A stretch of DNA of 63,419 bases from NCBI RefSeq assembly GCF_001194135.2, contig NC_068994.1:970235-1033653 (forward strand). The letters run 5' to 3'. Origin of the DNA: Octopus bimaculoides. Taxonomy: Eukaryota. Positions 1-63,419 of this stretch are shown here, in pieces. Position numbers and translations under genes: made by a program. The notes below the pieces were generated by a model, which was not told the origin of the DNA, did not search any database, and was given only the letters and a program-made list of their open reading frames with translations. Position 1 is the first letter of the stretch, and each line of letters starts with the position of its first letter.

Positions 1-390
1 TCTTTCAGACCATCTGGTAGCCCAGGTTGAGGTGCATAGGCTGAGATGACAGTAGCTAATCTATGATGAAGCACTAGTCTGATCTTAAGTACTCTGTCAC
101 TTACTCTAACGACCTCGATTACCTTATCCACCCATTTCTCCGCTAGAAGTATTCCTACGCCCCCGACCCCGTCAGTGTTCCCTGCCCAGAAAATCTTGTA
201 CCTGTGTTCTTTGCCTGTGAGGAACCTTGCAGAACCTCCTCTCCATCTTACTTCCTGGATGCAGCACATATCTACGCATCTCCGTTCAAGCATCTCAACA
301 ATTTCACCAGATCTACCTTTCAGCGTGCCGACGTTGAGAGTGCCAATCCTAACAGTATGGGTGTTGGGGGTGTGGGCCTGTAGCCTGGGA
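1..390 (-). mobile_element. RTE-clade LINE, 5' part with APE endonuclease (degenerate, one frameshift; runs off the window)
   Basis: Minus translation: VRIGTLNVGTLKGRSGEIVEMLERRCVDMCCIQEVRWRGGSARFLTG...IFWAGNTDGVGGVGILLAEKWVDKV / IEVVRVSDRVLKIRLV...VISAYAPQPG. These are the canonical APE motifs of RTE elements. Confidence 0.9.
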
Positions 391-457
391 AGGGGAATGT
401 ATGAATATACATACGTACTACATGGATATATGCACACACACACACACATATATATAC

Positions 458-503
<46 letters not shown>

Positions 504-1908
504 CACTACATAAACACACATACGTCTTTTACGATCTGTTGACTTTATTCTCCCAAAACTATTTCTGCAACAAAAGTCCCCTCTCCCGCGTCAAGTAGAC
601 GAATGTGTTACATAAGATTGTACAAACATATTTTATTCTACGCTGCTTGGAGCATCATCAGCTAATTAACGTATTTGATTTAGTGTCAGCAATTAATTCC
701 AGCCCCTATAAAGCATGCTACTCCCTGTCACACAAGTGTCCTAACTCCAACCGGGCAAAACCAAAAAGCCATTTACTTCGTTCATTCTTGCTGGAGCGTT
801 TAGAGTTACCTCCCTTAGATTCCTACAGTTATCTCCCTTGTGCACAAAGCACGTTTTCCTGATTCACCTGCTAGAAATAGCAGTAATATCGGTCTGTAGC
901 ATTTAGAAAAGAACATTAAAAGTTGTAGTCTGATTAACTGTAACACAGGACCTAACAGATCATAGCTGACGTCTGCAACACATATGTCTTTGTTGTTATT
1001 ATTTAACACTCGGTAAGTAAATACCCATCATCAAAAGCATGCATGCTGTGGCCACTCTTTCCTTCTTCAGAAACATTGTTCTCCTAAGTTTCCAGTTTGT
1101 GAGATCATGTTTGGCTGCTATTTTTTGGCATGTAGAGCGATCGCTCATTGTTCCATCAGTTGAGATTGAACCCTTGGCTACCTTCTCATTCCATAAATCT
1201 ATGTTCCAAAACATTTCAGCCAAATTCATCATGCTCTCTTCTAGATGCTATATATATATATATATTACCCTTTCAAAGGATTTTTGCAAAATTTGTCTTC
1301 TTTGTAGCACGTTGACTGACATCAATAATCATCGATTTGGTATTGATCTTTCATCAATAACACGATGCTACAAAATTTTGAATAAGTTTTGTTCATTCTA
1401 ATCTTTTATTATGCAAATTTTTGCACCAATTCCAAAGTTGATCTCAGCAGGATTTGAACTGAGAAACAAAATGCTACCAAGCTTTTGTCCAGCATCCTTG
1501 CTGCCTTGACATCTTGCATAATATTGATATTAAAACAAGAGGAGTGTGAAGGGAGCAGTAATGACATGATGCCATCATTGAAGTGAAAGGAAAACGTAGA
1601 GAGTGAGTGGAGATTGTGGTGATGTAAGATAAGAGGGAGAGAGGGAGAGAGAGAGAGAAAGAAAGAGAGAGAGAAATACAAATGAAACAACCATGTTTGA
1701 AGTCTGGATTATATTTGAAGGCAGATATCTTTATTTAGACAAAAGAATTTCAAAGACAACAACAAGAGAAACAAAAAGGAAATGTTGAAAAGTAGTGATA
1801 ATGTGGGGAGGGGGCAATTCAGGGAATTGAAACTACAACATTATGACAGAGTCCAACACCTTCATATACACACAGGTAGACATACCTATCTATCATTTTT
1901 ATCATTTA

Positions 1909-1952
<44 letters not shown>

Positions 1953-2391
1953 TTTAATAATCCCCACCTCTCTCAGCACATATATGTATCAACTATGTTT
2001 TCATGTGGTTAAAAATCAACATATATAACCTGTGTGTGTGTGTATCTATTATTTGTTTATGTAGATGTTCGTTTCTATGTAAGGTCGTACATTAAACAAT
2101 CAAGTGTTAGATTGAAGGAACACTTCATACTTTTTAAGCAGAGCACCAGGTCCATAAGGAAACGTTTAATAGGGACTTCGAAGTTTTGGTCTTCTTACTG
2201 TCATCACACTGCCTAATGAGAGCCAGGAAGTCTAAACATCAAAGTCCCTGTTAATATTATATATATAATAATGTATTTACAGTCTTTATATTTATTTATA
2301 AACATACAAAACACCATATTTCTCTCTCTCTCTCTCTCTCTCTATAAAACTATCATCTAAACACAAGATATTTGCAATGTGCATATCTCTT

Positions 2392-2430
<39 letters not shown>

Positions 2431-2652
2431 CCAGATGTCTATATTTTCTATATATCTATCTGTACTGATATAAAAGGAAAAAGAAATTGAAATTCAGACA
2501 TTATAAATTAGCAATCAATTTCAACCAATATTTAATTGCAAGTTAATTATTGTAGTGAGGTTGATCATCAATGACCTTAAACATTCACTTTTTGTTTTTT
2601 GTTCTCGCTGGTTCTTCATTCCCAAGATTGTATAGCAAAACCAGTTTCCAAG

Positions 2653-3556
2653 TTATCTTCTACAAGAATCAAGTGGATCTCTTTGATATGCAGTAATCCC
2701 ATTGTCATTGGATGGAGAATGGTATTGTCCCACATGTCTTGGACGTTTCCTTTGTAAAAAAGTGAAGGACTGAATTATGTCAGCTTCTTTGTTTATAATT
2801 TCTGTTTTCCTGGTTCCATTTACAGGTCTTCGAGATCTAAAATGTCGAAATGAATTCTTTTTACTATTTTTGGGAATATAGAACTCACCGGTGCAAGTGT
2901 GTCTGCAAGACTTGACTGATTCATCGACATTTTCGTGGTTACTTAATGAAGTCGATGTGAATTGATAAGCTTCCCCTCGAGTTATCGAGTTACAGCTTCT
3001 CTTATTACTAATTCTTGCTCCGCCCAATTTTATTTCACTATCTGTAGTATTATTTATCAGGGAGTTTTCCTGGTGGAACATATTGTTCCTGCCAAAATCA
3101 TTGTCCATAACTGAAACCTCGATACCATTTCGATGAAAATCTTCTGTGGCATTCTGTCGAATGTGATCCAGATAATCACTGGTTGGTGTCTGTAAGCTGT
3201 TGACCTGTTCTGCTGCATATCTTTGCAAAAATTCCAGGTAGCCAGGTCTCTGTCTTGCCAATAAGACTCTCATTAATTGTGTCTTCAATAACATCTTGCA
3301 AGTCATGGGACTAGACACAGCAGTCAAGGCCGTTGCTGACCGTTGTTGGCACAAATCATTTAATTTCATCTGATAATCCAAATAGGATTTTGGTAACATT
3401 GTTTGAGTTGGACTTAGGTCGCAATTATGAGAGGTTTGCTCAGGGATTTGGAAACTTGCAGGGAAGGTCATATTGGGAAAGTTCCAACGGCAGAACCCAA
3501 ACTGATGTGGGTGAGTTATGGTCGTTCCATTGTCCATGTTAACAGACCAAGAATTC
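2653..3556 (-). CDS. Orphan protein, terminal coding exon (likely start Met at 3537, ~294 aa); no recognisable domain
   Basis: About 900 nt stop-free ORF in AT-rich non-repetitive DNA. Strong acceptor on minus (tttttcttgactttttcttgcag|G at 3556). Good Kozak context (aacATGg) at 3537. Stop TAA at 2653-2655. Confidence 0.65.
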
Positions 3557-4134
3557 CTGCAAGAAAAAGTCAAGAAAAATTACTTTTTATGCAGTTGTTT
3601 GTGGGAAGAAGGGTCACATCAGTGGCCCTTTTTGAGTAATTTTGTGAATAGGGAGAGGGGGGATATATCTCAGAAGAGTAACCAGAAGACTTGAACTCCA
3701 CAAAAATTACCCAAAGAAACAACAGAGGCATGCAGGGACCAGGTAATGTTAAATTGGGTGACAACAGAGTGAAATTGACAAAAAGAAAGCCTTGGATCAG
3801 GTAGGGATGCTAAACTAGTGGGGCTCCACTAGAGGTATCCAAAGAGCAGGTAATTGTATTAAAATGGATGACAACTCAGTTGAAAGTACCAAATGGCAGG
3901 GGTGGAAACAGAGTGGACTCAACTGAAGGTATCCAAAAGACCAGACTCCATTGTAGGGAGCCAGAGATTCAGGGTTTTGTGTAACATCAGAGTGGGCACT
4001 AGGAAAGATGCCTAATGACCAGGTCATTGTAAACTGGACAACAAAGTGGATTCCACCAATGGTATCCAAGGTGCTTCCCACGAGTTTGACTTGCAAAAGA
4101 GACCTTTTATTAATTTCAAAGAAGTTTAAGACTA

Positions 4135-4870
4135 ATCCCCTTCAAAGTATGATCCTCTGACTTTTAGCACTCCATGAAGGCCCCATGGAAGTCGTCCGAA
4201 GGGAAGGTGTCTAGGACAGTTTTGATGACCATCTCTGTCAAGTAGGGGTTACCAGGATGGAATTGTGGACTGGTGCATTGTCCTGGTGCAGCTGCCACTG
4301 ACCCAAGTGGAAGAGTTCTCACCTTTTGCACCAAAATCTCTTAAATCCTCTCAAAACCTCCACAAACTACAATTTGTTGATCGTTTGACCAGTGGGAACC
4401 CAGTGGATGTAGATGAAGCTGTCAAATAAGGGGATCATCAAGAGATTCTTGCTGGCCTTGCTTTACCTTGCCTTCTTAGATCTGGGGCAGCCAGGACGCA
4501 TCCATTGGACATGATATCTCTTGACCTTTGGATCATAATAATAGAGCCAGCTTACGTCATAGGTCACCAGAAATTGAAGAACTCTTAAATTGCAGGTAAT
4601 GAACTCAACCATCTCCTGTTGTCCACAATGCGTCTTTCCTTCTGTTCATTGCTGAGCATCTTTGGAACAAGCTTTGCTCAAATTTCACCCATTATCAGAT
4701 CTTTGTGAATAATTTTGTGTACAGTTGCTGTACCAATTCCAAACTGTTGGCTTATTGTCTTTACAGACACATGATGGTCTTCATCCAGAAGATTACAAAT
4801 TTTCTCAACCTGTCGGTCATGATGACAGTAAGTTCTAGAAGTACAGGGTGTCTGGGATAAAGTTAACAAT
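4135..4870 (-). mobile_element. Mariner (Tc1/mariner) transposase remnant, pseudogenised
   Basis: Minus translation gives HTH-like VEKICNLLDEDHHVSVKTISQQFGIGTATVHKIIHKDL, then *AKLVPKML (WVPxxL motif), VTYDVSWLYYYDP (first D) and WQLHQDNAPVH (second D), with stops and frameshifts. Confidence 0.85.
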
Positions 4871-7382
4871 TTGTATCAAAGTAAACACAATATCCCATTC
4901 AAAACAAAAATAGTTCAAATCAAAAGATACCAACTAGGTTATGGCTGGGCAATAATAGTTTGCTCAAAATAGCTGTCTTCAACTTCCACTGCAGAGTCAC
5001 AATGGCTCTGCAAACTGGCACATGCGTTCCTCACTGTGTCCCTTTGATCTTGGCTACCAACTCGGCCTTGGTGAAGTCATTGAAATTCTGATTCTTTCTG
5101 AAGGTATGGCAAAAAACTGAACCCTGCTGCCACACATATGTCCTTCCAACAGCAACACTCCCTCTCCAGCAACTTCATATACCATTCAAATTGAGTCTAA
5201 GGCCCTGTTCATCAGTTGTTGGATGAATTCTGGCATGCAAATGCAGTCAGACCACCTGTTGTGTCCCTTCCTGCTGGTTTCAGCTTTGTAGTCTTCAATG
5301 CTGTTACTCATACCAGGTCTTCCAGCCTTTACACTGTTTACAGAGCAGTGAGCAGCAGACATGACGTTGGCATTTTGATACCCAATGCAAATCATGACAC
5401 TGGTAACTTTTCTTCCAATATTCGGATGGTTTCCAGTCCTCCACATCAGCTAACTTTTTCTTAACTACAACTCTTTAATCTTCATGCTCTCCAATGCTGT
5501 TGACCAGTACATCAAGCTGTTCATGAAAAAAAGGAGTCCCCCCCCCACCAATCAAATTTACCCAAACACCCTGCATACACACATACATATATTTGTAAAT
5601 ATTGGTCAAGGAGAAAGAGTGCTCAACTGGTGGATAAAGATTATTTGTGGATTAAGGCTACCATTAATTTCATGCAAAGGAGTCACAAGGTATCTCTATA
5701 GAATGCCATACAAACACAGTTTAAGCATACAAAAACACACATTTTGCTTCTTCATTTTCATATAAAAAAAAAATCTTCCAAGGAAAATTACAAATTCACT
5801 TCCTTAATTTTACACCAAGATAAGAACTTTGAGACAAATTGGTCAACAGTTGGAATTCAACTTGGGACTTGAACGATTGTATTACAGAATTAATTCTCAT
5901 CCATCCTTAACCTCCGATCAAACATCATGGGGACATATAGGCATTATAGTTATGCTATTTAGCTCTCTTTAACTTTGGGCCGCAGGCGCTACCTTCAAAG
6001 CCTGCATGGAATGTGGTTTTTAAAATTGCAAATTGAATTTAATAGGACAAAAAATATCGCCTACATAATTATTATTATTATAGAGACAACAGATTCACGA
6101 CATCTAATTATCTTTTATGAAATTAGAAGATAAATTTTATCATGTCCCACTCGAGTGGGACATTTCTTTACAAAAGCTTTTTAATCCCACAGTTTAGTGT
6201 AGACCCAAGAAAAGAGGGTGGTTATGAACTGAAGTAATTTCGTCTTCATCAGGAATATTGTCTACTGAAGGGGAGCAAGCATGGATGGAGGAAAGAAAAC
6301 AGGGAAGAGATAGAGACGAGCACGCATGCCTTCGTACATTGTGAGGAACTGAGAGGACTGATAACCTATGACGAACAACTGGTGTCAGATATGGAAAGAG
6401 TACGGTTATCGACTGAGTCTATCATCAAGATTGTGCTGCCTCACTCCTTTAACAAGGATAAGGAGGCGTCATTTTTCTACATAGTAGCCGTATTGAAAGA
6501 GACAGTATGGGTGACGCGTGGAAGAGGAATTGAGACAGGCGACTTTATCTCTGGACACGGGTTCGTTAGTTTTTTTTTAACTACCACCTGTCCAGAAAGA
6601 TCAGTCTGGAGAAAAGGTACCTGCCTCGAAGAACGTTTGAGAAAAGATGGACAAATGTCGTAAGTAAGTCGAGAGTGAATGGAGCCGCGCGAGTGTAGCT
6701 GGTCTGAACAGAAAAGGTAAAAAAAAAAAAAGACGGAAGAAAAAACAACAAAAAGGTATTATAAAAAGTAAAGGGAAAAAACCGGCAGGTCGAACATGAA
6801 CACGAAAAATATATCATTGTTTAATTCTTAAATTCATTTCGATTTCATTGTACTGTGTAAATTCGTTTGATTTTTAGACGAACTAACTAATGTATAACCC
6901 CAGCCCCTAAATGTTTTTTGTTTTGTCCCCCCTGTGTCATGACCTGTGTGCCAAAGAAAAGAAATTAGTTAGCGAGAGCGACCATCAGTTAGTGAACGAA
7001 CAGCTAGTCAGGACCACAAGCAGGCAGCTACTATAGACAAATGGTCAGAGGAAGAAAGAAGTTTATGATCAGCAACTATGCAAGACAACTTCCCTCGACT
7101 CTCTCACTAGCTCAGCTCACTTTCTTCTTACAACTTTACTCCATTTCTATCTGTAATTACTACTACACAATGAAGAGAACACAAACTATACAAGGAAAAT
7201 CTACGACATGTATCTTTACTTCGCATGCTTTAACGATTTTATCACCTACCTGTCAAGGCAAGGTATTTTACAATGTAACGGTAAAATAAAATATTTTCTT
7301 TACAACTTCAATCACTGTTCTTTCATCTTTACATAATGGCAATCAACGAAAAACTAATCCTTACAAACTGATCACAACTCCG

Positions 7383-7740
7383 TTACCGACTAATGGAACA
7401 AAAGGCATTCCTAAGGTCCAGGATGACCTTTGGGGACTCAGAGGGCAAGTTGGTGAAAGCCCTAGTGGCATGAGCAGCAGCAGCCTCACAACCTAGCTTT
7501 GTTCCCACTCCTGGCTGAATAGAAGAAAATTCCACAAACAGGCAGAAACTGAAGACAGACTTTCGCTGTGAGACATGGCTGAGTACAACCAACTGCCATG
7601 GGGCAGAGGTCACCTTTGAGCTTGGTGAGACCAAATAATTTAGCCCCGAAGAACAGGGGACGAATGTAGGTAAGGACACTCAGACAAGAACAAGTTTACA
7701 AACTGTGTTGGGTTTTCCAAGAGCTCGAGACGAACATCAC
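7383..7740 (-). mobile_element. CRE-like (RLE-class non-LTR) reverse transcriptase fragment
   Basis: Minus frames: PLFFGAKLFGLTKLKGDLCPMAVGC and IQPGVGTKLGCEAAAAHATRAF...VILDLRNAFCSISR. These match the recalled CRE-type motifs FFGAxLIALxKKDGGIRPIAVG and QLGVG..GCEAAVHA.R...LDFxNAFNS. Confidence 0.75.
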
Positions 7741-7870
7741 CGGCTGACAGCATTTAAAAGTTTATGAGGCATTTGAAAAAAGTGAAAAAGCTCTATTTTG
7801 AAAAGAAATTAACTTTTTTTTTATTTTTTTTACTGGAAACTCAGACATAAACCTGGATTTAAAGAATCTT

Positions 7871-8188
7871 GGATCTATTTTAAAACGGGGGCCACATTTT
7901 TCATTAATGTTTTACGTAGTGTTTTTGGTACGGAAAGACTTTCAAACTTCGTATACTTATCTATTTTGTGTTATAGAACAGAAAAATATTTTTGTATTCG
8001 AATTTATTTCATGTAAAAAATTGTCTTATTTCGATAATTTCAACCAATCATTGACAAGTATTCAGTTGTTTACATTTACTCCTTTGGCTGATTAAGCGGT
8101 GTAAAGCGTATTTAATCTCCATACCTTCGTTTTATTTGCTTTTTTCATTTTAAATTTGCTTTAACCCTAACCGCAGGGTTAGGGTTAA
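7871..8188. repeat. Dispersed repeat ending in a TTAGGG-based hairpin (possible Helitron/Helentron-type non-autonomous element)
   Basis: 7871-7970 is near-identical to 13957-14058 (gtagtgtttttggtac[g/c]gaaagactttcaaacttcgtatacttatctattttgtg). Perfect 12-bp stem ttaaccctaacc-gcag-ggttagggttaa at 8161-8188. The superfamily call is inference. Confidence 0.55.
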
Positions 8189-9513
8189 TTGTTTCAGAAT
8201 CGTTTGTNNNNNNNNNNNNNNNNNNNNNNNNNNNNNNNNNNNNNNNNNNNNNNNNNNNNNNNNNNNNNNNNNNNNNNNNNNNNNNNNNNNNNNNNNNNNN
8301 NNNNNNNNNNNNNNNNNNNNNNNNNNNNNNNNNNNNNNNNNNNNNNNNNNNNNNNNNNNNNNNNNNNNNNNNNNNNNNNNNNNNNNNNNNNNNNNNNNNN
8401 NNNNNNNNNNNNNNNNNNNNNNNNNNNNNNNNNNNNNNNNNNNNNNNNNNNNNNNNNNNNNNNNNNNNNNNNNNNNNNNNNNNNNNNNNNNNNNNNNNNN
8501 NNNNNNNNNNNNNNNNNNNNNNNNNNNNNNNNNNNNNNNNNNNNNNNNNNNNNNNNNNNNNNNNNNNNNNNNNNNNNNNNNNNNNNNNNNNNNNNNNNNN
8601 NNNNNNNNNNNNNNNNNNNNNNNNNNNNNNNNNNNNNNNNNNNNNNNNNNNNNNNNNNNNNNNNNNNNNNNNNNNNNNNNNNNNNNNNNNNNNNNNNNNN
8701 NNNNNNNNNNNNNNNNNNNNNNNNNNNNNNNNNNNNNNNNNNNNNNNNNNNNNNNNNNNNNNNNNNNNNNNNNNNNNNNNNNNNNNNNNNNNNNNNNNNN
8801 NNNNNNNNNNNNNNNNNNNNNNNNNNNNNNNNNNNNNNNNNNNNNNNNNNNNNNNNNNNNNNNNNNNNNNNNNNNNNNNNNNNNNNNNNNNNNNNNNNNN
8901 NNNNNNNNNNNNNNNNNNNNNNNNNNNNNNNNNNNNNTATTTTTCTGACGGAAAGGTGTGATTTATGGGAGATTTGGGTGTTTTTTCTAGAGTATTCTAC
9001 GACCGGTAAGGTTCAGGTTGAGAAAAATTATAATTTTCAAAAACACTTTTTTTTTTTAATGGCTGAGAAAATGGAAAATACTGGAAAACATCAATACTTA
9101 TGAGAGAGAGAAAGGAACGAGGAAAGTGGTCATGCGACATGCTAGAAACAACAGACAAACCTCCCTTTAATCACACATCTTTTTGCCTGAAAATAATTTG
9201 TTTTTAACATAGTAAAAGCCCACAAAAATTCGACCAAAATCGGTCGAGAGATGGGAAGATGGCGGAGAGGGGGGGAGGGTAAAAAGAAAAAAAAAAGAAA
9301 GCATTTTTCGAAAAATTACTTTTGTTAAAAAGATGCTCCAGAACATTTTCAAAGGAACCTTTCTGTTTATTCGGCACTTACGGCCACAACATTACAATGG
9401 GGACATAAAATATAAAACGAATGACAATGAGATGTTATATAATGAAATGGCTTCATGGGACCCCATTCCCATCCAGTACCATTTCAACGTTTCTATACAC
9501 GATTTCTACTCAC

Positions 9514-10103
9514 CATCGTTCACTTTTTCTATTCTTTTTTCTTAATTATCTGGAGTTTTTTCTCTTTTTTTTTATATATTTATAACACAAAACATTTTTT
9601 TCCCTTCTTTTTTGTTCCTTTTTTTTCCAGACAATTTTACTTTTTTTTATCTCATAAAAGGCTCCAAGTCCTTAAGTTCGATTCCTGGTGGCAGCTCGTC
9701 GAACTCCACCGCATCATTTTCAAAGGCACCATGAGAAAAAAAAATCAAATATGAACAATCCCCGTCAAAACGGAGAAATTACAATTTATGTGAGACATCT
9801 TATCGCTGAAGTCCGCCGAAAATATTAACAAATAGGGGAGTCTTTGATGGTGGCAGAAGAGAAATATTTCACTGTTTTAGATAGATTTAATAACGAAATA
9901 AAGTATATTTAGATAAACTTATTAGAGCAGGGGGCCACAGGAGATATGCGCTTTCTGACAACGGAGGGAGTAGTGATTGTTCAACAAATAAAACATTTAA
10001 TCAAACACCATTAAAAGCTGAAGTTTTAGTAAAACATGGAGGAAATGGGCTTTGCAGACGATAATAAAGAACTTCCACCTGATTAAAAAGGGCTGGAAGG
10101 AAC
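9514..10103 (-). other. Putative 5'UTR exon of the minus-strand orphan gene
   Basis: Minus acceptor ...ctttttcccactgcctttcttttcag|G at 10103. Donor ATG|gtgagt at 9514; alternative donor gcc|gtaagt at 9382. The link to the 3556 exon is inferred, not shown. Confidence 0.4.
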
Positions 10104-11244
10104 CTGAAAAGAAAGGCAGTGGGAAAAAGTAAAAGGGGAGAGACAAAAACTGACAAGGTAAATAAAAGAAGGGACTTACATTGAGTTGAAAATAATTCGT
10201 GGATTTCTGACGACTTGAATTTCTCGTAGTTGTTCGTTGGAGATTGAAAACGTTTGTAGCGGGACGAGTCCATTACTGACGGTGAGTGGTGGTAGCCATA
10301 TAGAGAACGAGAACATTAGAGTCAGACTAGTCCATTATTCGTGAGAGTGGCCAAATAGTTTCAAACAGTTTTTTTGTGTTCCATCGAATTTTTCTATTTC
10401 AATTGATGTGTGTGGAAGATAAATTGGCCAATTGCACAAAGAATTTCGATTTGAATTTGGTCTTACCCCCTCACAAAAAAATCACGGGATGGTCACGGTT
10501 GAAATAACTTTGTAGAATTGCTCCATTACAGTTGACGTGGGTTACATAAGAATAAACAGGACAATGGAAGGAGTCCGAGTGAATGACCGTGTGTTTAGTG
10601 TCCACAGGAATTAAGTGGAGAGGGTTTGAGTGGTATTTGAGGGAGATATGCACTACTTCTAGCTGGGGAAGAGAGGCGGGTACCGGCCATTTATCAGTGG
10701 AGTGGGGTGAAATAGAATGATGTGTCGTGATTCCAACTGGAAATTGAAACCGCGCTCACTAGGTTCACTGTAATATATTTGAAAGATAACGACAGTCAAC
10801 AAATACAGTGTCAGCCCATAGCCTACAAAATATTCTACTGGCAGTAGTGTGTCACATGGAATATAAAGTACACGTGAAGTACTGAGGATGATTTAATAGA
10901 TTGTACTCGCCTCCAAATCGTTGCCCTCTGTCGATGTTAGAAATTAATATGTTGGTCACGGATGGATTGTCGGTGAGGTTCATCTCGATATCTTTAATAT
11001 TCTGCCAAATACAGTTCGCTAATTTTTCTAGTTTACGGTGAGAACGAACATTTAACCTCTCTATTGAAAACGGATTCCTGACATGAGCAGACTTATTCTA
11101 GGGAAGAAACAAAACTAAGTGAAACGACCGCCGTTTATTACTGGTACATCATTTATTGCAACTCCTCCCCATGAGGGATGACAGATAAAAACCAGACAGA
11201 ATTTGAACTCGAGATCTTGAAACGAAAGTAGTTTTCGTATTTAC

Positions 11245-11400
11245 CTTGACAGGAGAGCACACATAAGGGAGAGGGAAACGTGGATCCCAGTACATGACTG
11301 GTAGTTTTAACGACGTCACCAGCAAGAAATTCAAATTCCATTGCAGTTCAGAACGTAAATTGATGTCGGTAAATACCACAAGGTATTTCCCGTCCGTCTG
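11245..11400 (-). other. Putative first (non-coding) exon of the minus-strand orphan gene, divergent from the RTK
   Basis: Minus donor caag|gtaaat at 11245 in a CpG-containing, repeat-poor promoter-like region. The 5' end is approximate. Confidence 0.3.
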
Positions 11401-12371
11401 TCAATCCAGCTCCCACCCCCATTCTTTGTGGAATATTCACAGAAACAATCCATTGTCTTATTGGCCAGGGATTATTGTGTCTTCGCTGGGATTAAACTGT
11501 CTTTCAATGGAGTTCCCTTCACCCGTTAAACCGATGCCCCAAGCAAAGCCCATCATATGCTTCCTCTTCTCTCAGCCCTACATACACCCGTCTCCCTACA
11601 TTGGGCTCTCCCCCTCTAATGTTCTCCACAATTTTCTCCTCCCATCGTTCCCGTCAAAAAGTATAATTAACTTACAAATAAGAAATGTATGATTCTTCAT
11701 GCCTTGCTATGCATCCTCAAGTTCCTTGATGGATTTGCAGGGGTGTCATCGTAACTTTTGAATTTGGCAGTTTTAGACCTGGAGATGAAAGATCTTTTCC
11801 AGCCCTGGACACAATCGATTTCTTCCAGAAGGAGAGAAAATGACAGAAAGAATTTGAAAAGAATCGATCCCAGGATTAATATTCTATCGATTCCTAAAGG
11901 ATGGAGGGCCACTTAGAGCATAATGAGTTTAGGCGATTACCGGAAAGCAACCTCTTCAACGCCGTAACGTTGTGCACAGAGTCCCATAATCTTTACACAA
12001 TGAAGTGCAGAAGTTGACTTTGATTAAAAAAACAAAAACATTGGCCATCCCGCTTTTCCTTTCGGGAATAGTGTATCTAGGACTACATTGTCTTATCTGT
12101 CTGTTTTTTTTTTTCTTCGTCAAGATTGCATGTTGGAACTTAATTGAAATTTAGTTGCTATTTCTTTTCGGTTGAGCGGTTACGTGTTGGTCCCTTGTTA
12201 GGATAGGCGAGAATAGAGTTTGGTCGCGCGAATCTGATGATAGCGGCAAATGAATAAACACCAGCAGATGGATGATATCTATTTTTATCACCATCCAGAG
12301 TTGTTAAATACAGAGAGAGAGAGAGAGAGAGGGGGGGGGACGTTGGAAAATACAAAACAAAAAATTGCAAA

Positions 12372-12577
12372 ATATTGGTTTCAGATGTTGGCTCAAGGCC
12401 AGCAAGTCCAGGGGAGGGGATGAGTCAATTATATCGACCCAGTGTGTAGCTGGTACTTATTTTATCGACCCCCGGAAGGATGAAAGCCAAAGTTGATCTC
12501 AGCAGAATTTGAACTCTGAACGTAAAGGCAGATGAACTGCAGCCAAGCATTTTGTCCACTGTACTAACGATTCTGCT
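12372..12577 (-). mobile_element. Octopus-type tRNA-derived SINE
   Basis: Reverse complement of the family seen at 17868, 23493, 38075 and 44975 (gttcaaattc.gc.gaggtc.actttgcctttcatcc...gggtcgat...aagtaccag). Confidence 0.75.
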
Positions 12578-13011
12578 ACATTGCTAGATATTACAATGAC
12601 CGTTTCTTGTATGCCTCCCAAGTTATTGCTCAGGGCTGGTTGGTACATTTGGACAATTAACGATGGATTAATGAAAAAGTCTTAATACCTGGCGCCCGTG
12701 CTGTGTTCGTCTATATACGTAGATGTTTCTGTGTGTAGTGTGGTTTAGCAGATAAATTTTACACTTGACAAAAATTTCGTTCTCCTTATCAAACAACTTT
12801 GGCCCTGTTATCATTTAATCCCTCTCAGTTTCCGGGGAAGGCTGGTCACTTACCGGACGTAGAACATTTCACAGTATTTGCATAATAACACTGATTACCC
12901 ATGAGTCTTTGCAGAGGCGAAGAGAAGCCACAGTCGAAATATCTTACTGTTTCAAGAAGTTCATGGTTTTTACACTGAATATATTGGACAACAAGAGAAA
13001 TAATTATCTTG

Positions 13012-15615
13012 ATGAAAACAAAAAATATTTCAATGGATTCCCATTATTTTATCATGTGGATTTTCTTCAAATATTATCTATTTTCGGTGGTTGGTGCTAA
13101 TTTAACCAATGAAGCAGACGACCTGCAATCTGCTGTAGTGAAGGCTCGTTGTACAGCTCTTTGTCTCGCTAAGGTAATTCGCCATCTTTATTTCATCTCG
13201 CCCTCCTCTATAAATTGTTTGTATTGAGTCTTGTTTCACGGATCAACACAGCACACGAATGACACTTAAACATAACACTGCAATAACGATCCCAATTTGT
13301 ATGCATCAGAGGTAGATAAAATAATACCAGTAATATACTGAAATCGAGTTAATCAGCTCCCTTCCCCTCATTACGAGAAAAGACCTTGTATATTTATTTC
13401 AGTATTAATCAATGCCCAGTTATCGATAATTTGTCAATATTGTCGGAATATATTGCTGTCCTCCTCGCTTCTTTCTTCTCTATTGCCATATGAGAGTTGG
13501 TTCAATCCTAGGAAGAATGGATAAAGATAAAGTTTATATTTGAGCACGTGACGCTGATCACGTGTAGCAAGTATTATCCAATCATATTAGCTTCTTAGCA
13601 CCCTAATTCACACTGACCTCGAAACAGACCTCAATGAATCTTACATGTCATTAAATATTTTCTTTCCAGTTTCCATGTCACGTGATTAAATAGGCGCCAT
13701 CTTTGAAGATTGCTTACGTTTTTATAAATCTTGCGAATTGATGTTTTTCTTCTTAAGACCCACATTGTACTAAAATTCAGCTAAATTAGTACCATATAGA
13801 ATAATTAAAGATCGTCGATTGATTCTCATTTGAACCAGAAATTGTGTCTACTTGTGTTTAAGGAAGACATTCTTTTAAACTGCCCATTATCGCCATCCTT
13901 CAATAGTACGAACAATTTGTTGTTGACCTCTCAACTATCGATCACTGAAGGGGAGGGGATCTTGTTCAAAACGCGGGCACCAGTTTTCATTTATGTTTTA
14001 TGTAGTGTTTTTGGTACCGAAAGACTTTCAAACTTCGTATACTTATCTATTTTGTGCTAGGGTTAGGGTTGAAGTAGATGCTTACTAAATCTTTTCGAAC
14101 TCAAATATACCGCAGGTGTTTCGTTTTGCTTGTGTATCGAACACTATTTTACATGGCCGCTGTTCAACAGGTTGCCTTTAAGAACAGGTAATACAATTCC
14201 TTAGGATGATGACTTAAATAGACTCATGTTCTTCAGAGAGGGACAGATTAACTTTCAATCAGTTTATACCAGTAGTAAATCAGATCGTTAAACAGGGGAG
14301 TGTCTGTAACTGAGGGAAAAACAAACGTGTGTAGGGACTTCATTTGCAAAGCACTTGTGTTTTAGTGTTCTCGACAGTGTTTATGGGCAAAAGATAAACA
14401 CATACAATGGATTTGTGTACAGCTTCTGTCTACCAAATACCCTTCGCAAAATATTGGGCTCGCCAAGTCTGCTAGAAGACATATGGCCAAGGTGCTGTGT
14501 TATAGGAATGAACGCAAAAATACTTAGTTACGAAACGAAGTCTTTACCTGCACAACCATAGCTACACTTTTTAACCATCCAATGCACCTGCAGACAACCA
14601 CTGTGTACCGTTTACCTGTCTCCATAGTATCATCTTATCGTTTATCATCTGGAGATGACTTAGTTACTCAAGAACTCCATCTCAAATAGCGATGGACAGA
14701 TTTAATGCAGAGAATCAACACTATTACAAGAAATAATTTGGAGTTGTCTCCCTTACTGTTTTCCTCATCGTACAAAAAATTCTTTAGTGCGCCAATCATT
14801 AAAAAAGTTCCTTGTTATTTTGATTCGATTAGTCATTACGGAATTGTTAGACTGATGACCAGGTGTTATGTTGTAGTTTTTCCAGACCTTCTGTTTTGAG
14901 TTCCAATCCTGCTGAAGTCCCCATCAGCCTTTCATCCTGGGATTGATAGGGTTAGTACCAGCCAACGACTGAGACAATTCCTCACCAACACGTCTTAACC
15001 TCTGGCCTTTAGACATGATGTGTCCTCTCCTTACTTTTACTACCACTACTATGGCCTCTGTTTTTCCCAGCTGTTAGGTTTCATACGATGCCTATACAGA
15101 TCTATTCAACTTTCTCTTCTCTCCTCATTACCCCACCCATATTGTCCACCTCTCACTAATCGCTTCTCATAATCGTCCTTTCCTGGAATGTATTCTGCCT
15201 GGAATTATGTCTTTACCAATGTTTTCTTTTTCCAGTGGTTGTTCAATACTTTCAAACCCCATTAAACTCACTAACCTGGGAACTCCAGTGAAGGTTATGG
15301 GTGCAGTGCCTTTCAATAGACAAAGAACATTGTGAAAAAACTGCCCTTGTCCCCACATTCCAATCTGTCATTCTCCAATTGTAATATTGATTTTTCACGT
15401 GAGGCCTTCATCTATGTGTGTTTTAGCTTCTATTTCTGTTATCTAGTTTGGTGTCCAGCAGTCAATGGAAGGAGAATTAGCTACATACAACCTTTACCGA
15501 CCATTTTACTGTCAAGATGACATCTGCCATCAGGTGAGTTCAGTTCTGGTGTGTGTTGTTCTTCCGGGGGAATTCCATAGATTAGCTTCCATAGCAAAAG
15601 GCAGAAATGAGTGGC

Positions 15616-15664
<49 letters not shown>

Positions 15665-17009
15665 ATAGGTAAACTGACAGACAAGATAGAGATAAGTAGA
15701 CAGAAAGTCAGATTAATAAAGAGAGGTAGACAGATAAACAGATAAAGACATAATGTTAGATAGATTGATTGGTAAAGAGAGAGAGAGGGAGATTACATGG
15801 TGTTGGTAACTGGAACTAATGGTGCAGCAATGAGAAACAAAACCAATGATTGGTTAATTAGATTTTTTAAATGGAATTCTTGTGGAAAACGCATATTTGC
15901 TGCCAATAAGATCCGTCATAGTTTCCAAAATGTAATAATGTTTTAACTGTCTTTGACTATTCCTATTTAGCTGTCTTTGAGTGTTCTTATTTAACAGGCT
16001 CTCTTACCATGTCATTGGAAGAAGAAAACTGAAGCAACATGTCTGAAAGATTGCGTAAGTTCTGTAAAACTTATTGGAACTAGTTTGGGTTAAACGGAAA
16101 ACTATTTTAGTTTCTTTTTGGTCTAATTTAATAAGTTCTGGCTATGGCTGTTGTTGGAGAATATAATTCAACTTTTACTCTGTTTGTGAAGGTACATGGC
16201 CTGGTGGTTAGAGTGGTGTACTCACAATCTTCAGATCGTGGGTTCAATTCTCAGAATGGTGGTGTGTTGTGTTCTTGAGCAAAACACTTCATTTCATATT
16301 GCTCTAAAGTTGAATGGGGACCAGTATGTCAAAGAATAGATCTGACATTCCCCCTGTGTCATAAAAGGGGTTGAAATAGGATTTGCACTCCAGTTTTGTA
16401 AAACCCTCACCATCAATGACTACCCAAATAGACGACCCTGAGTGGTGCAGAAGTGGCATCCACCAGGAGTCAAAGGGAATCACTAACATACCCCCATGCT
16501 ACCTATTTACTCCATTTAACCCTGACAAAGAAGGCATCCTCTACTGTGAAGACAATGTAATCCAGAGAAGACTCAAGTCTGAAGACATGACAACCTCTCT
16601 AATGCTGGTGCCACAGTCGACTGTCACCTGTACATTGTGTAAAGGGGTTGCTGTGAGGAAGGTCATAGGAACCATGGAAAAAACTGGCTCTTTAGAATCA
16701 CAGGCACAACTCATATTTTGCCTGCTGATTAGACTACTGGAGTGATGTAAAGTATCTTGCTTAAGGACACAGTGTGCCACTGGGTACCAAACTGATGACT
16801 TTTCAGTCAAGAGCTGAACACCTTAACCACTAAGTTGTGCGCACACACACACACACACACACACTGTCTGTCTGTTCTTCTCTCCTTCCCTCCCTCTCTG
16901 GCCGTCTTATATTTCTATTGTTTGTTTCAGCCTTCACAGCAATGCCGTAAAACATGTGCTTTGATTCAGTATTTGAAGGAATGGATCCACAACAACGACA
17001 GAATTCAGG
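13012..17009 (+). CDS. tor: RTK exons 1-4: signal peptide and Cys-rich N-terminal box
   Basis: Spliced: [47 protein letters not shown]|[29 protein letters not shown]|[19 protein letters not shown]|[26 protein letters not shown]. Confidence 0.85.
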
Positions 17010-20000
17010 GTGAGAAAATCAACTTTGCTATGCACGTTTTGCTGAGTGACTCCCTGAGTGTGAGATGATAATTAATTATGCCTCATTAAGTAAATCCATA
17101 ATTACAACTGATTGTTCTTTGTTTTTACTGCTTTTCTTTTAGAAATGGGAACTTTGTCTTCTGCGAACCATTCCACTGGCATTCAATTTATTGGGCCGAA
17201 CATCATCTGTAAACAAGACATGTGGTGGACTGACCAGTTATTCCTTCATTCTATCTACTACATTTACTGGAATATTACCTATAGCCACAAACAGCCTTCC
17301 CCTGGACCTATTGTTGTTCTGGTCTCGGTGAAACAAAACGATGACCAAAAATGGCATGTTGTGGCAAATGTAAGTAAAGAAGAGCTTTACTTTTAAGGTA
17401 ATGTTCATAGCCCTTTCAGGTTCTCAGGGAGTTTGCGGTGTGGCCCCAAGTGAGCCTTGGCCTAACAAAGCTATGAGGAAAGACACTCTAGTTATAAACA
17501 TCAATAGACAGTCTTTTGACCTGTCAGAAATACCAGCGAAATGTCCTTCACTGTGTGACCTGCCGTATTAGAACAGAAAGGGTTGGTAAAAGAATCTGAA
17601 ATTCTGTTGGTTTAATAATTGTAGGGAAAGCATAGACAATAGGGTGGATAAGATCCTGGATATTTGAAATTGTTGGGGGCAGGGGAGTATTTAAAAGAAA
17701 GTGGGCTGGGTGGGGATGGAATTGCTGTGAAATCTCTCACAAATTATAGCTTTTAATCATATAAAGAAAAAGACACAGAGGACAATGGAGTTCCTGACAA
17801 ATGGTGGTCATAGCTGGAATGTCTTTTATCAGGACTGATCCAGAAATAAATGACAATAATCTGAGGATGCCGGGTGAAATGCTTAGCGGTATTTCGTCTG
17901 CCGTTACGTTCTGAGTTCAAATTCCGCCGAGGTCAACTTTGCCTTTCATTCTTTCAGGGTCGATTAAATAAATACCAGTTACGCACTGGGGTCGATGTAA
18001 TCGACTTAATCCCTTTGTCTGTCCTTGTTTATCTCAGCCCCCTGTGGGCAATAAAGAAATAAATGTTTGTCCTCTTTTTCTATCTTTCAACCTACACCAA
18101 CTGTCTGTTCCCTATTTTTAGCTGTTCTTACACCAACTGATGTCCCCTATTCCTAACCCCTCAATAACTGATTGTGCCCGATATCTACACCTTACAGCCT
18201 CTGCCTGTCTTCTAGATTATAACTCCTCTTCTCCACTAACTGTATCTTCTCTTTGACTGCCAATCTTTCACTTTTCCTGTAGACCAGTCGTCCCCTTTTC
18301 CCAGTGAAATTGGACAACAATATGAGGTACTCTCTACGCTTGACAGCTGTCAGCCAGCATGGTGTTGTTGGTATGGGCTCAACAACATGGACAACACACA
18401 TACCAGGTAAGGACAGTTTGGTCACTCTTTAAGGACCAAGTGCTCAACACACAATCAAGACAAGGACAGTTTGGTCACCAAATACTCAATGCATGTGTCA
18501 GGTCAGGTACTTTATGCTAGAGGTATTATGCAACCCAGTAGAGATCATTTCATAATTAGCAACTGATATGAACCTCCATTTAGTTTAAAAGGTGAGCAAG
18601 GTTTGTGGACACCAAGCAGGATTAAAAATGAAACTTGTGAAAGAGAGTATAAGAACCTCTCACTGAGAAACCAGCCTGAGACCCTGAAAAGAGGGAGGAG
18701 ACAGATACCATTACTAGGTAATCTTCTTATTAAAATAACACAAACAATGGCAAATACTGAACTGATTAGGGTCCAAGATAAATTCTTAATTTGGCTGATA
18801 ACTGGGTAAGACAAAGTGGGAGGCTGGCTGCAACTCTTATGGCCTCCTTTAAGTGATGGAATTTGAATGAAAGGATATTGTCATTGGTAAGGATATAGTG
18901 GTCAAGTGGACTGGGGTTTGAACTCGCTGTTCAATCTATTGAAGGTATTTTTTTTCTATTGAATGGGCTGAACTTGTAATTCAAAGGATCCATGTTGCCA
19001 CATGCTGTGCCCAGGAGCTTTACATTAGAGTACAGATGTTTGTCGAATACTCTACTACTTACATGCTAATTTAGTGAGTACAGAGTTCAGTTGAGCCAAC
19101 GATTTGAATTCTCTTTTATCAAAACCAATCAGCATGTGATGCGTGCACACGCGCGCGCGTGTGTGTGTGTAGGTTAAAAGGTTGCTGCTGTTGAACTGGT
19201 ATGTGAAGCAAAAACACCTTCTGGTATTTATTCTTTCCCTGAGGGTCACAACTCTCCATCCTCCATTGTCAGTATTGCCACCAGTGACCCAATGGTCGAT
19301 CCATTGATCTGCTTGTGTTGACCAAAAATTGACAGACACTGAATAAAAGAATTGACCATTATAGTAGTGGTGCAGCAGTTGGATTGAGGTGAGAGAGAAG
19401 AGGTGGGTGACTGGCTGTTGTGCATTGCTCAAGAGAGATGGAGATGGTCAGTCTGTTTTGGACTGCACGTCTGGCCTTTCCAGCCATGTAGTGACTATGA
19501 TTAACCTTTTACAAACAGAAGCTAAAAAACCCCTTAAATCACACTCTTAGAAAAATAGTTACTCATGGGATAGTGTAGTCTTGGAAGTAGAATAGCTGAA
19601 ACTAAAAAGGTGGGACAGTCATATCTGGAAACTATTTGATAAAATTTGCTGTAGGGCTAAACAGCAACAACTTCATCCTTGTATATTATTTCTCACTTCC
19701 TCCCCACTCCTCCTCCTCTTCTTTCTCTTTTTTCCAGACCACCCCTTACCACAACCCATCCACAAGCTGGAGCTGATGGGGCACACCCTGAATGAAGACA
19801 CTATTACAGCCAAAATAAAATGGCAAACGAAACGAGGTGAATAATGTTTTCCTTTCATATCTTCATTGCGTTGACATCCTTTCCATGGCACATAACTGTC
19901 ACATAACACTAGCACACTTCTGTCACACTGTAACATGCCATTGTCACACTGATATCCTGTCTTCTCTTCTACTCTCAGACCAAAGCTGTTTCTATAAACT

Positions 20001-21127
20001 CAAATGGACCTCCTCCACTAAGGAGTTCAACTCAAAGAACCTTGGGGTGAGTATAATTACTGTGATGATGATAGTGGTTGTGATGGTGGTGGTAGTGGTG
20101 ATGGTGGTAGTGGTGGTGGTGGTGGTTAGTTTCAGATCAGCTCTGTTTGAACAATCACATTCAAAGAACTTCCAGCCATGACCAGCCCATCTTTTTTACA
20201 CCTTTGGATCCTTCCTTCTCCTTCAACTTTCTCCTTAGAATCTTCATTGTTCCTAACAAGGCTGTTTTATGTGTCAGCCTTGTTCTGATGGTAATTCCTA
20301 GCTTCTCAAGCCATGCATCCAACCTTTTATTAACTGCTTGCAGTGCACCAGCCACAATCGGTGCCATTTCTATGTGCCTTATTCTCTGGAGTTTCCTGAT
20401 TTTTCCTTCTTATTCATCCTTTCCTTCGTATTTATTCTGCAGTTCCAATATCACCAATAATTTGCTTGAGCGAGGTTGTTGCCAATGCTGCTGGACTGGC
20501 TCCTGTGCAGGTGGCACGTAAAAAACACCATTTGAGCGTGGCCGTTGCTAGTACCGCCTGACCGGCCCTCGTACTGGTGGCACATAAAAGCACCCATTAC
20601 ACTCTCAGAGTGGTTGGCGTTAGGAAGGGCATCCAGCTGTAGAAACTCTGCCAAATCAGATTGGAGCCTGGTGCAGCCATCCGGTTCACTAGTCCTCAGT
20701 CAAACCATCCAACCCATGCTAGCATGGAAAGCAGACGTTAAACGATGATGATGATGAACGATAATATGTGTAAGAGTCTGTTTATGTCTGTGTCTCTCCT
20801 AATAATATCTCTGCGTTTTTTTCCTCAGTTGCCCCTCAAACCAGAATATACTATAAAGGATCTTCACTTCTCTGACCGCTACAATTTATCTCTGATGGCC
20901 ACTAACCAGCAGTTTAACCAGTTCAGTAGTCCAGTAAATTTATCCTTCACCACACCCTCTTGCTTCACACTCACCAATTTTAGCTACACTCATTGTGGTA
21001 AGTACCCCCCTCTCTCTCTCTCTCTCTCTATTTAGCAATATAATTATTAGTAAGTATACATGTAATAAATATAAAATCTATATCGTGAATACTTCTTTTA
21101 TTTCATTAATAAACAAAAACAATTGCA

Positions 21128-21180
<53 letters not shown>

Positions 21181-23878
21181 GGATGGCTGTAATACTGAGT
21201 ATGAAGAATTTAAAAGGAAGGAGGGATGGGGAGAGGAATTGAGAGTGGGAGGGAGGGATGTATGGATGGTTGTAATACTGAGTAGTATGACTTTAAACGA
21301 GATCTGGTAGTGGGGCTCTGGTTGAGGAGTTCCAGGGTTTTGCTTCCCTTTTCCACTCCCACCCCACTCGACTTCACCATACCAGCTGTTATTATTCTCA
21401 CTGCCCCACCCCGCCTCACACTTAACGTCTAGTTTCAACTACTCGTTGCAGACGCCAGGGTAAACAACCCATGCAGTAACAGCAGTGGACTCATTAACAG
21501 AGTGGTGTCCCTTGCAGTAACTCTTAAATAATCGGATCTGTTTTTTTTCTATGTCGATCTTATTAAAAGAAATTGCTGCTATTACCTCAGCCGCCAGTTG
21601 TCTAGAAATTCCACCTACGAAATTCTGTGTAATAATGCCCAAAGTACATACACACACACCCACCTATACACACACACACGAAGTATATCTATATATAATC
21701 TCTTTCTAACCAGCTCCAGAATCCGTCCGTAACCTCCATTCCTGGAAAGCAGAAGTCAACAGAAATGGAAGCAACAGTTCAATTATCCATATTAAGTGGA
21801 AAGCGCCTGCCCACCTCTCAAACAGAAACCCAATCACCGGATACTTGGTCTCTTGGATGAAACTGGTGCCCCTTCTACAGGCACCTTACATAAAACCAGA
21901 CAGGGCTAGAATTCAACTTCCACCAGTATGTTTTCTATTATTTTACTCTTGTAGATATGTTTTATTTCAAAATATAAAATACGTTGGTTGTGGGGTTAAG
22001 TTGTTGGCTTTCAGGCCTATAGCCAATAAGTTCAAATCTTAGTTTAACCTTTGTGTTGGGTCTCTGCTGAATAATTCTCTATGTATCGGTTTGCCTGGCA
22101 GACAAATCCCTCGTTCAGTTCACAAATGATTGGTTAATGGTTGGAAGTTCAATCAGTTATCAAGACACCAATGTATTCACCCCCTTTAGGTCAGAAGGTC
22201 ACCTCCATATAGGTAAACTATACTGTCAGAAGGAAATTGAGAAATTTGTAGGCCCCCAGCAATTACAAGTACCATGAGGGGTTCATTCATAATTTCAAGC
22301 AGGGGTAGGAGCTCTCTGAACTCTGCCCAGCCTTATCTTATTCTCACAGCTATGCTCTCAGAGTATCCACATCTGCTACTAACTTGGTCACCTAGATAAT
22401 TATTTTCAAACTGGTAGAATGTGAAAGGATGAAAATTTGGTTATTATTTCTAGTGGTCCTTGTAACTACATAGAGGTTCCTTTGTTGTGTTCACTGATAA
22501 TGAAGGTTATGATGATCGTGAGCAGGAGGAGAAGGAAGAAAAATATAAGCCGTAGAAAAGCCATTTCAAGGTTAGTAGCTGCTAAGGTTCAAACCTTACC
22601 TCACTTTCATGTGCATGTTTATAGCTGTGGGGGAGTCCCCGAAAGATTTAGCTGAACTTTGGGCTCACTCTGCTATCAATCTATGCCCACTGCTTATCTC
22701 ATTCCCTGATGTTCTCTCCTACATCTGACAGGGTCCGACTTAAACTTTAATCTCCATCTAACTTTATATTAACATGTTTTCATCTTCCTTATCTTCTCTG
22801 TCAGGGGGCCCTTACCTGTGTCCTAAAAGGTCTACAACATGGCTACCAGTACAAAGTAACTGTACAGACAGTCTCCAAAGGGGGCCTCAGTCAACCAAAT
22901 GTCATTCTGCTGCAACCTGACAGTAAGTCATTGTTTTGTTTTCGTTTGTGTTGTTGTTAATGTTTGGACATGTTGCACGGGTGATGAGATGTGAAAATAT
23001 GTCTGCCAATAGGGGTCTTGGTGGCTGGGTCAACATTTATTTGGAATATTTGCTAATTAATTCAATGTTTTTTTTATTTATTTAATTACAGATGTTATGG
23101 CATTGGATCCTGTGGAGAGGAGGTTTGTGGCAACGCTCTGTGAGTTATTTCTGTCATAGTTCTTTGTTTATGATGACATTTATCACTGCTTGCCATCATC
23201 ATCATCATCATCATTCTCATCATTGTTTGTTGCTGTCTTCATCATGTATCCCATCATCATCATTATCATCACCACCATCATCATTGTCATTGCCATATGA
23301 AAGTTTTGTAGTTTTCCCTCTTATATTTGTTGACATCTTTTTTTAATTGTAGCCAAAGAATTATTTTCAGTTTCTACATTCTGGTTACCTCTATTTCAAG
23401 ATGTTTGTCTTTCAAACATTTCTCCATTTCTTTCAGATGATTATTATTATTATTATTATTATTATTATCATCATCATCATCATTATTATTGTTAAGGTGG
23501 TAAGCTGGAAGTTAGTGCATGGAACAAAATGCTTTGCAGCATTTCTTCAGTTCCTTACATTCTGAGTTCAAATTCCACTGAGGTCAATTTTGCTTTTCAT
23601 CCTTTTAGGGTGGGTGATGTAATCGCCTTCCCCTTCCCTGCAAAATCTGCTGGCCCAGAGCCAAAATTTGAAACCATTGGGTGAACTGGCAGAATTGTCA
23701 GCACACCAGAAAAATTGCTTTGCAGCATTTTGTTCATCTTTATGTTCTAGGTTCAAATGATGCTGAGGTCGATTTTGTTTTTCATCCTTTCAGGGTCGAA
23801 AGTACCAGTTGAGAAGTGGGGTCATAAACGTCTTACTCCCTCCCCTCAATTTGTTGGCCTTGTACCAAAATTTGAAAC

Positions 23879-23915
<37 letters not shown>

Positions 23916-26900
23916 CAGATCCCTTTGATGTAAAAGTGTCCACCCTACTTACCATGGTCATCCCTATCTCACTGATGTTGCTGGCTTTAGTGGTCACTCT
24001 AATGTTTCTCTTGATTAACCATCACAAGAATGTCCATTCTATTTGTGGTAAAAGTCACCATACAAAGGTAAGTTGGATCACCACCATTGATTCATTAGTC
24101 TTACCATTTCATTCATATATAAAAGACAGGCTAACCGCATTTTAGTCTCTCATTACTGCTTGGTCAATTCAGACTAAGCGGGGTAACTATTAAATCTTGT
24201 CCCAAGCCTACAAGCCCTTTGGGTGCAAGCTATGTATTGCATAATATATGCAGTGCACAATGCAGCCAAGTTTCAGGTGAATTACAGGTAAGTCTCACTT
24301 CAGTTTGCCACCATTGCATTGCAATGTTTTTAATTGTAGGACATTGAGAAACCCCGCTGTGCGAAAAGGGTCCCAGCACAACCATCCCTACAGTGCAAAG
24401 ACTCTTATGTACTGGACCCGAATCAAGTACACTTGATGGATGTGATTGGTGAAGGAGCCTTTGGGAAGGTGATGCGGGCTAAATACATCAGTTCTACTTT
24501 GCCAGGTATCAAGACTACTGTTGCTGTCAAAATGTTGAAAGGTAAGAAAATAAAATCAACAAAAAAAACAACTTCTTTATGATTTTGTTATTGAGGTTTG
24601 GTCAGTTCTCAGGATATAAACATTGCTTCTGTCTGACCTCAGGTAGTTTTACTTAGTGATGATTAAGGTATGGTGGTGTGGAGAAGATATGTTACTCTTT
24701 CACCTCAGGCCTGATCTAAGACACATATGGTATGTAGGTGGTCAGTCTTTTGGCTATGTTAAATCAAAAGATCTATTGCTCCTGAACTGGCTGTATTTAT
24801 ATTTACTCTCTTGGTCCATTTTTTTTTCTCTCCCAAGAAGAATGGTGTCTTGCCATGGTGCCATTAATTGAATGTAGAGCTTTGTCTGCTTTGAGCTGAT
24901 CTTTTTCATTTTGTGATGATCAGGTGTCCAATACAGGATGCCTTTACTGTGGAACCCTTCACCTGTTGAGAGGGTTCGTTTATTCATTCGATTCCACTGA
25001 ATAGTTAACCTTTCAATAAATTAGATTCTATAACATCTTTAATCAGATCTCAACCTAACAAATGAAATGAGAGAGAAAAAATGTTTAAGGTTCAAAACCA
25101 ATAAAATTTAGGTGGAAACTCTTCCTCTATAAATGAGCGAGGATAATTGTTTGAAATGAAGGGAATACTGTTTGGTTGCCATTGGTTACACTGAATCTAT
25201 TTGCTGTTGGTTAATTCTTCAGACAATGCCAGTTACAATGACAAAAAGATGCTGTCCTTTGAGATTAGTGCCATGAGGGATCTTGGTTCCAACAGACACA
25301 TTGTCAGTCTCATTGGTCACTACTGTGTTAGGAACCAACCGGTTCTGGTGTTGGAATATTGTCCACTGGGGGATTTACAGAATTACCTGAGGAAGTTCAG
25401 GGACAAGGTAAGTGGGCTCACCTTCATCATTGTTTCATTGGGGGCCACTTTCAGATATTAATGAGACCTCATCCCTGAGAATTTCCATTAGACACTTCCT
25501 TGTTCTTGCGCTGTGTGAATTTCATGTGTTGGTGCACCTGTTTATTGTTACATGCATTTACCTGTTGTTAGGTGCACCTCTGTTATATGCTGTTGTCACC
25601 AACATTTGTTTGCTGTTATGTGCATCTGCTGGTTATGCATATGTGTGGGTTTGGTGTGGGTGTGTTGTGAAATTTTGTCTTTTTCTTCGTTGTTGTTGTT
25701 GTTTTGCCAGACGTTAACCTTGAATAAGCAGACCTGTGATCAAAAGCTTCAGTAGCTCAGGTGTAGTAGTAGAAGAGGCGTGACAGCAATTGTGTGTGCT
25801 TTCTCTTTTTAAGATGGTGGAGTGTAATTAGAGGTATGATTTGAGTGCTATTTCTATCAGGTGGGCAACCATAAAGAGGTCCCCTCACTGGTCCCACAAT
25901 GGGATTATGTTTATGTGTGAAGGCATATGTGTGTGTGTGTGTGTGTGTGTGAATCTGCATGAATTCCTCTCCTTGTTTTCCACTACTGTCTTCCCCCTCC
26001 CTCCATTACAATCAGCCACTCTCTTTCTCTAACTTACCTCACTACTACTGCTGCTACGCCCTCCCTTTCCTGTCTAACCTCTCTCTCCTTAGGACCCCCA
26101 CACTGCTAGAACCACCCAATATGGTTACCAGAATGATCCTGGGCCTGGCAGCAGCAACCATTTGAAAGGTATATATAATGTTTATTTATTCATTTAATTA
26201 TATTTATTATGCATTGATGACACTTATTGAAACCCTGCACCATAGATTCAGGGCTTCGTTAGAGTAAAATGACTTGATTGCTAATTATCATCAAGTTCCA
26301 GTTTGTTTACTATTAACACTATGGCTTCACTGTATACTGGGTCTTTGTATCCATTTGTACCATTTCCTTGCAGTAACATCCACCACCACCATCACCATTC
26401 ACCACCACCTATCCTTGGGTACCTTCAGTAGGGTCCACACTGTTGTCACCCACTACTTGGCCCTTTCTTGGTTGTATTCATTGAAACATTTGGACCATGT
26501 CTACTGTCAGAGAATTAGTTCCTCTCTTCAGGCCGTCCCTCTCAGAGATCCTTTAAATGGTTAAAAGTGCTGTTCTACCTGCCACCAATTCCACAAAGAT
26601 CATATATGTTACCTGTGTCCTACCTGAACTATTAGAAAACAATAATCTGTCTAGAGCCTGCAGTTGCTACCCTGGGAAGCCCAGTCACAAATATTCCCTA
26701 AATTTAATTCTTATGAAACTCTTTCAGATTGTTGTTTATGAAGTGGATTCCTTCAAAACCAACTTGACTGATTCCTTTCTTTCTTTTTCAAGAATTTCCA
26801 GAAATGACATTCACTACAATGTTGTCATACATTCGACAGATTGCCATTGGGATGGTGAGTTGTGCTGGAGGCTTTATTAATCGATCACTCCTGATTATTG

Positions 26901-29900
26901 ATCTCTATTTTTGATATTGAAAATAATATTTTGTTTGCTAAATGACTTTTGATGTGTTTTAAAGAATAAAAACCAACCTAATATATCCTTGTTTGTATTA
27001 GGGTACCATTAAGGATTATCAGGTCAACGTATCATTCTTCGTTTGCATTCAGGAGTATCTCTCAGCTCAAAAGATCATTCACAGGGACCTAGCCGCCCGC
27101 AATGTACTGGTATCTTCCCATGATTTGGTCAAACTATGTGACTTTGGGCTGGCCAGGGATGTTTACGAGAATGACTTCTATCACCTGAAAAGCAGACAGA
27201 AACTTCCTTATAAGTGGATGGCCATTGAAACATTGAAAGACCAAATATTTACTGTGAAGAGTGATGTGTGAGTAGATTTGCTTGGAACCTTCTTTCTTTG
27301 ACTTTCGGGACGTTTAGTGTGAGAGTGGGTTGGTACATTCTTCAAATTGTGATGTTTACTTGAAGTAGTAGGACTCTGCCAAACCCTTCCTAGTCACATT
27401 TTATGTTGGATAAATTTTATTAGAGTTAATATGCAGCTATATATGTATATATATGAATGATATATGTATATACATATGTATATATCAATGTATATGTATG
27501 TATGTATATATATATACATATGTAGATGAATGTATATGTATGTATATATATATATATATACATATGTATATGAATGTATATGTATGTATATATATATACA
27601 TATGTATATGTATGTATATATATACATATGTATATATATACATATGTATGTATATATATACATATGTATGTATATATATACATATGTATGTATATATATA
27701 CATATGTATGTATATATATACATATGTATATATATATATATACATATGTATATATATATATGTATGTATGTGTATGTATATATATGTATGTATATGTATA
27801 TATATGTGTGTGACGCAAAATGTCCAACCATTAAGCTAAGAAACTTTTCTCTTATTTTCTTTTTTAATCTTTCATCATTCTTTTCATTTATTTAACTTGT
27901 ATTACTAACGTGCTTCTGTAATTATCAAGTAACTGACAAACGCCATCAAAATCATAACCATTAATTGTTGTGTGCCATACAACATGAATTTTGACATACA
28001 ATATATATATATATATATACCTCTTGTTTCATTGTTTGCTTTTTAGGTGGTCCTTTGGTGTGGTAATGTGGGAAGTGACTTCGTTTGGCAGTTGCCCCTA
28101 TCCTGCTTTAAATGGCCTTGAACTCTATCAGTCTCTTGAGCAAGGATATCGCCTGTCCTGTCCTCCAAACTGTTCACCAAAACTGTATGTAGTTTAAAAA
28201 AGATTTTTTTTTGTTTGTTTCTGCTAGATGTTTCACAGGGTGAAAGGTGACTGTGATAATGTTTCTGTATAGTATAATAATGTTGGTGTGTGGAATGATA
28301 ATGTTTCTGCATTGGATAGTAATGCATGTATGTGTAATGATGGTGTTGTTGAGTATGTGTGTGTGTGTGTGTGTTTGAAGTGAAGATGTTTTTGTGAGTG
28401 AAGTGATAATGCATTTAACTAATACAATAATGTTTGTGATTGAAATGATAATGTCTATGAGAGATGAATTAAGGTTTTGTGGATGATGTCATTGTGCAAA
28501 ATAAAAATATATCTATATGTGATATTATTGTGTGTGAAGTGATAAATTATTGATATGCTAATAGTATTTTGATACAATACTGTATTATGGAATATATCTA
28601 CCGATTTTAGCCAATACTGTCTGGATAGATGGGTGTAAATGACTTTATATAATATCTTCAAGGGCTGTGAAAAAAAGGGTCAGCTGGACTAGTTTCAAAC
28701 CTGTGTTGGGATTTCATTAGTGACTGACCATTCTTATTCTCTTTTAGTACCCTCTTTAACTATAGCCATTGACACAGCTAATGAAGCCACAAATGGAAAT
28801 AAGAGAAACCTATTATGAATTATACTGTGACCAATGATTTAAAATGCAAACTATATTTATATATTTTAAATGTGTCATGTTGCTGTAATATTTCTCATGT
28901 GACATACCTGTGATACAGGTGATGCATTGTATTTTGTGATCTGTGGAACAAAACCATCACTGACCCACATTTGGACATGTTTCTCAGCAACATATACACT
29001 CACACTTACACACACACATGCGTGCGCACATGTGTGTGTGTGTTCTAAGATTCTCAGATTGTTACTGAGTTTCATGTTTTTGACTGGACATTTAGAAATA
29101 CAAAACTCCCATGATAGTAGCCAATCAGCATTTAATAAACTCTACACATTTGTGGCACAGTGAAGATTTGTGAGACATTCCTAAAATATTCCATCTGAGA
29201 TTCTTCAGGTGAAGAGATGCACACTTGGATGTATGCATCAACAGTTCGACCGACACACCAGCTCAACCACATATTCACAAACACGGGGAACTCTCCTAAC
29301 TCGCAATGTCTTGTTGCTTTGTTAGCAACTGATTTGATCTCTCTTCAGGAGAACTTAAATAAGACTCAAAGAAAAATCATCAATACGTGTGTGTGTGTGT
29401 GTGTGTGATTGAGTGTTGCTATGTTCTTCATGGAATCTCCAACATTCCAACAGAACTGTAAGGAAATGCCTCAATTCCAGAATATTCTTAATAACTTTCT
29501 TATCTTCAAAATAAAGTTGAAACATAAAATATGAGCAATTTCAAGAGTCTAGTTTTTTTTTCTAGTTATTCCATAATGAAGAATTGTTGGCACAGAGAAT
29601 CAACCATGCGTCCTGGGTTTTCAGAATTACGCTGGAGTGTTGAAAAACTTATGGAAGAAGAGAATTGTTACCTTCAATTAGAGAGCAGAAGAGAATGTAG
29701 TGCTGTAGATGGCACTGTTGCAGCCAGCCCATTATTGGAATCAAAGTAAGACAACTTGTTATTATATATGCATGTTTGTGGCTGTCATATGACATATCTG
29801 TAATGTGTCATAAGTAGATCTGACTGACATTAAGATATATCACAGTTAATCTTCATCAAGTGTCAGCCATCATATGTATGATTCCAGTTCACCCATTCAA

Positions 29901-30771
29901 GGATCTTTCTCCCTGCTTCCCCTGTTAGAGGACCATCTGTTCTGCTCTGTTCCAGGTGAGAAACAAAGGATGGGCTGTCATTTTATTGGTTTATTATGAA
30001 ATGATCTAAAATGTTGTTGTTTAAGGACCAAAATGTCATGAGAGGTGGATGTTCTGACTCACGGGGCCCTGAATTCAAACCCTGCTGAGGTCAACTTAGC
30101 CTTTCATTCTTTCAAAGCTGATAAATAAAGCCCCACCATTTCAGGGTGGTGGATTGGTAGGAGAGTGGATGGGTCAGGGGTGTCTTTTGGGGACTGTATT
30201 CATTCACCAGCACTGGGGCTATGCACTGGCGGCCCTTGGTCTTTACCTTGGATAACATCATTGGCATGAAGAGGAGGGAGACATGCATGTAGAGATAGCT
30301 GGTGGTCTTCAATGAAAGAATCTTGCCAGAACCTCCATGTTGGAAGGGACACATACCAGAGCCTAGATGTTGTAGGGGATATTTGAAGGGAAGCATTCTT
30401 CATCTCACAGTACCCATGTAGCTTCACAATAAATCTTTTCATTTTGGGATAGATTTTTTTCCCTCCCATTTAATCAAATCATTAAATTTTGTAATGTTTT
30501 CACTTTCAGCAAATCCTCTAATTGTATCGAGATGAAGGCCACCACACAGGAGGATTACTTGTCACCTGACATGAGTCTACAGAAGCCTGAACCCAGGCGG
30601 TATCAAGTTGTTGAGAGACAAAGGGTTGTCACTACACATGTCTATAAGTCACCAGATGATGTTACCTTGAAACACTGTATATTTCTTCCCAAATCTGTCT
30701 CTGTCAAACTCTCAACTCTGACCAGTTTGAAATATTTTCAAGAGAAAGTTTACGATTCTGGTTTTGGATAA
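13012..30771 (+). CDS. tor: Torso-like receptor tyrosine kinase (PTTH/Trunk receptor family), ~969 aa, 21 coding exons
   Basis: Exons with GT-AG ends and consistent phases, total 2910 nt, no internal stop: 13012-13173, 15447-15533, 15998-16054, 16931-17009, 17143-17369, 18283-18406, 19738-19836, 19979-20046, 20829-20997, 21714-21925, 22805-22922, 23092-23139, 23919-24067, 24340-24541, 25223-25407, 26093-26168, 26802-26854, 27053-27267, 28047-28184, 29566-29745, 30510-30771. Torso-like ectodomain motifs, compared from memory with Drosophila Torso: [29 protein letters not shown]...PSC...YTHC. Alternative start Met at 13033. Confidence 0.85.
13957..14070. repeat. Second copy of the 7871 repeat, ending in tagggttagggtt
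   Basis: Direct sequence similarity to 7871-7970, followed by two TTAGGG-type units. Confidence 0.6.
17143..23139 (+). CDS. tor: RTK exons 5-12: three fibronectin type III-like modules and stalk
   Basis: FN3 signatures: YIYWNITY...WHVVAN|[27 protein letters not shown]; [10 protein letters not shown]|[10 protein letters not shown]...[20 protein letters not shown]; APESVRNL...IHIKWKAP...ITGYLVSW...[23 protein letters not shown]. Confidence 0.85.
17868..18063 (+). mobile_element. Octopus-type tRNA-derived SINE (well-conserved copy) in RTK intron 5
   Basis: gccgggtgaaatgcttagcggtatttcgtctgccgttacgttctgagttcaaattccgccgaggtc... with box B-like gttcaaattc and an A-rich tail. Confidence 0.8.
20215..20470 (-). 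mobile_element. R4/Dong-like non-LTR element, restriction-like endonuclease C-terminus
   Basis: Minus [30 protein letters not shown]...[13 protein letters not shown] matches the recalled RLE tail (PIVVGALG...LQKTALLGTARILRKVL). Confidence 0.75.
20480..20760 (+). mobile_element. RTE LINE 3'UTR/tail with (GAT)n end
   Basis: ...gtagaaactctgccaaatcaga.tggagcctggtg...caacccatgctagcatggaaagc.gacgttaaacgatgatgatg, the same tail as at 55084-55212 behind an RTE ORF end. Confidence 0.8.
23493..23880 (+). mobile_element. Two tandem octopus-type SINE copies between (ATT)n tracts, RTK intron 12
   Basis: Two successive matches to the 17868 SINE (aaaatgctttgcagcattt...gttcaaat...gaggtc.attttg.ttttcatcctt). 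Confidence 0.7.
23919..24067 (+). CDS. tor: RTK exon 13: transmembrane helix
   Basis: [38 protein letters not shown]; tacag| acceptor and aag|gtaagt donor. Confidence 0.9.
24340..29745 (+). CDS. tor: RTK exons 14-20: tyrosine kinase domain with short insert, catalytic residues intact
   Basis: [22 protein letters not shown] (alphaC Glu), [81 protein letters not shown]. Confidence 0.95.
27430..27810. repeat. Compound (TA)n/(TATG)n microsatellite in RTK intron 18
   Basis: Directly visible. It generates the spurious YI-rich ORFs in the track. Confidence 0.95.
30510..30771 (+). CDS. tor: RTK last coding exon: C-terminal tail with Tyr motif EDYLSP
   Basis: Acceptor ttttcactttcag|C joins in phase 2 with the donor at 29745. 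Frame reads [24 protein letters not shown]...DSGFG*. Confidence 0.75.
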
Positions 30772-33584
30772 AGAAGACTGTTGGAACAAATTTAGCAATC
30801 TTTGGCAAAATATATACCCTTTTGCCAAGTTAGTGAAATATTTAAAATGTTTACAGTTGGATAGATAGACAAATATAACAAAATAATTTGACAAAAAAAA
30901 ATGTGAATTTTTAATTATTTTCTGAGATTTTACAAAAGCAACAAAAATATATTAAAATTTTCTTTTTCTTTTAGTTTTCAAGTTCAAATATTTTATTTGA
31001 GAAGAAAATGGAGGAGGGTTTTAGAGAAAGATTTGTCAGGTTTCATCTTTTTTTAGTTTTTAAAACAAACTTTCGAAAAATTTCTAAAGAAGAAAGTAAA
31101 GAAAACTTTGTATTTCTTTATTTTAGCAATTAATGTCTAAGTTTATGTTTCTTCAAGCAAATAATCCTTTAATGAGTTGCTTGATTAATTATAGATTTCG
31201 ATGAACTTTGACATTGATGTTATATATTTTAGCATAAATTTAGAGTTTGTTGGGGAGAGAAATGAAATCGTATTATCATTTTCTGAGAAAGTTTCATGTA
31301 AATATTTTCAATTTCTTTATTTGTAAGATCTCCGAGAGAAGTCCACAACTCTCCTGTACGACCTCTTACTTTTACATCTCTTTTATTACACGTGTAAATA
31401 ATTCTCTTCATTTTTACTGATGGAATTTTTAGTCCTTTGTAAATTGTAAAAATATAGAAACCTTTTCTTTTTATTATTCCATCCATGCTTTATAATTATC
31501 ATTTTAGCCATATCTTTTTATAATTTCTTCCAAATATTTTTAATATTTATACTTTTGATATTTCTTTTATGTAGTTTTTATAATTTCTCTCATTATTTTT
31601 ACATCATTTCTCCTGTATATTTTAATATTTTTGCCATGTCATTTTATATCTTTCATGGTTTTAATACTTCTTTCTTGTCTGTTTTTTTCCCCCTATTTTT
31701 TCTTTATCTTTCATTATATCTTTTCTAATTTACAAATTTCGACACATCTACCTCCCCACCCACTTTATTTAATTGAAATATTCTTAATTTCATTTTCTTT
31801 ACCTTGTCCAATGTGGACATTAAAACAACCACACCTACTTGATGTAGATCAGACAAAGACATGACATTTGTTGAGTCATCGATGAAAACAAATTTCAATT
31901 CATTTTTTATTTTTGGTTTGATTGGATCCTGAAAAACTACCAAAAAGAATAAATAAGATGAAATAAAATATGCTACAATTTGTATTTCGGTTGACGAAAG
32001 TCAAAACCATCACATTTTAAAGAAGAGCTCTAAACAAGGTGGGGTAACAAGTTACTTTTAAAGATATTTTGCCATTGAAATAAGTTTATGACTCAAACTC
32101 TATTGACCAATCTTTATATTGTTTGTATTCCCACCAAATTTACACGTAAGGTTTGAGTCTTGTTGTTGATTTAATTATTTTTAGATTGGTTTAACAAACT
32201 TCTATATCCAACAAAGATCAGTGTTTGTGCCGGGCTTTTTGATGTACAACAAATGTTTTGTTACAAATTAACTTTTCAATGTCTGCTTCATCAGGTTTCA
32301 TTTTATTATTATTATTATTATAGATGAGTGATTATCATATTTCCAGAAACTTGGTTTCTGAAATATCTTTCACCTTTAAACTGTAGCAAAAATAGATTTG
32401 GTGTGGATACTTCTGAAATGCTGGCTGGACAAGGTTTTACTAACGCTTTCTCTACAACACTGACAATTTTTATTTCTTCAAATAAAATATTTGAACCACA
32501 TTTGATTAGAATAAAACCAGTGAAACAGCTTGAGTTATTTAGTTTTTCTTTCATCTCTATTTTGTAATGTTTCTTTTTCGTTAAGTGGAACACAACATAT
32601 TTCATTCATCATCATCATCATCATCATCATCCAGTGTTTTAAGTCCAATCAAAACTGGTTCAATCTCACTGCAAATGTCATTTTCTACGGCTTCAAGCTG
32701 ACCCTTACCCCATGAGTGAAATTGGGGAGACAGAAAATGCAAAGGAGCTCATCAGGTGGATTGTACCTCTGTCCATCCTTGTCACACACTGTGCTATGGT
32801 GATCCTGCCCTGAGAATTACTTTGAGGGAACAGCACTTGTCTGAGGAGTACTCAGCCGTCTACACATTAACCCACAGGTAGGTAATTCATTTGAGAGAAC
32901 AACAAAATCCCCCTTGTTGAATGATGGTGATCCAGCATATACGTGTGTGTGTGTGTGTGTGTGTGTTTGCTTACATTTGCACCACTTCTCTGAAAATCCT
33001 TCAGCTTCAAGCAGTGATATTGTTATCTTCCCAGTTAATAAGTCATCTGCTGGCTTTGCATCTTTCAAGAACATCCAGCTGTAAAAAACCGCCCCAGTAA
33101 CACATTTATAAAGACTGTATATGCATGGTGTAGATTTTCGCAGGCTATGGATACACAAATTAATCGATACCAACGATGTATTGGCTGGACAGGCCATAGC
33201 CTAAAAAAAAACACATTAACAATGTAAAGTTTATTCAAAAGAAGATTTATTCAAAATTGTCTTTTTCTTATGATATATCGGTCAAGAATACTAATCACTA
33301 CATCTACTAAATATGATCAGTACAGTATAGTGCTCCAGCATGGTCTTAACCATGGTGACTAAAGTAAACTACTGCAATACATTTATCACACTCTCAACTC
33401 CATCCCCAAAATCATGGGTTCTCAAACTGGGGGTCCATATTGCATGCTGCAGGAGTTTTTATAAGACAAATTGCAGTTCATCAATTTGGTAAAAATATTG
33501 GAATTTTTGGGGTCAAATAAAGGACCAGCTGGAGTTGTATGTCTGAGATTTTGCCTTTGGATTAAACTCACTGTTTTGATGTTT

Positions 33585-34937
33585 CTATATCAACTTGATG
33601 AAGACTGCCGCAGCATCACCTCTTCTTCCCCCTGAAGCAAAACAAAAGATCACATGATGTTTGAGTTGTACAAATTCAAGTTCACAAACAGATTTTAGGG
33701 GTCAGTTGACCTCTGACATCACATTACATTGTTACCCCTGTACCCATTCTTAACTATCACACCATCTCACTCTTTCACTCTCTACATACATTCTCTAGTT
33801 ACAGATATATGGTAGAATGCAGTGAATGTCATGTATGTATCTGCCTTCAATCTACCATTAACTTCATCATGATTCCAGGCCAATCAAAAGTACTCTGTGG
33901 TTCTATGATTGATGGACTGTGGGAAATGGTTCAACTACCAAATTGGTCCTTTCAGTGCCTGACCTGTGTGTCTTCCCCCAATAACATTCTTCAACATAAA
34001 TTGGCTATCAGCAGGAAAGTTAAGATAATTAGATAATTAATATTTCGGATAATTAATTAGATAATGTTTTTGTGGAATACAACCAAAATCCCTTGTAGTA
34101 ACTGGTTCTAAAGCAAAAAATTGTATGCAATAACCCAAAACTGGAATAATCTGTTCAAAACCCTGCCCACAGCTACAGACAAACCAAGGCACATTGCAAA
34201 AGTCATAGAATCTACTTCACATCATCTGATTGTCATTGTCATCTCCAAAGAAACCATTGATCTTCAGATATTTGCTGATAACTTGTCCAAGGACTTTGGC
34301 TGTGCTCCTCCAAAAACTGTTCATTGTCTCGGGTAACAGAATCCCAAACCCAGACTAGTCAGATGGGTTTTCTCAATTTACACCTAGATGCATCCATACA
34401 AAGTCTGATCGAATAGCCATAGGGGTGGGGTGGGACCATGTGATCATTTATGTTCATTCAAGCTTTTCAACAATCTCTTGTGACAATTTGATGCAGTTGC
34501 AGCAAGAGAATATTTTTCTGTCTCATTTGTTTGAATACATCAAATCTTCCATTTACAGTTGTTTCTGACCCTCGAGAATTACCATCGAGGGACAAAAAGG
34601 TTTGACATCTGCACAGTTCCATCTAAGAAAACAGTTCCCTATCTTTTCATCACTGGTTATTTCAACTACTTAGAGATTGTTTTGGAAACCTTTCATCAAC
34701 TGGAAAGGGAAAGGGATTTCCTAGATAGGTTGTTTAAAGTAAAATAGAAGTTTGTCTAAATGGTATTTTGCCTGCTCACCTGAATAAATGGTGACAGACG
34801 TTGTGAGAGGTGAATAGATGAGTGTGGGGTAGTACTCAGCTTTCTGCCATGAGCAGCGTGCTGATTCACTGACAATCAACCAGGACACAAGACGTTCACA
34901 ACCTTTTTGAACCTGTGATATGTAAAAGTGTCTTTGT
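33585..34937 (-). CDS. Last two coding exons (34780-34937 and 33585-33631) of an uncharacterised invertebrate-type domain protein; upstream exons not located
   Basis: Acceptors ttctccctttcag| and tcttttgttttgcttcag|, donor cag|gtgagc, matching phase 1. Spliced: QRHFYISQVQKGCERLVSWLIVSESARCSWQKAEYYPTLIYSPLTTSVTIYSG|GRRGDAAAVFIKLI*. Resembles a recalled C-terminal pattern R.FFI...Y.GC..D.GWL.V...C.WE...YP..LYS...AD..A.FIK of unannotated mollusc/cnidarian/amphioxus proteins. Confidence 0.65.
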
Positions 34938-35886
34938 CTGAAAGGGAGAATCAAATGGTTATTAATGATGGAATAAGAACGACAGGGATTATGATAACAA
35001 CAACAACAACAAAAAGCAATATAAAAAGGATAAAGACAACTGCAAAAACAAAAACAAGAATATCAATGAAAATAACTAGAATAACAATATGAAGATTTTT
35101 TCAGCTCCTTTATAATAAACACGACATTCCTATTTCAATTATAGACTTACACCAACTCAGCACTGTTCAAATAGCCAGAATATACCTGGGTAATATAGGA
35201 CAACAGTGCAGGGTACATATATATAATCATGAAGCAGTATATAGATACCACTACACACAAACAATAAATATGATGCAATATATAGATCACAGCAATATAC
35301 AAACACTAAATAGGACAACTACAAAAATAAACAGTAAACAGGATGACAATAGCAACAACATAAATTATTAATAAGACTACAATAACAACACACAAACACT
35401 AAATAGAAAGCCCAGGATAATGCAGAAATGCATAGATTCCATATAAAATCTGGCAATATGACAAACAATGGTAGAATATACTTTCATATTGTATGGCGTA
35501 TAATGTGAGTGGAGTTTATAGAGTTGTATCTATTGTGTTTGAGTATATTATGTGTGGTATATATATGTATGCTGTATGATGGTTGTATATCCTATGTTGG
35601 TGTATATATTATGTGTATAGAGTGTGACAGTAATATTTGTGTATATACTGTATGTGTATATATGCATTTATTACATGAGCTATATTGTTTGTGATAGCTA
35701 TCCCATAATTCCTATTTAAATGTTAAACTTTTCTCTGTTGTTTTCCCTCACAAGAAATATCAATAATCTTAATCATGTTTTTCCTAATCAGTAAAGCGAG
35801 TAGCCACATCAAAGTGGCAGATGACTGTTATTACTAGTTTAACCCCAGGCAGATTTTGAGCTAATGTACATACATACATAAATACA

Positions 35887-35937
<51 letters not shown>

Positions 35938-35938
<1 letters not shown>

Positions 35939-36140
35939 TCATTCTTTAATTTGTTTCAGTCATTTGACTGTGGCCTTGCTGGAGCATTGCCTGAAAGAGT
36001 GTTAGTTGAAGAAATTGAACCCAGGACTTAGTCTTTGTAAGCCTAGTACTTATTCTATTGGTCTGTTTTGCTGAACTGCTAAGTTATGGGCGACATAAAC
36101 ACACCAACATTGATTGTAAAGCGATGGCAGAGGGACAAAC
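35938..36140 (-). mobile_element. Octopus-type SINE (second family/orientation) with (TA)n tail
   Basis: ttgtttcagtcatttgactgtggcc.tgctggagca...aagcctagtacttattctat.ggtc..ttttgctgaac.gctaagtta...aaacacaccaaca. Confidence 0.65.
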
Positions 36141-36149
36141 ACTAAATGG

Positions 36150-36560
36150 TTTGTTGTTGCATCAAATGTGTTGCAGAATCTGCATTTAGAGTCGGAACCA
36201 GTTTGAAGAATATTAGCCAGGTAGTTTCTGGTAAACAAAATTTGATCTTGTGCTGCCAATATGAAACGTTTAGCCTCTGCTTTCAGTCCTGAACTTCTCA
36301 GCCACCGATGGATTGTTGCTTGGTCTACACCAACATTTCAACTTTGAAAAGTATATACTGTCCATGCAGGGGCTTCTGGCCCCACCACTCCTCAATTTGT
36401 TTTTGCTCATTCTTTGTTGCAGTCTGTTTGATCCGTTTTGCTTTTTTTCATGGCAGTGGTTTCATGTTCTTCGTCTCATTCAGGGTTAATGCCAAGTTCC
36501 CTTGGTAATTTGCAATTTTTCTTGACAATAGAATGTGACTTTTTTGTTGCTTCATGTTTG
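36150..36560 (-). mobile_element. R4/Dong-like non-LTR element fragment (zinc-knuckle region)
   Basis: Minus: WWGQKPLHGQY... and AAQDQILFTRNYLANILQTGSDSKCRFCNTFDATTNHLV (AQDQ...CRxC...HL motif). Confidence 0.75.
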
Positions 36561-37091
36561 CACACGAGCTGAAAGGTACAATATGTAGAATGGAGCTGGA
36601 AGTCAATAATAAAACCAATGGCTTTTGGTGGAGGTGATGGGGATAGTAATGATGAAGGCATTCTAATGAGACGGGGAAGAGAGACATTAAAGGATGATGA
36701 GAAGGCTTCCACACAGTTTCCATCTACCAGATTGTGTTCACAAGTCATTGGTCAATTTGCTGCTAGAGTTGATTACACTTGTCCAAGGATTCTGTGAGAA
36801 TAATCAACTTTTTGAAATGATCTTCTTAACAGCAAAACTCTGCCATTTTCCATCTGTACAATGAAATGGTTTACATTAAAGTGAAGCCATTAACTGAAAC
36901 AGTCCGATGTATCATGTGTAAAGTGAATCATCTATGAAAGACCAAAAATGTAGGACGATGTCAGGACAAAGAAGGTGAAAGGTTAATCTCCATTCTGTTT
37001 AGACTAAAATCCATATTGTTTTTGTCTTTGTGAAATTTGATACAAGCAGGTGACAGAGTGGAGATGGAACACCCTGCGTACATACATACAT

Positions 37092-37205
<114 letters not shown>

Positions 37206-37255
37206 GGTGCCTTCTCAATGGAATTGGTATTCTTTAGAAGAGAGAAACAGCTAGA

Positions 37256-38268
37256 ATGAAACTAACAGTTACTCTTGTGTTCCTTGTGGCTTTTGCCCTG
37301 ATTGTCGGAGGTAAGAAGAGTTTTAACACCTCATGCTTTATTTCATCTCAAGTTTAATTTTACTGCTATGCCCATACTGGGGCACTGCCTTCAAAGGTTT
37401 TACTCAATTTTGTTGATCTCACTCCTAATGCCTGATACATTATTTATTGATTTCTATTTATTGAATGGTTATGTTATATATATCATCATTTAACCCATAC
37501 TGGGATGGTCAGATGATTTGACCAGTGCTGGTAAAGCTAGGGGCCACACCAGGCTGCATTGTCTGTTCTGGAATTGTTTCTATGGCTGAATGCCCTTCCT
37601 AACACCAACCACCCTGCAAAATGTACTGGGTACTTTATATATGGCACCAGCATCAGTGTTTCCAATATGGCACCAGCATGTGTTTTTTATGTGGCACTCT
37701 GCTGTGGTGGATGGGTCTTTTTGAGTACAGTAAGGTGCTTAGTCCTTTGTCATCTCCTTCGTCAGGCTCAGTGTTTTGAGATCAACCTTCAATACTTCCA
37801 TGTCTTCCTGGGTCTCCCTCTTCTACAAATTCCATCCACTTTAAGTGATCGACACTTCTGCATTCTACTGTCTACATCCATACACATCACATGACCAAAC
37901 CAGCATAATATATATATATATANNNNNNNNNNNNNNNNNNNNNNNNNNNNNNNNNNNNNNNNNNNNNNNNNNNNNNNNNNNNNNNNNNNNNNATCTTTTT
38001 ATCTTTTATCTTTTCTTGGTTTCAAACAGAGGCTGAGATCATGCTGGAGCTCCACCTTTTAGTGTATTAAAGAACTGTTAGCACGCCGGGTGAAATGCTT
38101 AGTGGCATTTCACCTGCCTTCACATTCTGGGTTCATATTCTGCTGAGGTTGACTTTGCCTTTCATCCTTTTGGGGTTGATTAAATGAGTACCAGTTACAC
38201 ACTGGGGTAGATGTAATCAACTTAATCCCTTCCCCTAAATTTGAGGCCTTGCACTTCCAGTAGAAAGA

Positions 38269-38313
<45 letters not shown>

Positions 38314-39838
38314 GTATGATTATTCATATTCTCTGTTCAACTTGTGCCAAACATTTCAACCCATGCGAGCAACAAAGACAAACATTAAATGATGATGATG
38401 ATGATGATGACAATGATGGTGATGGTAATGAACCTCAAATTCTTTGTAATTTGTTATGGTAATGTCCCCTCATCCATTGCCCTTCTGGCAAAGTAAAGAA
38501 ATGTTGTTGTTGTTGTCTGAGTGTTGGATTAGCAGAAGTGTTTGAGGCTGAGACAAGTTCAAATTCTGCCGAGGACAACATTGCTTTCATCTTTTTAGGG
38601 AGTCGATGAAATAAAGTACCAGTGGTGTCTTAGGGGTTGGTATAATCAGTGAAACCCTTCTCTTCAATCTATGACATTCTTCCAATGCTAGAAATATTGT
38701 TGTGGCCATATGTGCAGGAATGAAATTTGCTTAGGGGTTCAAATCTAGGTCTAACCTAGGATGTTTGAAGCACTTTCATTGCCATGCCCACCACCCAGCA
38801 AAATTTAGGGAGTGCACTTGCAACGCCTGCACCCTAATTTCTGAACCTATGGTTGTGGCTGTCGTTTTTGTTGTTGTTGTTAATTTTTATTTACATTTTC
38901 TTTTTTATTCTTTTTACAGTTCAGTCTGCTTCTCGTAAGTACGTTTTAGATATAATCATGCACACAGGCACACACACACACACACTCATACACATACACG
39001 CTCATACACACACACACTCGTACACATATACGCTCATACACACACACTCACACATTCACACACACACACATTCATACACACACACGTGCATGCACACATA
39101 TTCACACATACACATTCACACACACATTCATGCACACACACATTCTCACACACATACATTCATACACATACACACATGTTCATACACACACACGCATGCA
39201 ACACACACATTCACACACACGTGCATGCACACACATATTCACACACACATTCACACACACACACACATTCACGCACACACACATTCTTACACACATACAT
39301 TCATACACATACACACATGTTCATACATACACACACATTCACACACACATATTCACACACACACTTACACACACACACACTCTCACAAACACATACACAC
39401 ACACATACACACTGTTGTTTCCTCTCTTATTCAAAATATTCTACATTTGTTTCACTATTTTCAGAAGATGGACATGACCATCATGAACACCATCAACATG
39501 AAGGTAAGACATTTATCTCTGGTTCCCAGCAACCAGTTGAATAGACCCCTAGTAACCAGCTGAACAGACCCCTAGCAACTAGTTCACTGAACCCAGGTGG
39601 TTAAGTAGCTCTGAAATTGTCTGTAAACCACATGTCATAGGAGTCCAGTTGGTCCTTTTACTTCATACCTTTACAATATTAATTGGTCATTTTGGTAGAG
39701 AAGAAGCCTGCCTGGTTTAATGATGAAGTCTTTAAGTCTAGGATTAAACCTAGTTTTGGAGGGAAGGAACTGGTCTCTTTCTTTCTTCCCACATGCAAAT
39801 GGTTGCCGATATTTATGAATATTACAAGTATTCATAAA

Positions 39839-39882
<44 letters not shown>

Positions 39883-41642
39883 NNNNNNNNNNNNNNNNNN
39901 NNNNNNNNNNNNNNNNNNNNNNNNNNNNNNNNNNNNNNNNNNNNNNNNNNNNNNNNNNNNNNNNNNNNNNNNNNNNNNNNNNNNNNNNNNNNNNNNNNNN
40001 NNNNNNNNNNNNNNNNNNNNNNNNNNNNNNNNNNNNNNNNNNNNNNNNNNNNNNNNNNNNNNNNNNNNNNNNNNNNNNNNNNNNNNNNNNNNNNNNNNNN
40101 NNNNNNNNNNNNNNNNNNNNNNNNNNNNNNNNNNNNNNNNNNNNNNNNNNNNNNNNNNNNNNNNNNNNNNNNNNNNNNNNNNNNNNNNNNNNNNNNNNNN
40201 NNNNNNNNNNNNNNNNNNNNNNNNNNNNNNNNNNNNNNNNNNNNNNNNNNNNNNNNNNNNNNNNNNNNNNNNNNNNNNNNNNNNNNNNNNNNNNNNNNNN
40301 NNNNNNNNNNNNNNTATATATATATATATATATATATATGTATGCATATATATATGTATGCATATATATATATGTATGTATACATGCATATTTATGCATA
40401 CGTGTATACCCACACAAACAAATTTATATTATCCCAGCCTCCATCATTTCATTGCTTGTTTCCCATCTTTTCTCTGATGGACAGTTTTATTCACAACCAC
40501 GTCTCCTCTGTCATTGCAGTCCTTTGTCATTTAACTCCCTCCTGAGGCTGAATCCCCTCCGGCTCGTGTTCCTTACATTGCCCAATATGTTTCTGGCTCT
40601 TTCTCCTCCACTAAATTCATCCACTCTGACACCCCTACACTCCTTTATCTGCCCCACCCCACCTACTCACACCCCTGCAGTCTTCTCACTTAAAACACAA
40701 AACCCCATTCCCCTTAGACATAGTTTTTCTCTCAGTTCATCTCTTCTTGTCAGATGTGTAATGTTAGTGTGTAACATTACACACTTGTCCTCTGTAGACA
40801 TGTAATATTACACACAAGCATTATGGGATGTTGGTAATAGAAGGAAGCATTATGGGAATGAGATATTTCTAGAGAGGGCATTATGGGATTTCAAGGTTGT
40901 TCTTTAGCTACAGGTTAGCTCTGATAGGACAGACCCATGATCAAGGCATGCCTGTCATGACCCTCCCCTCTTGTCTATATCTGTGTCTATATTGTAATGT
41001 ATTGTTTGTTTAAGATTTGTGATTTGAAATGTTGCAAGGGAATCAAAAATGTCCCAAACATGAGGATTTAGGAATTAATTTATAATTGTGGAAGTTGTTT
41101 AGAAAGCTATGGCCTTGACCTGGCTCTCAAACCGAAGGTGAGAAACACAGATTTACAAAATAACAAAGTTTGCATTGTGATTTTCCAATGTCATAATTAG
41201 TAAAGAATTTTAATTAATGAATCTCTAAATATTTTCAGATGCGTCGCACCATCAAGGAGGTAAGGGAACCATATTTTATAAATAGGTGTGTGTGTGTATG
41301 TGTGTGAATGCATGTTAGTGTGTGTGTGTGTTTAAAGGAAAAGAAAGGGACAGGAAGGGGAGAAATCACATTAAAGAAACAAACACAGTGTATCGATGTT
41401 GACAGTATAAATGCATTGTGCAGACGTGAGTGTATAGAGAGAGAGTGTCTCAGTGGTCTTTAACTTGGACATAATACAATAATGTTTACTTAAGAATTTG
41501 GACAGTGCTATCATGTCCCCAGAATTCCATTCATCCTAAATATCAGCCGCTGACTTAATTTCTCTCTAATCCTTTCCAATTTTTCCCAATTTTTCTCATG
41601 TTGTCTGTTTATTTCTTTTCAGAAGAACAACCAGCGAACTGA
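37256..41642 (+). CDS. Small secreted His/acid-rich peptide precursor (49 aa) encoded by micro-exons
   Basis: Exons 37256-37310 (g|gtaaga), 38920-38934 (15 nt; tttttacag|...c|gtaagt), 39465-39503 (39 nt; tattttcag|...g|gtaaga), 41239-41259 (21 nt; tattttcag|...g|gtaagg), 41623-41642 (ttcttttcag|...TGA). All introns are phase 1. Spliced product MKLTVTLVFLVAFALIVGVQS-ASQDGHDHHEHHQHEDASHHQGEEQPAN*. Confidence 0.8.
37490..37905 (-). mobile_element. RTE LINE 3' end (ORF tail and 3'UTR) in intron 1 of the peptide gene
   Basis: Minus: CWFGHVMCMDVDSRMQKCRSLKVDGICRRGRPRKTW, followed by the same 3'UTR as 20480 and 55084. Confidence 0.75.
38075..38270 (+). mobile_element. Octopus-type SINE with (ATT)n tail
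   Basis: gttagcacgccgggtgaaatgcttag...gaggttgactttgcctttcatcc...; same family as 17868. Confidence 0.75.
38960..39410. repeat. Degenerate (CA)n/(CATT/CATA) microsatellite between two micro-exons
   Basis: Directly visible. It is the source of the HT-repeat ORFs at 38853-39563. Confidence 0.9.
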
Positions 41643-41743
41643 CCACATCAGCCAATCATATTGGAAGGATGACCAGGACAACCAATCATATTGGAAAGAT
41701 GACCAGATCAGCCAATAATTTTATATTTGATGGCAACACTTTA

Positions 41744-41830
41744 AATAAAATTGTTAAAGAGACAGTCTTCAGTGTTCCTGATAATCATCTTTTCACCTCT
41801 TTATAACCAATATTACAACAGTTCAATAAA
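41744..41830 (+). terminator. Candidate polyadenylation signals of the His-rich peptide gene
   Basis: AATAAA at 41744-41749 and 41825-41830, about 100 and 180 nt after the TGA. Confidence 0.5.
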
Positions 41831-41870
41831 TATTGATTGTTAACAAATTAACTTTTGATGTTTTGTGTGT

Positions 41871-41928
<58 letters not shown>

Positions 41929-44340
41929 CACAGAATTTTGTCAGTGAACAGGTCACAGTCTCAAAGTGACGAAAATATTTTGACAAATTAAATTTAAATG
42001 TTGAAGTAAATCTAACGGTTTTTGTGTGTTTCTTAAATGGCTTATAAACACCTTCCACACTGCAATTGCTATATATATTGAGAGAAACGGTGAATATGTT
42101 GAGAAGTAGGGATGTGATCCACAGAGGACCAGTTTCATTTTGATATATGATACATGTTCCTGTGTTGGTAATTATACCTGTCCTAAACAAAATGGCATTT
42201 CTTTTTGACTCACCCTCATAATCTAATCGGTAAGATTTTCCAACATTCACATTATCTCCTGCCATGAGATTCATTGACTTATTGTTCCCTTTTAGTTATT
42301 CACTTTCCTGTATTATTTATTACCGTTATAATTCTCCATACCGTCAGTGTCATTGCTACCCCCCCCCCTCATCATCACCATCATTGTTGATGTTGTCGTT
42401 GCCATCACTGCCACCACCAGTTTTTTTCTTATTCTAAAGTACGTCGGAATCCACATGTGACCACATGCACCATGAAGGCATGACATGTATACCAAATATT
42501 TCTTTCTAATAAAGCATTTTTCTTTCTTTCTCCCTCGTTTTCCTTTTTCCTTCCTTCCTCACTTTCCCACTTCTTTCCTTTCTTCTTTCATTACTTACTT
42601 TCTTTATACAATAATGCCATTATATTAGGTTTCTTCAGATAAAAATATTTGTTAGTGTCATCATTTTTTTTAAAGAATTCTAAATATAAATAAAATGTCA
42701 CAGAAATCAAGATCAATAAACAAAAACAAAAACAAAAGCCAAATAACGTCAATGAGAGAGAGTCAAATAGAAAAATAATTAAATTGTTGACAGAATACCC
42801 TTTTCTTAAGGAAAAAAAAAGAAGGGAAACAAGAAGAAACCAAAATTTGTTTATATTTAATACCAAACAATTTTATTATAATCTTTGGAAGGTTTCTCCA
42901 CATAGGATCATTCTCCTTATTATTTTAAGAGATTTCTTAAAATTGAATGCTTTTGACATTATACTGATATTTTTTCTGCTCATTTAAATTGCCAATTAGT
43001 TAAATGATAGATAACACCTACATCTTTTATGCATCACAACAACAAGAACAACATTATCAGGTGAATGGCAGTGAGACGTCATTTTACAATGGCAAGACAG
43101 ACGTGACTTTCAATTAAATATTTTCCGGCTCTGGTTGAGATAAGAAATACAATACAGAGCACAATAAGTTTTCTGCTAACATTTGAGAATCTTACAGAAT
43201 TGTCTGGCAGGAAATATAATATATTGAATTGAATATCCTGGAATGGAAGAATCTAGCAATAGTTTTCTTCATTACAATGAAGCAGGTGAGATGATGATTT
43301 CACACACACACACACACACACATGCACACACACGAACACACACACATACACACACACACACACACATGCATGCACATACACACACATGCACACTCACATG
43401 CACACACACATGTACACACACACACATGCATACACACACATATATAAATATATAGGCGTGTGCATGTGTACATGTATATATCTCATGATGATGATGATGA
43501 TGAGATATATTATATATATAAACACATGCACACACATTTGTATAAGGCTATATATCTTAAATATTAGCCTTAGCTATGATTGGTAATTATAAAAATATAA
43601 ACATATTCCATGTGGGTTTTTGCTGTGTGGTTAACAAAAGTGCCAGGGAAAGTTCCGACAGATCATTTTGCAGGTTGTTGGTCACTCTTCAGAGGAGGCC
43701 AGCCTGATTTCCTTCTCCCATTAATAACAAAGAATATTCAGTCACTATATAAAGCAGAAGAACTGAAGTAAATATGAATATTGGAAAGCCTTAGCTGTGT
43801 TATAAAATTTATAAGAATCTTAAAACATTTCTTCAATGCCTTTGGGTACAGAAAAAAGAGTAGGGGAAGACCCCCACCCTCATAGACCAATCTCCTCTGG
43901 AAAGCACTCAGCAAACTGGAGTCTTCCCCACATCTTTTTCTCACACATCAAAAAACATGGATGGAATGCATTTACATTTTTATGATTTCATATTACAGCT
44001 AAGTCTTTCTAGTATCTAAATTTCAGATTTTTCATATTGTAGATGTGTTGTATGTGAAGCATGCATTGTTTTGATAAGGACAAGCTGTCTACAACACAAA
44101 GACATATTTTTATGCCATATATTTCATATATTAAATTTCAAATGAAGTTTATGTTATGCATAAATAAATGAATAATAATTCATAAACATGTAGCATATTT
44201 ATGTGCATTTTATTGGTGTTCGTAAGCCATAGAAACTATGCTAAAGCTGACTCTTGAGATCAGTACAGTCCTGTCGGTTCTTGTTAAACAATCCAACCTA
44301 AGCCAGCTTGGAAAACAGACATTAGATGAAGGTGATAATG

Positions 44341-44400
<60 letters not shown>

Positions 44401-44974
44401 TTTTATGCATTATTTTTATTTAACAACTTACACAACTCATGTATTTTGTCAAATCTTTAAAGCTAATTGTTATTATAACAGTTAATTGTTATTATAACAG
44501 CTAATTGTCATTTAGTGTTGTATATTTACATTATTATCAATTATACTTAATTTTCTTCAACCAAAAGGATATTCCTTGGTGAGGGATTTCTCTCACAACA
44601 ATTGCTTTCATAGCCTGGATCTATCAAGTTATGATAATGATTCATCACCGAGCCATGACGATACACCTGACTGAAATGACCCCAGTAATTGTTTTATTGA
44701 TCCTAGTAAAATGTTGATGATCCTGGCAGGATTTGATCTCAGATTGTAAAGAGATGACTCTAAGCACCAAGTCAGACATTGCACCATCTGTACAGTGCCT
44801 GACTTTGCTCTCTTTCTTGGAGACAGTAATGAAACCTGGATCGATTTGGTTCAGTAAAATAATAAACTAATCAAGAACTGGTGTTGATGAAACCAATTCT
44901 TCCCAACACAAAAAACCTGTGGTCTTGTGTTTCTGTTAGAAATCCATATTATTAATATTTTGGGCTTATATAAG

Positions 44975-45180
44975 GTGGCAGAGTGGTTAGCACATTGGGC
45001 AAAATGCTTAACGGTATTTCGCCTGTCATTATGTTCTGAGTTCAAATTCTGCTGAGGTCGACTTTACCTTTCATCCTTTCGTGGTTGATAAATTAAGTAC
45101 CAGTTGTGTACTGGCATCGATCTAATTGACTGACCCCCTCCTCAAAAATTTTGGGCCTTGTACCTAGAGTAGAAAATAAT
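44975..45180 (+). mobile_element. Octopus-type SINE (full-length copy)
   Basis: ggtggcagagtggttagcacattgggcaaaatgcttaacggtatttcg...gttcaaattctgctgaggtcgactttacctttcatcc...ctagagtagaaaa. Confidence 0.8.
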
Positions 45181-47323
45181 ATTTTGTGCTTATATACCAA
45201 GAATAGTAAACGTTAGCTGGCTTCAAAGCAGTTTCATGCATCTTGGGGTAATATATGTAAATCACTGACCAATGTTAATATAACACAAGAATCACAGACT
45301 TGTGACTATTCTGATGTTAAACTCTAGTCTGGCCTCTACTTTTAGTTAGATCAACTCACATTACTATAGAATGTGATGCTGATGGTGGTGATTGATGATA
45401 GGACAAGGTGGATGATAGTGGCTTGCAACATCTAGATGTTAATCCAAATTAATCTTCATTGATCAACTATGTGACAGGAGTTCAGTGTTCAGTCTTCTTC
45501 TTTTTCATTGAAATCTAGTCACATGATTATTGTAAACATTTCTTAATACTTTTATGACTGCATTCTCATGTCTTACACTTCATCAACTCAATTACATAAC
45601 TAGCAGCTATTCAGTCAAATTTCAATTCGATTTAGTTATTCAATCATTAACCTTGTAATGATTCCTTCTCAGCCATATGGCAATCGATTTAATCTATTTA
45701 GAAAAAAAAAAATTCTGAAATTAATTCTCCAAAGAATTTGAGTTTTCATTCATCTAATTAATTTTTTTCTTTTTTTCTCTTTTTTTTTTTGTATTATTTA
45801 ATAGTCTTTCAAAACCGGTGTTCAAAATATTTTCTCATCAGCAGAGGATTATCTTTAAAACTGTGTTTCGAAAAATGTTAAAAATATAAGAAAATTTGTT
45901 GCAAGAATTTTTTACAATATTAAATTTTTATTTTCGAAAGCATTATTTTCAAACTAAAACATTTTTTGCAAGTGAACATGTGTCTGTGAAGATATTTGTC
46001 TATTTGTTGATTAACACTGTATTGGCTGCTATCTAATAGATTTAGAGCCAATGAGGTTCCAGACATCCTTTTTTCAGACTTAGTGGAACAATGACTTCAT
46101 TAAGCAATGTGGTAGGATAAGATTTCGGAAATTTGATTTCTATTCTCAGCAGGTTGAGCAGCCATGAAACGGCTCACTTAATGGCTTGATGTTTATTGTG
46201 GTGGGAAAGGAAATATCTTGGACACATTGTGACTTTGATTTTTGAAAGTTAATGTTTAGTTACAATTAATTTGTAAATCTTTGTTGTTTCTCTCCAAACC
46301 TGTCACTGAATCAATATCAAAAGATATTGGATTGATTTCATTATAATCTCTCCTTACATCTCTAGAATTAAAGAGAAAGTCATTGACCAAAATCTCTATT
46401 GACATCTCACATACCTATTCCCAGCCCCTCTTTTGTATTGTTATTTTGAAAGGAAACTTTGATGATATTCCTAGAAATGTTGTGGTTTAACCCTTTGAAA
46501 ATGAAACCAACTGATTCTTCAACACCAAAGTCTCATTTTCATAAGAAGAAGGGTATAGTTTTTCTTAAAATCTGTGAAAATATATCTGATTTTAATAAAC
46601 AAATATTTTCTTTCTGCAATACTTTGTTCAATCCATTTGCTCTTAGAATTCCAGTTCCATTCAACTGATTAATAATAATAAAAAAAAAGACAAACAATAG
46701 ATCCTATTAGGCTTTTTCTTTCAGGATTCAAATGTGAAAGACAATGTGTTTTTACTGGAAGCTGAAGAAGTTATTGCAACTGAGAGATGTTAAATGTCTT
46801 AAGCAATAAAATTTTCGCTCAACAAAAAGCTAAAGATAAAAAAATACTACTTGTTCTGTTGATTAAATCAAATATAACTGTTTTTAATCAGTCTCTATCA
46901 ATTAAAATAACCTAATATCTTCATTATAATCAGCAGAACAATTAGTATTCTCCTTCTTTTTAATGAATGAGATTAGAAAACAAAACAAACAAAAACAGTC
47001 CAATTTGCCACCCAACTTCACCTTTAACCTCTCATCAACAACAAAATGTCTTCTATTTTTTCCTCCCATTCCTTCAACAGCTTCCACTTCTCCAAAACTA
47101 ATTGCTTTATTCTGCTCATATTTACAACACCAGATCTTCATTTTTAGTTTCCACTGCAAAACATTTCGATTAACCTTTGCTATCTAAAACTAAATCAATA
47201 TAAATATTTTTCCATTTTATATTTATTAATTGGTCCAAAGAAAAGGAAGAAAGACCAAAGCCTTGTATTGTCATCAATGTCTTGGTCCTTTGTGGCTAAG
47301 AAAAGAAATCATCACCACCACCC

Positions 47324-47399
<76 letters not shown>

Positions 47400-47756
47400 G
47401 TTATCTGTGTCCCAATAGAAATGTAACCATTAAATTCTTTAGAAGATAATCAGCACCAAACTAATATCAAAACAAGTAGGTTAACGGTAGAAATTCAAAT
47501 TACAGCCGACCGTTGCTCGTTAATGCAGTGACGTTGTTTAATGCTGTTCTCTTTATACACATAAAATATAACCTATTATTATTTTTGTCAAGCTTTAAAG
47601 GCTTTGAAGCCTTAATCCTCCCACCTCTGTCTCTCTCACTCTTTGTCTTTGTCTCTTTGTCTCTCTCTGTGTCTCTCTCTCTCTCTTTCTCTCTCTGTCT
47701 CTCTCTCTCTCTTTCTCTCTCTGTCTCTCTCACTCTTTGTCTTTGTCTCTCTCTCT

Positions 47757-47824
<68 letters not shown>

Positions 47825-48071
47825 ATTATGATTCACGTTGGAACATACATAGTTATGAAATGTCATTAAATACAGAAAATTAGACATTTTTGCCTTCTCT
47901 AATACAAAGCAGTAAAAACTGCCGAAGCCTGCATGTTTGTGCTTCTCTTCCCATTGTCACCTGAATAACAGAACAGGTCAAGGGACCGAATTAATGAATG
48001 GCTTTCATTTGAATTTCACAATATAATGGCAGAGTGATACNNNNNNNNNNNNNNNNNNNNNNNNNNNNNNN

Positions 48072-48118
<47 letters not shown>

Positions 48119-49916
48119 ATTATGATTCACGTTGGAACATACATAGTTATGAAATGTCATTAAATACAGAAAATTAGACATTTTTGCCTTCTCTAATACA
48201 AAGCAGTAAAAACTGCCGAAGCCTGCATGTTTGTGCTTCTCTTCCCATTGTCACCTGAATAACAGAACAGGTCAAGGGACCGAATTAATGAATGGCTTTC
48301 ATTTGAATTTCACAATATAATGGCAGAGTGATACTCACAGCATCTCTTGTTACTTTCTGCTAATATGTTGTCTGTTTATAAAATAACCAATCTTTTAAGG
48401 TAGTTTTTTTTTGTTTTTGGTGATGATGGAGGAAGTGTAAAGAAAACAAACATGAAAAAGATCAAAAAAATATTTAAAAAAAAACAGATGACTTGAAAGA
48501 AAACCAGCACAGACTTTGTGTTGTCTATTTCTATAATTTGTGAATTTATATCTTCGTTTTATGTTTGTGTTGTTTGTTGAATTTATTGTGATTACAAATT
48601 CTAACTAAAGAATCCTGGTTAGACATGTCGTGCGGAGATTTATTTGTTTTTCCCTTTCACGGTGGTGGTGTTGGTGGTTGAGGGGTGTGGGAGAAGAAGG
48701 GCAGTGATGTTAGTGTGTATGGTAGTGAGATAAGGGAGGTGGCAGTGAGAAGTGGGTGGGAGTCATCCTAGTGGTAAACAATGTCATTGACAAAGCAACA
48801 AAGCAGGGATCTGATGGCAATTTTGTTAAAGAATGCATTATGGGATACTGATCAGAGATATTTTCTGTTGATGAAAGCCGAAGAAAGGAACTCACAGCTG
48901 ACCACTCAAGCAACATATAACTATTTATAATGATGTTTCTGAGCTCTTAGGAAGCTCTTTAGCAGAGGGATCCCCATGTTGATTGGAGGAGGGTCATTCT
49001 CATGCTTTTCCATCCAGGGTTGGAGTCCGGTTTCTTTTCAAGATGTTGTTAAGAGTTAAACATGGCAGAAAATGTTTCTTCTTGGGTCATTGGGCCAGGA
49101 CGTGGGCATCTCCATGGTGGATGTGGCATTTATCACTAATAGCTTTTGAAACATAAGAAACAAACTTCATCTCAGCCATAGATGAATATAAACAGATCTA
49201 ATTAACCACGGAAGATGTAATTAAATATGTTATCGGATGCTCTATCAGTTCTGCCAATCCTTAACTTTTTGCCATTTGCCATCCTTACTAAAAATAGTTT
49301 TGATTTCTAACATAATCATCAAACCTTGAATTTTAGTCTAAGAACAGTTGATTGTATCAAGTGCCCTGTGCTATGATGATAGACTATTTTTTTTTAAGTA
49401 GGAGCTTTAGAAATATAGCAAAAGGAAAATAAGAATTTCTACTATTGATGCTATTCCAAGGAATGCAACTATTTTGACCTCAAATCAACACAACTTAACA
49501 AAACCTACCACTGCACCACTCTATTTATTACCATCAACAATAATAATCAGTCTTTCCTAAATTAGTCAGTCATGAAGAAATTAAGATCTGTGATTTTTAG
49601 CAAAGAAGTCGTAAAACAAATTATTGCACAGAAAGTCTAATATTTTCCCAAAATGTCTGCAATAAAAATCATTGCTTCATAATTGAAGCAGAAGTATAGG
49701 TGGATTATATGTTATAGTCTTTTTTATGTTGCTAGTAAGCAGAGACTAATGTTCTCTTATGGGGAAGTAAATAAATGATAGCGTTTTAGAAGTCACAAGA
49801 TATGACAACTATTATGTATTCAGTAACCAAACAGCTATAGTTTCTCTGATCTTTATAGCTTTCACAATAACCTCTACACCATACTTCATTAATAACATTT
49901 TATTGCTAACCTTTTT

Positions 49917-50002
<86 letters not shown>

Positions 50003-50196
50003 CATTATTATTATTATTATTATTATTAATATTTTGCCAGTGTTATTTTTATTGTGTGCTTTTCACTGCACAATTGAGCAGAGTCATGTGGACGTTGGGT
50101 ATGTGCAGTAATTTGGTTTGTCTTTTTTCTGTTATCGTGAAATTAGAAAATATTCTATGTAATATGTGTACAGTAGTGATAAGTGGTACTATTTAA

Positions 50197-50244
<48 letters not shown>

Positions 50245-50379
50245 GAAAGAGAGTGCTTGTATATGTATGTATATATATCTATATTAATCAAGTATTGGGG
50301 TGGCTATCAACAGTACCGTCCTTTGAATGTGCAACTTAGCTAACATAAAAAACTATTATTATTATTATTGTTGTTGTTA

Positions 50380-50441
<62 letters not shown>

Positions 50442-50709
50442 GCCATTGAACAGTAAATCCAGTCGCCACATCAAAGTGGCTGTTGAATGTTACTATTAGT
50501 TTAACTCCCGTATTCAAATACTCAGTTTTGCATGTCATCATTTCAGGGTCTATACCAGTCATGTACTGAGGTTAATTTAATTGACAAAGCCCCTTTTCTC
50601 AAAATGTATGTAGAAGGGAAGCATCCACACTGTCCTTCCTTTTTTAGGCTGCTCTCATGTCAATTCTGATTTCATATTTCTCAAACTTGGCTGTTAGTGC
50701 TCCGAGTGC

Positions 50710-51600
50710 CCCTACAACTACTGGCCCCTTCCATATTTTAGCAAATAATGGATACAATGCTGAGTGACTGATTTTGCTATCACCTATTTAGACGATATTC
50801 TAATGAATAGTGAATCACATGAACAACATGTAGAACATGTTAAAAGAGTAACATTTGTCGATATATTCAAGAGAGCCCTAAGAAAGTCAAATAAGGAAGT
50901 CATGGATGAAATAGCTCTACAACAATTCTTAAGAGTATACCATGTGACACCAAATTCAAATACACCAGCAGGTATGTCACCAGCGGAGCTGATGTTTGCA
51001 AGGAAAATAAAACTACTCTTTGACAAATTGCTACCAGACAAGAAAAAAGTGCAATGGAAAATACAGCAAGATTTTCCAAAATTGGTAAAAACGTATTTGT
51101 GAGAGCATATATGAATGGAAAACAGAGTTGGGAAGATGGCGTGATTACCAAATACATAAGAAAAGTGCTATTCTTGGTAGAAAGTAGAAAAGGTGTCTAC
51201 AAGAGACACATGAACTAACTGATAGAAAGATTTGTTGAGAGCAAACCCTAGAGATTGGAAGAACCAATGGAATGTTTATATGATACTTTCCAAGCACAAT
51301 GCCACCACAGGTGATTGAACCCAGATGCACAAGTGTAAGAAAAAGAAAATGTATGGAGTTCCTGGAAGTAGATGCCAAATGGAAAAAATATTAAATGTGT
51401 AACTAAGACAAAATACTCAAAAAACGAGGTGAGGTGATATAAAGTGTATTAAAAGAAATAAAATGATGCTCTCTAAGAAAAAAAGAAAAAACTTAAAAGG
51501 GGAAATGTTGTGTGGATAATAGTAATAATGGTACACCCCTCCCATGTGACAAGTGGTATGTGCTAGAATTTCCCTGTTTTTATCAGGTTTTCTCCCAACT
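50710..51600 (+). mobile_element. Ty3/gypsy LTR retrotransposon remnant with internal deletion (RT fragment, integrase tail, PPT, start of 3' LTR)
   Basis: QIMDTMLS/DFAITYLDDILMNSES (RT YxDD) joined directly to TFVDIFKRALRK...QQFLRVYHVTPN...SPAELMFARKI (integrase C-terminus). Polypurine tract aaaaggggaaa precedes tgttgtg at 51506. The LTR 3' end was not defined. Confidence 0.85.
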
Positions 51601-52700
51601 TTTTTTTGTTATACATTGCAAAACAATGAAGAGAAGCTGTTTTAAAAGAAAAATTCATGTCTTTTAAATGTTGCTGTCTCTACCGACCCCATTACGCACA
51701 CACACACATGCATGCGGCATGTGCACGCACACATGAATATATGTGAAAGACAGCCAGGCACACATGTGCATGTATTTATTAATAAAATAACAATAATTAT
51801 TTTAACAAAAAACAAAAACGAACAAATTTAATTTGAAGTAAAATTAATCAGTTTTTCCAAATTTTATTTACAATAATTACAATTCTCATAATTCCATATG
51901 CATTATTCGTTATATCACTTTTAAAGAACAAAACTGAGAAAACATCTAAGAATTTCAAAAAGGAGGAAGGTCATGTTTGTTTTTTAACGATGGTTTAAGC
52001 AAACTCCTTCCACTGTCATAGGGTGACATGTGATGAGATGTTATTTAATTGTTAATCAAAGCTTTATATTGGCTGTTGAAGCTAACAAAATACCTCAAGT
52101 TATGTTTGAAATAACTTTACGTGAGATTCTAAATTATTTGTAAATATAATCTTTACATTAAGAACTAAAAACCAAAATATGAAACCCATTGTTGTGAATA
52201 TTTTGTATTTGAATTATTTTGTAATTAAAGAGTGGGAATTAATGGAATATAATTAATCTCTTGATTAGGAAATTTTAGAAGAAAGGAGGAGAATCACCAA
52301 AGTTTTCCCTTCCACCGTATTACAGGTGTTTAGTGATTTTGATGAAAGAAAATATAAATAATAATTCATCTGACAAAGTATTAATGTTTCATATTTATTA
52401 TGATCCAATAGTGCCACAAAAAAAAAAAAATCACCCATGCTGGTGCCATGTTGAAAGCATCTGTGCTATGCCATGTAATATGCACCCAGTGGTTGGCATT
52501 AGGAAGAGTATGTCAAAGCAGACAATAGGAGCCTGGAACAGCTCTCCAGCTGGTCAGCTCCTGTCAAACCATTCAACCCATGCCAGCAAGGAAAACAGAT
52601 TTTGAATGATGATGATGATGATGAAGATGTTACTAAAATAGGAATCATTAAACCATTATGCTTTCTTTTATATAATTTTTGTTCTAATATTTTTCTTTTA

Positions 52701-52860
52701 AATGGCTGTGTGGTTAAGATGCTCCTGTTTCAGCTGTGGGAGTTTTAGGTTCAGTCCCACTGTACAATACCTTGGGTAAGTGACTTCTTCTATAGCCCTG
52801 GGCCAGCCAATACCTTGTGAAGAAATTTGGTAGATGGAAATAGTATGGAAGCCCATCACA
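52701..52860 (+). mobile_element. tRNA-derived SINE followed by a CA microsatellite
   Basis: atggctgtgtggttaaga (box A-like)...ggttcagtcccactg (box B-like)...ccttgtga...tttggtagatggaaa...gaagccc. Confidence 0.7.

Positions 52861-63419: not shown

Follow-up and report, generated by a model that had tools for sequence, protein, structure and literature searches.

This locus raises the question whether a chain of very short exons, set among microsatellites, is a real gene for a small secreted peptide rich in His and acidic residues and, if it is, what its product would be and do. The window, i.e. the whole 63 kb stretch of Octopus bimaculoides DNA that was analysed, carries the chain on its + strand. 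The coding part of exon 1 (37256-37310, 55 nt) begins with an ATG that has an A at -3 and encodes MKLTVTLVFLVAFALIVG plus one nucleotide; exon 2 is a micro-exon of 15 nt (38920-38934) encoding (V)QSAS; exon 3 (39465-39503, 39 nt) encodes (Q)DGHDHHEHHQHE and contains the principal His/acid cluster; exon 4 is again a micro-exon (41239-41259, 21 nt), encoding (D)ASHHQG; and the coding part of exon 5 (41623-41642, 20 nt including the TGA) encodes (E)EQPAN. The donors of exons 1 to 4 are, in order, GAG/GTAAGA, CTC/GTAAGT, AAG/GTAAGA and GAG/GTAAGG, with GTAAG in each; the acceptors are, in order, TTTTTACAG, ATTTTCAG, ATTTTCAG and CTTTTCAG, each a T-rich CAG. All four introns are in phase 1, and the internal exons are symmetric (phase 1-1), so that the frame survives the skipping of any one of them. 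Splicing yields 150 nt and a product of 49 residues, MKLTVTLVFLVAFALIVGVQSASQDGHDHHEHHQHEDASHHQGEEQPAN, followed by the stop codon; five exons, splice sites and uniform phase 1 are exactly as the initial annotation had claimed.

Upstream, a TATA-like (TA)n run (37195..37205, + strand), which closes a (CATA)n(CA)n microsatellite and lies some 50 nt before the ATG, is a putative core promoter, and transcription may start near 37225-37238. Downstream, the stop in the terminal exon lies shortly before two poly(A) signals of the type AATAAA (41744-41749 and 41825-41830), which share the 3' UTR (41643..41850, + strand) with a 30-nt tandem repeat (41640-41716; 2.6 copies in the window, 1.6 in O. vulgaris). 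CA, TG or TA microsatellites adjoin every exon. The two assembly gaps of the region, one in intron 1 (37923..37992) and one of 432 N in intron 3 (39883..40314), leave the five-exon chain untouched; both are intronic, and thus no exon and no frame is broken. The first gap is harmless: its flanks are collinear with the ungapped assembly of O. vulgaris, whose locus coordinates are prefixed L001 (window 37922 corresponds to L001 10656, and 37993 to L001 10790), and the sequence that spans it there is an (AT)n microsatellite free of exons.

The conservation of the chain was assessed by comparing two species, O. bimaculoides and O. vulgaris. The loci are syntenic and collinear from window 36136-41921 to L001 7522-17928, in blocks that are 84-93% identical, and the genes on either side, the P0004 orthologue and the receptor tyrosine kinase, agree in order and orientation. 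All five exons have counterparts of equal length and phase: exon 1 at L001 10001-10055, with three substitutions, all within residues 2-6; exon 2 at L001 12091-12105 (VQSGP), with both splice sites intact; exon 3 at L001 14750-14788, where the acceptor of the O. vulgaris model sits 6 nt upstream of the one chosen in the window, without loss of frame; exon 4 at L001 17242-17262 (ESHHQG); and exon 5 at L001 17660-17679 (EAQPSN), with acceptor and stop at equivalent positions. The ATG is kept, as are the frame and the position of the stop, and so is every one of the eight core splice dinucleotides, with GTAAG at each of the four donors. Neither a frameshift nor a lost splice site occurs in these five exons; the check that the initial annotation had named as a possible refutation, damage of this kind at orthologous loci of other octopods, thus turns out in its favour for O. 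vulgaris. The distance between exons 4 and 5 is 360-400 nt in both species; both AATAAA signals are conserved, in a UTR that is about 93% identical outside a 30-nt indel, as are the TATA-like run and the 50 nt from there down to the ATG. The five-exon products share 39 of 50 aligned positions (stop codon counted), among them all eight His, two of whose codons show synonymous CAT>CAC changes. The initial annotation had recognised no homologue; the orthologue is in fact present in public data for O. vulgaris (CAI9733572.1 / A0AA36BH55). This species also has in-frame extras, namely the 6 nt of the alternative acceptor and a further exon of 45 nt, exon 3b, and its His count is higher (15 in a mature form of 45 residues).

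Nor is the gene hidden and easily missed by standard annotation, as had been proposed, given that exons 1-3 are contained in the O. bimaculoides protein set of 2015 and exons 1-4 in the annotation of O. vulgaris. The former entry, UniProt A0A0L8H5U5 (A0A0L8H5U5_OCTBM, here P0001), is an 'Uncharacterized protein' of 49 residues from the same locus, with exons 1, 2 and 3 joined at identical junctions and the 15-nt exon included; it is 83% identical to the five-exon product over 96% of the query, and residues 1-36 are identical by inspection. Its final 13 residues, GKTFISGSQQPVE, are intron 3 sequence read past the GTAAGA donor of exon 3 up to a stop (39503..39544, + strand), and exons 4 and 5 are missing from it; that both proteins have the same length is a coincidence. 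The last 17 nt of this tail are covered by a 23-nt tandem repeat (39528-39579) that extends into the intron. The tail probably stems from an artefact of annotation or from intron retention; the O. vulgaris model, unlike A0A0L8H5U5, uses the exon-3 donor for splicing. That model, CAI9733572.1 / UniProt A0AA36BH55 (here P0003; 'Hypothetical predicted protein' / 'Histidine-rich glycoprotein-like'), has 96 residues from exons 1, 2, 3, 3b and 4 and is 74% identical to P0001 over residues 1-39. It omits the conserved exon 5 and joins exon 4 to a terminal exon 26 kb downstream (L001 43156-43266), which encodes 36 residues including Cys, Trp and Pro. Since O. bimaculoides UniProt proteins formed one evidence track of the O. 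vulgaris annotation (PMC10700109), the two public models cannot count as fully independent where exons 1-3 are concerned. Exon 5 is absent from both. As a conserved exon with poly(A) signals behind it, it is the better terminal exon; exons 4 and 5 of the five-exon chain probably form a better 3' end than either public model, and the annotated 3' ends are probably wrong in both species. Since databases already list the gene, under an uncharacterised protein, the novelty lies in an improved gene model, not in a hidden gene.

The N-terminus of the product resembles a signal peptide, as had been predicted: by inspection it has the n/h/c layout (K2; L3-V17; G18), and the predicted cleavage V-Q-S/A agrees with the established -3/-1 rule for signal peptides. 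The 28 residues that would remain after cleavage are rich in His and acidic residues (8 His, 7 Asp/Glu) and have no Lys, Arg or Cys, as originally described; their calculated pI is about 5.4 and their net charge about -7 at pH 7.4. Pfam yields no domain in the product of either species (49-96 residues); its Penaeidin and Conotoxin profiles match below threshold, at their signal-peptide ends. The gene is restricted to Octopus in the databases searched: a HMMER scan of 1.84 billion representatives returns the two Octopus proteins and, beyond them, nothing but one spurious repeat protein, no further relatives occur among 5.8 billion clustered proteins, and none of eight possible isoform products occurs in a collection of 15 billion proteins that includes transcript assemblies. 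It is a single gene, with no other family member or cluster in the window. A neuropeptide or prohormone precursor can be set aside, as neither species has Lys or Arg after the predicted signal peptide or a C-terminal Gly. The match of P0003 alone to the His-rich loop of ZIP transporters (Zip, PF02535) is compositional (E = 0.23, 11 bits against a cut-off of 35), and so is its naming after histidine-rich glycoprotein. The latter is a protein of about 500 residues with cystatin-like domains and a His-rich region of the GHHPH type; Pfam detects neither a cystatin nor an HRG domain here.

Could splice-like sites in DNA this rich in AT and repeats have come together by chance into such a chain, with no gene behind it? 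Microsatellites throughout the window do yield His-rich frames (in 53 bins of 300 nt), and the initial annotation had picked its exons for frame compatibility. In an unbiased count over both strands of the whole 63 kb, however, intervals of 9-90 nt between TTT[TA]CAG and GTAAG number only six on the + strand and three on the - strand (the site densities predict about one on each strand), and three of the six are exons 2, 3 and 4, clustered and collinear inside 2.3 kb; chosen in this way by splice-site strength alone, all three have lengths that are multiples of three (chance about 0.04). If one sets aside a transmembrane exon that belongs to the adjacent kinase gene, artefacts from microsatellites and a handful of weak candidates, exon 1 is the sole clean first exon of the form ATG-hydrophobic-GTAAG in the window, and exon 3 is the only stretch of 13 codons in six frames with at least five His and at least three Asp/Glu, none of the other His-rich frames being acid-rich as well. 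With two public annotations containing the gene, and with the five exons and their signals kept at the syntenic O. vulgaris locus, chance assembly is extremely improbable; the orthologue has already effectively refuted it. The conserved splice sites would also be expected of a spliced transcript that is non-coding or untranslated, being kept because the RNA is spliced, with an ORF that is fortuitous or arose very recently de novo from a microsatellite of the CA/CAT type. Such a transcript would fit the microsatellites beside each exon, the lack of homologues outside Octopus in the databases searched, and the substitution pattern. Exons are no better conserved than introns (88.7% against 91.7% identity), substitutions fall 4:6:7 over the codon positions (aligned codons, by inspection), and 12.5 nonsynonymous stand against 4.5 synonymous differences; with dN/dS at about 0.8, the peptide sequence evolves almost neutrally and purifying selection on its amino acids is not detectable. 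Against this reading, the 150 spliced nt contain no indel, compared with 8.8 gap openings per kb in the introns. In a neutral simulation at intronic rates, about 3.6% of the runs leave the whole structure intact and 18% keep all eight His, which gives a joint expectation of about 0.6% (0.036 x 0.18) if the two are treated as independent. The ORF opens with a predicted signal peptide of textbook form and closes just before the poly(A) signals, exon 3b and the alternative acceptor add further multiples of three to those of the strong-site exons, and the His and acid composition recurs in separate exons, in one frame, in both species. We therefore consider a non-coding transcript unlikely.

If the gene is real and coding, its true or main product may still be another than the 49-residue form. 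Exon 3b of O. vulgaris (L001 15762-15806, phase 1-1, acceptor TTTCAG, donor GTGAGT) encodes the His-rich GNCNHGNHQHHHDHD and lies in a segment of intron 3 that cannot be aligned to the window, around the 432-N gap, where homology ends at window 39696 and restarts at 41143. The product of O. bimaculoides may consequently be longer, a precursor of about 64 residues with its His roughly doubled; a counterpart of exon 3b, if any, would lie in this gap. The claim of a 28-residue mature peptide accordingly stands as to what the five exons encode, and as to completeness it is weakened. Exons might also act as cassettes, their symmetry permitting the loss of any one, or exon 4 might join the distant terminal exon, as the O. 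vulgaris model has it, giving 96 residues with a tail that contains Cys and Trp. These variants have to contend with the fact that exon 3b and 500 nt of its unique flanks find no match on either side of the gap or elsewhere in the window, that the read parts of the introns hold no further His-rich symmetric AG..GT interval, and that the distant exon has no counterpart found in the window and is located beyond a 14.5-kb satellite of 44-nt units, itself absent from the window. Exon 5, by comparison, is close to exon 4 in both species and combines a strong acceptor with a conserved stop and poly(A) signals. A different main product is possible, though we lean against it. As to function, the peptide could be a secreted structural or cross-linking component of beak, radula, sucker cuticle, egg capsule or adhesive rather than a soluble chelator, and its composition is compatible with His-metal coordination, which is described as hardening the His-rich proteins of squid beak, Nvjp-1 of Nereis jaws and the His-rich domains of mussel byssus. 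Known structural proteins of this kind are far larger; they abound in Gly, Ala or Tyr, and most of them are basic. At 28-45 residues, strongly anionic, and lacking Gly/Ala repeats, Tyr or DOPA sites, the Octopus peptide shows no similarity to them in database and Pfam searches, and a structural role appears quite improbable.

On balance, we regard it as fairly likely that the locus is a real orphan gene, confined to Octopus and made up of five or possibly six exons, whose secreted His/acid-rich peptide probably chelates metals, the chelation being suggested by composition. Transcribed and translated, the gene would give a secretory precursor of 49 residues, or of about 64 if the gap contains an exon. 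Exon 1 would supply the n-region and the hydrophobic core (h-region) of the signal peptide, the 15 nt of exon 2 the signal-peptidase site VQS/A, and the other exons an intrinsically disordered, anionic peptide of 28 or more residues. After secretion, the imidazole and carboxylate groups clustered along this peptide could chelate Zn2+, Cu2+ or Ni2+. The peptide would then buffer or scavenge metals outside the cell, as it might in nutritional immunity against microbes; alternatively, it might by metal buffering control metal-dependent enzymes in a secretion. The antimicrobial, venom and hard-tissue roles suggested by the initial annotation are candidate functions.

Several secreted peptides invite comparison with such a chelator. 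Histatins, from primate saliva, are small Zn- and Cu-binding peptides, rich in His and devoid of Cys. The Octopus peptide shares their small size, abundance of His, absence of Cys and (by prediction) secretion; unlike the strongly cationic histatins it is anionic, has neither an ATCUN (X-X-H) N-terminus (position 3 of ASQ... or QDG... is not His) nor an HEXXH motif, and has no sequence similarity to the products of the HTN/STATH genes. Microplusin and hebraein of ticks, clavanins of tunicates and the poly-His-poly-Gly peptides of vipers are likewise secreted, and their activity needs His-mediated chelation of Cu or Zn; some of these are anionic, and some silence Zn enzymes in a gland. Microplusin and hebraein, however, are proteins of about 10 kDa with six conserved Cys, of which the Octopus peptide has none, clavanins are cationic amphipathic helices, and the viper peptides are metalloproteinase inhibitors excised from a larger precursor. 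No homology to any of them is found among the 1.84 billion representatives or in Pfam.

The closest parallel in gene structure is offered by the micro-exon genes (MEGs) of schistosomes, in which a signal peptide is followed by very short exons, each a multiple of three long and most commonly of 15 nt, separated by introns of 0.1-5 kb; their products are small, secreted, fast-evolving and lineage-restricted, and the genes are hard for automatic annotation (PMC10526429). The internal exons of the Octopus gene, of 15, 39 and 21 (and 45) nt, all in phase 1-1, are of the same kind. The alternative acceptor, 6 nt away, and exon 3b, specific to O. vulgaris as far as the window shows, may hint at alternative exon use in this gene. 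Unlike the MEGs of a parasitic flatworm, this gene of a free-living mollusc has 5-6 exons instead of 10-20, stands alone in the window and not in a family or cluster, carries 75 of 147 coding nt (51%), and not most of them, in its three to four internal micro-exons, and shows neither sequence similarity nor a MEG motif in the scan of 1.84 billion representatives. It is a real, genus-restricted orphan with a micro-exon architecture.

The five-exon chain that the initial annotation had proposed for a secreted His/acid-rich peptide is matched base for base when the region 37000-42200 is read and the exons are located by exact match. The exons, all on the + strand, lie at 37256-37310 (exon 1, 55 nt, with the ATG at its start), 38920-38934 (exon 2, 15 nt), 39465-39503 (exon 3, 39 nt), 41239-41259 (exon 4, 21 nt), and 41623-41642 (exon 5, 20 nt, with the TGA at its end); all donors are GTAAG, all acceptors are CAG preceded by a T-rich tract, and every intron is in phase 1, as had been claimed. 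The coding sequence of 150 nt translates to MKLTVTLVFLVAFALIVGVQSASQDGHDHHEHHQHEDASHHQGEEQPAN followed by the stop, after which the expected AATAAA occurs twice (41744-41749 and 41825-41830). This is a real and probably protein-coding gene, an Octopus-restricted orphan for a small, putatively secreted His/acid-rich peptide. A 30-nt tandem repeat, TGACCAGATCAGCCAATCATATTGGAAAGA, begins at the stop codon (41640-41716), with 2.6 copies in O. bimaculoides versus 1.6 in O. vulgaris, and contains CCAAT-like motifs and possibly also motifs for protein or miRNA binding. At the opposite end of the gene, an upstream caATGg opens a 13-codon ORF (37219-37260), conserved in O. vulgaris, whose TGA overlaps the main start (ATGA); this is relevant only to a transcript that begins before about 37219, and a TATA-like run at 37195-37205 points to initiation just after the upstream ATG.

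Chance assembly of the exon chain, judged unlikely from the outset, is set aside on splice-site, first-exon, and composition counts. The + strand of the whole window contains 18 acceptors of the TTT[TA]CAG type and 42 GTAAG donors; a frame-blind count of intervals of 9-90 nt that start after TTT[TA]CAG and end before GTAAG gives six (+) and three (-), where chance predicts about one per strand. Exons 2, 3, and 4 make up 3/6 of the + strand intervals, lie within 2.3 kb, and are all multiples of three. Screening for ATG-initiated ORFs that have a hydrophobic core and reach a GT[AG]AG donor returns mostly microsatellite artefacts, a few weak candidates, and one transmembrane exon of a kinase gene, and leaves exon 1 as the sole clean signal-peptide-like first exon. 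His-rich frames are frequent in this CA-repeat-rich DNA; at least five His together with at least three Asp/Glu per 13 codons, counted in all six frames, occur in exon 3 alone. Five more short intervals between strong-consensus acceptors and donors are seen elsewhere in the window, at 4767-4827 (+), 54836-54858 (+), 59647-59613 (-), 32989-32975 (-), and 16061-16008 (-).

The gene had been thought easily missed by standard annotation and its product without recognisable homologue; neither holds. A homology search with the product returns a single protein, UniRef A0A0L8H5U5_OCTBM, uncharacterised, 49 aa, from Octopus bimaculoides. Its first 36 residues correspond to exons 1-3 with identical junctions, the 15-nt exon included, and its last 13 (GKTFISGSQQPVE) arise by read-through into intron 3 past the AAG/GTAAGA donor (39503-39544), the end of this tail overlapping a 23-nt tandem repeat at 39528-39579. 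An HMMER scan of 1.84 billion representative proteins with this sequence yields one further relative, CAI9733572.1 / A0AA36BH55, a 96-aa protein of Octopus vulgaris labelled 'hypothetical' or 'histidine-rich glycoprotein-like'; a 721-aa repeat protein in the same scan (P0002) matches the low-complexity tail only and is spurious. The gene is the same as that of A0A0L8H5U5 and the orthologue of that of A0AA36BH55, and the contribution of the initial annotation is a different 3' end. A word-index search with the O. vulgaris protein returns only itself, with no annotated homologue from O. sinensis or another species, and a collection of 15 billion proteins contains neither the exact 49-aa product nor any of seven alternative isoform products of both species. 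Blastn and tblastn of the locus and the peptide against all 63 kb find no paralogue in the window, the only hits being to SINE-like repeats and to His runs in microsatellites; sequence searches of Pfam and PDB return no family, and Rfam nothing in the window. The literature searched has nothing on this gene; the accession is not listed in the supplements of the O. vulgaris skin-mucus proteome, and a peptide without Lys or Arg would be invisible to tryptic proteomics.

The orthologous locus in O. vulgaris (L001, on chromosome OX597827.1) is collinear with the window, 36136-41921 corresponding to L001 7522-17928 at 84-93% identity, and the two species share the neighbouring genes, an opposite-strand 306-aa orphan ORF and, upstream on the same strand, a receptor tyrosine kinase. 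All five exons are found there at equal lengths, with the ATG, the GTAAG donors, the CAG acceptors, and the stop in the same places, giving MRLTAALVFLVAFALIVGVQSGPHDGHTHHDHHQHEDESHHQGEAQPSN followed by the stop; the frameshifts or lost splice sites in other octopods that the initial annotation had named as a refutation are absent from this species. The annotated O. vulgaris model sets the exon 3 acceptor 6 nt farther upstream with the frame kept, contains an extra exon (exon 3b) between exons 3 and 4, and skips exon 5, splicing exon 4 instead to a distant exon, 26 kb downstream and beyond a 14.5-kb array of a 44-nt satellite. Since no more than 360-400 nt separate exon 5 from exon 4 in the two species, since its acceptor is strong and its stop, its 3' UTR (to about 93%), and both AATAAA are conserved, and since neither the distant exon nor the satellite has a counterpart in the window, we take exon 5 as the probable conserved terminal exon. 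The two annotations are not entirely separate lines of evidence, because alignments of O. bimaculoides UniProt proteins were one input of the O. vulgaris pipeline, beside Iso-Seq, RNA-seq, and ab initio predictions (PMC10700109); the O. bimaculoides protein cannot be the source of exons 3b and 4. For the 3' end, probably no available model is better than the five-exon one, to which an assembly gap may add a sixth exon. The satellite array itself (L001 18549-33061, about 330 copies, 96% matches) and about 13 kb of further sequence sit just downstream of the gene in O. vulgaris; the window, where the junction is at 41921-42076, lacks all of this and has no copy of the 44-nt unit, either because of an expansion in one lineage or because the short-read O. 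bimaculoides assembly collapsed here.

Both assembly gaps fall within introns, the first (37923-37992) within intron 1 and the second (39883-40314) within intron 3, and no exon or frame is broken by either. The gap in intron 1 is harmless, since its flanks are collinear with the ungapped O. vulgaris assembly and the stretch there, about 130 nt of (AT)n microsatellite, is exon-free. The gap in intron 3 bears on exon 3b, which in O. vulgaris (L001 15762-15806) comprises 45 nt in phase 1-1 between a TTTCAG acceptor and a GTGAGT donor and encodes GNCNHGNHQHHHDHD. Homology between the species stops at window position 39696 and restarts at 41143; exon 3b sits within this unalignable part of intron 3, where the window has its gap of 432 N. 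Neither exon 3b nor its flanks have a match anywhere in the 63-kb window, and the read parts of the introns contain no other His-rich symmetric exon; exon 3b may be absent from O. bimaculoides, or it may be located inside the gap, in which case the precursor would have about 64 aa and the mature peptide roughly double the His content.

Constraint was measured on one species pair, O. bimaculoides versus O. vulgaris, and as such is moderate evidence, not proof. The exons are identical at 133/150 positions (88.7%), against 2904/3166 (91.7%) in aligned introns and flanks, and have no gap openings, against 8.8/kb in introns; the splice flanks are identical at 94/100 positions in the 20 nt before acceptors and at 39/40 in the 10 nt after donors. 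The Nei-Gojobori counts of 4.5 synonymous and 12.5 nonsynonymous differences correspond to a dN/dS of about 0.8, and the residue sequence is therefore not visibly constrained. All His are conserved (8/8), two of them via synonymous CAT>CAC changes. It is structure and composition that the two species keep. When neutral evolution is simulated at the substitution and indel rates of the introns, 3.6% of runs retain all of the ATG, the open frame, freedom from frameshift, the 16 core splice bases, and the stop, and 18% retain 8/8 His.

By inspection, the N-terminus has the classic layout of a putative signal peptide: Lys2 (Arg in O. vulgaris) provides the n-region, followed by a 15-residue hydrophobic core and a putative cleavage region with Gly at -4, Val at -3, Ser at -1, and Ala at +1 (Gly-Pro in O. 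vulgaris). Pfam matches are sub-threshold only, all to the signal-peptide ends of small-secreted-peptide profiles (e.g. Penaeidin, Conotoxin). The product after the signal region has no Lys, Arg, or Cys; dibasic sites and an amidation signal are lacking as well, which rules out a conventional neuropeptide precursor. Calculated values are a pI of 5.4, a net charge of about -7 at pH 7.4 and near 0 at pH 5.5, and a GRAVY of -2.4. With eight His and seven carboxylates, clustered as HxHH, HHxH, and HH, the 28-aa chain is predicted from general coordination chemistry to bind Zn, Cu, and Ni, and for this reason we propose that it acts as a secreted, disordered metal chelator or buffer, a function that we infer from composition only; its role may be antimicrobial, enzyme-regulating, or structural. 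The blood pigment of octopuses is copper-based, and their secretions are rich in metal-dependent enzymes. If made, the peptide would be a genus-restricted secreted metal binder in a copper-blooded animal and, at 28-45 aa, an easily synthesised candidate for cephalopod metal handling or nutritional immunity.

Elsewhere in the window, the exons of the receptor tyrosine kinase gene occupy 23954-29700 (+), its 5' end mapping near 15400; it is orthologous to the 994-aa fn3 + PK_Tyr gene in L002 and L003 (the latter the O. sinensis locus) and lies on the same strand as the His-rich gene, which follows at a distance of at least 7 kb downstream of its end. Recognisable on the + strand are the transmembrane exon (23954-24067), GEGAFGKV / VAVKMLK (about 24448), NYLRKFRDK (25381-25407), HRDLAARN / DFGLAR / KWMAIE (about 27080-27212), and MKNCW...RPGFSEL (about 29576). 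The 306-aa ORF at 2653-3573 (-) shares 90% identity with an O. vulgaris 'hypothetical protein' of 309 aa (P0004), which is also annotated in the O. sinensis assembly; because Pfam assigns the ORF no domain and the search finds relatives in Octopus only, it represents a second genus-restricted gene in the window, oriented divergently to the kinase gene. A dispersed SINE-like repeat of about 150-190 nt, at 76-85% identity and ending in an (ATT)n tail, occurs at 38077-38266 (intron 1), 17869-18015, 12394-12552 (-), 44986-45175, and 23745-23914, and partially at 38556-38623; it has no Rfam match. A microsatellite (CA, TG, TA, or ATT) lies within about 30-70 nt of every exon of the His-rich gene (window 38961-39412, 37080-37205, and 41864-41925; L001 15584-15693). 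One frame of (CA)n encodes His-Thr, and a derivation of the His-rich exons from decayed repeats, speculative as it is, is compatible with these neighbours.

An unlikely reading is that of an Octopus micro-exon gene, arisen independently of those of flatworms, whose short symmetric His-rich cassettes come and go or are spliced alternatively and have been recruited de novo from the CA/CAT-type microsatellites beside every exon; its basis is exon 3b, which O. vulgaris has and O. bimaculoides either lacks or has in unread sequence, and the 6-nt alternative acceptor. Were it true, the gene would produce a tunable series of secreted metal-chelating peptides, and a young gene would have been caught growing exon by exon. 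Apart from this, the locus exemplifies how pipelines fail on micro-exon genes, with two public models whose 3' ends differ and are both probably wrong, and how an orphan gene can hold on to its exons under almost neutral drift of the sequence that they encode. Nothing is overturned by it: secreted peptides rich in His are familiar, as are micro-exon genes, and UniProt already has an entry for this one.

Among known His-rich proteins, histatin is excluded as a relative, the Octopus peptide being anionic, without an ATCUN N-terminus and without an HEXXH motif, and so is histidine-rich glycoprotein, the product having no domains; a PDB sequence search finds no relative among solved structures. 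The micro-exon genes (MEGs) of schistosomes combine a signal peptide with very short multiple-of-three exons and long introns, and their products are secreted, lineage-restricted, and fast-evolving, and are poorly handled by annotation (PMC10526429). The Octopus gene, which has a putative signal peptide, resembles them in its tiny multiple-of-three exons, its long introns, and a fast-evolving, lineage-restricted product that annotation serves poorly, but it has too few exons for the definition and is not homologous to them; it is thus MEG-like on a small scale, not a member.
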